Source of the DNA: a virus
Taxonomy: Duplodnaviria; Caudoviricetes
Virus record (IMG/VR): IMGVR_UViG_3300034092_001518
Coordinates: 1-62,135 of that record
Strand: one strand, 5' to 3'
Length of the DNA: 62,135 nucleotides
The stretch's first letter is position 1; each line of letters opens with the position of its first letter. Under the pieces are notes generated by a model. It did no database searches. It had not been told where the DNA came from and saw only the letters and a list, made by a program, of their open reading frames with translations. This document shows, in pieces, positions 1 to 62,135 of the stretch. The translations under genes were made by a program, and so were the position numbers.

Positions 1-583
1 GATTAGTATTAGCATCATCAGTATTCAATCCAAAACGTCCACCAATATTATAACCAAAATACCAGTCACCTTCAAATGACCATCCATAGTATCCATTATA
101 AGGACCAGCCCCAGTATACAGCTGCTTATCTTGTCTTAATATGTCTAGCTTAGATGTTCCAGTAACAACCTCTCCGTTTGAGTCAAATATAATATCTAAG
201 TTATTGTCTTGTAAGTATGCATTTGCAGTAATTGCGCTTCTACTCTCAACCAAAGGTATTAATACATTTCCCTTAAGCATTGATATTCTTACGTAATTAA
301 TATAGTCTGGGGGAAGAACCATCTTGAGTTCTTCTCCAAGTTCAAGCTCCATCACCTTAATGTTTCTAAGAGCGTCATAGTTGATTTCTTGTATGGCTCT
401 TTTAGCATGAAATCTTACGGTATATATATCTACGTTATTAACTAGCTTATCGTTACCAACATACATCAACATGAAGTTATTGATTAAATCTTTTAGTGTA
501 ACGTACTGATAACTACCCCAGTTAGCGTCTTGTGGGTTTGTACCGTTATTAGTGTAGTATTGATAGTTAGTTATATATGGCAT
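1..583 (-). CDS. Virion structural protein (head-tail connector/ring-like), N-terminal part; runs off the window edge
   Basis: Translated by hand: ATG at 583, MPYITNYQYYTNNGTNPQDANWGSYQYVTLKDLINNFMLMY...GRFGLNTDDANTN, open to position 1. Directly follows the 587..1345 gene. Confidence 0.7.
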   Translation of the reverse strand, partial: MPYITNYQYYTNNGTNPQDANWGSYQYVTLKDLINNFMLMYVGNDKLVNNVDIYTVRFHAKRAIQEINYDALRNIKVMELELGEELKMVLPPDYINYVRISMLKGNVLIPLVESRSAITANAYLQDNNLDIIFDSNGEVVTGTSKLDILRQDKQLYTGAGPYNGYYGWSFEGDWYFGYNIGGRFGLNTDDANTN

Positions 584-586
584 TTC

Positions 587-1345
587 TTATTGTGTTTGTT
601 GTGCTGACTGTAATTCTTCTGCCTTTGCGTCTTGAACAACTTCAGACTCTCTAATTGATAGTCCAGCATACTGTAATATTTTAGTAACTAAGTTAGCAAA
701 CTCTTCTTGTGGAATTTCAAAATCTTGATGCATTGCATTTGTAGGGTCATACACTGGTTCTCCTCCAACTATAGTAGTGTATGTCCATGATGGATCATAT
801 GGGTATCTAATGTATCTAATCTGTAAATTTGTAGTAGGGTTAGGTGGTAAAACAGGATTCATTAAACTTGTAGGATAAACGGTCAATACTCCTGGAGTAT
901 ATGTCTGAGCACCGCCCAAAACATCAGAACTTAATATATATGCTGGATAGCTTGCATTTGGAGCCGTTAAATTTGAATTTAAAAGATTAAGTATCTTGCT
1001 ATGATCAACTCTAGCTACTTCCGTATTGTTGTTATATATTATTTTTTCAATAAAATAACAATCTTGAGGCATATATAAATTACCTCCAGTTTGATTATAG
1101 CTTAAGCTTTTATACTCAGATAGTCTATCTAAAGTCTCAGATATCCTTTGCGATATATTTGAATGACCTTCACCATGATAACGAGCATTCTGTTTGATCA
1201 TAGCATTGCTATATTCATACATATACTTTTGAAATATATCTAACTGTGCCTGTCTAGCGTAAGCATTAAACTCCATAGGAGTTATGTAACCCCTATTGTC
1301 TTTGTTTAATATAAACATAACGCTATTACGAACCTCGTTTATCAT
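587..1345 (-). CDS. Virion structural protein (putative head-tail adaptor)
   Basis: 252-aa ORF. The N-terminus ILNKDNRGYITPMEFN...AQLDIF resembles structural proteins of Bacteroidota podoviruses; lies downstream of the capsid gene. Confidence 0.6.
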   Translation of the reverse strand: MINEVRNSVMFILNKDNRGYITPMEFNAYARQAQLDIFQKYMYEYSNAMIKQNARYHGEGHSNISQRISETLDRLSEYKSLSYNQTGGNLYMPQDCYFIEKIIYNNNTEVARVDHSKILNLLNSNLTAPNASYPAYILSSDVLGGAQTYTPGVLTVYPTSLMNPVLPPNPTTNLQIRYIRYPYDPSWTYTTIVGGEPVYDPTNAMHQDFEIPQEEFANLVTKILQYAGLSIRESEVVQDAKAEELQSAQQTQ

Positions 1346-1359
1346 GGAAATGCTTTTTA

Positions 1360-1367
1360 CAAAGATA
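1360..1367 (-). promoter_or_regulatory. Bacteroidota-type -7 promoter box TATCTTTG
   Basis: Matches TAnnTTTG, 14 nt upstream of the ATG at 1345. Confidence 0.65.
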
Positions 1368-1371
1368 AATA

Positions 1372-1403
1372 AAAAAAGGCACTTTGTGAGAGTGCCTTTC
1401 TTT
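1372..1403 (-). terminator. Intrinsic terminator
   Basis: Stem AAAGGCACT/AGTGCCTTT with a U-run on the minus strand, after the 1421..1702 gene. Confidence 0.7.
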
Positions 1404-1420
1404 ACTAAAAGTAAGTGCTA

Positions 1421-1702
1421 TTAAGCAATAGCAATACTAGTTACAGCAACTGGTAAACCAGAAACCGTGTATGCAGGTTGAGACCATGCTGTTTGAAGTG
1501 CTGCAATAACTGCGTTTTGGATTGCATCGCGCATTTCTTCTGATCCTACACCTAATGCTGCATGAGCAATTGTAGTTACTTTACCACCACCATAGGTAAT
1601 AACAACCGAGGTATTTGTGCTTTGCTCGATTAATTTGATGTCTGTACAAGACACTAATTGATTTTGCTCGTTAGTAACTGGGATAGATAAAAACTTTTCC
1701 AT
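1421..1702 (-). CDS. Small hypothetical protein, possibly capsid-associated
   Basis: 93-aa ORF with its own TATATTTG box (1734-1741) and a terminator. Confidence 0.6.
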   Translation of the reverse strand: MEKFLSIPVTNEQNQLVSCTDIKLIEQSTNTSVVITYGGGKVTTIAHAALGVGSEEMRDAIQNAVIAALQTAWSQPAYTVSGLPVAVTSIAIA

Positions 1703-1741
1703 TGTCTAAAAATTTAATGGGTGAATAATGACACAAATATA

Positions 1742-2506
1742 CTAATTTTCTGAGAATTTATTTTCTAGAAACTTATACAGGTCTAGACCCTCATCAGACT
1801 GTAAGTAAGCAGACAGTAAGTATACTGGATCCTCTCCAAAAGGAACAGTAAGTAATTTCTTCTTATTGTCCTTTAGATTGTAATAAATCTCTTTTTTATT
1901 GTTTCTGTATGCTAAGTATCCATCAGATATTGCTCTAGCAGCAAAACTAGTTACCTTAATTGTTGGATCGTTTACTGCTTCCATAAAGTCTTGAGGATAT
2001 TTTTTGGCGTATAACATCATGTCTCTTCTGATTTCAGATGTTTTCATCATATCAATAGAACCACCAAGAAGAAGTCTAGCAATTGGCTCTAATTCTTCAA
2101 AAGACATTTCTCTTGCGATTAACTGAGCATCAAGAACATCATACATTTGTTTAATTTCTTGTTGAGCATCTCTTTCTTGATCGAACTCATAAAACTCAGT
2201 GCCATTTCCAGGATGGTAGTGAAGAAATTCTTGTAAAACTGGATTGTTTTTTGGAACATTTAATACTCCATCTTCAAAAATTATTGGTTCAATAATTACA
2301 TTATCTCCTTGTTCATCTTGAAATGGAGAGTTTGCGTTTCTTGCATAACGAAGAGGTCTATTAGTATTTGACTCTTCATCATAGTATAGTAAACGTTTTC
2401 TTGGAGTATCCTTTGATGAAAGGAAATAGGTTAATGGATTTTTGCCATTTTTTAAAAGATATGTCCTATCTTTTGGCTCTAAAACAGATTTTCTTGTTGT
2501 TTTCAT
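1742..2506 (-). CDS. Conserved phage protein downstream of the major capsid gene
   Basis: 254-aa ORF; function not recognised. Confidence 0.65.
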   Translation of the reverse strand: MKTTRKSVLEPKDRTYLLKNGKNPLTYFLSSKDTPRKRLLYYDEESNTNRPLRYARNANSPFQDEQGDNVIIEPIIFEDGVLNVPKNNPVLQEFLHYHPGNGTEFYEFDQERDAQQEIKQMYDVLDAQLIAREMSFEELEPIARLLLGGSIDMMKTSEIRRDMMLYAKKYPQDFMEAVNDPTIKVTSFAARAISDGYLAYRNNKKEIYYNLKDNKKKLLTVPFGEDPVYLLSAYLQSDEGLDLYKFLENKFSEN

Positions 2507-2532
2507 TTGATATAATTTAATTTATTAATAAT

Positions 2533-2561
2533 AAAAAAGGGAGAGGCACTAGGCCCCTCCC
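2533..2561 (-). terminator. Intrinsic terminator after the major capsid gene
   Basis: GGGAG-AGGC/GCC-CCTCCC hairpin followed by a U-run on the minus strand. Confidence 0.65.
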
Positions 2562-2572
2562 GATTTTTTCAA

Positions 2573-4021
2573 TTATCCCTTGAAGATAACAAAGTTGTTA
2601 GCACCAAGTGTACAAAGCGCTCTCTCAGACAAGAAGTTAACTTGCATTGCATCGAGGTCGCTAGTTGCAGCACCACCAGCTGAACCAGTCATCCAGGTTT
2701 TGTATCTACGATCTTCAGCCTCAGAAGCTCGGTAACGAACGTGTAAGAACGGTCGTCTAGCATTTTTACCAAGAACTTGATCGTATACAGTCATTGTTCC
2801 AGCAGGAACCAACACACCGTTAACTACACCACCAACTAAACCTCCACGAAGAGTTGCATCGTTAAGGTATTTCCAGTCAGTTTTGTAGAACTCGTATCCT
2901 CTCTTGAATCCAGAGAAACCAAGGTTCAATGCCATCTCCTCGCTGTTATCAAATAAACCATAAGAAGTACCACCAGCTCCGTAAGAGTTCTGAGCAGCCA
3001 ACATATCATCGATATCGAAAGAGAACTGACGATTCAAGAACAATACGTTTTCTGCAATAGCACCTTGCTTGTCAAGTCTTTGAATAATAGTATCAAAGTC
3101 AGCCAATGAAGATGGGTTACCACCAGACCAAACATTTCCTCTATCTTCGATTTCATAGAACAAACCTTTTGTACCAGCAGCAGTTGAACCAGGTCCAGAA
3201 CCAGGAGCAGAAGCCGTAGCAGGAGAAAGATATGCCAATGCATCAGAACCAGCTTCAGCAGGAACACCTTCAACCATCATCATTTCAAGGTAGTCCTCAA
3301 AACGAAGACGAGTTTCGTGCTCTGACTTCATGTACCACAAGTAACCAGTAGCTCCGTTTTCAGTAGTTACTTCAACCCATCCAACTTGAGCCATATCAGA
3401 ACCAGATACAGTATAAGTATCTTTAATGATAACTGGCTTAACATCGAAGAATAAATCTTGAGCTTCTAAAGATCCTTGCATTCCACTAGTTCCTTTTCCA
3501 AACTCAGAACCATATACAAAAGCTGTAACTAATTCTGTAGTAATGGTAAATGGAGAACCAGAAGCCTCATAGAATTTAACTTCAAAAGTTGAGTTTGAAG
3601 CTAAACCATCAGCAATACCTACTCTTGAAATAACTGCTTTAGCAGAGTTTGCAGCTACAGTTTGAGATGATAAAAATACTGTTTGATTTTTTCTGAAGTT
3701 ACAAATAGCACCTCCAGGAATAGTAAATTCAGCAGTATCTGAACCAGCCGCATCGTCTGGAACAACATTAGTGTATTTAGTATGTAAACGACCTTGCTCT
3801 GCCCATTTAATCATGTCAGAGTTTGTAGGAAGTTCAGCACCAACCATACGCAAGAAAGATGCGATTGATCTGTTTCCATAACGCTCAAATTCTTGCTCAT
3901 AAGTATCGGGAAGATACTGATTTAAGAAGTTGAAGTTTGTAATATAGTTTGTAGGCAATGTTGCCTTCACTGAGCTAGGGGTAATCGCTACACCTGGGCT
4001 CGTTTGTAATGTACCACTCAT
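2573..4021 (-). CDS. Major capsid protein
   Basis: 482 aa. QYLPDTYEQEFERYGNRSIASFLRMVGAE...WAEQGRLH and C-terminal FLSERALCTLGANNF are typical of Bacteroidota podovirus capsid proteins. Lies after portal and scaffold and has its own terminator. Confidence 0.85.
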   Translation of the reverse strand: MSGTLQTSPGVAITPSSVKATLPTNYITNFNFLNQYLPDTYEQEFERYGNRSIASFLRMVGAELPTNSDMIKWAEQGRLHTKYTNVVPDDAAGSDTAEFTIPGGAICNFRKNQTVFLSSQTVAANSAKAVISRVGIADGLASNSTFEVKFYEASGSPFTITTELVTAFVYGSEFGKGTSGMQGSLEAQDLFFDVKPVIIKDTYTVSGSDMAQVGWVEVTTENGATGYLWYMKSEHETRLRFEDYLEMMMVEGVPAEAGSDALAYLSPATASAPGSGPGSTAAGTKGLFYEIEDRGNVWSGGNPSSLADFDTIIQRLDKQGAIAENVLFLNRQFSFDIDDMLAAQNSYGAGGTSYGLFDNSEEMALNLGFSGFKRGYEFYKTDWKYLNDATLRGGLVGGVVNGVLVPAGTMTVYDQVLGKNARRPFLHVRYRASEAEDRRYKTWMTGSAGGAATSDLDAMQVNFLSERALCTLGANNFVIFKG

Positions 4022-4032
4022 TTTTTAAAGTT

Positions 4033-5127
4033 TTAACGTTTTTTAATTACTAACCTGCTTCCTCTGTCTGGGTCTATTACTCTAATTTTTACCCCTTCTG
4101 TAGGTGTAACTTGTGGCGACTGACGAGTCATATCAATATTTTTAGACTCTTTAGCAACAGTTCCAACCGCATCTGCCATTCCTTTTTCATAGAAAAATTT
4201 AGCAAACTTGTCGGGGTTTTTAGCTATAGCAATAGAACGATGGAAGGCCTCAGCATCAGCAAGGTAACCATTATCATCAAGGAATTGTGAAACAAAGCTC
4301 CTTAAATCATTTTGTTCTTGCAATAAAGCTTTTGCATCTCCAGGTTTGTAAACCAACTTTTTATTTTCATCTAACTTAAATTTGAAACCTTCAAAATTAT
4401 CAGAGAAAAGCTCTTGAGTTTTTTTAGAGAAGTATTCAGCTTTTTTCATGCTATCTTCTTCCGCAGACTTGGAAGACTCTTTATATCTCTTATAAGCATC
4501 ATAGTTTTCTTTTTCTTCCTGTGGAACAAATGATTCCCTTGACTCAAGCGGAACTTTATATTGCTCTTTAAGGTCGTTAAAGTACTTTTTAGCTTTTGAG
4601 AGCTCTTTTTTCTTTGCTAATTTTTTTTTCTTGATGTCTTTTTCATCATCAAAATCTTCATCATAAGCAAATCTATCTGAAACATCAAACCTAATGTCTT
4701 CTGGTTCAAGATCTGGATTTTGCTCTCGTTGATATTCAAAAAGCAAAGAGTCTTCGTCCATTTCATCGTAGTTTTTATTCAGCTGAATAAAATCTTCAAT
4801 TCCACGTCCTGTTTCTTTTTTATACTTTAGAAATGCAGAAACATCTTCAGGTAATTCCTCGTTCTGTTGTCTCTGCTCAAATAACTCATCTAAGTTATTT
4901 ATTTCTCTATTGTACCTTTTACCAATATATGAAAGAACTTTATTATCATCAATTTCATCAACAATTGTCTCTACACTGTTGGGGGTATCAACAACTGTCT
5001 CAATAGTTTCTACTGGTTCAGTTGCAACAACATTTGATTCATCGTGTTGTTTTAACAACTGTTCCTCTACCTCGGCAACAGATTTTTCTTCAAAGTCTAC
5101 CGCTCTTACTTTAATTTCTCCTTCCAT
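4033..5127 (-). CDS. Putative capsid scaffolding/assembly protein
   Basis: 364 aa, very acidic and coiled-coil-like, immediately upstream of the capsid gene; TAACTTTG box at 5149-5156. Confidence 0.6.
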   Translation of the reverse strand: MEGEIKVRAVDFEEKSVAEVEEQLLKQHDESNVVATEPVETIETVVDTPNSVETIVDEIDDNKVLSYIGKRYNREINNLDELFEQRQQNEELPEDVSAFLKYKKETGRGIEDFIQLNKNYDEMDEDSLLFEYQREQNPDLEPEDIRFDVSDRFAYDEDFDDEKDIKKKKLAKKKELSKAKKYFNDLKEQYKVPLESRESFVPQEEKENYDAYKRYKESSKSAEEDSMKKAEYFSKKTQELFSDNFEGFKFKLDENKKLVYKPGDAKALLQEQNDLRSFVSQFLDDNGYLADAEAFHRSIAIAKNPDKFAKFFYEKGMADAVGTVAKESKNIDMTRQSPQVTPTEGVKIRVIDPDRGSRLVIKKR

Positions 5128-5168
5128 TTTTATTCGATTTAATTTTTACAAAGTTAATAATTATTTTA

Positions 5169-5801
5169 TTATTCATTTTCGTAGAACATTGACTGCGAAT
5201 CTTCTGTGTGCCACTTCTCATAACCTTCGCAATTAAAGTATTCATTGTTCACTAAATAGTTTGGTTTTTCTGGGAATGGTTTTGTAACAAATGAAGGTTC
5301 AGACCATTTTATTCTATTGTTTGGTTGAAGCGCTATCTGACCATTGTCAAGAAGTATAATGTGATGTGATTTATGCTCAAGCCCATCCTCAGCTAATGAA
5401 AGGTCGGTATTTAAATCGTTAGCACCCCAGTTTATTGTAGCATAATAACTTCCTTGATACCAATTTCTATCTTTCATATATACTTCAACTTTTGTGTCAT
5501 AAACATAAGAAAGATGTAATAAAGTAAAATTATATGAAAAACAATTCCATATTTGAAGATAATGAAATGGTAAATCTGGGCTTGGTGTTTTAGGTTCTGT
5601 TAATAAAGCATGAGATGGCAACTTATCTCTCATTACACCATTATCTAAAAGAACTTGAAATAAAGCTGCCTGACCTGGCATACACCTAACCGACATTATT
5701 ACTCCAGGAGTGAACTCACCATGCCCCTCTTTAAATTGATACATATACTCATTCCTTACAAATACTTTGAGAGGGAAAAAGTTGTGCTCTATATATGCCA
5801 T
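5169..5801 (-). CDS. Hypothetical phage protein
   Basis: 210-aa ORF between portal and scaffold. Confidence 0.65.
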   Translation of the reverse strand: MAYIEHNFFPLKVFVRNEYMYQFKEGHGEFTPGVIMSVRCMPGQAALFQVLLDNGVMRDKLPSHALLTEPKTPSPDLPFHYLQIWNCFSYNFTLLHLSYVYDTKVEVYMKDRNWYQGSYYATINWGANDLNTDLSLAEDGLEHKSHHIILLDNGQIALQPNNRIKWSEPSFVTKPFPEKPNYLVNNEYFNCEGYEKWHTEDSQSMFYENE

Positions 5802-5802
5802 T

Positions 5803-6036
5803 CTATTTGTTTCGGTGCTTAACCCTCTTGGTTATTGGTATATGTATACCTAAAGATATTTCAGTTTCTGGCCTGTATCCAGTTCCAGCGCTTTGATTCA
5901 CATCAAATGTCATTGGACCCTTCTCAATATGAACACCATAGTTAGCATCAAATCTATTTTTGTCAGCGCTTCCAGAAAGATAAGGATTTATCTTTATTTT
6001 TTCTTTTGTTGTAGTAACTGTTGTTCTGTTTTTCAT
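5803..6036 (-). CDS. Small hypothetical protein starting MKNRTTVTTT
   Basis: The likely start is the ATG at 6036, just after the portal stop, rather than 6057. Confidence 0.55.
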   Translation of the reverse strand: MKNRTTVTTTKEKIKINPYLSGSADKNRFDANYGVHIEKGPMTFDVNQSAGTGYRPETEISLGIHIPITKRVKHRNK

Positions 6037-6043
6037 GTTCTTA

Positions 6044-8473
6044 TTATTTAGGTCCAAAAGATTCTAAGTCAAATCCATCTAAAGAATCTTCTGTGCTTTC
6101 AAAATCAATAGGAGGAAGATTATTCTTTCTCTGATTAATTAATTCAGATTGTCTTGAAGCCTGTAAGTCAATTCTTTTGTCTTTTGCTTTTTCTTTCTCT
6201 TGTTCTCTTGTTTTTAATTGCTCTGCATCTATGCCCTTTAATTGCATGTTATATTGAAACTCAAGAGCCATTAACTCTCTTTTCATTTCTGCTTCGGCTT
6301 GCATTTTCATTATCTCATAATTTGCCTCTGCCTCTTTAAGTTGAATCTTACTTTGAGCTTCCATCTGTAACAATTGAGCCTTAGACTCAGCTGCCGCTTG
6401 TTGAGACTGAATATTTGTTTGAGATTGCATCTGAAACTCCATTTGCTTTTGTTGCTGCTGATACTCCATTCTCTTTTTTCGCTTCAACTTCAAAAGCTCA
6501 TTGGCCATCTTAATATTCTTGATATTTCTAATATCAATAGCATCCTCTAAGTCAATAGTTTGTTGCTGTAATGCAACCTGAATATTGGCCTCAAGCATTT
6601 GTCTTTCTTCTTCATCTGGAGAAAGATCGATGAATATACCAAAATCAAATAAGTATAAGTCCTTAATTTCTCCAAGTATAGCTAAATTGTATTTACCTAT
6701 CTGCATGGCAAACTGCTCAGAGAAATCTGAATACTCCATAATGTCGGCAACTCGTATCGAAATACACTCCGCCATTCTTTTTGTTATGTTTAAGTTTGCC
6801 TCTAAAATATGTCTAGTTGCAGTATTAGAGTTTAATGCCGCTAACTTCTGTATTCCAACCAAAGCGTCTGGGTGAGGCATTGTGCCATCTCTAGCCTCAT
6901 TGATTCCCGTAACGTCTCTAATCATGTTTAAATAATGATTATAGTTGTTAATCAAAGAAGACATTTTGCCTTGTCCACTATTAGTGTTTAGTTCTTGTAT
7001 AGGTATCCTTGCATTATTAAACTCACCATCTTGCGTGTAGCTACGTCCTATGACACTACCCGTTTGAAAATATAACTTAAGAGCGTCCTCTGGATTGTAC
7101 GCAGCTCCAGTTCCAAGGTCTACCTCGTTAATACCATCAGCATCGATAAATACTCCGTCTGGAACTACTCTAGCTGTAACTTGTTGAAGCTTTAAGTGAG
7201 TTAACTGAATTTGATCTGCAAATGGAATCATTCTTCTTACAAGCGACTCCATCATTCCTTTGTACATACGAGGAGCAAAACCAATATAGTTAGGGTAAGC
7301 CTTTTGACTTGCTGACTTTGGTCTAACCATATTTTTCATCATCTCCCACTTAAGCATGATGTTTGTCCCAGCTACAAGAACACCTTCGTACCATACATCC
7401 CTAACCGCCTCAACCTTTTCAAACTGCATTCCTTCTTCCATAGGTGGGTTAAACTCCTCACCTTTTCTAATTACTCTTTCGCCACCATTATCTAATATTT
7501 TCTTTTTCCAAACAAATTTCTTAGAAGCTTTGTAGTTAAAGTAAATAAGAGTAACTATTTCATTTAAAAAATAATCATCTTGATAATTTCTAATAATCGG
7601 GAAATATGTATACCAAGCAGAACTAGTGCTGCGAATCTCATTCAATTGCTCTTCAGTAAGGCTTGGATCTATCTTTAAAAGCTCAGTATAATGCATCTGC
7701 TTAACTTCTCCAAAATAGTAACAATCAGAAAAGTCATTTTTTTCCGTATAACTATGAATCCAGTTGGCTGGGTCTACATACTCAACCTTTAATCCATCAT
7801 TGATTAGAAATGAATGTTTTATAACAGATACACCCAAAGTTACAAGGTCATAATCTATAAGCTTTCTTAGCTCCTTGTAGTCGTTCATTTCAAGAACAGT
7901 ATTAATCGCAACCTCGCTTGCAATCTCTACACTAGGCTTGTATTTAAGCTGCATGTATAGCTCTAGCTCTTGATCATTTTCTGGTAACTCGTTAGGGTTT
8001 ACATTAAAAGCGTCTACACCAAACTGTTCTTTCGTCATCATCAAGAAATCTTTTGCCAACATGTCGGACTCAATCATTTCTTGAAAAGCATTCTTTTTTT
8101 CGGCAGACATAACGTCTTGAGCCTCTGTCCTAATTTCAAATAATCTGTCGGACATTCCGTTTACAACAACGTCAACAAACTTAGGGATAATTGGAACTGG
8201 TGTCCAGTCTAAGTTCATCATAGACATGTCACCATTAATAGCTAGCTCATCTTTATACTTCTGTACTGGTTGCTGACCACGAGCATACAATCTAAGCCTG
8301 TGGTACTCTCCCCACTGGTCGTAGAATCTACAAGTATTGTTTTTACGTTTAAACCATTCCCCCTCAATAGCCTTCCCTACCTTTAAACCGTATTCAAATG
8401 TTTGTTTCTCTTCATCCGTTACCATTTGACTTGGAAACGGATTTTGATATATTATAACAGATGGTTTTTCCAT
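6044..8473 (-). CDS. Portal protein
   Basis: 809 aa directly after the terminase; LDWTPVPIIPKFVDVVVNG and MIRDVTGINEARDG motifs; Q-rich coiled-coil C-terminus as in podovirus portals. Confidence 0.85.
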   Translation of the reverse strand: MEKPSVIIYQNPFPSQMVTDEEKQTFEYGLKVGKAIEGEWFKRKNNTCRFYDQWGEYHRLRLYARGQQPVQKYKDELAINGDMSMMNLDWTPVPIIPKFVDVVVNGMSDRLFEIRTEAQDVMSAEKKNAFQEMIESDMLAKDFLMMTKEQFGVDAFNVNPNELPENDQELELYMQLKYKPSVEIASEVAINTVLEMNDYKELRKLIDYDLVTLGVSVIKHSFLINDGLKVEYVDPANWIHSYTEKNDFSDCYYFGEVKQMHYTELLKIDPSLTEEQLNEIRSTSSAWYTYFPIIRNYQDDYFLNEIVTLIYFNYKASKKFVWKKKILDNGGERVIRKGEEFNPPMEEGMQFEKVEAVRDVWYEGVLVAGTNIMLKWEMMKNMVRPKSASQKAYPNYIGFAPRMYKGMMESLVRRMIPFADQIQLTHLKLQQVTARVVPDGVFIDADGINEVDLGTGAAYNPEDALKLYFQTGSVIGRSYTQDGEFNNARIPIQELNTNSGQGKMSSLINNYNHYLNMIRDVTGINEARDGTMPHPDALVGIQKLAALNSNTATRHILEANLNITKRMAECISIRVADIMEYSDFSEQFAMQIGKYNLAILGEIKDLYLFDFGIFIDLSPDEEERQMLEANIQVALQQQTIDLEDAIDIRNIKNIKMANELLKLKRKKRMEYQQQQKQMEFQMQSQTNIQSQQAAAESKAQLLQMEAQSKIQLKEAEANYEIMKMQAEAEMKRELMALEFQYNMQLKGIDAEQLKTREQEKEKAKDKRIDLQASRQSELINQRKNNLPPIDFESTEDSLDGFDLESFGPK

Positions 8474-8474
8474 T

Positions 8475-10694
8475 CTATTCTATAATTTTGCTGTGACTGC
8501 CCTGATTATTATATCTTACAAATTTAATACTAATTTTTGATTCTTTTCTTTCTGGAGTAAACATGTGTTTTCTGTTTGCCATTATGGCTAATCCAGAACT
8601 AATTGAAGCATCATATTTAGTTCTATTTGTAGGATCAAACCTGGCCCAATCTTCTAAAGTTCTATTGAAGTACATTGATCCTATAACATCATTATCTCTA
8701 TATGTACCTTCAGAGTCAAAGCCTACATACTCTTCTATATACGACTCGATACAAGAAGCATGTGCCTGCCTTATATCTTCGCTAGAGTTAGGTATTCCGC
8801 CAATTTCAATCTCGGTTTTAGATAGTTTAGTTATGTTCTTGTCTGGTCTATTCATTGAGAATCCTCTATAACCTCTGTTTTTAAAATGATATAACAATCT
8901 AGCTTTATTATTCTCTGCTAGTATAGGCATACCATAAAAATGACAAGCCATTAAAACATCCTCAAAAAATATCTCAGCAGTCTGTGGCCTAGCTACATAC
9001 TCTAAAAAAAACTCATTTGTTGGTCCTTCTGACATGTGAAACGTTGTCATACCATGCAGAGCACCATTAGAGCCACCTCCTCCAACAACACCAGATATAT
9101 CATAGGGGTCACAACCAAACGCCCCCATATGTTCATTGCCAGGGTATTTTTTTCCATTTCTTGTTATTACGTTATTTCTCAAGTTCTGTTTAGGTATCCA
9201 AGATACTAAAAATCTACCATTCTTATCTGGAGTCCAAATAACCTCGGTATCTTTTTCACCATTCTTCCAGTGAAAATAACCTCTAGTCAAAAACTTTTCT
9301 TTGATTAGAGAGTCATTATAATCAATCTGCTGATATATCTTGGTTAGGTTAAATATTGATTGCTTTGACTCATCTCTAAATGCGTGAGACTCTGTCCTAG
9401 GGAACTGTCTGTAGAATTCATTGAGTGCATCAGAATCAGACTTTAAAGCGTTTACCTCATTGTTCCACCAAGTTATAACCCCAGTTTTTATTATCTCTCC
9501 ATCTATCCCTTTTACTGGTTTATCTGGATTCTCAAAAACTGGCCATCCATACTCGTCTATATATCCCTCAACGTTCCACTCCATAGGTATAAACAAAGAA
9601 TACAGTCCGCTCTTTGTTTGATCGTTTGCTGATCTTTGTAATATATTACTATCGTTGTATAGCTTCTTGAAGTTTTCTCCACCCTTTGGAAGAGCATTTG
9701 ATGTAGAACCCATCATACACTTACCTATAATCTTGGCTCCAAGTCTTAAACAAGTTTTAGTGACTCTCCAGTTATTTAATATGTTCTCTGGCTTTTCCCA
9801 CTTACCGCTCTCGTCATGCACTAATAGTAAAAGCTTTTCACCGTCATAACTGTTGTCCGCAGTATTCTTCCAGTCTATTGTTGTATCTAGTCCCTCAATA
9901 TCCTCAGTCTTTTCTTCGTCCATGTTCTTTCTAGTAATTTTACTAGCAGGGACACGAAACGCCAACTCAGTCTTTGGATTATCCATACCGTCCTGAATAG
10001 GCTTAAAGAAAAAAGGATAATTTCTGATAATAGGTACAACCTTATCCGTAAACATCTTTTTTGCATCGCTACCTGTTTTTGATAGTATTCCAATACGAGA
10101 GTCTCTTACTATTGTACCAGTATTACATGACTCAGCAGAACTCATAAATGAAAATCCAGAACGCCTGTTCTTTAAGTAACACATCCCAAAAGACCTGTTG
10201 TCTGCTTTACACGCTTCCCAGTATATGTAGAATATTCTATTAGACTCTCTAAAGTCTGGAAGACCAATATCAATTTTAGTCCACTGTAAATACATATAGT
10301 GAGTTCCAGTTATGTACGTAGGTATTTTATTGTTTATAAACCAAAAACCGTTCTCCCTTCTGTCAAACTCCTTCTCTATGTAGTCTACATACTGACCCTT
10401 AAATACATTGTCTTTTCTGTTCCAGTCAAAGATTGTTTTAATTTTCTGAAGCTCTTTAGGGTATTCCTCAGAAACCCATCTTGATCCTCTGTCTTCAACC
10501 TTATCAGGAACTGATGGTAACGCAACCTTTAAACCACATATGTTATATATGTCTCCTACAGTTCCGTCTTTTGATATAACGACAAGGTCGTATTCTTTAT
10601 TGTAACCATACTCCCAGTTCTTTCTTTTGTTTTTATTTACAACCGTTGACTTACTTACGTAATCCTCAAGAACTGTGTACAGATTATTTTCCAT
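8475..10694 (-). CDS. terL: Terminase large subunit
   Basis: 739 aa; Walker A-like KNRRSGFS, Walker B LLLLVHDESGK, and nuclease-domain motifs GAFGCDPYD and YDASISSGLA. Confidence 0.9.
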   Translation of the reverse strand: MENNLYTVLEDYVSKSTVVNKNKRKNWEYGYNKEYDLVVISKDGTVGDIYNICGLKVALPSVPDKVEDRGSRWVSEEYPKELQKIKTIFDWNRKDNVFKGQYVDYIEKEFDRRENGFWFINNKIPTYITGTHYMYLQWTKIDIGLPDFRESNRIFYIYWEACKADNRSFGMCYLKNRRSGFSFMSSAESCNTGTIVRDSRIGILSKTGSDAKKMFTDKVVPIIRNYPFFFKPIQDGMDNPKTELAFRVPASKITRKNMDEEKTEDIEGLDTTIDWKNTADNSYDGEKLLLLVHDESGKWEKPENILNNWRVTKTCLRLGAKIIGKCMMGSTSNALPKGGENFKKLYNDSNILQRSANDQTKSGLYSLFIPMEWNVEGYIDEYGWPVFENPDKPVKGIDGEIIKTGVITWWNNEVNALKSDSDALNEFYRQFPRTESHAFRDESKQSIFNLTKIYQQIDYNDSLIKEKFLTRGYFHWKNGEKDTEVIWTPDKNGRFLVSWIPKQNLRNNVITRNGKKYPGNEHMGAFGCDPYDISGVVGGGGSNGALHGMTTFHMSEGPTNEFFLEYVARPQTAEIFFEDVLMACHFYGMPILAENNKARLLYHFKNRGYRGFSMNRPDKNITKLSKTEIEIGGIPNSSEDIRQAHASCIESYIEEYVGFDSEGTYRDNDVIGSMYFNRTLEDWARFDPTNRTKYDASISSGLAIMANRKHMFTPERKESKISIKFVRYNNQGSHSKIIE

Positions 10695-10965
10695 TTTTTA
10701 TTTTTGCCTTTCCTTCGGCAAAGCCATGTTTTCCAAAGTCTATTTGAGCAACAGGCTGTTGCGTGTCTTTATTTTCTTCCTCATCAATCTTTCCTAGCAT
10801 GTATAAAGCATCTTCAAATGCAAGCCTTTTTGCTGATGCTGCATTCTTCAATTTATCGGCAGATATATCGTCTTCTGCATGAGTTATTATTGGCTCTCTT
10901 AATACTTTAATAAGCTCATCAACTGCTACCTTAGCTGCCTGTATTAACTCTATTTTCTTAGACAT
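10684..10965 (-). CDS. Putative terminase small subunit
   Basis: 93-aa helical protein overlapping the terL start; the call is positional only. Confidence 0.4.
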   Translation of the reverse strand: MSKKIELIQAAKVAVDELIKVLREPIITHAEDDISADKLKNAASAKRLAFEDALYMLGKIDEEENKDTQQPVAQIDFGKHGFAEGKAKIKNGK

Positions 10966-11510
10966 ATATTCTTGTTGTACATTCTGTAAAGAACCTCATC
11001 GTCTATTCTAAATTCATACTCACTATCTGGAGAAAACGCAACAATGTCTCCCTTGCTAACGTCCATCAATGCATCGTTAAAATACACTAGTTCCCCCCAC
11101 AAATCTTCTCTCGATCCAATACTTGATATAATTTTATCTTGATTTTTTATGGGCCTAACAAAACAATATGGATAAGGAGACATCCAATCACCATTTGGGT
11201 CTTTATATAGGTACAACTGATCAGGCTCTATGATAAAATAATCATCAAACAAATGATGCCAGCTACTTTTTTGGTTTCCCTTCATGTCGTAATAGAACTT
11301 AAACACATTGTGATGAACAATAACATTGTCACCACTTTTAATTGGGCCATCATAATTTATTGGAACAGAAATAACCACACCAAGTCTATTAGAAACGGTG
11401 TGGTCTTCTTGAGACGTACTTATTATAAAGTCAATATCGCCATACTTACGCACATTGTCATAGCGCTTATCGTTGTAAGGCTTAATTATAAAATGGTATG
11501 GAGACTTCAT
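10950..11510 (-). CDS. Divergent GroES/Cpn10-like co-chaperonin, possibly two tandem domains
   Basis: 186 aa. GVVISVP..IKSGDNVIVHH and FVRPI...GELVY..VSKGDIVAF..EFRIDDEVLYRM each resemble the Cpn10 beta-barrel pattern. Confidence 0.5.
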   Translation of the reverse strand: MKSPYHFIIKPYNDKRYDNVRKYGDIDFIISTSQEDHTVSNRLGVVISVPINYDGPIKSGDNVIVHHNVFKFYYDMKGNQKSSWHHLFDDYFIIEPDQLYLYKDPNGDWMSPYPYCFVRPIKNQDKIISSIGSREDLWGELVYFNDALMDVSKGDIVAFSPDSEYEFRIDDEVLYRMYNKNICLRK

Positions 11511-11734
11511 TAGAAATCTATATTATACTCAATAGATATAGGCATTGAAGCAGAGAAACTTTTCCACTTGACAATCTCCTTGTCTTGATTAAGTATATAT
11601 ATAGATATAGATGAATCAGACTCCATGAGTATTGTGTCTATAGAACCATTTCCTCTAAGGACTTCTTGTCCAACTACATAGTGCATAGACTTCATGTAGT
11701 CAGGACCTACCGATATTTTTCTAATTATATTCAC
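11510..11734 (-). CDS. Hypothetical protein
   Basis: Part of ORF 11510..11764; the probable start is a GTG near 11734 (VNIIRKISVGPDY...). Confidence 0.55.
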   Translation of the reverse strand: MNIIRKISVGPDYMKSMHYVVGQEVLRGNGSIDTILMESDSSISIYILNQDKEIVKWKSFSASMPISIEYNIDF

Positions 11735-11963
11735 CTGTTTGAAGATTGATTTTAATGTCTCCATACTTAGACACTAACTCATCTTGAAACTGCGATAAGT
11801 CAAATGCAGATGTTTCTAGATTAGCTAATGATGCCATCTTTTGGCTCTTCATTCGTTCAAACGAAACCTCGATGTCAGCGATTTGAAATTTAAGATCTCT
11901 GTAAGTTTGATTTAAAGATCTTAGCTTGTCTAACTCTTCCTGAGTGATTTTCTTTTCTTCCAT
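11721..11963 (-). CDS. Small coiled-coil hypothetical protein
   Basis: 80 aa ending KYGDIKINLQTGEY; TATATTTG box at 11990-11997. Confidence 0.6.
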   Translation of the reverse strand: MEEKKITQEELDKLRSLNQTYRDLKFQIADIEVSFERMKSQKMASLANLETSAFDLSQFQDELVSKYGDIKINLQTGEYN

Positions 11964-12015
11964 TTTATTTAATTTAAAATTATTTGTTACAAATATAGTA
12001 AATATTCGTAATAAA

Positions 12016-12423
12016 TTACATAGATATGTACCAAGTAGTATTAGCGTTATTGTATTGAAAGCATACTGGGGTATCAGCCGTCAATGTAGATGGAGCACCA
12101 ACTATTGATGCACCTGGGGTAATCCAAGTTGTTGATGGTCTAGTAACAGTAGACATTATAACATACTTTAAACCATCAATGCTTGAACTAGCTGTTGGCA
12201 TTGTTACAGCAAATGATACGGCTGCTGGAGTACCAGTAAAGTATGTGTTAATATTTGAAATAGTATAGTTTGCTAACGTTCCAGTAGAATCAATCTCTGG
12301 AGCTTGAGTTAAGTTTACTACATCCTGTATCTTGAAGTTTACAGTATCTCCTGTAGAATTTTTTGTTCCAAACAACAGGTCATTTACGCTTGGAGTTTTA
12401 GTTTGATAGTTACCTGCTTTCAT
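12016..12423 (-). CDS. Putative small virion/fibre protein
   Basis: 135 aa, Thr/Ser-rich and beta-strand-like. Confidence 0.5.
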   Translation of the reverse strand: MKAGNYQTKTPSVNDLLFGTKNSTGDTVNFKIQDVVNLTQAPEIDSTGTLANYTISNINTYFTGTPAAVSFAVTMPTASSSIDGLKYVIMSTVTRPSTTWITPGASIVGAPSTLTADTPVCFQYNNANTTWYISM

Positions 12424-12557
12424 CGTCCTTGTCCTTTATATTTTTTTTTATAGTTCTTTGATGTCTTTAAAAAAGATGTCTTGGTCTTAGCGTGAACGCC
12501 AGGCCTTTCAACGTGTTTTTTTTCTACCTTACTCGCCTCTAAAATTTTTTTACTCAT
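12420..12557 (-). CDS. Small basic protein (45 aa, ends YKGQGR)
   Basis: Translated by hand: MSKKILEASKVEKKHVERPGVHAKTKTSFLKTSKNYKKKYKGQGR; ATGA-coupled to both neighbours. Confidence 0.6.
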   Translation of the reverse strand: MSKKILEASKVEKKHVERPGVHAKTKTSFLKTSKNYKKKYKGQGR

Positions 12558-12706
12558 CTGTTTCTAAGTGTAAAGTTAATAAAAGTAATCGAATAAAAAT
12601 TTCTGTACATGTCTATGTCAATAGCAAATAATCTAATTGGTCCAATAGTTATTCTTAAACTTAAGTTTCCCCAAATTTCTTTTAGCCAATGATTTCTAAA
12701 CTTCAT
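12554..12706 (-). CDS. Small hypothetical protein (50 aa)
   Basis: Translated by hand: MKFRNHWLKEIWGNL...FTLRNR; ATGA overlap with the endolysin stop. Confidence 0.5.
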   Translation of the reverse strand: MKFRNHWLKEIWGNLSLRITIGPIRLFAIDIDMYRNFYSITFINFTLRNR

Positions 12707-13350
12707 AGTTTTTGTAACATTTCAATCATTCTAGGACATGGGTATATGTCGCTCTTATCCTTTCTTACCGAGTTGTGGGTATAAATACCAGGAATTCCTT
12801 TAAATGCGCTCTTGTCAATATCAAATATTTCTGATCTATAATCTTTGGGTATGTTATATGTTTCACACAAATACACCAAAAGCTGTCTTGTAGACTCTAT
12901 TTGAGCGTCAGTATATTTATACCAATAAGTATAACCCTTGTATGGTTTTTCTAGTTTAGTCACCATTGAAGGATCAACAGATCTATTTACGTAGTTATAA
13001 TATTTTCCGTCTTTAAGTTTTAGAGGCCCCCAGTTGCACACCTCAATACCAACTGATAACTTATTTAAGTTTTGGTATTTAGCTCCGTTCTTGACAAAGT
13101 CTTCTGAATCTATACCTAAGTGCCAAGCCCAATGTCTAGATGAAAAACACTGAACTATTGTTCCTCGTTCTCCAATGACAAAAGCAGTAGCTATCCTAAT
13201 GTCGTTACTGTTCCAATACTTTGATACCGCAACAGCATCACCTCCTCCAGCTGTATGGTGTAAATATATTTGAGTCTTAGGGCTATCTTCAGCAAAATAC
13301 TGATCTTCTGATAGTCTAGACTGTACTATTTTTGTTGTATCTAGCTTCAT
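12703..13350 (-). CDS. Endolysin, N-acetylmuramoyl-L-alanine amidase (Amidase_2-like)
   Basis: IYLHHTAG, AWHLG, SVGIEVCN and YTHNSVRKDKSD.YP zinc-amidase motifs. Confidence 0.85.
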   Translation of the reverse strand: MKLDTTKIVQSRLSEDQYFAEDSPKTQIYLHHTAGGGDAVAVSKYWNSNDIRIATAFVIGERGTIVQCFSSRHWAWHLGIDSEDFVKNGAKYQNLNKLSVGIEVCNWGPLKLKDGKYYNYVNRSVDPSMVTKLEKPYKGYTYWYKYTDAQIESTRQLLVYLCETYNIPKDYRSEIFDIDKSAFKGIPGIYTHNSVRKDKSDIYPCPRMIEMLQKL

Positions 13351-13847
13351 TAGTTTTTAATGTCTTTATAAGTGTCCGATACTTTTTTCAAACCATCCTT
13401 TAATTTTTTTACTGTATTGAATGCTGTTTTTAAAACATTATTGCCAGAGATATCAAACCAGTTTTCATTAATAGATGTAAGCTCTATTATTGCAAATATT
13501 CCAAGTAGAATGTTTGTAAATATTGCAGGAGTTGTAATTACAAATGAAAAACCTAAAAACTGAAGAAAACTATTTGCAAAAGGAGTAAGTGCGTAATAGT
13601 CTAAAGGAAAAATAGCTCCTGCTGTAATATAATAACCAAGAGCTTTGTATGTATATCCTTGCCTAAGTATTTTAGACTTAAAAACATCTCTATACCTTCT
13701 GTTGGTATCTATGGCTATTTTACGCAAAGAGATTAATTTAACTAAAGTATCAATTAATATGACAAACATAAGTATCATTGCCATTAACTCTACGGGAGCA
13801 AAAAAAGACGTTATCGTTAAAAAAAATAAAGACAACTTTGTTTTCAT
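13350..13847 (-). CDS. Putative holin
   Basis: Several hydrophobic segments, an ELTSINEN motif and a basic C-terminus; adjacent to the endolysin. Confidence 0.7.
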   Translation of the reverse strand: MKTKLSLFFLTITSFFAPVELMAMILMFVILIDTLVKLISLRKIAIDTNRRYRDVFKSKILRQGYTYKALGYYITAGAIFPLDYYALTPFANSFLQFLGFSFVITTPAIFTNILLGIFAIIELTSINENWFDISGNNVLKTAFNTVKKLKDGLKKVSDTYKDIKN

Positions 13848-14329
13848 ATTCTAGAAAGTTTATTTTTGATAATTCTGTAGATTACATATAATAAAATTAA
13901 AATCCACAATATGCCACCACTCCAAGCTAAAAATATAGTAAATCCAGGGGTATATTTTATTTTTTGTGGCTTTAATGTTTTTGTTACTAACTTTGTTTGA
14001 TATATAGTATTTCCAGGTATTGTTTTGTAAACAGTATCTGTCTTAGCTATAACTTTATATTTATTACTTTTCAATCTTGCCTGTAATTTTAGTATTGTAC
14101 CATCTTTTTCTGATAGTCTACTAGCGTATACATTTCCTAATGAATCACAGAAAAGAGTATCCTCAATAAAAACAGTTTCACCAGGAAGCTCTATAGTTGT
14201 ATCGCGATACTCAATAATTGTAACTGTGCTATCTTTTTGAACACAGAGAGGGCAATACTTCTCTAGCTTTCTTTCGATAGAACAAGAGAAAAATAAGAAT
14301 ATTGTAGATAATATAAGTATATACTTCAT
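13844..14329 (-). CDS. Putative unimolecular spanin (lipoprotein)
   Basis: Lipoprotein signal MKYILILSTIFLFFSC plus a C-terminal transmembrane segment; first gene of the lysis cassette; TACCTTTG box at 14335-14342. Confidence 0.6.
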   Translation of the reverse strand: MKYILILSTIFLFFSCSIERKLEKYCPLCVQKDSTVTIIEYRDTTIELPGETVFIEDTLFCDSLGNVYASRLSEKDGTILKLQARLKSNKYKVIAKTDTVYKTIPGNTIYQTKLVTKTLKPQKIKYTPGFTIFLAWSGGILWILILLYVIYRIIKNKLSRI

Positions 14330-14362
14330 ATCCACAAAGGTAACTAAAATATGCTTATTTTT

Positions 14363-14497
14363 TTATATGTCTTTTAATAACTCTTTAGGTACGCAAACCG
14401 TAGTACCTTCGGTAGTAAATATGTGAACATATATATCATCAATCTCCTCCCATTCGGTGAAGGTGTAGGTAATATCGTTGACTGTTACGCTATGCAT
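14363..14497 (-). CDS. Small hypothetical protein (44 aa)
   Basis: Translated by hand: MHSVTVNDITYTFTEWEEIDD...LLKDI; follows the fibre gene. Confidence 0.45.
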   Translation of the reverse strand: MHSVTVNDITYTFTEWEEIDDIYVHIFTTEGTTVCVPKELLKDI

Positions 14498-15932
14498 ATA
14501 GTAATACTCTAAATTGATCAACCGCTGCAACATCTCCAGCATTTTGGCATTGAGTGGTCCATATTAAATAATAGTTTAAGGCAGGATTAATGGTAAAAGT
14601 TAATAGTGTGGATGCTGTACTTTCAGTGCCTGAAGCTGTATTTTGATACCTTAAAGATGTACCTGAACAGCTGATACTTTTCTGTGCTAATAAAGCCTGT
14701 TGAATACCTCCTCCATTAAGGGTAACTATGCCACTCATTGTACTTGCACCTGTTAATGTATTGGTTTGGTTTATATAAAGCCTGCTGTATACCTGCCCTA
14801 AGTTACCTGATACCCTTGCAATTCTCCATGATAACTCAAGCAAAGAGTCTGATGTCAAAGTATTGGCAGGTATTAACAATGATTTAGAGATATTAATCAA
14901 AGTACCTGATGTGGTAGTACCCACAGTACCAGAATAACCTAATACTTGCGGACTAATTCCACTACCTGTAACAGTTAGGTTTCCACTACCAAGTACGGAA
15001 GCTCCGTTGATGGTCTTGATATTAGTACTACTAACTAGTGTAGGCTGTATACCAGCATTTGATAGTGATTTATTTTGCCAAAGATCAGTAGCTTGATCGT
15101 ATTGTATTATGTCATTATCAGCAAGTCCAGATATCTGAACGTCATGTAACTCCTCTATTTCATATCCATTTTGCACCCTAACGTACATCCTTCCAGCGCT
15201 ACCATTGTTGGCTGTTGTAACAAATCCGAGATATACCAAGTGATTAGGAGCCGATGGCTTTACATTAGTTATTGAACCTGCCGTTGGGCCCAAGTAAACA
15301 GGATCTCCATCTGCCCATGTAGACGTAGGAAGAATACTAAGACCGTCTAGCTGTCCGTTAAGTATAATAAATCCCTTCTGATTGGCTCCAATTGATGCAG
15401 ACAACACTAATCCTACTGTTTGTGCTGATGTAGCGTCAGTAGTGTTGTATGCAAGCTTAACCTTTAGTCTATCACCTTGTCCTCCAAACGCATATACAGG
15501 CTGACCTTTAGTTATGGTTATTGACTCATCATTTGTTACATATGCTAATAGTGTATTTGGAGAAGTTCCAATTACTTGAAAAACATTTAACGTTGAATTG
15601 TATACACAAATCATTTCAGCTCCATCCTCAATGTCTCCACCTATAATTTCTCCATCATTGTTTCTGTACAGAGAAACAGCTCCTAGTCCGTTAATGTTTA
15701 ACGTTGATACCGTAGTATTACCATTAGTGAATCTAACTAGATAAGCATCACCATCAGCATAAGAAGTTGCTCCAGCAATTGATACGGTGTACGTGTCAGT
15801 TCCACTAGCTGTTCCGTGAGGTATACTTCCTGATCCACCTCCGCCAGATATAACTTTAGGCTTGCCGTCTGGACCATTTACCTGTAATCCTTTTGGTCCA
15901 AATATATATCCATTTGAGTCAGTTACTTGCAT
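14490..15932 (-). CDS. Fibre/spike protein (tail or head fibre)
   Basis: 480 aa, Gly/Thr-rich; RVQNGYEIEELHDV and LVSSTNIKTINGASVLGSGNL segments are typical of phage fibre shafts. Confidence 0.65.
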   Translation of the reverse strand: MQVTDSNGYIFGPKGLQVNGPDGKPKVISGGGGSGSIPHGTASGTDTYTVSIAGATSYADGDAYLVRFTNGNTTVSTLNINGLGAVSLYRNNDGEIIGGDIEDGAEMICVYNSTLNVFQVIGTSPNTLLAYVTNDESITITKGQPVYAFGGQGDRLKVKLAYNTTDATSAQTVGLVLSASIGANQKGFIILNGQLDGLSILPTSTWADGDPVYLGPTAGSITNVKPSAPNHLVYLGFVTTANNGSAGRMYVRVQNGYEIEELHDVQISGLADNDIIQYDQATDLWQNKSLSNAGIQPTLVSSTNIKTINGASVLGSGNLTVTGSGISPQVLGYSGTVGTTTSGTLINISKSLLIPANTLTSDSLLELSWRIARVSGNLGQVYSRLYINQTNTLTGASTMSGIVTLNGGGIQQALLAQKSISCSGTSLRYQNTASGTESTASTLLTFTINPALNYYLIWTTQCQNAGDVAAVDQFRVLLYA

Positions 15933-16252
15933 CTAAGGAAAGATAAGTTAGGGCCCTCTTCTCCACTAATTATAAATGTAGTATTAGCGTCTGTAGATGT
16001 TGCTGTTATCTGATCTCCAGGATGTAATATATACACCATGTCATCAGTAATTGTATCACCGTGATTAAGTGAAACAGAGTATATGTCTACAGTAGCAGCA
16101 GTTGATGATACATACTTTTGAAGCGTAACATCATAGTTGGTTACAGAGTTTGAGAATCTAATATAGTTTATAGCACACACGTTCTGTGGCTTGCACTCGT
16201 ACAATATAGTGCTAGTTACACCAACATTACCTTCGTTGCTAATAAGAGCCAT
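15923..16252 (-). CDS. Putative virion protein
   Basis: 109-aa beta-rich ORF within the fibre cluster. Confidence 0.5.
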   Translation of the reverse strand: MALISNEGNVGVTSTILYECKPQNVCAINYIRFSNSVTNYDVTLQKYVSSTAATVDIYSVSLNHGDTITDDMVYILHPGDQITATSTDANTTFIISGEEGPNLSFLRCK

Positions 16253-16253
16253 A

Positions 16254-16514
16254 CTACCAAAGTGCTACGATACCAGTTGCTGATGTTGTAGAAGCAAATA
16301 CTCTGATAACTTGGATAGGTAATACAACTCCAGCAGGAACAGAGTTAAAGGTAACATCATCACCGCCAGCAGTTAAAACTCTAATAATACCTCCAGATCC
16401 AGAGTACAAAACACACGGCCAAGTCTCTGTTGGATATCCAACATAAGGAATATTGTCAGTGTCGCTAGGTGTTACTACCGCAGCTCTAGATTGTTGTAGT
16501 TTTTGATATGCCAT
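16254..16514 (-). CDS. Head spike base protein-like (RcGTA Rcc01079-like)
   Basis: AAVVTPSDT...LYSGSGG.IRV..AGGDDVTF..VPAG.VLPI.VIRV...TTSATGIVALW pattern. Confidence 0.6.
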   Translation of the reverse strand: MAYQKLQQSRAAVVTPSDTDNIPYVGYPTETWPCVLYSGSGGIIRVLTAGGDDVTFNSVPAGVVLPIQVIRVFASTTSATGIVALW

Positions 16515-16516
16515 CT

Positions 16517-16642
16517 TTAGTTATTTTTTATAGTGTTTAGTGCATTTAAAATGGCCACTATATCAGACAAGCTGTATGCTCCCCTTTTTGTGGCCTCGTC
16601 CAAGGCTCTTTCAATTATTAATATTGCTTGTTCTTTTTCCAT
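16517..16642 (-). CDS. Small hypothetical protein (41 aa)
   Basis: Translated by hand: MEKEQAILIIERALDEATKRGAYSLSDIVAILNALNTIKNN; fills the gap between two genes. Confidence 0.5.
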   Translation of the reverse strand: MEKEQAILIIERALDEATKRGAYSLSDIVAILNALNTIKNN

Positions 16643-16644
16643 TA

Positions 16645-17277
16645 TTAAGGTATTAATTGAATTTTGTATGGGGTTCCGTTAACATCAACCTTAATGTAGT
16701 CAGTACCAGCAACATTGGTTACTAAATCAGATGTAACTGATAACGATGCTTGAGAAACATCTGCGTTGATGATTCCAAACTTAGTGGTTGCTCCTCCAAA
16801 TTTGTACATACTCGAAAAACAATCAAACTCCAAACGACTTACTCCACCCAAATATAAACTTAAAAATTCACCTCCAGGAGATGAATTATCTAAGCTCATA
16901 CCCCAAGATGGACCAGAATTACCAAATATATCACCAATGTATGCGTATGAATTTGCATTACCAGTCTCTCCGTAAATATTAAGTAAATTAGATGAAGACT
17001 GATAAGTAAAATAAAGTCCAGCATTATAGTTACCAGTTAAATTTGTACCACCAAGTCCAGTTATCTCTGATAAACTTGAATCTACAAGACTTCCTAGAGC
17101 AGTACCTTTGGGAATAGTGTTTAGTGTAATAGGAAATGTCCCACCACCAACGGTCTGAGCAAAGTCCTCAATGGTAAATGTTTGATCGTTAGAGTTGACT
17201 AACGCTGAACGTCTGTTGACAACGGTTGTAGGCTTAATAGCCTCAAACTTTGTTCCTGCTGGTATATTTACTGGCAT
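16645..17277 (-). CDS. Putative head fibre protein
   Basis: 210 aa, Gly/Ser-rich, ends YIKVDVNGTPYKIQL; next to the spike-base-like gene. Confidence 0.5.
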   Translation of the reverse strand: MPVNIPAGTKFEAIKPTTVVNRRSALVNSNDQTFTIEDFAQTVGGGTFPITLNTIPKGTALGSLVDSSLSEITGLGGTNLTGNYNAGLYFTYQSSSNLLNIYGETGNANSYAYIGDIFGNSGPSWGMSLDNSSPGGEFLSLYLGGVSRLEFDCFSSMYKFGGATTKFGIINADVSQASLSVTSDLVTNVAGTDYIKVDVNGTPYKIQLIP

Positions 17278-17298
17278 ATTTTTTCTTTTATAAAGTTA

Positions 17299-17559
17299 TT
17301 ATTTCTTAGTACTCTTTCCGTTTGCCCCGTTTCTACCCCTATTGATAGAAGGAGACTCAAGTACAAATTTACCATTTTTTTTCATACTAACATCTGGGCC
17401 TCCCTTTCCGTCAATATCTCTTTTTCTTCGTTCTCTAGTGTGCTCTGCCCTATACTTCTTCTCAGACTCACTCTTGTTGAGTTCCCTCTGATACTCCCTT
17501 CTCTTCTCCGCTGCTTTCGGGTTGCTTGCGTAGTATTTCGATGTTTTGCTCTGTCCCAT
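17299..17559 (-). CDS. Small basic protein, degenerate HNH-like
   Basis: KGGPDVS.KKNG...ESPSINRGRN resembles minimal phage HNH-like proteins, but the expected His is replaced. Confidence 0.45.
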   Translation of the reverse strand: MGQSKTSKYYASNPKAAEKRREYQRELNKSESEKKYRAEHTRERRKRDIDGKGGPDVSMKKNGKFVLESPSINRGRNGANGKSTKK

Positions 17560-17725
17560 AAAATATCTTGTTAATTAATAGGTTAGGGTTGTTTAACATT
17601 TCTTTTCTTTCATTGCATCCGCAGTCCTCTCCAGCAACCGCCTTTACAACTTTTTCTATTCCAGTGGCCTTGGTTATTGCGTGTATAGTATCACCAAATC
17701 CGTAGTGCTTTTTAATTATAATCAT
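17468..17725 (-). CDS. Hypothetical protein with a GFGDTI...DCGC motif
   Basis: A motif type common in phage small proteins; the C-terminus overlaps the next gene. Confidence 0.5.
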   Translation of the reverse strand: MIIIKKHYGFGDTIHAITKATGIEKVVKAVAGEDCGCNERKEMLNNPNLLINKIFYGTEQNIEILRKQPESSGEEKGVSEGTQQE

Positions 17726-18111
17726 TTCCTGTACTTTGCTGTTTTCTTAGCTATTGATTCAGGCTGCTTAACAACGCTTCCAGTTCCTCCACCCTGTCTC
17801 TTGGCCCTTGTTGTTGCAGCATATTCTGATGGGCTTAACGACTCAATAGCCTTTTTTGGTAGGTATCTCTCTCCAGTCTCCTTGCTTGGCTTGCCACTCT
17901 TGGTGGTCCATTCTTGTTTTGTCCACTTGGATAAACTGTTTGACTCAGACTTCTTTCCCTCGTACTTTCCTCCAGACTCTTTATATTTAGCCACAGCTAT
18001 CTGAGCCTTTCTAGCTGACCACTGACCTGCGTCACCGCCCTTTGTGCCTGACTTAACGCTAGACACAATTCGGTTCCATAGCTCTGGATTTTTCTTTTTT
18101 GCTACAGACAT
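17722..18111 (-). CDS. DUF5872-like basic protein
   Basis: GQWSARKAQ and SLSKWTKQEWTTKSGK...ERYLPKKA motifs. Confidence 0.6.
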   Translation of the reverse strand: MSVAKKKNPELWNRIVSSVKSGTKGGDAGQWSARKAQIAVAKYKESGGKYEGKKSESNSLSKWTKQEWTTKSGKPSKETGERYLPKKAIESLSPSEYAATTRAKRQGGGTGSVVKQPESIAKKTAKYRK

Positions 18112-18112
18112 T

Positions 18113-18415
18113 TTATGACCCTTTAACCCACTTCTTACTTGGTGACGCTGTTTTGCTTGGCGACCACTTGACCTTGTCGGCCCAGTATGCAGCGCTCATC
18201 TTTCCCTTTGAAATGTTTTTTGCGTGACGGCTTTTAAACGCCTCTCTCTGACCTGCCGTTTGATTGGTCTTTACTCCCTGCTGACCAAAACGAATAGTCT
18301 TAATTTCGTCACCCTGCTTCGCCACAACAATGTGACTTTTTGTTGGGTGACTTGGAGTTCTTTTCGGTTTATTGAACCCCTCAACACCAGCTCGTTCTAG
18401 CCTAGGGTCTTTCAT
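18113..18415 (-). CDS. Conserved basic phage protein
   Basis: KSHIVVAK...IRFGQQG...FKSRH...SAAYWA motif. Confidence 0.6.
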   Translation of the reverse strand: MKDPRLERAGVEGFNKPKRTPSHPTKSHIVVAKQGDEIKTIRFGQQGVKTNQTAGQREAFKSRHAKNISKGKMSAAYWADKVKWSPSKTASPSKKWVKGS

Positions 18416-18552
18416 TTTTTCTTGGCCATTTTTTTCATGGCGGCTTTCATTCCGTACTCCTTGATCATCTCCTTTTTAGATTCAGACTTTTCGTGCTTCA
18501 TCTTAGCAGATTTGCTGGCATACTTTTCGCCAGTCTTTTTTTCAGTTACCAT
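18412..18552 (-). CDS. Small Lys/Met-rich protein (46 aa)
   Basis: Translated by hand: MVTEKKTGEKYASKSAKMKHEKSE...AMKKMAKKK; ATGA-coupled. Confidence 0.55.
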   Translation of the reverse strand: MVTEKKTGEKYASKSAKMKHEKSESKKEMIKEYGMKAAMKKMAKKK

Positions 18553-18560
18553 TTTTTTCA

Positions 18561-19004
18561 TTATCTAGGATTTATTTTTTTATCTCTAATTACTCTTTTG
18601 ACAGGCTGGCCCTCAGCATTGAATCTTGTTCTCTCCATTCTACTTCCCCCACCAGGCATGTTATATCTTTCAGTCTCAACCATTCCGCCACCAATAGTAG
18701 GTCTCTCAGTCATAGTACCCTGAACCTCTTGTCCATCAAACTCACTTGATATATCATATCTTCTTCTGTTAAGAATATCAATGGCGTTGTTTTTAAATGG
18801 AACACTATTGTAATAATTATCGGCAGCATCCATCATGGTTTTTTCAAAATTTGACACAGCGTTAATTCTATCTCTATTCATTAAGTTAGCATTTCGTGCA
18901 TCAACAGCTGGAGATTTTCTTGTTTCAACCATGAAATCCTGAATAACACTTTTTGGCTTACCGCTTTTTGGACCAGTCGTGGTCATAGTCGTTCTATTTT
19001 TCAT
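18561..19004 (-). CDS. Hypothetical protein starting MKNRTTMTTT
   Basis: Likely ATG at 19004, downstream of the TATATTTG box at 19023-19030. Confidence 0.6.
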   Translation of the reverse strand: MKNRTTMTTTGPKSGKPKSVIQDFMVETRKSPAVDARNANLMNRDRINAVSNFEKTMMDAADNYYNSVPFKNNAIDILNRRRYDISSEFDGQEVQGTMTERPTIGGGMVETERYNMPGGGSRMERTRFNAEGQPVKRVIRDKKINPR

Positions 19005-19036
19005 AACTTTGTTTTTGAAGTACAAATATAATAAAA

Positions 19037-19543
19037 ATGAGAATAATAAAAAAAAAGAAAAGACGTGCAGATGCCATATACTATGGCAGAGATACTAAGT
19101 ATGATTTTCTTAAAAATTGGGGCGTAATTAGAAAATGGGCCATATATCAGTACGGGCTTAAGTCATCGGCAGACATAGATATGCTCATGTTTTTGTACTC
19201 AGAAAAATTATTTACACGATCAAAGTTTAACGAGTATGCATCCTTTATGTCGTGGGATAGAAACAGATTTGACAGACTACTTAGCGATGGATTTATCTCA
19301 ATATGGAGAAAAAGAAAGTACGGAGAGTACAATCTTTACGAGCTGTCGTTTCAGGCTAAAAAAATGATTGCTAGTATGTATAGAAAGCTAATTGGGCTAG
19401 AACCCTTCCCAGAGACACCAAGACGAAACAAGGTTATGAAACCAAGCGCATCTTACTCGGAAAGAATGCTAGCCCACGCTATAAGAAGGTTTAACTCTGA
19501 GTTTAAAGAACGCAAACAATATCCTTCTCTTGAACAACAGTAA
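19037..19543 (+). CDS. Hypothetical basic protein, possible winged-helix regulator
   Basis: 168 aa; RFDRLLSDGFISIW...YELSFQAKKMI resembles a winged-helix recognition helix and wing. It is the only convincing plus-strand gene in the late block. Confidence 0.55.
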   Translation: MRIIKKKKRRADAIYYGRDTKYDFLKNWGVIRKWAIYQYGLKSSADIDMLMFLYSEKLFTRSKFNEYASFMSWDRNRFDRLLSDGFISIWRKRKYGEYNLYELSFQAKKMIASMYRKLIGLEPFPETPRRNKVMKPSASYSERMLAHAIRRFNSEFKERKQYPSLEQQ

Positions 19544-19760
19544 ACCTGCTGTTGTCGATTACTACCTCGTAGGAGTGAACCTTGTCGTACATAACCTTGT
19601 CTCCTTTTGACATTCCAGTTACGTTAATTCCTGGCTCGACTATTACACCGTAGTGATAACGCATGTCTTGGTATTCATCACCACTGAGTATTAGTCCGCT
19701 CTTGGATGTTTTTTGTTCTACAACCTTCTCGATTAGTATAAATTTATTTAGGACTCTCAT
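19503..19760 (-). CDS. groS: Co-chaperonin GroES
   Basis: KTSKSGLILS mobile loop, GVIVEPG, GDKVMY and VVQEKDIVCVL; overlaps the groEL stop. Confidence 0.85.
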   Translation of the reverse strand: MRVLNKFILIEKVVEQKTSKSGLILSGDEYQDMRYHYGVIVEPGINVTGMSKGDKVMYDKVHSYEVVIDNSRFTVVQEKDIVCVL

Positions 19761-21309
19761 CTGCTCTAATGTTTGTTATAATTGCATTTGTACTCATTAT
19801 TGTGGTGGCAACAGACACGGCGTTTAAAAGAGCGTTCTTCGTTACCTTGGTCGGGTCAATAATACCCATCTTCATCATGTCTCCAAACTTCTCAGCCTTT
19901 ACATCGTATCCATGACCTTTTTCAAATATGCCCATCTCTATCTCGTGCGGATTCTTTCCAGCGTTAACTAGTATCTGACGAAATGGTGCAACTAGTGCCT
20001 CTGACATTATCTGTGAAGCTACATCATCGTCTGAAAAAGCATATTCAGATGCACATTCTAGAAGCGCTATCCCTCCTCCTGGAAGTATGCCCTCCTCAAG
20101 TGCGGCCATAACAGCGTAAACCGCATCATCAATCCTATCCCTTTTCTCCTTCTGCTCAATGTCGCTCTGTGCGCCAACATATATTACACCAATGCCTCCA
20201 GATATATTAGCAATACGCTCCCTAATAAACTCCCTATCAACATGATCGTCTGTCTGATCCATCATTGACTTAAGCTCTTCTAAATGATTATCTATGTCCT
20301 GCTTAAAATCAGCGTGATGCATAAATACCGTCATGTCTTTTTTTACAATGACCTTTGAAGCTTTTCCAAGGTCGCTTAGTGTTGCAATAGACAAATCATC
20401 ACCAGTATCATCGCTGAAGTACGTGCCTCCAAGAGCAACAGCTAAATCTTTTAAAAGGTCTTTCTGTCTGTAACCAAACGATGGAGGAATAATATTGCAA
20501 GCCTTAATCTTTCCTTGGTAAACGTTAACGTTCAACGTCTGAAGAGCGTTAGGTCCCAAAGTACCAATGATTAATAATGACTTGCCTTGTGAAACAATAG
20601 GAGCCAATATTTTCTCTAGGTTAGATATATTATTTATCTCGTGGTCACAAATCAAAACGTATGGGTTCTCAAGAACACACTCCTGCTTCTTTTGATCATT
20701 AACAAAATATTGAGAAGTGTATCCCCTCTCAATTCTCATGCCGTTAATAATCTCTACACGAGTCTCAGAGTTCATACTGTTCTCTACGGTTACAAGAGAT
20801 ACCTCTGAAAATGCGTCACCAATCATCTTACCAAGATCATTGTCGTTGTTTGCCGATATAGCCGCAACATCGTACAGCCTTTTTCCGTTAACCTTTTTAG
20901 ACATCTTGTCAAGCTTGGAAATAACTCTCTTTGTGATGTCATTTATTCCCCTTATAACCTCAGTAACGTTGTCATTTTCTTTTAAATACTTGTCAGAAGC
21001 GTCAATAATAGCCTCTGCCAACACAATAGACGTTGTTGTTCCGTCACCTGCAATGGTAGCAGTCTTGTCCGCAGCCTGCCTCATCATCATTACAGCTAGA
21101 TTTTCAGTTGGGTCGTACAGATTGATTGACTTTGCTACAGTTACACCGTCCTTTGTAACTGTTATTCCTCCAACATGGTGCTCGGACTCAATTAAAACTG
21201 TCCTTCCTCTCGCTCCAAGTGTACTTTTTACGGCTCCAGCTATCTTTTTGATGCCAGATTTCAATTTTTTTTGGCCTTCATCACCAAAATGAATCTCTTT
21301 TACTATCAT
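19744..21309 (-). CDS. groL: Chaperonin GroEL
   Basis: VTKDGVTVAKSI, AGDGTTTS, EEGILPGGG and GIIDPTKVTKNAL.NA motifs; lacks the GGM tail. Confidence 0.95.
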   Translation of the reverse strand: MIVKEIHFGDEGQKKLKSGIKKIAGAVKSTLGARGRTVLIESEHHVGGITVTKDGVTVAKSINLYDPTENLAVMMMRQAADKTATIAGDGTTTSIVLAEAIIDASDKYLKENDNVTEVIRGINDITKRVISKLDKMSKKVNGKRLYDVAAISANNDNDLGKMIGDAFSEVSLVTVENSMNSETRVEIINGMRIERGYTSQYFVNDQKKQECVLENPYVLICDHEINNISNLEKILAPIVSQGKSLLIIGTLGPNALQTLNVNVYQGKIKACNIIPPSFGYRQKDLLKDLAVALGGTYFSDDTGDDLSIATLSDLGKASKVIVKKDMTVFMHHADFKQDIDNHLEELKSMMDQTDDHVDREFIRERIANISGGIGVIYVGAQSDIEQKEKRDRIDDAVYAVMAALEEGILPGGGIALLECASEYAFSDDDVASQIMSEALVAPFRQILVNAGKNPHEIEMGIFEKGHGYDVKAEKFGDMMKMGIIDPTKVTKNALLNAVSVATTIMSTNAIITNIRADESPK

Positions 21310-21367
21310 TTTAATTAATTTTCACCAAAAATAAGCATTTTTCACCAAAAAAAAATCGTTTTTAAAT

Positions 21368-21399
21368 AAAAAAAGGGCCGAAGCCCTTTATTTTTTTTA
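21368..21399. terminator. Intrinsic terminator, likely bidirectional
   Basis: AAAGGGC-CGAA-GCCCTTT hairpin flanked by A- and T-runs. Confidence 0.75.
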
Positions 21400-22821
21400 T
21401 TCAGTTATTTTTTCTGATCGTTTTGTGGCCCTCTGTATTGGCTTTGCACCAACCCTTTCTCTCATCTTGTTGTTTAGAGTAGCAAGCTGCCCGAAAATAG
21501 TGTTTCTGTTTGCTGCATTTTCTCGTTGGTTTCTAAATGTCTCCTGTTTAGAAATATCTTCATAAGAACCCGAGTATCCTTTAAGGTTAGACGCAGTATA
21601 ATATTTATTTTTAGATTGTTTTTGATCGCTAGTAGACAAAACGTTATATCCACTAGGCATTTTTTTATCTCCATCAAGAGCCTGTGTCCAGTAATTGAAT
21701 CCTTCCTCGTTCATTTTTGGTCTTGCTCCCTTTTTGCTTTGTCCAACAATATTACCTTGTTCGTCCTTAAGATTTCCTGTATAATATTTTTCCTGTACTT
21801 GCGTTTTAGGAGTAACCATTTCAGGAGAAGATGTAACTCCAGTTACGTTTTCTCTTCCTGCATATCTTTTTGCTTGTCTGGCTTGTTTAACTCCGTACTT
21901 AGCTTCAGACCACTCTCCTGCTTCCATTGACGCTCTTTTATCTTGGCGAGCCTTTTGAAGAATACCCTTCATCTCCTCCTTGGTTTTGCCTCTAAAAGAC
22001 TCTCCACCGTACTCTCCAGACATATACACCTCGGCTAGTTTTTTCTCTCTGTAGTATCTACCTTCGTCCTTAACCTTAGCTCCATGTATTGGTTGAACTT
22101 CTACCTTTCTTAAGGCTGGAACAGTTTTTCCTTTTTTTGTGATTTTAGTGCCTAATACAGTCTTTGTCGTTTTATAAGATTTTGATGGAGCCTCATAGCT
22201 ATAGTCAGTAACCCCAACATTTTTAGTCTCAACCTCCTCGATAGGCTTCTTAGGCTTAGGAGGAGTAGGAGTAGGAGGTGTTGGGTCTTCTGTCTTGTCT
22301 TCTTTTTTTTGTTCTCTAAGAGAGCTAACACCGAAGCTTTCTCCTGAACCAAATTTTACGCCTATATCAACTTGACGATCAAGCCCCTCTTGAGATGGCT
22401 TATATGATTTCCACCCTGGAACACCCTGAATAGCTTTATTGTATTGTTTGCTACCTTTTCTAAAATCTAATTGAAGCGCAATGTTTTTTTTAGTAGAACC
22501 AATATTTCCTACCTGTTGTATAATTGGCTCTTCATATGTTTTATCATCCAATCTATCTGTAGCTCCTTCTAGGTAATCCCTTACCTCTTTTGGAAGACTT
22601 GAATATCTGCCACCTGTTGGTTTTTCTTTAGTTCCTCCTTCTCCAAAAAATTCAGTATCAAGTTTTTTTTCTTGATACATTTTTCTAATATCTGGCCAAC
22701 TAGAAACAGTGCCCCCGTCACCAGGAAGCTTTTTACCATATACATCTGGGTCTGCTACTCTAGCCCTAGTAATTGGGTCCTCAGTTTTTGGTTTAAACCT
22801 ACCATACTTCATCATTGCCAT
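21397..22821 (-). CDS. Hypothetical basic, low-complexity protein
   Basis: 474 aa, K/G-rich with a PTPPTPTPPKPKKP linker. Confidence 0.65.
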   Translation of the reverse strand: MAMMKYGRFKPKTEDPITRARVADPDVYGKKLPGDGGTVSSWPDIRKMYQEKKLDTEFFGEGGTKEKPTGGRYSSLPKEVRDYLEGATDRLDDKTYEEPIIQQVGNIGSTKKNIALQLDFRKGSKQYNKAIQGVPGWKSYKPSQEGLDRQVDIGVKFGSGESFGVSSLREQKKEDKTEDPTPPTPTPPKPKKPIEEVETKNVGVTDYSYEAPSKSYKTTKTVLGTKITKKGKTVPALRKVEVQPIHGAKVKDEGRYYREKKLAEVYMSGEYGGESFRGKTKEEMKGILQKARQDKRASMEAGEWSEAKYGVKQARQAKRYAGRENVTGVTSSPEMVTPKTQVQEKYYTGNLKDEQGNIVGQSKKGARPKMNEEGFNYWTQALDGDKKMPSGYNVLSTSDQKQSKNKYYTASNLKGYSGSYEDISKQETFRNQRENAANRNTIFGQLATLNNKMRERVGAKPIQRATKRSEKITE

Positions 22822-22949
22822 TTTAAAACAAATTTTATAATTAATAAATTAATCTGAACCTCGTAAAAGTCAAACTCACTATCCTTCGAGTAGTACTCAA
22901 AACCGACATTCAGACCGATCGATAACATGTTGTGAATCTCTATCAACAT
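22812..22949 (-). CDS. Small hypothetical protein
   Basis: MLIEIHNMLSIGLNVGFEYY...; ATG lies 4 nt after the TATCTTTG box at 22954-22961. Confidence 0.5.
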   Translation of the reverse strand: MLIEIHNMLSIGLNVGFEYYSKDSEFDFYEVQINLLIIKFVLKWQ

Positions 22950-23264
22950 GACACAAAGATATATATTTTTTTTGATTTTTAGATGTGTTGAGTTTTTGGG
23001 TAATGGGGTGGATTGACGCTGGCCAGGCTGTCGGGAAAACGGTTTGAAATTCAATGGGGGGGTCTTGATTTCGGATATTTGTCTTGGATTTTTTGGCTTT
23101 TTGGTAGGCTAATGCAACTCAGTTGCGATAGGCTGTTCGTTGCGCCCAGTATGTATATACATAGTTGTTTATGTACGTTGACTTATGTATATATATAGTA
23201 GCAAACCTACATGTAGTATAACTTGTATTATGTTAAATAGAATTAACATTCGTTAACATTTGCT

Positions 23265-23301
23265 GTCGGTCGGTCGGCATGTCGGTAGGTCGGTCGGTCG
23301 G
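23265..23301. repeat. Tandem GTCG repeats
   Basis: GTCGGTCGGTCGGCATGTCGGTAGGTCGGTCGGTCGG in the divergent non-coding region. Confidence 0.85.
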
Positions 23302-23471
23302 ACGTATTATATATATTCTTAACGCAACATCGTTGCACCTAGATGTATGGCGTTAGACCAGTCGCCATTGCAAAATAAGTTACATTTTTCACGCAAATAA
23401 TGTGTAATACTCTAAAACCCTTATCCACATTACGTTTCATGCGTTTTTAATGCGTCTCAAACCCGTCCGAA

Positions 23472-23513
23472 CTACGTAGATGCGTCTACGTGTTTCTACG
23501 TAAAAACTACGTA
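23472..23513. repeat. Four spaced CTACGT repeats
   Basis: ctacgtaga...ctacgtg...ctacgtaa...ctacgtaa, spaced 11-14 nt apart. Confidence 0.8.
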
Positions 23514-23560
23514 ATTTGATGTTTTTCTCGTAACAAAACAAAGCATACTTGCGTTAACAT

Positions 23561-23992
23561 TGGTGTACGGCAAACGAGCCGACAGCGATTGACAAGCGAC
23601 ACACATGGGGGACTCAATTACGACTCTTAGTTCTAGCAGTCACTGCGACAGAGACTAGATGAAAGTAATAAGAGCTTAGGAGAGGCCTACTGAGAAAGAA
23701 CATGACTGCGATAAGCGAGCTACATAGACTGAAATGCTTAGTTTATCAGTCAATCAAATAATTGACATCTTGGTAAGACAATAAACATTAACGGGGTAGG
23801 TCAGACCTAGTGTAGTACGGGGTAAGTATAAAGACTCCTCAAAGCTACGGCAATCATTACACTACTCAGGTGGGTGATGTCAAAACCATGCATAGCATAG
23901 GGATAAAGAAGAGAGATGGCAGTTTCACGTGGCCATCAAAAACTTGGTGCTGTTAGAATAACTAATTAATAGGAGTAATACCTACAGCACCG
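23561..23992 (+). ncRNA. Candidate large structured RNA or structured early leader
   Basis: No ORF in the track; about ten complementary segment pairs, including long-range ones (see findings). The strand is assumed from the downstream genes. Confidence 0.4.
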
Positions 23993-24014
23993 CTAACCAA
24001 TAAAACAAGTAATC

Positions 24015-24125
24015 ATGTCAAGCAAAATCATCAAAATCGAGGGAATCTTCGAGGTATGGGGATTCTTTAAGAATGGGGTGCTAGTTCGAACAACAAGAGT
24101 AAGAATCCCATTTTCACATCGTTAA
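24015..24125 (+). CDS. First early small protein (36 aa)
   Basis: Translated by hand: MSSKIIKIEGIFEVWGFFKNGVLVRTTRVRIPFSHR. Confidence 0.45.
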   Translation: MSSKIIKIEGIFEVWGFFKNGVLVRTTRVRIPFSHR

Positions 24126-24147
24126 TTAACCTTTAAAACAAATAACC

Positions 24148-24327
24148 ATGAAAGCAGTAATTTTTTCAATCGGTCTAGCCATGACCATAATCGGAGTAGT
24201 TGTACCTGTGACATCTAGCGTAACGGGATATATGATGGATACACACGAGCATGCGTTAACCATATTCGGCATCTTAGTAGTAGGTCTATCCTTAGGTGCT
24301 GTATTAATTAAAAAGTCTAACATTTAA
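24148..24327 (+). CDS. Small two-transmembrane protein (59 aa)
   Basis: Translated by hand: MKAVIFSIGLAMTIIGVVVP...ALTIFGILVVGLSLGAVLIKKSNI; preceded by AAATAACC. Confidence 0.55.
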   Translation: MKAVIFSIGLAMTIIGVVVPVTSSVTGYMMDTHEHALTIFGILVVGLSLGAVLIKKSNI

Positions 24328-24339
24328 AAAATAGAAACC

Positions 24340-24510
24340 ATGAATACTTACTATATAGCTGATGAATATCAAGGTCAGCGCACAGGAACGTATCAAGAAA
24401 TCAAGCTATCCAAGAAGGAAATCACGCTGGATAGATTCGGCAACAAGACGTACAACGGGAAATACCTGTACGAGAGTTTATACAGCGTACTCAGAGCAAT
24501 TCAATCGTAA
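24340..24510 (+). CDS. Early small protein (56 aa)
   Basis: Translated by hand: MNTYYIADEYQGQRTG...; preceded by the TAGAAACCATG start motif. Confidence 0.55.
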   Translation: MNTYYIADEYQGQRTGTYQEIKLSKKEITLDRFGNKTYNGKYLYESLYSVLRAIQS

Positions 24511-24527
24511 ATTAAAACCTAGAAACC

Positions 24528-24737
24528 ATGAGATACCATTTGTTCATCGATACTGGAGGAGACAACAACATTGTAACCATTAAAATAGCATCATCAGACG
24601 ACTTTAAAGTAATGATATCAATGTCCAATGCGATATTGAGCAACAACGAAATGATTCAAGAAACTATCATCAAGGACGTATACACATCCAACATGGTAAT
24701 ATACGGAAAGGACAGAATTTACTCAAAACAATATTAA
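24528..24737 (+). CDS. Early hypothetical protein
   Basis: 69 aa; TAGAAACCATG start motif. Confidence 0.6.
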   Translation: MRYHLFIDTGGDNNIVTIKIASSDDFKVMISMSNAILSNNEMIQETIIKDVYTSNMVIYGKDRIYSKQY

Positions 24738-24749
24738 AAACTAGAAATC

Positions 24750-24953
24750 ATGAATACACAAGAATTTATCGAAAACGAAATCAAATATGTTGTGCAGGAT
24801 ATCGAAAATATTTCAAAGATAGTTAGTGTGCAAAGCAATGAATTTAATGGTGACCATCAAAGCGAGATGACATTGCTATGGAACATGAGTGTTCTAAAGG
24901 AAAAGATAGACGAGTTAAAAGAATTAATTAATTACAAATCAAATAACAAATAG
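24750..24953 (+). CDS. Early hypothetical protein
   Basis: 67 aa; CTAGAAATCATG start motif. Confidence 0.6.
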   Translation: MNTQEFIENEIKYVVQDIENISKIVSVQSNEFNGDHQSEMTLLWNMSVLKEKIDELKELINYKSNNK

Positions 24954-24958
24954 AAATC

Positions 24959-25129
24959 ATGGAAGAATTAAAAGGAATCCTTAAGAGACAGCTAGAGATA
25001 GCTAAAGTTAAAAGGGAATTAGCTGAGAAACAAGGAAACGTAGATAGATACAACTACTACGACCACAAGGCATATTTACTTGCAAAGGTAATTGATGAGA
25101 TATCTTACAAAAACACAACTAAAAACTAG
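24959..25129 (+). CDS. Early small protein (56 aa)
   Basis: Translated by hand: MEELKGILKRQLEIAK...; TAGAAATCATG start motif. Confidence 0.55.
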   Translation: MEELKGILKRQLEIAKVKRELAEKQGNVDRYNYYDHKAYLLAKVIDEISYKNTTKN

Positions 25130-25134
25130 AAATC

Positions 25135-25389
25135 ATGAACTACAAAAAATTAATGTCATACGAGCCAACAAGCTACGGCAAAATGATGAACGACAAAGGT
25201 CAAGAAATTGAATTCTACGAGCATCCAATCTATGGTGATGAGGTGCAAGTAATATGCGTATGTCACGAGCTAGAACTAGCTGAATACAGCACGTTCTTCG
25301 AGACTGATGACATGGAAGCGGAGCATGGTGAATATCAACCATGGTTCGATGAGAACGGAAAGCTATACATGGGACAATTTGAAGCATAA
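25135..25389 (+). CDS. Early acidic hypothetical protein
   Basis: 84 aa; start motif present. Confidence 0.65.
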   Translation: MNYKKLMSYEPTSYGKMMNDKGQEIEFYEHPIYGDEVQVICVCHELELAEYSTFFETDDMEAEHGEYQPWFDENGKLYMGQFEA

Positions 25390-25408
25390 CAACTAAAAAC
25401 TAGAAATC

Positions 25409-25582
25409 ATGAAAGTGAAAGCAAAAAATAAAATTGAGGCATTAGAGCAATACGGAATAGAGCGTATATATTTCAAAGGGAGTAAACCATATGGATGCAT
25501 ATGGAGCATATACATATATCACGTATATGCAATACGTGTATCATATGGATTATATGAAATAGTTATGACTAGAGTAAATTAA
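25409..25582 (+). CDS. Early small protein (57 aa)
   Basis: Translated by hand: MKVKAKNKIEALEQYGIE...; start motif present. Confidence 0.5.
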   Translation: MKVKAKNKIEALEQYGIERIYFKGSKPYGCIWSIYIYHVYAIRVSYGLYEIVMTRVN

Positions 25583-25605
25583 TTAACCAATAAAAAATAG
25601 AAATC

Positions 25606-25842
25606 ATGAAAACAGGAAAAATTTTAGACAACGTAGGATTCCGTAAGATGGACGGAACAATAAGAATACTAACCATCAGAGAGCAATTAATCCGCAACAA
25701 GCAGTTCGTTGGAATCAACGACATCAAGCATCCGATGTTGGGAGTAATCTCTGTTGATCGATCGAGAATTGACGAGCTACTGAAGTACGAGGAAGGTCAC
25801 CTAATCAGATTCAAAAAATCAATGTTCGATGGTAACCTATGA
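25606..25842 (+). CDS. Early hypothetical protein
   Basis: 78 aa; start motif present. Confidence 0.6.
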   Translation: MKTGKILDNVGFRKMDGTIRILTIREQLIRNKQFVGINDIKHPMLGVISVDRSRIDELLKYEEGHLIRFKKSMFDGNL

Positions 25843-25978
25843 CATAATCATCGCCACCATTCGTGGTGGAATGAAAACAATTCGCAAGACATTCAACAAC
25901 GAAAACCATTATGACAATTGGTACAAGTTCATGAATCGTCAAGGTATAAAAATAGTAGATACTTTTAAAATTGATTAA
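25829..25978 (+). CDS. Small hypothetical protein (49 aa)
   Basis: Translated by hand: MVTYDIIIATIRGGMKTIRKTFNNENHYDNWY... Confidence 0.45.
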   Translation: MVTYDIIIATIRGGMKTIRKTFNNENHYDNWYKFMNRQGIKIVDTFKID

Positions 25979-25979
25979 G

Positions 25980-26429
25980 ATGAATACAGGAGGATATGTT
26001 TATCTGAGAATAAACGAGAACTACACAGCCACAATACGTGACCTAAAATCATTTGCTAACTATCTACGTGATGTAGGAGACACAGACGATGTGTTCGGAG
26101 AAGTCACAGCAATATCCAATGTAAGCAAACTTTTTTTACATAGAATGAACGACATTATAAACGAGCACAAGAAAAGACTGAACAAGAGATTCATTGGGAA
26201 AGAGACTCAAGTCAAAAGGAATCAAGGAATCAGAGATGCCGTAGTAGTTGGAGCGAATGGTGAGCACCTGTTAATTGAGTACGAGATGCCTAACGGAACG
26301 ACAGCGCTCAATATCATAGACGAGATGTCCAGCGCTGATGAATACAAATCCATCACGTATAAGAACGCAATGTCAAAATTTGAGATAGATTTTAGTTTAT
26401 TAATTAATAACCCACAAAAACACAAGTAA
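25980..26429 (+). CDS. Hypothetical protein
   Basis: ORF 25971..26429; probable ATG at 25980. Confidence 0.6.
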   Translation: MNTGGYVYLRINENYTATIRDLKSFANYLRDVGDTDDVFGEVTAISNVSKLFLHRMNDIINEHKKRLNKRFIGKETQVKRNQGIRDAVVVGANGEHLLIEYEMPNGTTALNIIDEMSSADEYKSITYKNAMSKFEIDFSLLINNPQKHK

Positions 26430-26803
26430 TGAAACGTAACTTTAAAATCAGATTCCACCTTGGGCAAGGTGAGAACTACATGAAGTGGAGAGTGGAGGAC
26501 GTGACCACTAATAACGTTTGGTTCTTCGAGCCATCTAACTTCCAAGCACTAATCGTGAACGGCAAACTTCAAAATTATCCTTCTACCGCCAAAAAAATCA
26601 ACGATGGTGCTAACAAAACTGTTTGTGCATGGATTATGGCTGAGGACGTTATGCTGTATCCTACCGATAACCTTTGGATGAAGGGACAGGTAGCGTACAA
26701 TCCACGTTTGATGCCACATTGGATAGACAACAACGGAAACAACGTTGACAAGCAAGAATTCGCAGAGATGCACATTGTAGAACGTAAAATATTTACACCA
26801 TGA
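26429..26803 (+). CDS. Hypothetical protein
   Basis: 124 aa; translationally coupled to the previous gene. Confidence 0.65.
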   Translation: MKRNFKIRFHLGQGENYMKWRVEDVTTNNVWFFEPSNFQALIVNGKLQNYPSTAKKINDGANKTVCAWIMAEDVMLYPTDNLWMKGQVAYNPRLMPHWIDNNGNNVDKQEFAEMHIVERKIFTP

Positions 26804-26985
26804 AAACAAATCAAGCAACATTAAGAAAAATAAAAACAATCCTTGAAGAATTACGCCAAGAAATTCGGCAAGGTACAATAAGCTATGGAGAGATAGTTGA
26901 ACTACATAGTTTAAAAAAATACATTGAAGAGGGTGATGTTGAACTGCTTGAATGGGCAGGAGTAAATGAATTTGAAAACGATTAA
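26800..26985 (+). CDS. Hypothetical protein
   Basis: 61 aa; ATGA-coupled. Confidence 0.55.
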   Translation: MKTNQATLRKIKTILEELRQEIRQGTISYGEIVELHSLKKYIEEGDVELLEWAGVNEFEND

Positions 26986-26997
26986 AAACTAATAACC

Positions 26998-27222
26998 ATG
27001 AAAACATTATTTGCAGTACACCATGTGTTCGATTGCCTAGACTACAACGAACACTACTACTTCACATCGTTTGCTGAAGCATTCGATAGGCTAACCGACA
27101 TAAAGAATTCCATACAGGAACACCTTTTCATTGAGGAGGTATACACCGATCATCAAATGGATTTTTATGTTCATCTTGACGATGGACTACAGCGAGTATA
27201 CATAGAAGAAATTAACCTTTAA
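26998..27222 (+). CDS. Hypothetical protein
   Basis: 74 aa; AAAACTAATAACCATG start motif. Confidence 0.6.
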   Translation: MKTLFAVHHVFDCLDYNEHYYFTSFAEAFDRLTDIKNSIQEHLFIEEVYTDHQMDFYVHLDDGLQRVYIEEINL

Positions 27223-27235
27223 ATCATAATTAACA

Positions 27236-27451
27236 ATGGACATGATTGATAAACTAATGGCATACGAGGAGGGTATGCTAGATGGAGCAGGTATGGTGTA
27301 CCTGTTCGCTGAACTAATCAAGATAAAGCAAGCGTGGAGTCTACAAGGTCACTACGGACGAATGGCACAACGATTCATAGATGCAGGGATAATTATGCCC
27401 AATGGTGACATAGATGAGATGCGAGCAATAGAGTACGGAATAGAAATGTAA
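27236..27451 (+). CDS. Conserved small phage protein (AWSLQGHYGR motif)
   Basis: 71 aa. Confidence 0.65.
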   Translation: MDMIDKLMAYEEGMLDGAGMVYLFAELIKIKQAWSLQGHYGRMAQRFIDAGIIMPNGDIDEMRAIEYGIEM

Positions 27452-27480
27452 AAATGTTTAACTAATAAAAACTAATAACC

Positions 27481-27717
27481 ATGGAAAATTTATCAGATTC
27501 AAGACTAATGGCAATAGCTAACGCAAAGTTAGTTTTAAAGCAAGCAGGATACTACGTAGACAATCTATGGAGCATCCATGACGTAAAGGATGACAGCCTA
27601 ACTGACGAACAAAAGATGAAAGCGTTAGACATGGCACTAACAAATGAATACACTACAGAGCAAATATTTTATGCTATAAGTGTAAGCGTAGAAATAATAA
27701 CCGAAAAAATCAAGTAA
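27481..27717 (+). CDS. Hypothetical protein
   Basis: 78 aa; AAAACTAATAACCATG start motif. Confidence 0.6.
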   Translation: MENLSDSRLMAIANAKLVLKQAGYYVDNLWSIHDVKDDSLTDEQKMKALDMALTNEYTTEQIFYAISVSVEIITEKIK

Positions 27718-27719
27718 CC

Positions 27720-27929
27720 ATGAGCAAGCTCAGAGAACAGCTAGGACTGATGCATGACATCAGAGTCAAGGCAAACATAAACATCGTGACGTGTGGTCAC
27801 TGCGATGCGATACTACTACACCACATGGATGAAGAAACAATCATTTGTTACTCATGCATGAGAGACATGGACATCAGTGATTGTCCCGACTACTTTTACG
27901 AAGGAATGCCAGAATTAAACAATGAATAA
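27720..27929 (+). CDS. Small zinc-ribbon protein
   Basis: CGHC...CYSC cysteine pairs. Confidence 0.6.
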   Translation: MSKLREQLGLMHDIRVKANINIVTCGHCDAILLHHMDEETIICYSCMRDMDISDCPDYFYEGMPELNNE

Positions 27930-27931
27930 CC

Positions 27932-28099
27932 ATGGAAGAATTAATCAAAATTATTCTCAAATACGAGAAAGAACTAAGAGATGAAAAGGACGAGCTAACT
28001 GAAGCATTCGGTCACACAGACCCATCAGCAGAATGGTCAACCAATCGTTGGCTCGTTATGGAAGAACTATTAACCAAATTAAATTTAAAACCGCTATGA
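27932..28099 (+). CDS. Small hypothetical protein (55 aa)
   Basis: Translated by hand: MEELIKIILKYEKELRDEK... Confidence 0.5.
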   Translation: MEELIKIILKYEKELRDEKDELTEAFGHTDPSAEWSTNRWLVMEELLTKLNLKPL

Positions 28100-28320
28100 A
28101 AGATCAAATTTTATCAAAGGGCAACAGAATGTTTTCTGTAACCTTTATCAAGAAAGATGGTTCTATTAGAAGAATGGTCGCTCGACTAGGAGTTCGCAAG
28201 GGAGTAAAGGGTGTAGGCATGTCGTTCAATCCATCTGACAGGGGACTAATGGTCGTATTCGACATGCACAAGCGAGAGTTCCGAATGATTAACTTGGAGA
28301 CTATTGTAGAACTTAAATGA
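28096..28320 (+). CDS. SH3/WYL-like beta-barrel protein (DUF2693-like)
   Basis: FSVTFIKKDGSIRRM...VVFDMHKREFRMINL; probable ATG at 28096. Confidence 0.55.
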   Translation: MKDQILSKGNRMFSVTFIKKDGSIRRMVARLGVRKGVKGVGMSFNPSDRGLMVVFDMHKREFRMINLETIVELK

Positions 28321-28586
28321 TGATTGTGATGAACCTAATAATTTTTAGCCAAAAAACTAAGCTGGACGGCTTTGCGTTTTACAACATAAAGACTGGGGAC
28401 TTTGAACCCTCATCAAGCTTATCCATCATTGATGGAACAACTAAGGAGTACAACGGAACGGATTCAATAAGGCAGAACGTAAAGTCATACGTATTGGAAA
28501 ACATAGAGCTTCTTTACGACAAAGACAACTACTTGTCAAGCAGAATACATAAAGGTAACTTAAGACTATTTATTTCAAAAACATGA
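28317..28586 (+). CDS. Hypothetical protein
   Basis: 89 aa; coupled. Confidence 0.55.
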   Translation: MMIVMNLIIFSQKTKLDGFAFYNIKTGDFEPSSSLSIIDGTTKEYNGTDSIRQNVKSYVLENIELLYDKDNYLSSRIHKGNLRLFISKT

Positions 28587-28744
28587 AGAGAGTATCAAGA
28601 ATCGCCATGATATCCATACTGGGCGTATGGGTGCTAGGCAGAAGCAACTTAGAAATATCGGACGAACTACATACCTATCTGACAATCAGTCTGTTAGGCA
28701 TGAACATTATGGTTTTAGTGTTAACACATGACGAAAAATGTTGA
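28583..28744 (+). CDS. Small membrane protein (53 aa)
   Basis: Translated by hand: MKRVSRIAMISILGVWVLG...; two hydrophobic stretches. Confidence 0.45.
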   Translation: MKRVSRIAMISILGVWVLGRSNLEISDELHTYLTISLLGMNIMVLVLTHDEKC

Positions 28745-28998
28745 TTTTTTTTCAACTTAACACAAGCCAATCTTCTGTAAATCAATGGATTAACTAAAAA
28801 AATGTCGAAATGTCAATTTTTCAACCAAAAAATCGTAAAATTAAAATATCGCTATATAATACTATATATATATATATTTTTTTTTTATTTACTAATTGGT
28901 ATATAAAAATTAACATTTTAACATTATCCTAGTAAAATCAATGGTTTCAGAAAAAAAAATCGACATAAAATCAACATTTATTAACACAAATCAACATT
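28735..28998. other. Putative replication origin: inverted iteron-like octamers around an AT-rich core
   Basis: AATGTYRA x3 on the left and TYRACATT-like x5-6 on the right, with a (TA)n/poly-T centre. Confidence 0.5.
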
Positions 28999-29271
28999 AT
29001 GAAAGCAAAAGTAAATCCATTCTATCGGTCGGTAGTCCTATCGGTAGACGATGTAGAGCTATCTGAGATATTCTTCGACTACACGGACGAGTGGGAGTCA
29101 AGGGAGATAAACGGCAAGATGTACGACATCCATTTCAACTACCAGCCAAAGGATTCGTACAAGAACGAGAAAGAGTGGCTGATGTCGTTGGTATCGGTTT
29201 ACTTAGTTGGAGACTGGACAGAGGAGCACTACTCCAGGAACTTAATAACCGAAGTAAAGCTAGAGCTATGA
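28999..29271 (+). CDS. Hypothetical protein
   Basis: 90-aa ORF. Confidence 0.6.
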   Translation: MKAKVNPFYRSVVLSVDDVELSEIFFDYTDEWESREINGKMYDIHFNYQPKDSYKNEKEWLMSLVSVYLVGDWTEEHYSRNLITEVKLEL

Positions 29272-29438
29272 AACCAATAGATAAGGCAATGTCTTTAATG
29301 GATAGGCTAAAAGACAAGGAGAGCGCAATAATTGTATGCAATGATTTGATTGGATTTTGGGAACGAATAGACACGACATACAGCAGGTCAAAGATATATT
29401 TTTATGAGAGGGTCAAACAAGAAATAATAAAGCTATGA
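29268..29438 (+). CDS. Small hypothetical protein
   Basis: MKPIDKAMSL...; the ATGA-coupled part of ORF 29091..29438. Confidence 0.5.
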   Translation: MKPIDKAMSLMDRLKDKESAIIVCNDLIGFWERIDTTYSRSKIYFYERVKQEIIKL

Positions 29439-29598
29439 CAAAGTACCTAATTAAATTTGTACAGAGGGGTGAATCTTCTGAGGTAAATATAACTTGCAAG
29501 GACGAGACTATGGCTGTCATATTTTTTGAGATGGCATTTCCAGATGCAATTATATTGTCGATTGAAAAGAGCTTAGTTCAAATCATAACAACAAAGCC

Positions 29599-29787
29599 AT
29601 GTTTAAACTAATAAAATACACAATAGTATGGATAAGTCAGAATTTAAGTATACCATTTTGGGTGGTAGGTCACGTACACTTATCGTTGAACGTGTACGAG
29701 GACATCCACGAGATAATTATGTCAATGGGGATGAATATAATAGTATTAATTGGATTTATAATAAGCTATAGAGATGATAATAAATAA
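29599..29787 (+). CDS. Small membrane protein
   Basis: 62 aa, hydrophobic. Confidence 0.55.
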   Translation: MFKLIKYTIVWISQNLSIPFWVVGHVHLSLNVYEDIHEIIMSMGMNIIVLIGFIISYRDDNK

Positions 29788-29940
29788 GGTAATTTTTTGG
29801 GCTATCATGTACTTGATAAGCCTATTCATATCGATCAGGGCAACAACCCAAATTGGTGTATTTATATTGCCCATGATTATATTTAATGCGATATCTGCGC
29901 TAACGTTATTATGTTACTTAATTTGTTTAGATTTTGAAAA

Positions 29941-30351
29941 ATGAAAAAAATAATTCTTTCGGCATTTTGTGCTATGGTAGCACACATGTCATTTGCCCAG
30001 TCGAACTACTTCTTAGTTTCAAAAGATTATGAGAAGGTGCTAATTGAAAGCAAAAACATAAGTGCAATGTATATCAGGTCTTTTGACAACAAGTCGGACG
30101 CTATAAAAGAACACATAAGAGTATTTGGATATAATTTTAAAGAAGCGTTGCCAACAGTAACCAAGAAATGTAACACACCAATATTTGCCAACTTTTTAAG
30201 CAAGACCGACTCAAGCGTTTGTATTACAACTTTTGTAACAATAAACGAGGAAGGTGGTTATGATAGTGTGTTTTTGGAAGGAATCAACGAGGACTACTAT
30301 TTATTTACATGTGACGGAACAGATTACATAAACAGCAAAATTATTAAATAA
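29941..30351 (+). CDS. Exported protein with a signal peptide
   Basis: MKKIILSAFCAMVAHMSFA-Q is a typical Bacteroidota signal peptide followed by Gln. Confidence 0.6.
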   Translation: MKKIILSAFCAMVAHMSFAQSNYFLVSKDYEKVLIESKNISAMYIRSFDNKSDAIKEHIRVFGYNFKEALPTVTKKCNTPIFANFLSKTDSSVCITTFVTINEEGGYDSVFLEGINEDYYLFTCDGTDYINSKIIK

Positions 30352-30352
30352 C

Positions 30353-30751
30353 ATGGAACACATCTGGGAATATATTTCGTCAAAGCATAACGACCAAATT
30401 TACAGGACTTTAAATAGTTCATGGTACATTGACAAGGGCGTAAAGATAGAGAGGTTTGACAAGGATGGCAAGATCGAGATAATGAACACAATGGTTCAGT
30501 CTGACTTTCACGAGCCAATAAGCAGCAACCAAGAGTTTTATTTTGATAAGTACGGATGGGATGCAGGATGCACTAGTGTTCAGATAGACTCGACTGAGAC
30601 AAAAATAAACAGGCTTTACGCCTTGCTTGAGTACTACGGATTAAACAGCAAGTCTGAGGAGGCTACATGGGCAAAGGAGCAAATTGATAACTTGACGAAA
30701 AAAAGACGAGACCTTGTTTTGAAATTAAAAAAAATAATGCAAACTTTGTAA
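30353..30751 (+). CDS. Hypothetical protein
   Basis: 132-aa ORF. Confidence 0.6.
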   Translation: MEHIWEYISSKHNDQIYRTLNSSWYIDKGVKIERFDKDGKIEIMNTMVQSDFHEPISSNQEFYFDKYGWDAGCTSVQIDSTETKINRLYALLEYYGLNSKSEEATWAKEQIDNLTKKRRDLVLKLKKIMQTL

Positions 30752-30768
30752 TCAATTAAATTAAATAT

Positions 30769-31248
30769 ATGGCGCACTGGAGAAATCTAATGAAAGACAA
30801 CAAGTACATGGGAGCATGGGACTTGGAGGTCAACGGCAAGTACGAGCCGAGGGAGGTAACAATCGAGAAGATATACCAAGACACCTTTGTTGGGGAGATG
30901 GGCAAGGAGGACAAGGTATTTGTCAAGCTAAAGGAGTTTGACAAGTCTATGGTTTGCAATCGCTCAAACTTCAAGAGGTTGGAGACATTCTTTAATTCAT
31001 TCGACCCGAACGACTACATCGGCAAGACAATTGTCATCACGACAGAGAAGGTCAAGAGTCCTCAAGGCTTGGTCGATGCGCTGAGGTTCAGCACTCGTCC
31101 ATTGCCCAAGAAGGAGCTACCTATGCTGAATGACGATCAGTTGGGCAAGGCAATAGATGCGGTAAAGACTGGCAGGACTACAATCGAAAAGATTAAGAAG
31201 CAGTACACCATCACTGAGGACCAACTAAAAATGTTTGGTAATGATTAA
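30769..31248 (+). CDS. Putative recombination / ssDNA-annealing protein
   Basis: 159 aa (HWR...YMGAWDL); sits before the exonuclease and SSB. Function is inferred from position. Confidence 0.45.
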   Translation: MAHWRNLMKDNKYMGAWDLEVNGKYEPREVTIEKIYQDTFVGEMGKEDKVFVKLKEFDKSMVCNRSNFKRLETFFNSFDPNDYIGKTIVITTEKVKSPQGLVDALRFSTRPLPKKELPMLNDDQLGKAIDAVKTGRTTIEKIKKQYTITEDQLKMFGND

Positions 31249-32026
31249 GGTAAGGTCGTCCAGCTGTGCTCTCTTGTTTTCTGGCAAGAGAGGAGGACTA
31301 ACAACAAAACAGAAAGAAAAGCTTGAAGGATTGAAGATGAAGATTAAGCTCACAGAGAAGCAAGCAGAGGAGAGAGACGAGCTTGAGAAGAAGGGTGAAA
31401 TATCTGACGAGCTGAGTGAAATGGCAAAGACCTACATCGAGGACATGGTTGACGAGGTCGTGTACGGATTCAGGAAGAAGTTTACCACAAGGGAGATGAC
31501 CAAGGGAATCATGGTGGAGGACGACTCAATCGAGATGTACAACCGATTGTTTTTCACGAGTCACTTCAAGCAGGCTGAGTTTGACAAGTTTTACGAGCTA
31601 ACCCATGGAGTATCGATTGGCCACCCTGACATTGTTGACGAGTCTAGGCTCATGGTGATTGACATCAAGAGTCCATGGAGCAAGCACACGATGCCGAAGA
31701 CAATAAAGAAGGCAGACAAGAAGTCAAAAGAGGCTGGTTACGATTGGCAGGTCAAGCACTACTTGTACATGCTACGCAAGATGACCAACATGGACTGGAG
31801 AAACGGAGAGATTGCCTACGTTCTTAGCAACACGCCAGAGGAGTTGATTCCAGAGAACGAGGCAGACAGTCTGCACTATATGGATGACTTGGCCGATGAG
31901 CTGAGGGTGACAATTGTGAAGGTGGATTTGACTGACGATGACATCGATTGGATGGAGTCTCAGATAAAAAAGGCAGAGACATATGCAAAGGAGTATTTTA
32001 ACTATCTAAATAATAAAAACAAATGA
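31235..32026 (+). CDS. YqaJ/lambda-exonuclease-like PD-(D/E)XK nuclease
   Basis: KG...E, GHPDIV, IDIKSPW and YDWQVKHYL motifs. Confidence 0.75.
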   Translation: MVMIKVRSSSCALLFSGKRGGLTTKQKEKLEGLKMKIKLTEKQAEERDELEKKGEISDELSEMAKTYIEDMVDEVVYGFRKKFTTREMTKGIMVEDDSIEMYNRLFFTSHFKQAEFDKFYELTHGVSIGHPDIVDESRLMVIDIKSPWSKHTMPKTIKKADKKSKEAGYDWQVKHYLYMLRKMTNMDWRNGEIAYVLSNTPEELIPENEADSLHYMDDLADELRVTIVKVDLTDDDIDWMESQIKKAETYAKEYFNYLNNKNK

Positions 32027-32343
32027 GTGATTTTAAAATGAAAGGGGTTTTAAAGGTTATAAACCCAGCGGTACAGGTAAGCGAGAAGTTTATCAAGAGA
32101 GAGTTCGTACTTAACGAGCCACACGATCAGTATCCACAGGACATCTTGTTCCAGTTAACGCAAAAGAACGTTGACGTGTTGGACAAGTTTGGAGAGGGTC
32201 AAGAGGTTGAGGTATCGTTTAGGATTCGAGGACGAGAGTACAACGGAAAGTACTTTAACAACATTGAGGCATGGAGAGTCGAGGCCATTGGCGAAGCTCC
32301 CAAGCCAGTTGAGGTTAAGGAAGAAGAGCCGTTACCGTTTTAA
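32023..32343 (+). CDS. DUF3127-like single-stranded DNA-binding protein
   Basis: FIKREFV..YPQDI.FQL..VEVSF.IRGREYNGKYFNNIEAWR and an acidic tail ending LPF. Confidence 0.75.
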   Translation: MSDFKMKGVLKVINPAVQVSEKFIKREFVLNEPHDQYPQDILFQLTQKNVDVLDKFGEGQEVEVSFRIRGREYNGKYFNNIEAWRVEAIGEAPKPVEVKEEEPLPF

Positions 32344-32357
32344 TCTACTGCTAATCA

Positions 32358-32383
32358 AGGTGGGTAGTCAATCTACCCACTTT
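32358..32383 (+). terminator. Intrinsic terminator-like hairpin
   Basis: GGTGGGTAG-TCAAT-CTACCCACT followed by T residues. Confidence 0.6.
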
Positions 32384-32396
32384 AAATTTAATCAAA

Positions 32397-32651
32397 ATGA
32401 AAAAATTATTGTTACTTTTACCATTGCTTTCGTTATCATGCAAGACAGCGTCAAAGTGTGACGCATATACATTGAAACTTAGCCCAGACTGCGACTCGAT
32501 TATGGTCACAAGGTACAACAAGATGTACATGCCAAAGATACCAGTAGAGGGAGCAAGCCTTCTATCTTTTCACAACATTGATAGGGGAAGCTACAGGCTT
32601 AATATGTACAAGAGAGGCAACATTGAAACAATTAAATTTAAAATAAAATGA
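32397..32651 (+). CDS. Small lipoprotein
   Basis: MKKLLLLLPLLSLSC lipobox. Confidence 0.6.
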   Translation: MKKLLLLLPLLSLSCKTASKCDAYTLKLSPDCDSIMVTRYNKMYMPKIPVEGASLLSFHNIDRGSYRLNMYKRGNIETIKFKIK

Positions 32652-32902
32652 GCGATATAACAAAGTGCCCAGGGACAGATTGTCCCATGAGACAGAGTTG
32701 TAAAAGATTTACTGCAAAAGCTAATGAGCATAGGCAATCATACTTTCTTGACCCACCATACCACATTAATGATGTAGGTTTCTCCTGTGACATGTACTGG
32801 GGAGAATTTGCTCAATCAGCTTGGGAGTCACTACAAGAGTCTATTGGAATCACCATACCTAAACTTAAAAAGAACTATGACTTCAATGATCACAAATTGT
32901 GA
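32648..32902 (+). CDS. Cys-motif small protein (DITKC..C..C.R type)
   Basis: 84 aa; ATGA-coupled. Confidence 0.6.
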   Translation: MSDITKCPGTDCPMRQSCKRFTAKANEHRQSYFLDPPYHINDVGFSCDMYWGEFAQSAWESLQESIGITIPKLKKNYDFNDHKL

Positions 32903-33067
32903 CCTATAAGCTTAAAAAACTTTACAAATTTTAAACCTATAAGCTATGAAACAAACAGCAGAACAAATAATAGTGCCTTAAGACGCACTATTTAATTTAA
33001 CTACATAAGAAAAACCAATAAATGTATAATATAGTGCTATTTACTGCACGAATAAATAAATAATAAG

Positions 33068-33310
33068 ATGAAACAGACAGCAGTAGAGTGGTTGGCACTT
33101 TACATTAAAGGAATTACATCTTTGAATTGTGATGAAGTTATTGAACAAGCCAAAGAAATGGAGAAGGAGCAGATGATTAATTTTGCTGAATTTGTAGCAA
33201 CATATCCAGACAAAAATATAAATATAAATGGGGAGATGTTACATGCTAAATCTAAGTATGATGGTGCTGAAAGAACTATTGACTTATTAGAAACCTTTAA
33301 ATCAGAATAA
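33068..33310 (+). CDS. MKQTAVEWL-type hypothetical protein
   Basis: MKQTAVEWL...IEQAKEMEKEQ...ETFKSE, a recurring small-protein type in Bacteroidota phages. Confidence 0.65.
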   Translation: MKQTAVEWLALYIKGITSLNCDEVIEQAKEMEKEQMINFAEFVATYPDKNININGEMLHAKSKYDGAERTIDLLETFKSE

Positions 33311-33311
33311 G

Positions 33312-33533
33312 ATGAAAGCCAAACTAACATTTAATCTACCAGAAGATAAGTACGAATGGGAGAATGCTATGCGTGCTGATGCTATGTACTGTGTACTGTG
33401 GGATCTATCTCAGGAGCTTAGAACACTATGGAAGTATGAGGAGCTAAGTGAGGAGGAGTGGAATATGGTTGAGAGAATCAGAAATAAGTTCTATGAGATA
33501 CTTGGTGATAATCAAATTAATTTAGACAAGTGA
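33312..33533 (+). CDS. MKAKLTFNLPED-type hypothetical protein
   Basis: 73 aa. Confidence 0.65.
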   Translation: MKAKLTFNLPEDKYEWENAMRADAMYCVLWDLSQELRTLWKYEELSEEEWNMVERIRNKFYEILGDNQINLDK

Positions 33534-33615
33534 GTGGATTTATAATTGGACTTGTTTACGGAATTTTAATCGGAATATTTATCGGCATCAGTCTGTCTGT
33601 TTACCTACTTGAAAT

Positions 33616-33689
<74 letters not shown>

Positions 33690-33790
33690 CTTTGTTTGGA
33701 GTTAGAGTTCTTCGGTTAGCCTCCATACGGGTAAAAACTCTACGCACACTGGTATGGCAGGTGTGTGTTTTTAAATCTAAAATTAATACT

Positions 33791-34021
33791 ATGAAATGGG
33801 AATCAACATCAACTGCCGACATAGTTGTCGATAGTGTAGTGGAGAGCGTTATCTCTAAAATTAGGTCAAGGTCTAGTGTTGGAATAAAGAAGTACAACAC
33901 AACAATGGACAGAAAGGATTTGTCTACCGAGCAGTGGATAGTACACTTGCAGGAAGAATTAATGGATGCCACGATTTATTTGGAAAAACTAAAATCAATT
34001 TTAAATGATAACCTACTTTAA
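33791..34021 (+). CDS. Conserved phage protein, MazG-like helical motif
   Basis: GIKKYNTTMDR.DL...W..HLQEELMDA.IYLEKL; probable ATG at 33791. Confidence 0.55.
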   Translation: MKWESTSTADIVVDSVVESVISKIRSRSSVGIKKYNTTMDRKDLSTEQWIVHLQEELMDATIYLEKLKSILNDNLL

Positions 34022-36353
34022 ATCAATCAACGAAACAGATCGTCCGTTTTATGTAGATGTTGATGTTGCTATTGAAAGAATAAAATTTGGAAAATCAAAA
34101 GATATAGTAAAAAAGATTCGTTCTGCTGAAACGAAGGAAGAGCGAAACAACATAAAAAAACAGCTTCCATCAATACTATTTTCTGGAGAATTTTCAAGGA
34201 GAGCTGACAATGCCATCATAAATCATAGTGGACTAATATGTATAGACTTTGATGGATTTAAAGACGATGAGGAGCTACAGAAAATGAGAATGCACTTGTT
34301 TAATGACAAGTACACGTACTGCTTATTTATATCACCATCTGGCGATGGTCTCAAGGTATTGGTAAGAATTCCAAGCGATGCATTAAACCACAAGAATTAT
34401 TTTTTAGCACTTGAGAAGTATTACGATTGCCCACAGTTTGATAAGTCTTGCAAGAACGTATCTCGTGTGTGCTACGAGAGCTATGACCCTGACATCTATG
34501 TCAACGAGCTGTCTGAGGTTTGGACAGAGATGATGAGGATAAATAATAATGTCAAGGTATCTCCTACCATAATCATCAACGATTCAAACGAGATTGTAAG
34601 AAGGCTGTCTCTTTGGTGGAATAAGAACTATGGAATGGTAAAGGGACAGAGAAATAACAACCTATTTATCTTTGCATCGGCCTTGAATCAGTACGGAATA
34701 AACAAAGATGATGCACTTAACGTACTAATGTCGTATGACGATGGCGACATGGCATCTGAGATTAAGACTATTGTTTGGTCGGCATACAAGAACACCAGCG
34801 AGTACGCAACTAAGTTCTACGAGGACATTGACAAGAAGACCGACATAAAGAACAAAATCCTAAAAGGTGTTCCAATCCATGAGATTAAGGATAACTTTAA
34901 TGACGTTGACGAGGACATCATTAACGAGATGGTCGAGACTGAAGAGTACAACACCTTTTGGTCTAAGAGTAGTAAAGGCAAGATAGACCTAGTGCCACAT
35001 CTTTTCAGGGACTACCTAAAGGGAAACGGTTTCTATAAGTACTACCCAAGCGGATCAAACAATTTTGTTTTTGTTCGAGTGGTTGACAACATAATTAGCG
35101 ACACCAACGAGGACATGATTAAGGACTTTGTGTTGGACTATCTTATGGGAATCAACGACATGTCCGTGTACAATTTCTTTGCGATGAACACTAAGTTCTT
35201 TCAGGAAACTTTTCTGAACTACGTTCCAAAGGTAGAGCCAAGGTTTATGGTTGACACCATTGACGAGTCTTACCTTTACTTTAAGAATTGTGCTGTAAAG
35301 GTGACGAGCGACAATATAAAGATGATAGACTACAAGAATCTTGGTGGATACGTTTGGGAGAAGCAAAAAATTAATAGGGACTTTGTAAAAATAAAATCTG
35401 ATGATTGTGAGTTTAAGAGATTTGTACAAAACATTTCTGGAAATAATTCGAGAAGGTTTGAGTCGATGGAGTCAACAATTGGTTATCTTTTGCATAGTTA
35501 CAAGCCTGCTAGCTACTGCCCTGCTGTTATACTTAATGATGAGGTTATTAGTGACAACCCTGAAGGTGGTACGGGTAAAGGGATATTCGTCAAGTCTATC
35601 TCGTTTATAAAGAAGATGGTTATAATTGACGGAAAGGGTTTTAGCTTTCAAAAGTCGTTTCCTTATCAGCGAGTACAGGTAGATACCCAGACACTAGTAT
35701 TTGATGACGTTAGCAAGAACTTTGACTTTGAGAGATTGTTTTCTGTTATCACCGAGGGTATAACCTTAGAGAAGAAGAATAAAGACGAGATACACATACC
35801 ATTTGAGAGCTCTCCAAAGATTGTTATAACTACCAACTATGCAATAAAGGGGGCAGGAAATAGCTTTGAGCGTAGGAAATGGGACTTAGAGTTTAAGCAA
35901 TATTACTCAAAGTCTTTCACCCCAGAGTCAGAGTTTGGTCACATGTTGTTCTCTGGATGGGACGATCTTGAGTGGTCTAGGTTTGACAACTACATGATAA
36001 AAAACCTACAGCTTTATCTGTCAAAGGGTTTAATCAAGTGTGACTTTATGAATCTTAAGACACGTAAATTTATCGCAGAAACATCTGCCGAGTTTTGGGA
36101 GTGGGCTACGTCAAAAGACAATGACTTTGTCAAGTTGAAACAAATATCAATAGGACAAAACATGTATAACAAGTTCACAGAAGAATACCCAGACTATGGT
36201 ATATACGGAAGGTTTAAGCTATCACACAACAGATTTTATAAGTGGCTAGATGCATTGGGAGAGTATAAGTTTGGAATGAAGCCAAAGATATTTAGAAGCG
36301 CTACAGGTAAAACAATTGAGTTTATTGAATATGTTAATGAATTAAAATTTTAA
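34005..36353 (+). CDS. Primase-helicase (VirE-N/BT4734-like primase domain, PriCT-like domain, P-loop helicase)
   Basis: HSGLICIDFD, FISPSGDGLK, D.SR.CY.SYD, GQRNNNLF, Walker A GGTGKG, Walker B LVFDDV and sensor ITTNY. Confidence 0.85.
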   Translation: MITYFKSINETDRPFYVDVDVAIERIKFGKSKDIVKKIRSAETKEERNNIKKQLPSILFSGEFSRRADNAIINHSGLICIDFDGFKDDEELQKMRMHLFNDKYTYCLFISPSGDGLKVLVRIPSDALNHKNYFLALEKYYDCPQFDKSCKNVSRVCYESYDPDIYVNELSEVWTEMMRINNNVKVSPTIIINDSNEIVRRLSLWWNKNYGMVKGQRNNNLFIFASALNQYGINKDDALNVLMSYDDGDMASEIKTIVWSAYKNTSEYATKFYEDIDKKTDIKNKILKGVPIHEIKDNFNDVDEDIINEMVETEEYNTFWSKSSKGKIDLVPHLFRDYLKGNGFYKYYPSGSNNFVFVRVVDNIISDTNEDMIKDFVLDYLMGINDMSVYNFFAMNTKFFQETFLNYVPKVEPRFMVDTIDESYLYFKNCAVKVTSDNIKMIDYKNLGGYVWEKQKINRDFVKIKSDDCEFKRFVQNISGNNSRRFESMESTIGYLLHSYKPASYCPAVILNDEVISDNPEGGTGKGIFVKSISFIKKMVIIDGKGFSFQKSFPYQRVQVDTQTLVFDDVSKNFDFERLFSVITEGITLEKKNKDEIHIPFESSPKIVITTNYAIKGAGNSFERRKWDLEFKQYYSKSFTPESEFGHMLFSGWDDLEWSRFDNYMIKNLQLYLSKGLIKCDFMNLKTRKFIAETSAEFWEWATSKDNDFVKLKQISIGQNMYNKFTEEYPDYGIYGRFKLSHNRFYKWLDALGEYKFGMKPKIFRSATGKTIEFIEYVNELKF

Positions 36354-36355
36354 TT

Positions 36356-36643
36356 ATGAATATTTGCGAGGCAACAATAAAGGGTAAGATTGATTTTTAC
36401 AAATTACTTCTTAAGATTACAGCAGATAACGCTAAAAAGTGTGAAGAAATAAATCGTAAAATTGAAGACCTAAAGTCTTGCTACGATTACCTTACCAAGG
36501 GCACAAAGATGGATTTTCTTCCAGTAGAGAGCATCGATGCGTTGGTAAGGAAGAAAGGCCTCATGCACAAGAAGCCTTACTGTATTGATCTTGTGGATGA
36601 AATTGATTCTTGCGTTCAAAACATTCGAAATGAATTTGCGTGA
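36356..36643 (+). CDS. Hypothetical protein
   Basis: 95-aa ORF. Confidence 0.55.
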   Translation: MNICEATIKGKIDFYKLLLKITADNAKKCEEINRKIEDLKSCYDYLTKGTKMDFLPVESIDALVRKKGLMHKKPYCIDLVDEIDSCVQNIRNEFA

Positions 36644-37865
36644 CTATCAAGTAGATATATCTAGGAAGGGTGTAGATATATTGAAAAGTAGTTATATACT
36701 ATGCTTGGCTATGGAAGTTAGGCTTGGTAAAACCTTTACGTCTTTAGATATATGTAGAGCTTTAGGATTTAAATCTATATTATTTTTGACAAAGAAAAAG
36801 GCAATACCATCCATTCAGTCTGACGCTGATAAAATACTTCCTGGCCATGACATAGTCATCACAAACTACGAGAGCATTCACAAGATAGTTAGGAAGGACT
36901 TCAATGTAATTATATGCGACGAGTCACACACCATGAGCGCATTTCCTAAGCCTAGTCTAAGGGCGAAGCAGGTAAGGAAGTTGGTAATAGACTGCGGTAT
37001 GGCAAAGGTAATACTACTTAGTGGCACAATAACTCCAGAGTCTTACTCACAGGTGTTTCATCAGTTTTGGGTTCACCCATTTAATCCATTTAAAAGCTTT
37101 ATAAATTTTTATAGATGGGCTGACGTTTATGTAGATAAGTTTCAAAAGAAGATAAACGGACTAATGATCAACGACTACTCTAGAGGAAAAGAGAACGAGA
37201 TAATGTCCGTAATATCCCCTTATACAATTACATATACTCAGAAGCAGGCAGGTTTTTCTACAGAGATAGAGGAAGAGGTGCTGAGAATTAAAATGCCAGA
37301 CATCATAAAAAAGATTACCGACAAACTTAAGATGGACCTAGTGGTAGAAGGTAATAACGAGGTGATACTTGCAGACACCCCCGTTAAGTTGATGCAAAAA
37401 ATGCACCAACTAGCAAGCGGAACGATTAAGTTTGAGAGCGGAAAGTCTATGGTCATATCAACCTTTAAGGCTGAGTTCTTGAAGTCGCATTTTGCGACCA
37501 AAAGAATAGGTATATTTTACAAGTTCAAGGAAGAGCTAAATGCCATTAAGACTGTATACGGGGATGATGTTACTACTGACGTTGCCGAGTTTGATACTGG
37601 AAAGTATAAGGCCATAGCCCTACAAATAGTATCTGGTCGTGAGGGAATATCGTTAAAGAATGCTGACTACCTTGTGTTTTATACAATTGACTTTAGTGCC
37701 GTGAGTTATTGGCAGGCAAGAGACAGGATGACCACAATGGATAGGTTAAGTAACAAGGTTTACTGGGTTTTTGCTGAAGGAAGTATTGAGAACGACATAT
37801 ACAGGTCGGTTAAGTCAAAAAAGAGTTATACGTTAAATATTTTTAAGAAAGATTATGGAAAATAA
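36630..37865 (+). CDS. SF2 (SNF2-like) helicase
   Basis: LRDYQ, MEVRLGKT, IICDESH, LSGT, GREGISL and QARDR motifs; probable ATG at 36630. Confidence 0.85.
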   Translation: MNLRDYQVDISRKGVDILKSSYILCLAMEVRLGKTFTSLDICRALGFKSILFLTKKKAIPSIQSDADKILPGHDIVITNYESIHKIVRKDFNVIICDESHTMSAFPKPSLRAKQVRKLVIDCGMAKVILLSGTITPESYSQVFHQFWVHPFNPFKSFINFYRWADVYVDKFQKKINGLMINDYSRGKENEIMSVISPYTITYTQKQAGFSTEIEEEVLRIKMPDIIKKITDKLKMDLVVEGNNEVILADTPVKLMQKMHQLASGTIKFESGKSMVISTFKAEFLKSHFATKRIGIFYKFKEELNAIKTVYGDDVTTDVAEFDTGKYKAIALQIVSGREGISLKNADYLVFYTIDFSAVSYWQARDRMTTMDRLSNKVYWVFAEGSIENDIYRSVKSKKSYTLNIFKKDYGK

Positions 37866-37931
37866 AATGTTTTTTTTATTGCCAATGATGGCATACAGTA
37901 AAATTGATGGAGAAAAAATGTTGATTGTTGG

Positions 37932-38234
37932 ATGGTTCCACAAGTCAATTGTAATAAGATTTATAATGTCATAATGAAAATTCTAAACGACCCAATGATA
38001 AGGTTACTGGTGGATACCTTTGACCTTGAGACACCAGAGCAGAACATACTTGAGATATGCGATTACGAGTACAAGGATGGTGTAATTGTAATTAAAAAGA
38101 TTAAGGTGTTGGATTCTGATTTAAATTTTATTAGATTTGCAGATCTTGAGAAGGTAACTAAATACCTCAGCAAGTATTACTGCAACTTCAATGACAGAGC
38201 AACAGATACAGACGAAGATAATCAAGAAGCTTGA
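37932..38234 (+). CDS. Hypothetical protein
   Basis: 100-aa ORF; the true start may be an internal ATG. Confidence 0.5.
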   Translation: MVPQVNCNKIYNVIMKILNDPMIRLLVDTFDLETPEQNILEICDYEYKDGVIVIKKIKVLDSDLNFIRFADLEKVTKYLSKYYCNFNDRATDTDEDNQEA

Positions 38235-38433
38235 GTCGCAGGGGTATTATGTAATAAAACTAATTCAGACAAACAAGCCTGGAATACCAGACCTCATCGC
38301 AATACCCAAGAACTCAGACGTTGAGTTCATAGAGGTAAAGAGGCCAGGTGGCAAGACAAGCCCACTACAGGATTACAGAATTAAAGAACTAAATAATCAT
38401 GGAATTAAATCTAAGGTACAAGAATGCGTCTGA
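38191..38433 (+). CDS. VRR-NUC domain nuclease
   Basis: EQQIQ..I, GIPDL, FIEVKRPGGK.SPLQ motifs. Confidence 0.85.
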   Translation: MTEQQIQTKIIKKLESQGYYVIKLIQTNKPGIPDLIAIPKNSDVEFIEVKRPGGKTSPLQDYRIKELNNHGIKSKVQECV

Positions 38434-38803
38434 CAAGAGTTTGTACATACAAGACAACAGAGCTCTAATCAATAAACTTTTAGAGGATGGTGTTCCCGTT
38501 CAAAGAATACTATCTATACTTGGTGTAGACAACTATAGATTTAGTTTATTCTTTAGCACTAAGCCTACTCAGTCAATGCTTGGACACAAGAACGACACGT
38601 ATTTTGAAGAAGAAGAACTACTCAATAATAATTTTAATTTTAAATTTAATGATTTAAGTTATGACGAACAAAAAATCTATCTCGAAAGAGAAAAAACTGG
38701 TGTGCTTGGTAGGTATTTTGCCAATACTAATGGACTTCATGGAGGACGTGAAGGAAGATTTTCCGATGATCTACAAGAGACAGGTAAAGAAGTCGGGCAA
38801 TGA
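38399..38803 (+). CDS. Hypothetical protein
   Basis: 134 aa; the 3' end overlaps the next ORF. Confidence 0.5.
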   Translation: MELNLRYKNASDKSLYIQDNRALINKLLEDGVPVQRILSILGVDNYRFSLFFSTKPTQSMLGHKNDTYFEEEELLNNNFNFKFNDLSYDEQKIYLEREKTGVLGRYFANTNGLHGGREGRFSDDLQETGKEVGQ

Positions 38804-38942
38804 TTTCATAAACGAGGTGTACAAGATGGGAGACACTTTGTATAAGAAAATGGAAAGCGAAGAAGATGAAGAATTGAGAGAATTCTACAATAGTGTAATA
38901 GAAATGGGCACAGTTTTTCGCAATTGGATTGCAGAATTATAA
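38661..38942 (+). CDS. Hypothetical protein
   Basis: 93-aa ORF. Confidence 0.55.
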   Translation: MTNKKSISKEKKLVCLVGILPILMDFMEDVKEDFPMIYKRQVKKSGNDFINEVYKMGDTLYKKMESEEDEELREFYNSVIEMGTVFRNWIAEL

Positions 38943-38966
38943 ATATATGTATATATTTGTGGTGAG

Positions 38967-39152
38967 ATGCGCCACGTAACATACATAAACGCTTTAATGT
39001 TGGATATTAACGAGCTTACAGACGTTATATATGAATCTCTATTCGACAATGATACTCAAGAATTAAATAAGGCAATAGATAATCTAATTAAAATTTTAAA
39101 GGATGCCAAAAAAAGCCATCAATCAGACATCGAAGATATTAGACCTGTATAG
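38967..39152 (+). CDS. Small hypothetical protein
   Basis: 61 aa; TATATTTG box at 38952-38959. Confidence 0.55.
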   Translation: MRHVTYINALMLDINELTDVIYESLFDNDTQELNKAIDNLIKILKDAKKSHQSDIEDIRPV

Positions 39153-40224
39153 GTCTGGAATGACAAACAAAACAGAAATAACTAGAAGGGTTTTTAATAG
39201 TGATGATGAGACTAGCAGAAGTGCTGTTAGAAGGGCTATTAGTTACTATGAAAACAACAGGGCTCTTTATGATGAGTGTGAAAAGGTAGGAATACCAGTG
39301 GAGGACGTAAAGCACTATTGGCACAAGGGGAAACACTTTAGCATTAATGTTAGCGGAAGCTGTTCGGAGGTAAACCTAGAAGAATTTAAGTCAGAACTTG
39401 TGTCTGAGATTAAAAACTGGTCTCCTAAGTACGTTAAAATTAAAAGAGAAAAACTTTCTGATCCACATTGTTTTGTCTTTGACCCTGCCGATATTCATAT
39501 TGGAAAGCTGTGCTCATCGTTTGAGACTGGAGAGGATTATGATCAACAAATAGCTGTTAGCAGGGTTAGGGAAGGACTTAACGGACTGATTAGCAGGCTG
39601 TCTGGTTACAATATAGACAAGATAATTTTTATTGCTGGAAACGATGTTCTTCACGTTGACAACCCTAGGAGACAAACAACAAGCGGAACTCCACAAGACA
39701 CTGACGGAATGTGGTACGACAACTTTGTCATGGCTAAAAGGTTGCTAATAGATATTATAGAAACACTTATGTCTATAGCTGACGTTCATGTTGTTTATAA
39801 TCCAAGCAACCATGATTTTATGTCTGGATTTATGTTGTTGCAGTGTGTAGAGGCATGGTTTAGTAACTGTAAGAACGTTACGTTTGATAACGACATGAAG
39901 CACAGAAAGTACACCACGTATGGAAAGAACTTGATTGGAAGCACCCACATGGACGGTGCTAAGATTCAGGATTTACCGCTTTTAATGGCCCACGAGGCAT
40001 CAGATAGTTGGCACAATTGTGTTCACCGATATATTTATGGGCATCACGTACACCATAAGTCTTCAAAGGACTATATGTCTGTGAATGTAGAAACACTAAG
40101 GTCTCCATCTTCTGCTGATAGCTGGCATCATAGAAATGGATACCAGCACTCACCAAAGGCAGTTGAGGGTTTTATACACCACCCTTCCAATGGTCAGGTA
40201 GCTAGGCTTACGTATATATTTTAA
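39103..40224 (+). CDS. Calcineurin-like metallophosphoesterase
   Basis: ADIHIGK, GND.LHVD, SNHD, THMD and GHHVHH motifs. Confidence 0.8.
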   Translation: MPKKAINQTSKILDLYRSGMTNKTEITRRVFNSDDETSRSAVRRAISYYENNRALYDECEKVGIPVEDVKHYWHKGKHFSINVSGSCSEVNLEEFKSELVSEIKNWSPKYVKIKREKLSDPHCFVFDPADIHIGKLCSSFETGEDYDQQIAVSRVREGLNGLISRLSGYNIDKIIFIAGNDVLHVDNPRRQTTSGTPQDTDGMWYDNFVMAKRLLIDIIETLMSIADVHVVYNPSNHDFMSGFMLLQCVEAWFSNCKNVTFDNDMKHRKYTTYGKNLIGSTHMDGAKIQDLPLLMAHEASDSWHNCVHRYIYGHHVHHKSSKDYMSVNVETLRSPSSADSWHHRNGYQHSPKAVEGFIHHPSNGQVARLTYIF

Positions 40225-43200
40225 TTTGATAGAATCTTTTTTATCTGTTCAGCTGTTTTTCCCTTTTGTATAAGTTCATATACCGCAGGAGTTAGTTGAA
40301 TCCTTGTCTCTTCAAATAATTTTGAATATACTTTTCCTTGTTGATTGCTAAAACCACCTAAATCATCAATATCACCAATTATTAATAACATTTGTGTGTT
40401 TGATCCTTCCTCATATCCTTCTTCTATTTCATAATTAGTAGATTTTATAATATCAATTTCGTAAGGCTTTGGCTCTCTTTTGAATACTTTTGTAAATTCT
40501 TTGTATGACTCGTATTGATTTTTTGTTAAAGAATTTTGCTTTATTTTTCTTGTTCCCTTGTCCGCCAATTGATTTGCCTCTCTTGGCAAAGCACCAATAA
40601 AGTGAAACAATTTTAAAGCACTAAATATTTTTTGAGATTCAATTTGATCTTTAGTTAGATATTTTTCAGTTTCCTTTCCTTGAAATTCTTCGGTATACTT
40701 ACCGTCATTCATTTTTAAGGATTCATATAATGCTTCATAAGCATCGCTTCCGACACTAATTAAACCATACTTACCAGTATCATTTTTAAATGACTCTAAA
40801 CTAAAAGTATTGTCCTCCTTATATTTTTTTATAAACTCTTCTTTTTCATCTTCAGTCATTTTATATTTTCCTAGAGCATTTATTCGAATATTGTTCTCTT
40901 CATTTACGGCATCATTTATTTCAGACTCACTTGGCTCCATAAAAGGTTTAATACCTTTATCTATAGCCCATACCACAAAATCATCTAAAAATGGAGCTGG
41001 AGAAGCCATATCTCCAATAAATGATTTGATTGGATACTTTAAAGCGTTTCTATTTCTTTTTTTAGCCTCTTCTTCATCTTCATCATCGTCTCCGTATCCA
41101 AGTATTGACATGGCTCCGTAATATATAAGCTTTCCAACTTGATACTTAATAAAATTAAACGTAGCTTGTTCTGCAACAGTACCAACAAGTGATCTTCCTG
41201 CAATTTTTATATCCTCTTTGCTTGCCACATTTATAGCTGATGTAAGAGTAATTATATCGTTGGCTAGTCTCATTCTTTGATTCACTGAAAATCCAGCAAA
41301 CGGGAGCAAAATTTTTCTAATAGCCTTTCTTAGCCCATCTTCGCTAGCAAAAGTTTCTCCAGCAAGTCTTTCGTCAGATACGTTTTGCTGTCTAGATACC
41401 ATATTTTCAGCAAACAACATAGCTTTTTTGTGTAGGTCTTGTATTCCCTCTTCTTTTATAGTATCGTTCCAGGTGTCCCAATTAATTTTTTTAGTGTCGT
41501 AACCATTATCAGAAAGATACTTTAAGTAGTAAGACTTCCATGCAGCTCTTGCAACAAATACATCAGGCTTAGACAAGAAAGTCCTCATGTAAACTTGAGT
41601 TAGCTTTTGATATTGTCTAGCAACTTGTTGTAATGTACTTTTAACTGGGTCTATAGCGTTCATCTTGTTTTCAATAGATGTAACAGACTCTACTCCTCTG
41701 TTAGCCGTTGGTGTTCCAGTAGAGTTCATCCAATCATTAAAGCTTTTACCAGTGTATAGTTGAGTGTATTTACCAGCCTGAATTAAGGTATTTATTCCCA
41801 CTGAAAACGTTTGAAGAATAAACTGAAAAACACCACCAAGAGCCATTGTTGTACCAAATCTTCCAGCCTCGTTAATTACTTTATCAATAACTCTAGCGTA
41901 GTCCTTTGGAACTAATAGTTTGTTTTTTGATCTTCTAATATATTTATTGATTCTATTTACCACTAAAGATCTGTCTGAAGAGCTTGGAATAATTGATTTA
42001 AAAGAGTCGCTACTAATAAATGCATCAACCTGTCTAATGGCTCCTGCTGTTTCAATATCTACAAGGGCTCCAGAGAGAGCTTGAGATTGGTTAATATCAA
42101 AGTTTAGGTTAACATACCTTCCTTTATCTTTTAAAGTTGCTGGGTATGTTGACGCTATTAAAACACCTGCCTTTGATTTGTCAGTTATTTCTTCGTTTTC
42201 AGTATTTATTAAAAACGATGAACCTCTTTCTGATATATTTGTTATATCAATTGATTCTCCAGTAGATTCTGATAGCTTAGAAAGTCTGTCTGAGGTATAA
42301 TAAAAATCGCTACCCAGGTCTGTGTTATATATCGATAGAGAAACATCGTATAGGTCTTGGTAGTGATTTTCCCATGTACCCATCCACCATGCAGCACCAG
42401 CAATGTTAAATTGTTTAGCGTTAGACTCTATAACGCTCATGTCTCTTGACTCAATGTTTAGTCTATCAAATACTTTTTTGTATACTTCGGCCATTTTTTG
42501 TTCTTCTGCCGTTCCATTTTTTAAAGACTCATAGCTCTCTAGTAATAGGTCTATTCTCCTATTAAATTCTTTATTCGCCTCTTCAGGTTTAATTGAATTT
42601 GTTCTATATACAAAGGCCAGTACTCCTCTTTCGTAAACATTTTCTTGGTCAAAAAATCCTTTTATGTTTTTAAATGTATTTGCATATAGTTCTTGATATG
42701 CGTTAGACATTTTCTTAGCCTTGTTAACGCCCATTACTACTCCTGCAACTCCAGACTTTTCCATGAATTCATTTCCTCTGGTAACACCACCAAATAATCT
42801 GGTAAATAATTCATTTAAAGACATTCCCTCAAAACCTAAAAGTCTTCCTAGCATTGGAGAAAAGTAGGCCTTTAATTGTCTGGCAACAAATCCCTTTCTT
42901 TTTAAGTCGTTAGCATTTTTAATTCCTACATAAGTTTTATGAGCTGCGTCTAGACCACCTATTGTACCATTTTTTACAAAATTATTTAGCGATTCAACTA
43001 AGGCTATCATCTGCTCTGTAGTCATATCGTCCACATCTAGGCTAGATATTTCTTTTATAACCTGTTTAATTCTGTCTGTCATTTCTACCCTTTCATTTGT
43101 GATAGGGTTATAACCAAACACCATAGCCTTAAGAATATCTTTTAACGAATTTATTTCGCCCTTTAAGTTATCTTTAAGCTCTTCGCTATTTGTGGCTTTG

Positions 43201-46200
43201 TTTAATTTATTTTTTTGTTCGTTTATCCTTCTTATTTTTGATTCGATGTCTTTTAAAGACATGCTCTTGTCTATGATGCCTTGCTCAACCAACGATGGAT
43301 TGTTAGATAACAGTCTTTCTTTTTTTATGTTTTCCTGGCCTTCTAAATACTGATCAACGTATGAGTATATATCGCTAAACTTAGTTGTATTTGAAATAGA
43401 AAGAGAGGTTGGTTTCAACGCATTCTTAACTTGTTCGGCTATCGCCATGTACTCGTCAATGTCCTCAACTAAATCTGGGTCTATAGATGCAAATACAGTT
43501 GCCATAGCTCTTACTTCGGCCTGTCTATTGCTATCTTTTTTTAACTTTTTAATAGTTGCTCTTGCTGATTTTGCTTTGTTTATTTTCTCTTTGTAGTCAG
43601 CGTCTTTCATTACTTTGTCAACATAGTCTATAACCCTGTCAACCGTCTCTTCGTTTAAAAGATTAACCTTTGATATCCTATCATTTATTGCGGACAATTG
43701 CTTTTCAGATATTTTGCCCTTGTAATTTTTTATTACGTTCTTAATGGCAATACCAAGTTCTTTTCTTCTCTGGTTAATATCTTTAGTTGCTTCTCTTGCG
43801 GCTTTTGCTTCTAGCTTTATTTGATCACGAATTGCGGCAGCAAGGTCTGAAACAACAGCAGTATCTTTTGTTTTTCCTGTTATCTTAGCAACAGATGGAG
43901 CGGCCTTTAATTTTTCTCCGAAGAACTTTTTGATTTCTCTTACAGCATTTTCTCTTTGAGTGTCGTCAGCTTTTGCATACCAGTCTGACTTTTGTAGGTC
44001 AGCAATTGCAGCTGTTACACCTTGTTGATGTGAGTTGCCTCTCTTTTCTACTGATAGCTCGTACTTGTCCTTAGCTTTTTGAATGGCATCTTGTTTGCTT
44101 GGTTTCTGGGCCTTGATTTTGGATGGTTCTATGGATTCATTATCAAGATTAGATTGATCTACAGCTGCTGAATTTTCATCCATTGATATTTTATTTCCAT
44201 CAGCCATATATTCAAACCACACTGGTTTACTTATTCCTCCAGCAATATCTTCTATTTTAGTATGAGCTTCATCTAAAGATATAGATCCAGAACTATAATC
44301 ATCCCATACTTTATTTATATTTAACTCGTTATTTTTGTTTGACTTAAATGTAGCTTTAAATAAACCTCTCACAGCTTCCCAAGTTATACTTTGAACTTCT
44401 CTTGGAAGCAATCCAAGTTCTTTTGCTAGTTCTCTATAAGCATCCGCATATACTGGATATGTTCCAGTCATTCCAGTATTTACATTTCCTGCACCACCAA
44501 AATTATATAGCACTTGCTTTGAGCTTCCGCTTAATGGTAGAAGTAATCCAGCAGCAACTGCGTGAGTATCTATAGTAACTGCATCTGGATCATTTGGATT
44601 AGATATATTGTTAAAGAAATTTCTAACCTTATGCATATTACCAAGATTAGAAGATATATTTTCAATAGATCCATCTTGAAGTATTGATATTGATTTTTCT
44701 ATTGTAGGAAATGCTCCCCATCCACAAGCTCCAGGAGATCCATCAGATTTTCTAACTAATCCATTTACTTCTCCATTAGGAGATATGTTATTATATTCTC
44801 TCGAATTATATACCTCATCAAATACTCTGATAAAATATGCTTTGTCTTTATTGTTTAATTCTGATAATTTTTTATTCTTTACTCTTGAAATTATTTCTTT
44901 AGAATCTTTAAATAATGGTACTTTATTTTTACCAGTACCAGACGTAGCATTATTTACATAATCTATCATTTTAGAATCAAAAATAGAATTCTGTTGATTA
45001 GTATAAATATCTATTACTCTTTCGCCTAATGATAAATTTCTAAACCAATCCATTTGAGGACTAAGTACAGCCATTACTCCAGATACTTGTTCTAAGGAAT
45101 AATTATATTGATTTGCTATTTTATTACAAATAATATTTGCTCCATCATACCATAACTTTGATATGTCTCTTACATCAACACCAAATGAGTTATGTAACCA
45201 TTTTAAGTTAGACTTTACAGAATTTTTAAAATCATTTACTACTTTTTTAGCATCATCAAAATTTTCTACATTTTTTATTTTTGATATACCGTATGAAGAT
45301 ATTTCTTTTGCTATTTTTATATATTGATCCTGTATTTTTTTATCCTTAGACGCATCTTCTTCTAGAGATTTCATACTTACTATGTAGTCTCTAGTAGAAT
45401 GTATATTATCTTTTTTAGGAAGTCTAGTGCTTACAGTTTTACCCTCTTTTACATTTGACTTTGCATCATTTATTATTTTTGGTTTTTGACTTTTAATGTT
45501 TTTTATTGATGATTCTGAAGGTTTTTTTAAGTTACCATATTTATCTGTTTCAGATGGAATAACTTTAGATACATTACCAACCTCAATCTGCTCACCTCTT
45601 CCGAGCTTACCAGACATTGAGTTCATAAAGTCAACAGCGTCTTGTGCAGTTGCAGCAGCAGAAAAGACAACAGGTAGTCCTAGCTTCTTGGCAATCTTAT
45701 TGACTAATGTTTTAAACTGTTGGAACTTTGTTGTAGATAATTCTCTCTGTGCCTCGGCCATAATGGCTCCAAGTTCAGCGGTATACTCCTCTGCTCTATC
45801 ACCCTCTTCGTAGTTAGATATAAATTCATCAAGTCTTTGTTTTAATGCCTTGTCAGATATAACTGACTTAAGACCTTTAGCCATGTCTAACAATGCATTG
45901 TTGTCCATACCTTTTTTGGCCAATAGGTCGTGAAATGCTTCGTGAAAAACGGTGGTCACGCCAGCCGTTTCTAAGTTGATATGAACATCTCCATTTACAT
46001 ACGCACCTCTAAACGTATCGGCCCCTTGATTCTTAGCGTCTTCTTTTGTTGTATTAGCAGATTTAGCAACACCATCAACAAATGAATCAGTATTTTCGTG
46101 AAGTATAATTCTTGCGTTTGGAATAGCAGACAATACCTTTTGAACAGCTATAAATACTTTCTTTCTCTTTGCGTCTGTCTCATTGTTAATTCTTTCAGTG

Positions 46201-49200
46201 ATAGTCTGATTGGTCTCAGGAGTTATCGTTACTTCTTGAGCAACTTGAGTAGGAGCAGCCTGTTTTTCTGGCATTACCTTTTGGCCAAAGTCGTATCCAA
46301 TAGAGAATGTCTTTAGCCCGTCCTTCGTGTTTACTACAGAAACAAAGTCAGACTCTGGACTATAGCTCTCAGTAAAACTTAGATTGTCGTCAGCCTTTAC
46401 CCTTGGGTTCATTGATCCATCCTGGTATACCAAACCGTCAGAGTGTGCGACAGCCTCTTGATTGAACTGTTTAGCAAATTCAATAGCATCCTGTCTTGTT
46501 AGGTTAGGAACAAAGAAAGAGTTCTCTGCCTGTCCATACTTTCCAGTTACACGTCTTGGTTTGTATCCTCTTTCAGTAAGCCACTCCTCAGCCTTTTGGT
46601 TTAGTTGTTTGTTTTCTTCCTCGGTAAGAGGTTGTGCCATTGGGTTCTCAGCGGTAAGCAAACCGAACTCTCCGTCAAGTTCTTTTGTCAACGTCTCTAC
46701 GTCTTCAATTGGAAGCTCTTTAGATGCGTTCTCAACGTACTCACTGGTAGATCTAAATGCCTTTCTTTCTTCTGCCTGTGGCTCTGTTGGATATACGATA
46801 TCTACGTCAGCAACTTTTGCAGTTGCTCCTGGAACTATTCCTTCTTTTGCAGTTGCAACCTCCTCTGATGTCTTTGTTATTTCATCAGAAACAGTAGCTG
46901 TGGGAGTTGCCTCACCCTCTGATACATCTACTTTTTCTGGAGTTTTTAAAGCAGCTAGTTCTGCATCATATTTAACATTGATATTTTCTTTTATTTTTTC
47001 AAAGCCACTTCTTTTTGTAGTTTCAAAAAACATATTTGGAGATTCTTCTGTATTACTCCATAATCCATTACTTTTATCTAATACTTGTGGTCTACCTGTT
47101 ATTTCATTTATTCTGAAAATTCTATTATTAGGATCACCTATTATTCTAAATTCACCATCTTCAACTGTTGGTTTTCTGTCATAAACTACCCTTTCTTTTA
47201 ATTCTTCTTGTCTTCTTCTTTCTATATCAGCTTTCTTAGCTTCTATAACAGTAGCTGTGGGAGTTGCCTCACCCTCTGATACATCTACTTTTTCTTGGCT
47301 ACTTTTTTCGGTAGCTTCTTTCCCTTGGACGACTGGTTCCACTCCTTCACGTCCACCCCCTGTTTCTCCAGTTCCTTCTTGTTGGCGTTGAAGAACGCTC
47401 TCTGTGCTTGACTCTTGTACGGCATATCCTATTTGTTTTAGTGTTTCGTTTATTTCTTTTACTCTTTCTATGCTAGGAGCTGCAAGTGCAGGATCTACAC
47501 CTTCTATTTGGCTATTAAGAGCATCTCTTTCAAGCATAAGATCAAGTGCAACAGCCTGCTCTCGTATGGGCATTTCTTTTGGTATGGTGTTGACTTTTTG
47601 TTTTATTATTTTGAAGTTTTCTAGTATTGACTGTGCTGTTTTTTTTGAATATTTACCACTAAGAAGTGATGCCTGTAGATTAGCTACAACAAGCTCGTCC
47701 ATACCAGAGGCCCTAGCGGCAGCTACCAACGCCTCTCTTTCTTCTTTTGTGCGTAGAGCGTTCATTCCCCTACTAACTACACTTGCTGATTGTGAAATCA
47801 ATGAAACTCCATGCCCTCCAACTGCACCAACAACAAAACTTTCAAGTGCATCTTTTCCTAAATTTCTCCACGTAACAGCATCATTTCCAGCTGCATCTTT
47901 GAACATTTTCTCTCCCCTTATAGCTTCTATAGTTGCCTTTGTTCCATATTCAGCTCCTGTTTGAAGTGACTCAGTAAATCCTTCTGCAAAACCAGCAGCA
48001 GCTATCTTTATGCCTTTGTCTGCAATAAAAAGTTTTATTTCGTTTGTAACCAAAGCCTCTACGGCTTCCTTGCTCATATCTTTCGTTAAACCTTGAACGG
48101 TCCTTTTCATTATGTATCTAGATATAGAGCTACCCATTCCTCCTTTACCGAAAATTTCATCTAGACCATATTTTTCTAAGGCCATACTAACCGTTCCATA
48201 TATTGAACTAGCTAATATTTTTTCTGCTGCCGTCATGTCTGTTTTGTCAAGCTGAGTGGCCATTTCATTGTATCCACCACCAAACAATGCAAAGTTACCA
48301 CCAACAGCAGATTGAACCGCAGACCTAGCAAGACCAGTCGTTGCCTTATACAGTAAGTTTGCATCTGCTTCGTATTCTTCGCTTGTTCCAGCACCAACAA
48401 GAAATCCTGTTAAGCCTGAAAATGCATCTCTAGATGTTTTACCTGCCGATGCTTTTCCCTTTGCCCCTGTTCCTACGTCTTCAATATCTCCAAGAACCCC
48501 AAAAACAAATCCAGGAATATCTACAATTCCACCAACTATTGACTTAAGCAAACCACCCATAAAAGATCCCTGATCTTTAGACTTCATCATAGCAATTCCA
48601 GCAGCATACTCAGCGTTAGAAGATATTAATTCTATTGCACTAGCGCTGTTGGATAGTTCATCGGCATCTTTTATTAGTTTTGATTGTTCATTCTGTAAAT
48701 CTTGCAAATATTTTTCATTAACAAAGCTGTACCTTTCATTAAATTCAGCTTGTTTTTGTAGTAATATTTTTTCTGCGTCTCCTACACTAATCTCTCCTTT
48801 AGATATTAAGTTTTTATATTGTAATGCAAGATTTTTTATGTCGGCAGCATCTTTGCCCATTTGAGTTATTAAATCTTGCTTCTCAGCAAATAAAGATTGA
48901 TTTTTTTTAAAATCTTCAAGTTTTTTCTTTATAGAGTTGTTTTCTGCTTTTAATGCATTAGCAACATCTTTAGAATAAGAGCTGGGTGTAAAATTTGGTG
49001 CAGTAATATATTCTGTAGCCGCCTGTAAATTTTTATTTCCTACTATTTGTAATAATTGTTGTCTTTCTTTGTCTAATATTGGTTTATTTTTTTCAAGGAG
49101 TATTTTTTCTTTTGCTTCGGCACTTAAAAACTTTGCATTTGGTCCGTATATTTTTTCTTCTGCAACAAGTTTTTCTTTTTCTATTCTATTTATTTCGTTA

Positions 49201-50732
49201 AAATAATTATAAACTTTAGTGTTATCACTAATGATAGCCTGATCAAAATTATAGACATCTGGAGATGATATCTTAAAACCTTCTTTTGGCTGTACAATCT
49301 GTCCTTCTTTCTCCCATTTTTTCGGATCTAACAAACTTAACTCTTTGTCAGGTTTAGTTTCTTTTTTTACTGGAGCTTCTCCTGTATAAGAAGGTTTGGC
49401 GTTAGCGATAAGAAAATTTTGTATATCGGGTATTAAGTTGTCGTCATCAATATAAAATCTTTTAGTACCTCTTTTAGTTTGTATTGTTATTGACCTTTCA
49501 GTCATGCCAAAACGATCAGTAAATCCACCAGTCATTTGATCTAAATATGGATTATCTGCCTTAATCATTATATTATAATCAGAGCCATATTTTGATAAAA
49601 AAGATTTTATTTTAGATTGCGTTTCGTATTGTGATGACTTATCGTCAAAAGTGCCCAAAAACCCTTCTTCTGTTTTTAATCCAGCCCAATCGCTTATTTC
49701 GTCATCATTACTAAATGTCTTATATACATCGTTTACAAACTCTCTATCGATATTATTTAAACTAATTAATTCACTAGACTTAGTTTTATCTGGAACGGGT
49801 AAATTTTGACCAAAATATGAATTTACATTTTTAATTGATTTGGGATCTGTAATAAAATAGTAGTAAGCATCTCCTGGATTTTTTACTTTCCAAAAACCAT
49901 TCTCTACTACATATTGTTTTCCATTTTCAGAAGCATATATCTGACCAGATGTACTTAGAGATGCTTGAGTTCTATTTTCTTTATTTAGTTTGGCTACAGT
50001 TTTAGCGTCTTCTAAAGGTACTCCAATAAATTCTGTAGGCATATATTCTGCATCATCCTTTACATCTTTTAGCTGCCATTTTTGATATGTGTTTGATGCC
50101 TCATCATAAAAAATTTCTCCAACACGTAAAGTTCTTTCTTTTCCACTCGCATCAGTACCTGTTTGAGGATCACGCATTAAGCTTATATCTCTGTCAGTCA
50201 AAGGTACATCTGGCAACCCTAAGGCGCTTTTTCGTACTGGCTTATAAGTTTCAGGAACACCTATTTGGCCACCACTGGCATATGCTATGTTTTCCCAAAA
50301 ATCTTTATCGCCGAAATAACCAGCGTCTGATATTTTTTTTTGCTGTTTTGTTAAGCCTCCTGTTAACCTATTTGTGAGATATTCTTTATAATCACTTTTT
50401 TTAGGAGTTACTTTAACTTCTTTTAATTTTAAATTTTGCTCTAGTGTCTTTAATCCTTCTTTTTCTTTTTCACTAAGGCTTTCATATTTTACAGCACCTG
50501 ATTTTAATTGAGTTCTAAGCTCTTGAAGTTGTTTTTCAAAATCTACAATGTCGTCATACTTATAATCTAAACGACCAACATTTTCTTCCTCAGTAACATG
50601 GGCCCACCTAGACTTCCTTTTCTTTCTAGGTTTTTCATCATCAACCAATACTTGATTTTCCGCATCAACTGCTAGCACGTCTTGAGATAAGTCCTGAGCC
50701 TCTAAATCTTCGTTAATGTTTTCGTCTATCAT
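40221..50732 (-). CDS. Giant (3503 aa) polyvalent virion/ejection protein
   Basis: Contains a DUF3293-like segment (GLLTAENP...GKYG.AENSF), a zincin HEAFH motif and a helical glycosylase-like module (AVLSPQ..W, VTIDTHA, PREVQSITW); follows the internal virion genes. Confidence 0.8.
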   Translation of the reverse strand: MIDENINEDLEAQDLSQDVLAVDAENQVLVDDEKPRKKRKSRWAHVTEEENVGRLDYKYDDIVDFEKQLQELRTQLKSGAVKYESLSEKEKEGLKTLEQNLKLKEVKVTPKKSDYKEYLTNRLTGGLTKQQKKISDAGYFGDKDFWENIAYASGGQIGVPETYKPVRKSALGLPDVPLTDRDISLMRDPQTGTDASGKERTLRVGEIFYDEASNTYQKWQLKDVKDDAEYMPTEFIGVPLEDAKTVAKLNKENRTQASLSTSGQIYASENGKQYVVENGFWKVKNPGDAYYYFITDPKSIKNVNSYFGQNLPVPDKTKSSELISLNNIDREFVNDVYKTFSNDDEISDWAGLKTEEGFLGTFDDKSSQYETQSKIKSFLSKYGSDYNIMIKADNPYLDQMTGGFTDRFGMTERSITIQTKRGTKRFYIDDDNLIPDIQNFLIANAKPSYTGEAPVKKETKPDKELSLLDPKKWEKEGQIVQPKEGFKISSPDVYNFDQAIISDNTKVYNYFNEINRIEKEKLVAEEKIYGPNAKFLSAEAKEKILLEKNKPILDKERQQLLQIVGNKNLQAATEYITAPNFTPSSYSKDVANALKAENNSIKKKLEDFKKNQSLFAEKQDLITQMGKDAADIKNLALQYKNLISKGEISVGDAEKILLQKQAEFNERYSFVNEKYLQDLQNEQSKLIKDADELSNSASAIELISSNAEYAAGIAMMKSKDQGSFMGGLLKSIVGGIVDIPGFVFGVLGDIEDVGTGAKGKASAGKTSRDAFSGLTGFLVGAGTSEEYEADANLLYKATTGLARSAVQSAVGGNFALFGGGYNEMATQLDKTDMTAAEKILASSIYGTVSMALEKYGLDEIFGKGGMGSSISRYIMKRTVQGLTKDMSKEAVEALVTNEIKLFIADKGIKIAAAGFAEGFTESLQTGAEYGTKATIEAIRGEKMFKDAAGNDAVTWRNLGKDALESFVVGAVGGHGVSLISQSASVVSRGMNALRTKEEREALVAAARASGMDELVVANLQASLLSGKYSKKTAQSILENFKIIKQKVNTIPKEMPIREQAVALDLMLERDALNSQIEGVDPALAAPSIERVKEINETLKQIGYAVQESSTESVLQRQQEGTGETGGGREGVEPVVQGKEATEKSSQEKVDVSEGEATPTATVIEAKKADIERRRQEELKERVVYDRKPTVEDGEFRIIGDPNNRIFRINEITGRPQVLDKSNGLWSNTEESPNMFFETTKRSGFEKIKENINVKYDAELAALKTPEKVDVSEGEATPTATVSDEITKTSEEVATAKEGIVPGATAKVADVDIVYPTEPQAEERKAFRSTSEYVENASKELPIEDVETLTKELDGEFGLLTAENPMAQPLTEEENKQLNQKAEEWLTERGYKPRRVTGKYGQAENSFFVPNLTRQDAIEFAKQFNQEAVAHSDGLVYQDGSMNPRVKADDNLSFTESYSPESDFVSVVNTKDGLKTFSIGYDFGQKVMPEKQAAPTQVAQEVTITPETNQTITERINNETDAKRKKVFIAVQKVLSAIPNARIILHENTDSFVDGVAKSANTTKEDAKNQGADTFRGAYVNGDVHINLETAGVTTVFHEAFHDLLAKKGMDNNALLDMAKGLKSVISDKALKQRLDEFISNYEEGDRAEEYTAELGAIMAEAQRELSTTKFQQFKTLVNKIAKKLGLPVVFSAAATAQDAVDFMNSMSGKLGRGEQIEVGNVSKVIPSETDKYGNLKKPSESSIKNIKSQKPKIINDAKSNVKEGKTVSTRLPKKDNIHSTRDYIVSMKSLEEDASKDKKIQDQYIKIAKEISSYGISKIKNVENFDDAKKVVNDFKNSVKSNLKWLHNSFGVDVRDISKLWYDGANIICNKIANQYNYSLEQVSGVMAVLSPQMDWFRNLSLGERVIDIYTNQQNSIFDSKMIDYVNNATSGTGKNKVPLFKDSKEIISRVKNKKLSELNNKDKAYFIRVFDEVYNSREYNNISPNGEVNGLVRKSDGSPGACGWGAFPTIEKSISILQDGSIENISSNLGNMHKVRNFFNNISNPNDPDAVTIDTHAVAAGLLLPLSGSSKQVLYNFGGAGNVNTGMTGTYPVYADAYRELAKELGLLPREVQSITWEAVRGLFKATFKSNKNNELNINKVWDDYSSGSISLDEAHTKIEDIAGGISKPVWFEYMADGNKISMDENSAAVDQSNLDNESIEPSKIKAQKPSKQDAIQKAKDKYELSVEKRGNSHQQGVTAAIADLQKSDWYAKADDTQRENAVREIKKFFGEKLKAAPSVAKITGKTKDTAVVSDLAAAIRDQIKLEAKAAREATKDINQRRKELGIAIKNVIKNYKGKISEKQLSAINDRISKVNLLNEETVDRVIDYVDKVMKDADYKEKINKAKSARATIKKLKKDSNRQAEVRAMATVFASIDPDLVEDIDEYMAIAEQVKNALKPTSLSISNTTKFSDIYSYVDQYLEGQENIKKERLLSNNPSLVEQGIIDKSMSLKDIESKIRRINEQKNKLNKATNSEELKDNLKGEINSLKDILKAMVFGYNPITNERVEMTDRIKQVIKEISSLDVDDMTTEQMIALVESLNNFVKNGTIGGLDAAHKTYVGIKNANDLKRKGFVARQLKAYFSPMLGRLLGFEGMSLNELFTRLFGGVTRGNEFMEKSGVAGVVMGVNKAKKMSNAYQELYANTFKNIKGFFDQENVYERGVLAFVYRTNSIKPEEANKEFNRRIDLLLESYESLKNGTAEEQKMAEVYKKVFDRLNIESRDMSVIESNAKQFNIAGAAWWMGTWENHYQDLYDVSLSIYNTDLGSDFYYTSDRLSKLSESTGESIDITNISERGSSFLINTENEEITDKSKAGVLIASTYPATLKDKGRYVNLNFDINQSQALSGALVDIETAGAIRQVDAFISSDSFKSIIPSSSDRSLVVNRINKYIRRSKNKLLVPKDYARVIDKVINEAGRFGTTMALGGVFQFILQTFSVGINTLIQAGKYTQLYTGKSFNDWMNSTGTPTANRGVESVTSIENKMNAIDPVKSTLQQVARQYQKLTQVYMRTFLSKPDVFVARAAWKSYYLKYLSDNGYDTKKINWDTWNDTIKEEGIQDLHKKAMLFAENMVSRQQNVSDERLAGETFASEDGLRKAIRKILLPFAGFSVNQRMRLANDIITLTSAINVASKEDIKIAGRSLVGTVAEQATFNFIKYQVGKLIYYGAMSILGYGDDDEDEEEAKKRNRNALKYPIKSFIGDMASPAPFLDDFVVWAIDKGIKPFMEPSESEINDAVNEENNIRINALGKYKMTEDEKEEFIKKYKEDNTFSLESFKNDTGKYGLISVGSDAYEALYESLKMNDGKYTEEFQGKETEKYLTKDQIESQKIFSALKLFHFIGALPREANQLADKGTRKIKQNSLTKNQYESYKEFTKVFKREPKPYEIDIIKSTNYEIEEGYEEGSNTQMLLIIGDIDDLGGFSNQQGKVYSKLFEETRIQLTPAVYELIQKGKTAEQIKKILSN
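46890..47295. repeat. Perfect 49-bp direct repeat (46890-46938 and 47247-47295) flanking a 308-bp in-frame insert
   Basis: AACAGTAGCTGTGGGAGTTGCCTCACCCTCTGATACATCTACTTTTTCT occurs twice, 357 nt (119 codons) apart. Confidence 0.9.
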
Positions 50733-52156
50733 TGTTCTAAATTATTAACAGCTTCGTCCCAATAATTTGAATAACCAGCAGTGTTAAAGTTTAACAGATT
50801 TTTCCAGGTAGGAAGTCTTGACACATCTAGCTCTACTTTCCAAACACCTTTACCTGAATTTCTAATTGGTAGATTAGTCTCTGGATTATATTTTTTATAT
50901 TCATTAGGATCAAACTTAAATATTTTATACTTACCACCATCAATTCTTATTTCTCTATTTGCATCTTTACCAAAGATATCATTTAATTTTTGAAGATCAG
51001 TTTTATTTGGTGTTTTATTTAATATCTCATTTAATTGTGTTACATATGATCCAGCGCTTTTTGCCGCTTGGCTTATTGCTTTTGCTTTTGCAGCTCTAGG
51101 TTGTCTAGGAGTTACTGGCCTACTTTGTGTTTCTGAATAATCAAATCTAGATTCAATTTGAGCCTTCATTATTCTCCTTGCCTCCTCACTTTGTTCCTCT
51201 GAAATAACTGGCTCATACTTATTATTATCAGTAAGTCTAACGCTTATTAATTGTTTTTCATATTGTTTAGCTGCTAAATCTATTTCTTGATCTGTTAATG
51301 AAGAGTCTTCTTTTTTTAATTCAGTTTTATAATTATTAATTAATTGCATTTTTTCACTATCTGTTTCATAAAAATCATAGTCTTCACCATATGTAGTAAG
51401 AACCTGAGCAGCCATTCTAGGACTATTTGTATATTTATTTATAAGACTGTTCACTGTTTCCTTTACATTATCATTCTCTAATGGATTATTTATTTTTGTT
51501 GATCCTTGAGCGTTGTATTTAGACTGAATTATAAAATCACCAATGCTTTTTGTATCTGCACTAATTAATTTATCAAAATCAATTTTTTCATCCATTAAAT
51601 TCATTGGATCGGCTAATGCCATACTTGGAGCAACTTCTACCTCTCCACTGGCATTTACTTGAGCCATGTATCCATGACCATCTGTTGAAAAAGTATAAAA
51701 TCTATTTCTAAGGTCCGCTAAATTTGCATGTTTACTAGACAAATAAGTTTCAAAAGTACTTGCCTTGTCTTCGGCTTGTCTTTTTAGTAACTCTTGATTT
51801 GTAGCATCAAAGTTTTTCATGCTGTTTCCCATGGTTGACCAGTCGGTCATCATGTTGTTAAGAATAGATTTATATTGTTGATCAGTAATTAAACCAGCCT
51901 TTCTTTGTTTATTTGCCTGAGATATTATATCTCTTCCTTTTGCAGCACCAGTTGTTATGTATTCTTGTAATGATTGGGTCTTTATACCCTCTATTGACTT
52001 AATACTTGCGTTGGCTTTTTGTGCTAAATCATCAGCATATAGTATTTGTTTTTCTCTCTCAAGTCCTATATCTTCAAGAGCTTTGCTTATGCCTCCTATT
52101 GCCTTCCCCCAATCTATTGATGGTGCTGGTATATATGTTCCGTATTGTTTTGCCAT
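50729..52156 (-). CDS. Putative internal virion (ejection) protein
   Basis: 475 aa, helical; lies between the small ejection-like gene and the giant protein. Confidence 0.55.
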   Translation of the reverse strand: MAKQYGTYIPAPSIDWGKAIGGISKALEDIGLEREKQILYADDLAQKANASIKSIEGIKTQSLQEYITTGAAKGRDIISQANKQRKAGLITDQQYKSILNNMMTDWSTMGNSMKNFDATNQELLKRQAEDKASTFETYLSSKHANLADLRNRFYTFSTDGHGYMAQVNASGEVEVAPSMALADPMNLMDEKIDFDKLISADTKSIGDFIIQSKYNAQGSTKINNPLENDNVKETVNSLINKYTNSPRMAAQVLTTYGEDYDFYETDSEKMQLINNYKTELKKEDSSLTDQEIDLAAKQYEKQLISVRLTDNNKYEPVISEEQSEEARRIMKAQIESRFDYSETQSRPVTPRQPRAAKAKAISQAAKSAGSYVTQLNEILNKTPNKTDLQKLNDIFGKDANREIRIDGGKYKIFKFDPNEYKKYNPETNLPIRNSGKGVWKVELDVSRLPTWKNLLNFNTAGYSNYWDEAVNNLEQ

Positions 52157-52167
52157 TTTAAAATTTA

Positions 52168-52842
52168 TTAAGAATTCACAAATAAACTAAAGGGCTGGTA
52201 ACCTTCATAAGCCCCTGCGGCTGCTTGTGCCTCTGTAAATGGTCTATCATAATTATTTCCTGATCCAATTCCAGGAACAGTAGTATTAGTTTTTTTGTCT
52301 TTAAATTTAATTTTAGAAGCAGATTTTAAACCTTCGGCAGCAAATCCAAAAATACCTTCAATGGCTTCATTCCTATTGGCCTCAGCCACATATCTTCTAT
52401 ACTCAGCGTCTTGCTTTTCGTTCATTTCTATGTCATACTGCCTTTGCTGTTTTCTAGCATTAATTCCTTGCTGTGCCTGCGCCTGTGCCGCATCTCTTTC
52501 GTACTTTAACTCGTCAAGCCTTGCAGCATTTTGAAGGTCTCCCTGCTCTCCAGCAAGTGCCAATTGACCAACACTACCTATCACTCCCTCTGCCCCAGCA
52601 CCTTGAATCATACCCATTGTCTGAGCCTCTCTTTGTGCTTGAGATTGCTGTGCTAGCTGAGTGCCTAATGTTGGGACCTGCAATTGTTTAAAAGCATTAT
52701 CCTCGTTGATAGCCCTTAAGCTTTCCGTTGCTTTTTTAGATGCTTCTTCTGCTTTTTTCATGGCCTTGTTTTGGCCTATTGCCTGGGCTGCGCTTACTCC
52801 CATCCCACCAAGTGCAACTATAGTTCCTGTTACTGCTGCCAT
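52168..52842 (-). CDS. Putative internal virion (ejection) protein
   Basis: A/G/Q-rich with a hydrophobic N-terminus (MAAVTGTIVALGGMGVSAAQ), as in podovirus core proteins. Confidence 0.6.
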   Translation of the reverse strand: MAAVTGTIVALGGMGVSAAQAIGQNKAMKKAEEASKKATESLRAINEDNAFKQLQVPTLGTQLAQQSQAQREAQTMGMIQGAGAEGVIGSVGQLALAGEQGDLQNAARLDELKYERDAAQAQAQQGINARKQQRQYDIEMNEKQDAEYRRYVAEANRNEAIEGIFGFAAEGLKSASKIKFKDKKTNTTVPGIGSGNNYDRPFTEAQAAAGAYEGYQPFSLFVNS

Positions 52843-52843
52843 A

Positions 52844-53242
52844 TTATAAAATTTTTACCATTTCAGTTGTGTTTGTAGATCCCTTTTGAAATCCACAATT
52901 TTCGTACATCTTTATTAAAGATGGACTCTTTAACGTTGAAAAAGCATAAATAAATCCATTTTGTTTGCAAATCTCTAAAAGAGAATATATTAAAAACTCT
53001 ATGGCCTCTTTTCTGTCCTTTTCTCTGTAATGGAAGTTAGATACTATAAACTCAATCCACGCTACCTTAGAGTTTGTTGCGTATACAAAACCAGCACACA
53101 CATCCTCTCCATTGCTCGATACCATTATGCCTCCTGTGCCGTTTTCTGGCAAGAAGTCTTTAGATATTACTGGCCATCTCCAATCCCTCCACCAGTCACA
53201 TATCTTATGGTAATCGTCTTCAACCAAGTATCGGACTTCCAT
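52844..53242 (-). CDS. GNAT-like acetyltransferase
   Basis: VCAGFVY..NSKVAWIEFIVSN...LIKMYENCGF pattern; TAAATTTG box at 53247-53254. Confidence 0.6.
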   Translation of the reverse strand: MEVRYLVEDDYHKICDWWRDWRWPVISKDFLPENGTGGIMVSSNGEDVCAGFVYATNSKVAWIEFIVSNFHYREKDRKEAIEFLIYSLLEICKQNGFIYAFSTLKSPSLIKMYENCGFQKGSTNTTEMVKIL

Positions 53243-53251
53243 ATCACAAAT

Positions 53252-54076
53252 TTACATAAAACTTTTGAATACTGAAGAGCTTATTTCGAATAACTCTACT
53301 GGTCCTCCGCTGTTGGTAGTTAGAAGAATATCCATGTAATAACCTCTAACCCCATAAGACTCAGCAACAGAATTTTTTATCGCAAGTATCTCGTCACCTG
53401 AGCTTGGAAGAGTTCCAACAGTACTTAAATATACTATTGGCTGACCGTTTAGATCAAAGTTGTCTACCGACTGAACTGTACCTACATAAGAAAGTACTCC
53501 AGAAGGAAAATATTTATACACGTCATCTGGAGCTGATACATCTTTTATTTGTAGTGATGAAGATGGGTAAGAGTTTATTCTAAAGTAAGGAACAGGAGAA
53601 CCTCCAGAGTCTAGTACATTTCCAAGGCCAATAATCCTTGTACTCAGTTTATCGTCAAGCTGTCCTATATTAATTAAAGATCCACCAGAAGGATTGTTGT
53701 TACGTCTTATATGAGCAAAATAACTTCCTTCTTTTTCTTCAAACCAAGTGTTGCTTATGTTTCCAGACAGTAAGTCAGTAGTAACTGACACACTCCATGC
53801 AGACGTGCTTTCAAGAGACACCGTCTTAAATAGCTTAACCTCCAAAGGCGAGTCATTAAACACCGTTCTTACTTCGCAAGTAGGAAGATTTACATATGGA
53901 CTAGATACATAGTATACCGTTCTTTGTACTGAAGGAACATTATGTAGATATATATTTCCATTTTTAAACGTATAAAACTTATTACTAACGTAAACCATAT
54001 AGTCTGGAATGTAACTCCAGAATGAAGTCCATCCTTGAACATCGTCAGAATAAGATATCGTTAAAGGAACAACCAT
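53252..54076 (-). CDS. Tail nozzle/'stabilization' protein, C-terminal part
   Basis: TISYSDDVQGWTSFWSYIP, VFNDSP..KLFKT, EKEGSYFAHI, GVRGYY and ELFEISS motifs; has its own TAAATTTG box at 54081-54088. Confidence 0.6.
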   Translation of the reverse strand: MVVPLTISYSDDVQGWTSFWSYIPDYMVYVSNKFYTFKNGNIYLHNVPSVQRTVYYVSSPYVNLPTCEVRTVFNDSPLEVKLFKTVSLESTSAWSVSVTTDLLSGNISNTWFEEKEGSYFAHIRRNNNPSGGSLINIGQLDDKLSTRIIGLGNVLDSGGSPVPYFRINSYPSSSLQIKDVSAPDDVYKYFPSGVLSYVGTVQSVDNFDLNGQPIVYLSTVGTLPSSGDEILAIKNSVAESYGVRGYYMDILLTTNSGGPVELFEISSSVFKSFM

Positions 54077-54094
54077 AATACAAATTTAGTGAAT

Positions 54095-55009
54095 TTAAAC
54101 CAAACAGCTATCTATTGATTTTACTAGCCTATAATAGTGATAAGAACACCTTTTATCTGAAACAAACTCATTGCTGTCGTATGGGTATTTATCCATGTAC
54201 TTAGCCTTGTGAAACATTCCGTCTTTGTCAGACATTACCCCAGCATTATGAAAGAAGTATAGCTGGTCCCACTTATCTGAATTGCATGTTGCCCAACAAA
54301 AGTCAAACTCTTTGGGAACAACAACATCTATTCCCATCTTCCATGCGGTCCATAGCTCTGCCCACATGCTTGCGGTCCAAGCCTGTATACCATGATTGCT
54401 CCCGTCTTTTCTTACGTGTTGCATCTTCATCATTACCTCATAAAGCTCAAACGAGTATTTTTCTACTAGCTCCCAGTACTCATGTGTTAAATTTTTCATC
54501 AACTTCTGAGCACCTCCGCTATTGTTCTGATTATTTTTTACTATATCTTTTGATATGCCCACAACGTTGCACATTGCATCTAGCACCTCTTCTCCCTTGC
54601 TTACTATGTAGTCGTGCCCTATGTATGATATTGTATCAGAAAAATACCACTTATCATCAACTAAAAATTTATCGAAATTAAGGTGTCTAGTGAAGGCAAA
54701 GTCAGCGTCAACAAAAAAATATGCACTACTATCTGGGTGCTCTTTAAAATGTTTCTTTAGTATATGCGACTGTATTGCAGGAAGATACTTACAATCACCT
54801 AGAGTGTCTTCGTAAAAGAAAAAGTTAATTCTAGAATATACCTTTTGTAGTTTAAACCAAGACTCTGGTATGTCATCCTGATAACCTGCTACGACATACA
54901 TCTGTTCTGGATCGTATCCATTCAACATGAAGTTTACTATTTGCACCTCAACCTGCCAAGCATAATAATCTATAGCTGGTTGAGCTGACAAGAATTTAAT
55001 TTTATTCAT
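54095..55009 (-). CDS. GT-A glycosyltransferase resembling peptide O-glycosyltransferases (HPAT/SERGT-like)
   Basis: YYAWQ, YFFVDADFAF (DxD) and WTASMWA motifs, plus a C-terminal FFHNAG. Confidence 0.6.
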   Translation of the reverse strand: MNKIKFLSAQPAIDYYAWQVEVQIVNFMLNGYDPEQMYVVAGYQDDIPESWFKLQKVYSRINFFFYEDTLGDCKYLPAIQSHILKKHFKEHPDSSAYFFVDADFAFTRHLNFDKFLVDDKWYFSDTISYIGHDYIVSKGEEVLDAMCNVVGISKDIVKNNQNNSGGAQKLMKNLTHEYWELVEKYSFELYEVMMKMQHVRKDGSNHGIQAWTASMWAELWTAWKMGIDVVVPKEFDFCWATCNSDKWDQLYFFHNAGVMSDKDGMFHKAKYMDKYPYDSNEFVSDKRCSYHYYRLVKSIDSCLV

Positions 55010-57858
55010 TAACAGTTTTTAGTGTTTCCAGTAAAGTTTATACCATCGTACTCGTAAGCTACTGTGCTAGTGTATATCTTGTAGTAATTTGCAGGAGCAG
55101 GTACAGTTAAGGATGAATCTAAGAACACTTGAGTTAACGTGTTCCCAATAGGTCCGTCCATGTAAAATGTAATAGCAATAGAACTACAAACATTGTCGGC
55201 GCTACCAAAGTTACAAAGCAACTCGTAAACTGGAGGAATAGTTGTAGTGGTAGTTGTTGTAGTAGTAGTTGTCGTAGTTGTAGTAGTAGTTGTTGTACTT
55301 GTAGTTGTACCAACGCAAGAAGAACAATTTTCAAACATAAATAATATGTTCGCAATTTGAGCTCCTGATGGAGCAGTTGAAACTATTTCATAACAATTAC
55401 CATCGTCACACCTAACAATTTGACCATTGCTAAGTTGAGTAAAATCTAGATGAGCCAATAAAAATAACGGACCAGGATTGCTACACAATTGGGCATCATA
55501 AAAATATGTAGGAATAGTTGTTGTTGTAGTTGTTGTCGTTACAACGCTACATAGGTTAACATGCAACACTTGACCAGTGTCAGCTATTTGTATTGCGTAT
55601 GTATTGACCCCATCATCAGCAAAATACCAATAAAACCCACCATTGAATATAATTGTACACAATGCATCAGAGTAAACGATATCTCCAACTAGTGGCATTG
55701 AAGGTATACCAAAGTAATAGAATGGAGTTGTCGTACCACCACCAATACATGCCGCATAATCGTCTGGCAGATATGGAGATGTTCCGTCCATGTTAAATGA
55801 AGATATAGGAGGTAATGTTGTGGTAGTAGTACTAGTGGTAGTTGTAGTTGTCCCAGTACAAGTTGTGCAATCTGGATATATTACAACTGGATTTTCCATG
55901 TAAAAATATGGATAACCACCTGGAGACGTAGATGTTATTTCCCAACAGTTACCATCTGCTGTTGCAACAATATCATTAACTACTATTACAGCTGATGTAA
56001 TATCCAAAAGTATTGCTGTAGTTACACCGTCTATACAAGAAACAGCCTCGTAGTAGTTACCTACAATTGGTAATGTAGTAGTACTTGTTGTGCTAGTTGT
56101 TGTAGTACTTCCTGCACAAACAGATAAATCTACAACATATCCATCGTTATCTATTTTTATAACATAGTCAGACTTATCTATAAAATACCAAAAGTCACCA
56201 CCATTAAAGAATTGATCTGAGTTCTGATCAACAAAAACTCTATCTCTAATAACGGGGACAGAGTTCTTTCCATTAAAATATAATACAGAAAAAGTTGGAG
56301 TTATGCTACAACAATCTGTTGGTGTTTCTTTTGATTGTTCTACATCTATTAATAATGGAGTTAATAAATCCCCTTGAGATACAAAAACATTAATAGTATA
56401 TGGTGCGCTTGTACCAAAACAATTTGTTGCAGTTACAGTGAAAGAAAAATCTCTTAACTCTTGAGCTGAACCAGACAATACGCCATCAGAACCTAAAGAT
56501 AATCCTGGAGCAAGAGAAACATCGTTACACTGACCATGTAAAGTAAACGATCCGTCTCCATTTATAATAGTAGGCGCAGAAGATGCACATATGCTCATCT
56601 CTTGATTAGAGCTTACCGTTATGTATTTAGTGTTTGAGTTGCAGTCTACGTATCCAAACAATGTTGACTTTGACCCACCACTAATTGAATAGTCGTAACA
56701 AGTACCAGTAATATCAAAAGATGTTGGGCTTCCTAGACTAGCCATAGGTATGCTAATATCTTCACCAACAGTTATAAATATATCTCCTTGAGTAATTATT
56801 GGAACGGCAGTTTCTGGGCAGTTACAAGTTTCAATTGAATTTACTACTCCAAATTCATCAACAAGTACATATGATTTATCAGTTGGACTTGGAACAGTAC
56901 ACAAAGAAATATCCATCATGTGGTATGCATCGTTACCATCATATGTACTAGATCCTAATGAATCAACATATATTGTATCGCCAAATTGTGGAGTTAAATT
57001 AAATCCATCGTGGTAATATATAGTTGTTGGACACTGAGTGCATACGTTTGATAAAGTGCCATCAGTTGTGTCTATATAAAAAGGAGTTAAGTATGGATTT
57101 ACTTTATTTATAATCCATGTAGATGTGGATAAAGGAGAAGAAACTACAACCTCTGCCGTGTCAACGCTTGATAAATTTTTCTTAAATCTAAGAGCACCTC
57201 TTCCATTATTTACTAGTCCGTTGTATGGAAAAGATAGCTTTATATCATCTGGGTTTACACCAGCATTAATTAGGTCGTTATAGTTTGTTAATGTATTCAG
57301 TCCTACATACCCAGAGTCTGCGATAATAGATCCATTCCACCTTATTTGAAATCTAGTTGGAGTGCTTATTGAGTTATAGTTTATTCCAGCAACCCCTATT
57401 CCATTACCTATATTCCAGTTAACAGGCCTACTGTCTGTTACACCAACAAAAGATATATTTGTAGACCCATCTATTGAATCGTTGTAATCCCAAAATAAAT
57501 ATAAATAAGGATAGTCATTTGGATTAACAAAAACAAAGCTTCCTACAAACTCGCCAGAAATATATATGACTGGTATTTCAGTAGCAAGTGATTTAATCGT
57601 GTCCTTATCATTTGGACCATACAATACATCTGAAACATAATAATATAGTTTGTTATTTAACGTTGGAGAAAGGCTTTGGTATACGCCAGTATTATCCCCT
57701 GCCTTAACTGTAACTGTAGATCCGTCATAAGGCATATAGTCTACACCACCAACTCCAGTAAGCTGGTCAAATATTGCAATATTATTGTTACTTATAACAA
57801 CATTATCAATTTCATAGGTTGAACTGCCTGTATAATCAAAGGATTGTTTTGTCATCAT
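55009..57858 (-). CDS. Tail-associated protein with an Ig-like (He_PIG-type) domain, Cys-rich repeats and poly-Thr tracts
   Basis: LAPGLSLGSDGVLSG...FSFTVTATN; repeated C...GD..Y.D modules; four Thr tracts. Confidence 0.7.
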   Translation of the reverse strand: MMTKQSFDYTGSSTYEIDNVVISNNNIAIFDQLTGVGGVDYMPYDGSTVTVKAGDNTGVYQSLSPTLNNKLYYYVSDVLYGPNDKDTIKSLATEIPVIYISGEFVGSFVFVNPNDYPYLYLFWDYNDSIDGSTNISFVGVTDSRPVNWNIGNGIGVAGINYNSISTPTRFQIRWNGSIIADSGYVGLNTLTNYNDLINAGVNPDDIKLSFPYNGLVNNGRGALRFKKNLSSVDTAEVVVSSPLSTSTWIINKVNPYLTPFYIDTTDGTLSNVCTQCPTTIYYHDGFNLTPQFGDTIYVDSLGSSTYDGNDAYHMMDISLCTVPSPTDKSYVLVDEFGVVNSIETCNCPETAVPIITQGDIFITVGEDISIPMASLGSPTSFDITGTCYDYSISGGSKSTLFGYVDCNSNTKYITVSSNQEMSICASSAPTIINGDGSFTLHGQCNDVSLAPGLSLGSDGVLSGSAQELRDFSFTVTATNCFGTSAPYTINVFVSQGDLLTPLLIDVEQSKETPTDCCSITPTFSVLYFNGKNSVPVIRDRVFVDQNSDQFFNGGDFWYFIDKSDYVIKIDNDGYVVDLSVCAGSTTTTSTTSTTTLPIVGNYYEAVSCIDGVTTAILLDITSAVIVVNDIVATADGNCWEITSTSPGGYPYFYMENPVVIYPDCTTCTGTTTTTTSTTTTTLPPISSFNMDGTSPYLPDDYAACIGGGTTTPFYYFGIPSMPLVGDIVYSDALCTIIFNGGFYWYFADDGVNTYAIQIADTGQVLHVNLCSVVTTTTTTTTIPTYFYDAQLCSNPGPLFLLAHLDFTQLSNGQIVRCDDGNCYEIVSTAPSGAQIANILFMFENCSSCVGTTTSTTTTTTTTTTTTTTTTTTTIPPVYELLCNFGSADNVCSSIAITFYMDGPIGNTLTQVFLDSSLTVPAPANYYKIYTSTVAYEYDGINFTGNTKNC

Positions 57859-57861
57859 ATC

Positions 57862-60800
57862 TTAAGAGCTTACCATTGGTATTAATTGTATTGGTGCTGT
57901 AACACCTCCTTGAGTTAGTATAAAGTCTTTTATTAGTCCATCACAATATGTGACTCTAAATATAATGCTTCTTGGAGTTTGAGATGGATTTGAAGCATAT
58001 GATGCATATACAAACTGATTATAAGATCCAGTATTAGTTTGACAGTTTACCCAGCTTGTACCAAAACCATTATCCACTAAAGTTATTTGCCAAGAAGTAG
58101 CAGAGCTCTGAACAGAGAACATAAAAGCAGGAGATGTAGAGGCAGATGAAGAGACATTCTTTATAGCTGGAACTAATTTTACATCACAAGATTGTTTTAC
58201 TCTTGATGAAACACTTAAAACATAAGTTCCATTGTAAGGGTCAAATCCACCAAACTTTAAATTAGCAGGGTTATCTCTCATCGTGTCAATAAAGAAAGAT
58301 CCCATTCCTTGATTTGAAATCGGTATCACCTCTGTTCCTACTAATTTTAAAACAGAACCTCTTTTTTCATCTGCAAAATAACAAACATCGCCCCAAGTAG
58401 CAAAGCTTTCAGGATTATCACTTATTCCAAACTCACCTGGATAAGCCACTTGATTACCAAGAACTTCTGGAATTGAAGCAACTTGACTGCCGCCCACAGC
58501 ATCGTATAGTAAGTTTTTACCATACAATACAGATGTTACCTTGTCTTGATGCAAAGTTAATAAGTCAGTATCTCTTGCTTTTAATTTCTGAACACTTCCG
58601 TATCTCTTGTCTAAGTTTTTAAAATTAGCAAGTGATAAGTTAAATTCATTTAATCTATTTGTTGATGTAGTAGCTTGAAAAACACCACTATATGTTAATG
58701 AGGCAAACTTGTGTTCTTCTTGATAGTCTTCTATAACTGAAGTAACCCTAATGCTATATTTCATTACTGGAGCATTAAATGCATCTTTTATTCTATATGT
58801 TTCTAGACCAGTATTGTATGTAAAAGAATTATAATCTCCATTAGTATAGTTAGGATAATTAATTTGTATTTTAGCTCCATTTGTAATAGATGTCTGATCT
58901 TGTTCATACGTTGTATAGGAAATAGAACCAGGGAATGATGGAGATATAGGTATAGTTGGTGTAACATCTATAGAGTATCTATCATATACATTTGTAATTG
59001 TATAAGGAGTGTTTGGGGTAACTCCATTTGTATTTAAATAAACAATATCGCCAACTGAAAAGTAGTGAGGCCATTCTTTGGTTGATTGTCTAAGCCTAGT
59101 ACTACCAAATACCCCAGGAGTTCTATTGCTAAAGAACCATCTTGATATATGTTTATTATTTTTTATTGGATATGTTCTTGATAATTCGTGAAATATTTCC
59201 GTATCTGTCTCTAAAGGAACGGTTTCAAAAATTATAGAATTTGATGGGGATATTTGATCAACTTTAAATTCAACATTAAATATATTTTGTTTACATCCAC
59301 TTTTTGTACCAAAACCCATCATAAACATTGATACTGGAGAAGACTGTGGAGATGAACTTGATTTTGATATATTTGTATAATTATTAGAATATGCGTATGA
59401 ATAATTTGTAGTTACTCCAGATGTGGGATAATTTAATCTTACATTTCTAAACCATATTCCTTTTGATTTTATATCTGTTCCAGATAAATCTTTTTCAATA
59501 AAATTTTTCCATGCTCCAGATTCAATAAACCATTCTTCTATATTATTATATGTTTGTGGCGATGTAAATGTTTGTGTTGTAGTATATACATTTGGATTAT
59601 ATGTATCTTGAGTTATTGTTATAGATATTGTAGCTCCAGCATATATATTTCCAGTAAAATTTCCATTTACTATTGATATACCTCCATTTTGATTATAAAT
59701 ATTACTTTGCGGACCACCATATTGTGCATTTGAACCAAAATAATTAGATCCATTATTAGATCTACAACTTATTTTCCATCTATCTCCAACAGAGTAATTT
59801 CCTTGGCCTATCTCTATAAAAAATGCTATACTTGTGTTTTGAAGTAATGGAGAAATAACTGGATCAAAAGCTTGCTGAACATTGGAAGGTAATTTAATAG
59901 GATATAACGTATTATTTACAATTGGTATATTTTGATCTATCCAATTTGAAACACCATCCAAGTCTACAGTATATCTAAATGTATTTCCAGATTGAATCTC
60001 TATTGTGTATCTTAAATCTTTTGAACCAAAATATTTACCACTAAACATAGTGGATGAAATCGGAATAGGACCTCCATTATATTGAATATTTGTTATAGTT
60101 TTTATTAAATTATTAGATGAAGATGGTGATCCATAAAGTATTGGTTTGCTAGTATAAGAAACAAGATCACCATTATTATATAAATACGCTGAATTAGATG
60201 CAGCATAATTAGATGAACCACAACCAGAACTATTCACATAGTTTGTTCCTTGACTTTTAACAAATATTTGTTGAGTTAAATTACATGGCAAAAAACCAAC
60301 ATCATTGTAATCTATTTTAATTTTAAAGTATAATCCACCTGGAGATGTACCTATAAAATTAATAGATTTTACTTCTACTTCTAATATTTTAAATTGTTTA
60401 TTTGAATATGTTACACCAGTCCCACCTTTTTTTAGTATAATATAATCACCAACACCAAACTTATCTCTATCAGATTCATTAATTAAAAAATATCTAAATA
60501 GACCATCACATACATATAATCTTGGAAATATATTGTAATACTCGTATTTATTTTGTTTTAAAACTAACCTATAGTTTGTTGCCCAAGATGGAGGATTATG
60601 CTTTATCTCAACCTGTAAACTATTCGCTTTATCTGATGCGGTTGGCGGAATATATACAGAATTACTTGATGTATTAACAGCGTTAGTTAGAGCTGGAGTT
60701 AAAACAGTTGTCATTCTTCCATACTCATCAGTATAAACTATTCCAACCTCATAGTCTCTATCGCTTCTAAATGATCTTTTAGGTTTATTACCTGATATGA

Positions 60801-61905
60801 TCTCAGAAGCATATTGTACTGTAAAATTTAAGTTTATATCCCCACCATTTGAATCAGTTATATCTCTAAACTGAATATAGTTACCATATACAAGTCTATT
60901 ACCAATAATATCTTGAGCTACAGCTTTTAATGGTACATTGTCAAAAAGCCTAGTTACCTGTTCGTTTGAAAGAGTAGTATATATTTTGTTGTTTCTAAAC
61001 GTAAACGAATATGTGGTATTATTTTGAATGTTTAACTCGTCCTTATTGAAGCTATCTATGACCATTACGTTCAAGCTTCTTGTATCTCTAACTAGTAGTT
61101 GTATTTCTTTAACAAATTCATTCCCAGTTTCGAATTCAATAACAATGTTATTTTTTTGGTTAATCATCCCCAAGTTATCACCAGTCTCATAGTCAATAGC
61201 AAAAGACCCAGCTTCAAATCCAACGGCTGAAAATGGAGACATTGAGCTGTACTCGTTATCTATATATTTATATCTATAGCTGAAGTATACAAACTTTTCC
61301 TTAAGGTTAGTAGAGTCTGGAGTATTGTTTTGATATAGAGTTATGTATGGGGCATTTAACGGGGGAGTCATAATCACACTAATGTCATCAGCTATTGATG
61401 GATCATCAGCCGTATAACCCTTACATCTATTGATGTTAATTCTTCTTGGTGGATTATAGTTATCCGTCCAAAACAAGTAATCATTACCGTCCTCTCCTTC
61501 TACGTAGTTGATTCCAGTTACAATTTGATTTGCGTTAAAATTTAAAGGACTACCTGGGTTTGGCTTTGAACATTGTAACACCCTGCTAACCTGTTGAGAT
61601 GCTACATTACACTCAAATATAGCATCAAACTCATTAGCTGTAACAAGCCAGTATATAAGTGACTTTGGCTCATATGCAACGGCCCCAATAACAATTGGAT
61701 TTGTAACAGTTCCAGAGGTAACTAAATTAGAAATATTACTAGCTATTGAGTTACCATATGCGTTTTGTATAGCACCAACGTCCTTTGCGCCATAACTGTT
61801 TACAGTAACATTTTTGGCGTATCTATAATATCCATTGGGCAATAACCTCTCATCGAGGTCTTGATTCATTACTCCCTTTTGAAATGTTCTACTAATATCA
61901 GCCAT
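57862..61905 (-). CDS. Tail nozzle/'stabilization' protein, N-terminal part, ending in a BACON-like domain
   Basis: FQKGVMNQDLDERLLPNGYYR.A.N, LFWTDNYNPPRRIN, FGISDNPESFA and GGFDPY motifs; C-terminal W..R.I...ILTQGG. Confidence 0.7.
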   Translation of the reverse strand: MADISRTFQKGVMNQDLDERLLPNGYYRYAKNVTVNSYGAKDVGAIQNAYGNSIASNISNLVTSGTVTNPIVIGAVAYEPKSLIYWLVTANEFDAIFECNVASQQVSRVLQCSKPNPGSPLNFNANQIVTGINYVEGEDGNDYLFWTDNYNPPRRININRCKGYTADDPSIADDISVIMTPPLNAPYITLYQNNTPDSTNLKEKFVYFSYRYKYIDNEYSSMSPFSAVGFEAGSFAIDYETGDNLGMINQKNNIVIEFETGNEFVKEIQLLVRDTRSLNVMVIDSFNKDELNIQNNTTYSFTFRNNKIYTTLSNEQVTRLFDNVPLKAVAQDIIGNRLVYGNYIQFRDITDSNGGDINLNFTVQYASEIISGNKPKRSFRSDRDYEVGIVYTDEYGRMTTVLTPALTNAVNTSSNSVYIPPTASDKANSLQVEIKHNPPSWATNYRLVLKQNKYEYYNIFPRLYVCDGLFRYFLINESDRDKFGVGDYIILKKGGTGVTYSNKQFKILEVEVKSINFIGTSPGGLYFKIKIDYNDVGFLPCNLTQQIFVKSQGTNYVNSSGCGSSNYAASNSAYLYNNGDLVSYTSKPILYGSPSSSNNLIKTITNIQYNGGPIPISSTMFSGKYFGSKDLRYTIEIQSGNTFRYTVDLDGVSNWIDQNIPIVNNTLYPIKLPSNVQQAFDPVISPLLQNTSIAFFIEIGQGNYSVGDRWKISCRSNNGSNYFGSNAQYGGPQSNIYNQNGGISIVNGNFTGNIYAGATISITITQDTYNPNVYTTTQTFTSPQTYNNIEEWFIESGAWKNFIEKDLSGTDIKSKGIWFRNVRLNYPTSGVTTNYSYAYSNNYTNISKSSSSPQSSPVSMFMMGFGTKSGCKQNIFNVEFKVDQISPSNSIIFETVPLETDTEIFHELSRTYPIKNNKHISRWFFSNRTPGVFGSTRLRQSTKEWPHYFSVGDIVYLNTNGVTPNTPYTITNVYDRYSIDVTPTIPISPSFPGSISYTTYEQDQTSITNGAKIQINYPNYTNGDYNSFTYNTGLETYRIKDAFNAPVMKYSIRVTSVIEDYQEEHKFASLTYSGVFQATTSTNRLNEFNLSLANFKNLDKRYGSVQKLKARDTDLLTLHQDKVTSVLYGKNLLYDAVGGSQVASIPEVLGNQVAYPGEFGISDNPESFATWGDVCYFADEKRGSVLKLVGTEVIPISNQGMGSFFIDTMRDNPANLKFGGFDPYNGTYVLSVSSRVKQSCDVKLVPAIKNVSSSASTSPAFMFSVQSSATSWQITLVDNGFGTSWVNCQTNTGSYNQFVYASYASNPSQTPRSIIFRVTYCDGLIKDFILTQGGVTAPIQLIPMVSS

Positions 61906-61907
61906 AA

Positions 61908-62135
61908 TTATTTAATCCATTTATCCCTTCCTCTAAGGCTCATTAAAAGTCTTGATGGATGAATGTTACTAAGTCTTATTTTTGCGTTCCTTAAGTTAGC
62001 AGATTTCTCGTCTTTTGCTCTTCTAACTATGTACTCTTGTACTCCAGTCTTGTTATTTAATACAGCCCACTTGAGGTATGAATAAATATACTCTTCAGCT
62101 AGCTTATTGATACTAATTTTAGCATCATCACCATT
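61908..62135 (-). CDS. C-terminal part of the structural gene that starts at 583
   Basis: Translated by hand: NGDDAKISINKLAEEYIY...LRNAKIRLSNIH...RGRDKWIK-stop; stop lies 2 nt before the next ATG. Confidence 0.7.
   Translation of the reverse strand, partial: NGDDAKISINKLAEEYIYSYLKWAVLNNKTGVQEYIVRRAKDEKSANLRNAKIRLSNIHPSRLLMSLRGRDKWIK

Follow-up and report, generated by a model that had tools for sequence, protein, structure and literature searches.

A structured non-coding RNA precedes the first early gene in IMGVR_UViG_3300034092_001518, a Flavobacterium-type phage of the Caudoviricetes whose stretch of 62,135 nt is called the window below. The 3' 230 nt of this RNA are a covarying structured RNA of the + strand, found in one clade of uncultured GroEL-bearing phages, and its site is fixed between a divergent promoter region and the first early ORF. 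We tentatively favour a reading in which the whole interval from ~23567 to 23992 (+) is a long, structured 5' leader that heads the rightward early transcript of the phage and works as an RNA. This leader may be modular, comprising a 5'-terminal hairpin, an optional module of 171 nt, a core of ~170 nt and a compact three-way junction, an arrangement that we put forward with comparable reserve. It measures ~425 nt in the window, and the longest members (L051 and L064) are estimated to exceed about 600 nt. The initial annotation had proposed a large phage ncRNA or a cis-acting leader of no known family; the presence of a covarying + strand RNA between a candidate Bacteroidota-type promoter box and the first early ORF bears this out, and the RNA indeed matches no described Rfam family.

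The core RNA (23771-23937) is present once in each of 61 of the 74 viral and metagenome loci that were fetched, where our core model R1 recognizes it with 84-191 bits, and once in the window; the other 13 loci, which were chance pattern hits, gave no R1 match. About 41-42 of the core sequences are distinct. Members of subtype B (see below), excluded from R1 when it was built, were still recovered at 84-96 bits. Over 37 aligned sequences, 95.1% of cells are paired and 27 of the 50 pairs have changed on both sides; none of 500 shuffles equalled this covariation, slid controls reached 28-42% paired with at most 6 two-sided changed pairs, and a 29-sequence set agrees. Compensatory change in 27 of 50 pairs indicates selection on pairing and not neutrality, so that the comparison of homologues advised in the initial annotation turned out in favour of the RNA. 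Two conserved blocks were demanded by the search patterns, and invariance there is thus partly built in; an all-against-all column-pair search was dominated by clade structure and served only as a lead for the AAG/UUU pseudoknot described below.

G-U pairs are kept at five positions in 31-37 of the 37 sequences (in all 37 at two of them), and since a conserved G-U would become A.C on the other strand, the RNA lies on the + strand. The same strand is indicated by a loop variant GCAA (GNRA) and by T-loops of sequence TTCGATT; UUCG, GNRA and T-loop motifs, which are seen among the members, are features of RNA. The core is 91.6% identical in L003 and L005 and 83.8% identical in L006, loci where the adjacent 474-aa protein is 31-33% identical.

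Folding energy, by contrast, is not significant. The interval 23561-23992 has an MFE of -108.3 kcal/mol (z -1.85), a stability that 3 of 100 shuffles also attain; z is -1.51 for the minus strand and -1.33 for the core with the 3' element. The density of pairing is therefore no proof, and it is the comparison of relatives that decides. The dense pairing reported earlier holds as far as the segments are concerned, but their density is not beyond chance, and folding against shuffled sequence, which had been suggested as a means of refutation, would have wrongly rejected a real RNA.

The core consists of five hairpins (P2 to P6), of which three adjoin without a spacer; its loops and joiners are highly conserved, and it probably includes two small pseudoknots. 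It opens with a conserved single strand, UGGUAAGACAAUAAACAUUA (23771-23790, +), whose invariance was partly forced by the search pattern, a requirement that a second pattern relaxed. A first candidate pseudoknot would link GAC(A) (23777-23780) to (G)GUC of the P2 loop (23799-23802, +); three of its pairs are invariant, and the fourth changes from A.G to U-A in 8 of 37 sequences. P2 itself (23791-23811, +; ACGGGG/CCUAGU, loop UAGGUCAGA) is paired in 80.5% of cells, has one pair seen as GU, AU and CG, and carries one G.A mismatch in the window copy. P3 (GUAGU/GCUAC) encloses an inner P3b (GGG/CCU, AGU/ACU) and a conserved apical loop (23812-23848, +; 100% of cells paired), with two-sided changes at four of five P3 pairs and two of six P3b pairs. 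The long hairpin P4 (23849-23881, +), formed by GGCA-UCAUU-CACU/GGUG-GGUGAU-GUC around the loop ACUCA, is paired in 97.5% of cells, has 7 of 13 pairs changed on both sides, and is cut to 5 bp in subtype B. P5 (23886-23901, +; CCAUGC/GCAU-GG; 99% of cells paired, five of six pairs changed on both sides) is lengthened by insertions in other members and has a GCAA tetraloop in the L009 variant. A conserved purine-rich joiner, GAUAAAGAAGAGA (23902-23914, +), leads to P6 (23915-23937, +; GAUGGCA/U-GCCAUC, loop GUUUCACG), paired in 100% of cells, where six of seven pairs have changed on both sides in the 37-sequence set and all seven in the 29-sequence set. The second candidate pseudoknot would join AAG (23909-23911) to UUU of the P6 loop (23923-23925, +); one of its pairs is AU in 34 sequences, CG in 2 and other in 1, and two are invariant. 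A long-range helix P1 (TTGAC/GTCAA) was considered and rejected: P4 takes up its 3' half, a C-G to U-A change in L036 preserves the base of P4, and L012 and L063 are without the 5' half.

All 11 complementary segment pairs listed in the initial annotation are present in the sequence, TAGTGTAGT/ATTACACTA with one G-U included, but the fold that they describe is mostly not the conserved one. Covariation supports four of them: GATGGC/GCCATC is P6, GGTGCTG/CAGCACC is the closing stem of the 3' junction, CGGC/GCCG is the 5' hairpin and covaries between GGC/GCC and AGC/GCT, and CTCTTA/TAAGAG appears in a related module as TGCTTA/TAAGTA, TACTTA/TAAGTA and CCCTTT/AAAGGG. Three others are replaced: TTGACATC/GATGTCAA because GATGTC pairs locally with GGCAATC in P4, TAGTGTAGT/ATTACACTA because GTAGT pairs with GCTAC (P3) and CACT with GGTG (P4), and the long-range CATGG/CCATG because P5, which covaries, uses CCATG as its 5' strand. 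GACTGA/TCAGTC is weakened by an A>C change that breaks pairing in the only other copy. For TCTAG/CTAGA, TAGG/CCTA and GCAGTCA/TGACTGC just two near-identical copies exist for comparison, and they lend no support to the pseudoknot that the last of these had been thought to form.

The core is followed by the three-way junction (23946-23991, +), in which 13 of 15 pairs have changed on both sides over 16 sequences that were picked by script with pairing required. Its parts are, in order, a 7-bp closing stem (GGUGCUG/CAGCACC), hairpin 1 (UUAG-AAUAA-CUAA), a linker UUAA and hairpin 2 (UAGG-AGUAAUA-CCUA), which directly abuts the 3' strand of the closing stem. Position 4 of the hairpin 1 loop and position 3 of the hairpin 2 loop, which may form a loop-loop pair like the tertiary pair of D-loop and T-loop, are G/C in 14 and A/U in 2 of the 16 sequences, the change from G-C to A-U coming from one lineage. 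The outline of the junction could be that of a tRNA without its anticodon arm, a likeness that we draw cautiously: a 7-bp acceptor-like stem is continuous with a T-type hairpin with a 7-nt loop, and this geometry covaries in the pairing-selected set. The hairpin 2 loop of the window, AGUAAUA (A-GNRA-UA), deviates from the T-loop consensus TTCRANY.

In other members (subtype B) a tRNA-like acceptor/T-arm minihelix replaces the 3' junction, with a true TTCGATT T-arm plus a GG-containing D-loop-like strand. TTCGATT within a perfect 5-bp stem occurs downstream of P6 in 18 of 42 distinct members, on seven different stems, and in L025, L040, L041 and L053 the T-arm sits within a 6-bp acceptor-like stem that covaries and occupies the junction position; the same ACUAACCAAU tail follows. 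ARAGORN detected no tRNA or tmRNA at 23561-23992 or in the 12 relative loci scanned, and the Rfam tRNA model gave no match at E up to 1 in five loci (L025, L053, L041, L017 and L026). These are not tmRNAs, the acceptor-like stems having U3-A70 or A3-U70 instead of G3-U70 and no tag frame being present. No CCA is encoded at the tRNA-like end.

Upstream, a candidate sigma-A -7 box, TAACATTG (23555-23562, +), agrees with TAnnTTTG at 7 of 8 positions and predicts a start near 23567; this consensus and its position at -12 to -5 are given in PMC9723704. In relatives the box is followed after 6-7 nt by GCAAACGAGC, and perfect boxes read TATATTTG or TAGCTTTG. The hairpin CGGC-AAACGA-GCCG (23568-23581, +; -6.3 kcal/mol, z -3.0), with its conserved loop AAACGA, is probably the 5' end of the transcript, and its stem is GGC/GCC, AGC/GCT or GGC/GCU across relatives. 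ORFs diverge around the RNA in all 14 loci that have at least 2.5 kb on each side, those upstream being mostly on the - strand and those downstream mostly on the + strand. A virion RNA polymerase acting on hairpin promoters, as in N4, came into consideration because of a 3503-aa ORF but was discarded, as PHROGs, Pfam and PDB sequence searches gave only DUF7178 and DUF3293. The reported absence of an ORF is confirmed: there is no + strand frame of at least 29 aa in 23561-24014, only one 28-aa GTG frame, and no frame is conserved open, relatives differing by insertions, deletions and paired substitutions.

Between the 5' hairpin and the core lies the optional module M1 (171 nt; 23591-23761, +), which bears the direct repeat ATTGACA on its flanks, folds with z -0.11, and for which comparative evidence is little. 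M1 is absent from the 97%-related phage L002/L011 and present only in L008/L037, at 95% identity; a scan with 18-mers of M1 returned L008 as the only match, and the two copies differ at too few sites for a pairing test. M1 and module M4 of other members have in common GAAAGTAATAAG and one covarying helix (23624-23629/23669-23674). Two small M1 frames, of 17 aa and 19 aa, were rejected as candidates; the 19-aa frame is not kept in L008.

At the other end, the A-rich tail GCUAACCAAUAAAACAAGUAAUC (23992-24014, +), unpaired in the conserved fold, forms the translation start region of the first ORF, with ACUAACCAAU conserved after the junction and the first ATG 16-25 nt away from it in most members. 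The first start codon is never far from the junction, a proximity that suits action in cis no less well than it suits processing. The first early ORF (24015-24125, +; 36 aa, MSSKIIKIEGIFEVWGFF...) lies outside the RNA and has no Pfam match; its small-protein family provides the first ORF in 19 of 42 distinct members by script, and in two more by eye. No terminator was found after the junction, and with the start region unpaired the leader does not resemble a generic riboswitch.

Searches for known families and further homologues returned little. At the gathering threshold of Rfam 15, only a tRNA at 33616-33689 passes in the whole window, and at E up to 10 the region 22700-24300 gave four chance-level matches, of which one falls inside the RNA region, on the minus strand, with 11.5 bits against 50; GOLLD, ROOL and pRNA have no Rfam match either in this region (E up to 10) or in the window (gathering score). 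A blastn search of 22800-24100 against 50,697 phage records gave no match, and R1 found nothing in MW202828.1 and Flavobacterium phage MT497078.1, the nearest GenBank relatives by primase and GroEL. Two exact gapped patterns had 0 hits each in 185,579 prokaryote species genomes, which excludes exact patterns only.

Concerning the function of the leader, its tRNA-like end might be a handle for host enzymes that process tRNA ends (of RNase P or RNase Z type), or else a stabiliser, a suggestion that we make with some hesitation; it would separate the core from the downstream mRNA or protect it. The core, made first and in quantity post-infection, would act on a conserved host machine, be it RNA polymerase, the ribosome or a tRNA-related factor. 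A host component is suggested as partner solely because the RNA is far more conserved than the surrounding phage proteins.

A purely cis-acting leader, in which the folded nascent RNA would remain part of the early mRNA and govern the operon behind it, appears somewhat unlikely to us. It could render RNA polymerase resistant to termination or pausing, as does the put RNA of HK022 (mentioned in PMC9974457), which antiterminates early phage operons in cis, or shield the 5' end of the mRNA and prepare the first ORF for translation in a host without Shine-Dalgarno pairing. In its favour, the RNA invariably has the promoter region before it and the first early ORF after it, its junction is near the start codon and followed by no terminator, and the optional modules are inserted behind the 5' hairpin and ahead of the core, as an element acting co-transcriptionally can tolerate. 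The first ORF varies among members (one family in about half), so that the element goes with the position and not with the gene, and this counts for cis action, as does the leader length of ~447 nt, 5' UTRs of Flavobacterium psychrophilum having a median of 24 nt (PMC9723704). However, a terminator consensus scan of 23500-40500, in itself uninformative on any need for antitermination, gave only two weak + strand sites, which leaves nothing obvious to be antiterminated, and no pairing of the RNA with the start region was found. Moreover, the core is far larger and more conserved than a put-like role requires, put RNA being about 70 nt long with two stem-loops, and we know of no part played by tRNA-like modules in antitermination. 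As with put, the leader would be a folded nascent RNA just downstream of early phage promoters, positioned without regard to the gene behind it; put, a small RNA, occurs in lambdoid coliphages only, whereas the RNA described here shows no homology to it, has a different fold and is accompanied by no evident terminators.

A broader proposal, which we rate as unlikely, is that the leader represents a new class of large, ornate, modular phage RNA, of 250 to >600 nt, whose tRNA-mimicking modules would enter the host tRNA/translation machinery in the first minutes; it would then be no passive leader, but a decoy or inhibitor of a tRNA-directed function or defence, a catalytic RNA, or an RNA-only assembly.

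That the RNA is a structural part of the virion or of the packaging motor, comparable to phi29 pRNA, or assembles from RNA alone as GOLLD and ROOL do, we consider very unlikely, although it is early-transcribed at the head of the early region and possesses conserved loops as well as a three-way junction. In GOLLD the 3' region is conserved, the 5' region varies and tRNAs are linked, features echoed here by a conserved core after variable 5' modules and by built-in tRNA-like modules, tRNAs lying beside or inside GOLLD and ROOL (bioRxiv 10.1101/2024.12.08.627333). All are phage-borne, come mostly from environmental sequence, have no known function and adopt a complex covarying fold with pseudoknots (candidates here). 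However, there is no sequence or model match to GOLLD or ROOL and none in Rfam to pRNA, no self-complementary loop pair is in evidence, and the present RNA is smaller (~425 nt), forms the 5' leader of an early operon with an ORF right behind it, and is found in a Flavobacterium-phage-like clade. It is also far more conserved than the phage proteins, whereas pRNA sequences change rapidly, in step with the phage components that they work with.

That the RNA is catalytic, a new self-cleaving species or another ribozyme processing the early transcript unaided, is most improbable: highly conserved loop and joiner nucleotides, candidate pseudoknots and a conservation far above that of neighbouring proteins would suit it, but at E up to 10 no known ribozyme family matches, we can point to no cleavage site, and most self-cleaving classes are smaller than ~170 nt. 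In L026, a weak hammerhead-like match at 322-397 in the early operon (28 bits against a threshold of 56.3, E 0.53) hints at ribozyme use in these phages. Finally, a DNA-level element (an origin of replication, a packaging site or an array of promoters, with inverted repeats that function as DNA) or a recently exchanged neutral segment is scarcely credible, for although the RNA is enclosed by a 1.2-kb divergent region with a local minimum of cumulative GC skew at about 23000, adjoined by GTCGGT runs (23264-23303) and CTACGTA repeats (23470-23515), and its modules are bordered by TTGACA motifs, the conserved G-U pairs are strand-specific, the motifs are those of RNA, the pairs change in a compensatory way, and TTGACA, tried as a -35 box, has no -10 partner, promoter-like matches numbering 5 against a shuffled mean of 5.2.

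The tRNA-like end of the leader recalls viral TLS, the tRNA-like domain of tmRNA, the bacterial Y RNA YrlA and mascRNA in that its acceptor-like stem is stacked on a hairpin whose loop has 7 nt, the anticodon arm is missing and a purine follows the stem; it differs from them in that the window junction is without the T-loop consensus or CCA and sits inside a leader, not at the RNA 3' end. To our knowledge, few large structured phage RNA classes have been described and none has an understood function. The present one has unusually clean comparative support, a fixed site at the very start of early transcription and a modular make-up with tRNA-like parts, and it occurs in phages of Bacteroidota-type hosts, whose transcription and translation signals differ from those of model systems. 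If the tRNA-like end is processed, it would be a phage example of tRNA-type punctuation freeing a host-directed RNA; if the RNA is cis-acting, it would be a new kind of control element of early operons. On either reading, it is a defined RNA of 170-230 nt that is amenable to probing, cryo-EM and enzyme assays. Pieces of it may already be listed in an IMG/VR intergenic survey, which includes tRNA-like and upstream-of-gene candidates of 29-151 nt that are, as far as the survey describes them, unnamed and of no assigned function (PMC10690425).

Four RNA-labelled runs from four studies contain short contigs covering 23737-23922 (0 differences), 23776-23933, 23762-23888, and 23453-23589 joined to 23762-23823, which is weak evidence of transcription, such libraries being able to hold DNA. 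The 3' junction, the first ORF and most upstream sequence are uncovered by these contigs, an absence that proves nothing. One of the contigs begins at 23453, upstream of the predicted start at ~23567.

A strongly constrained plus-strand RNA fold occupies a fixed place in the window and its relatives, within the interval (23561-23992) that the initial annotation had described as a densely base-paired non-coding RNA. Every complementary pair listed there exists where it was placed, and the claimed absence of coding sequence also stands, no real ORF lying within 23561-24014. Density of pairing did not survive as evidence: the 432-nt stretch has an MFE of -108.3 kcal/mol (z -1.85), 3 of 100 shuffles do as well, and the opposite strand reaches z -1.51. 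Comparison with shuffled sequence, which had been put forward as a possible refutation, thus comes close to rejecting a region that holds a covarying fold, and would have misled.

RNAalifold predicted 38 pairs from 29 sequences of the core (23771-23937), 22 of them with compensatory changes. The refined structure, which adds helix P2 and two candidate pseudoknots, has 96.8% of cells paired and two-sided changes in 26 of 49 pairs across 29 sequences, and 95.1% and 27 of 50 across 37 sequences; none of 500 shuffles scored as high in either case. Sliding one partner by 1-3 columns as a control (37 sequences) left 28-42% of cells paired and at most six pairs changed on both sides. The plus-strand helices are P2 (23791-23796 with 23806-23811), P3 (23812-23816 with 23844-23848, and inner pairs 23820-23822/23837-23839 and 23825-23827/23834-23836), P4 (23849-23863 with 23869-23881), P5 (23886-23891 with 23895-23901) and P6 (23915-23921 with 23930-23937), of which P2, P3 and P4 are consecutive, with no linkers between them. 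When 23769-23992 is folded as a single sequence, P3-P6 and the last stem appear in the MFE structure, with a z-score of only -1.33. Among the pairings originally listed, GATGGC/GCCATC is P6 itself and GGTGCTG/CAGCACC the covarying closing stem of a 3' junction, while TTGACATC/GATGTCAA and TAGTGTAGT/ATTACACTA give way to P4, and CATGG/CCATG to P5, which use their 3' arms; GACTGA/TCAGTC is weakened by comparison of copies.

In one candidate pseudoknot, GAC(A) at 23777-23780 would pair with (G)GUC at 23799-23802; of its four pairs, three are invariant and the fourth changes from A.G to U-A in 8 of 37 sequences. In the other, AAG at 23909-23911 would pair with UUU at 23923-23925, and A-U becomes C-G at one position in 2 of 37. 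G-U pairs are kept at five positions in 31-37 of 37 sequences (in 37/37 at two of them), the AUA loop of P5 is replaced by GCAA in one relative (L009), and canonical T-loops are found in other members of the family, which together assign the structure to the plus strand, as RNA.

Beyond the core, a plus-strand three-way junction (23946-23991) is closed by a 7-bp stem. It comprises two 4-bp hairpins separated by a 4-nt linker: the first has a 5-nt loop, and the second, whose 7-nt loop reads A-GNRA-UA, directly abuts the 3' strand of the closing stem. Comparison of 16 distinct sequences shows two-sided changes in 13 of the 15 pairs; these sequences were picked by script with pairing required, so that their 100% pairing is by construction and the variety of pairs is not, and the set leaves out subtype B (variants with a shortened P4) and members whose first hairpin is one base shorter. 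The fourth base of the first loop and the third base of the second read G and C in 14 sequences, A and U in two (the window and L033), as would be expected of a loop-loop Watson-Crick pair like G19-C56 of tRNA; the switch was probably one evolutionary event. In addition, TTCGATT occurs within a perfect 5-bp stem, of which there are seven versions, in 18 of 42 distinct members; in 13 printed members this arm is an additional module inserted after P6 and before the junction. In five subtype B rows (L025, L040, L041, L043, L053) this arm lies inside a covarying 6-bp acceptor-like stem (GGTGGG/CCCACC, GAACGG/CCGTTC or GGTCGG/CCGACC); the resulting T-arm/acceptor element, joined to a GG-containing strand, takes exactly the place that the junction has in the window, with the same ACUAACCAAU tail after it. 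ARAGORN and Rfam made no call on the junction, TTCGATT or subtype B elements in the loci scanned. We read the junction as a putative functional equivalent of the tRNA top half.

At the 5' side, relatives have a sigma-A type -7 box (TATATTTG or TAGCTTTG) 6-7 nt ahead of a conserved hairpin with loop AAACGA; the consensus TAnnTTTG has been described at -12 to -5 (PMC9723704). The candidate box of the window, TAACATTG (23555-23562, plus strand), agrees with this consensus at 7 of 8 positions and shares the geometry of relatives. Together with the conserved plus-strand hairpin at 23568-23581, it predicts a transcription start near 23567, six bases from the start first proposed. The CGGC/GCCG stem listed earlier is supported by the relatives, where it varies as GGC/GCC, AGC/GCT and GGC/GCU. 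TAATTTG (23510-23516), after the CTACGTA repeats, may be a second promoter-like site.

Between hairpin and core, modules differ from member to member. Exactly 23591-23761 (module M1, between two ATTGACA repeats) is missing from a 97% relative, and M1 is confined to the window and L008. Folded on its own, M1 does not outperform shuffled sequence (z -0.11); the sole comparative support inside it comes from GAAAGTAATAAG and a flanking helix shared with M4, a module of L051, L064, L017 and others, and this helix bears out the listed pairing CTCTTA/TAAGAG. A conserved module of ~145 nt absent from the window, M2, contains a UUCG-loop hairpin (L008:8376-8520, minus strand; equivalents in L010, L051 and L064-L079). 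In the 97% relative L011, where M1 is also absent, the first early ORF starts with ACG instead of ATG (~590, equivalent to 24015 of the window).

A search with the neighbouring 474-aa protein gave five loci, one 97% and four 31-33% identical; nucleotide identity is 91.6% over 23762-23940 (L003, L005) and 83.8% over 23762-24156 (L006). Further loci came from exact-motif scans of viral and metagenome collections. The first gapped pattern required the blocks TAAGACAATAAAC and GTAAGTATAA, whose invariance is partly built in, and a second, with the first block relaxed, found an A>T variant. A covariance model of 37 distinct cores (R1) matched 61 of 74 loci once each, at 84-191 bits, and none of the 13 that were chance motif hits; four subtype B sequences excluded from its building still score 84-96 bits. 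Members of the family derive from freshwater and marine assemblies; the RNA was not found in 50,697 GenBank phage records or in an R1 search of two related phage genomes, and two exact patterns had no match in 185,579 prokaryote genomes. Since a GroEL gene (53-88% aa identity) adjoins the RNA in every locus with sufficient flank, the RNA marks one phage clade. Within the early operon of one relative, ~2 kb downstream of its leader RNA and on the same strand, L026:322-397 (minus strand) gives a weak RAGATH-1 hammerhead match (28 bits vs a threshold of 56.3, E 0.53) with the CUGAnGA, GAAA and GUC core present, which suggests a self-cleaving ribozyme there; a scan of the window gave no such match.

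In the window, a complete IMG/VR virus record of 62,135 nt, the RNA is single copy and sits in a 1.2-kb gap between divergent arms. The minus-strand arm left of 22821 encodes the 474-aa protein, a phage GroEL chaperonin (19744-21309, minus strand; phrog_5725, E 4.5e-133), the portal and structural proteins, and the plus-strand right arm (24015-40224) many small ORFs, SSB, exonucleases, primase-helicase, helicase and one tRNA-Arg. All 14 loci whose flanks reach at least 2.5 kb on each side are arranged likewise, with mostly minus-strand ORFs upstream and mostly plus-strand ORFs downstream; the first ORF varies, one 36-aa family occurring in about half of the members. By primase and GroEL, the nearest GenBank relatives are an uncultured podovirus (48-52% aa) and Flavobacterium phages (36-41% aa), those in culture having GroEL 39-41% identical to that of the window, so that the host is probably a member of Flavobacteriia. 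As read from the sequence, window genes have no Shine-Dalgarno sequences. In a minus-strand ORF of 3503 aa (40221-50732), only DUF7178 and DUF3293 were recognised and no solved-structure sequence matched; these searches gave no support to a virion RNA polymerase, which we had considered.

Core sequence is present in contigs from four libraries labelled as RNA, each of a different study: 23737-23922 without difference from the window, 23776-23933, 23762-23888 with the GCAA loop, and an M1-less form that joins 23453-23589 to 23762-23823 and begins upstream of the predicted start. These are a weak hint of transcription, as the libraries may hold DNA and the contigs show no ends.

We suppose, from the RNA being far more conserved than the phage proteins, that it either has a conserved host machine as partner or relies on its own chemistry. 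The tRNA top half is the part recognised by RNase P, RNase Z and the CCA-adding enzyme, which favours a processing or stability handle. We tentatively propose, short of even confidence, that the core RNA would be made at the onset of infection and directed at the host, the 3' tRNA-like element being the handle that separates or protects it. The main rival, somewhat less probable, is a leader acting purely in cis, through antitermination, stabilisation or translation; ribozyme, RNA-assembly or DNA-element readings are less likely than either. As described, GOLLD and ROOL are nearest in kind, being phage-borne, ornate and tRNA-linked, the function of both unexplained; tRNA-like structures and HK022 put RNA are also near, and none of these matches by model or by its defining features taken together. 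A literature search found no description of such an element. Fragments of this RNA may figure among the 8,495 candidates, unnamed and 29-151 nt long, of a 2023 IMG/VR survey (PMC10690425). This is a real and new structured RNA family, solid for the core and 3' junction (23771-23991) and weakly supported for the 5' module.

About 300 nt upstream of the RNA, distant relatives share a DNA block at 23212-23266 (TTGTATTATGTTAAATAGAATTAACATTCG...) with 90-96% identity; it may be a promoter, operator or terminus element common to them. Runs of GTCGGT repeats lie at 23264-23303 and several CTACGTA(G) repeats at 23470-23515; the latter are found again in relatives, a short way ahead of the leader, and resemble operators or iterons.
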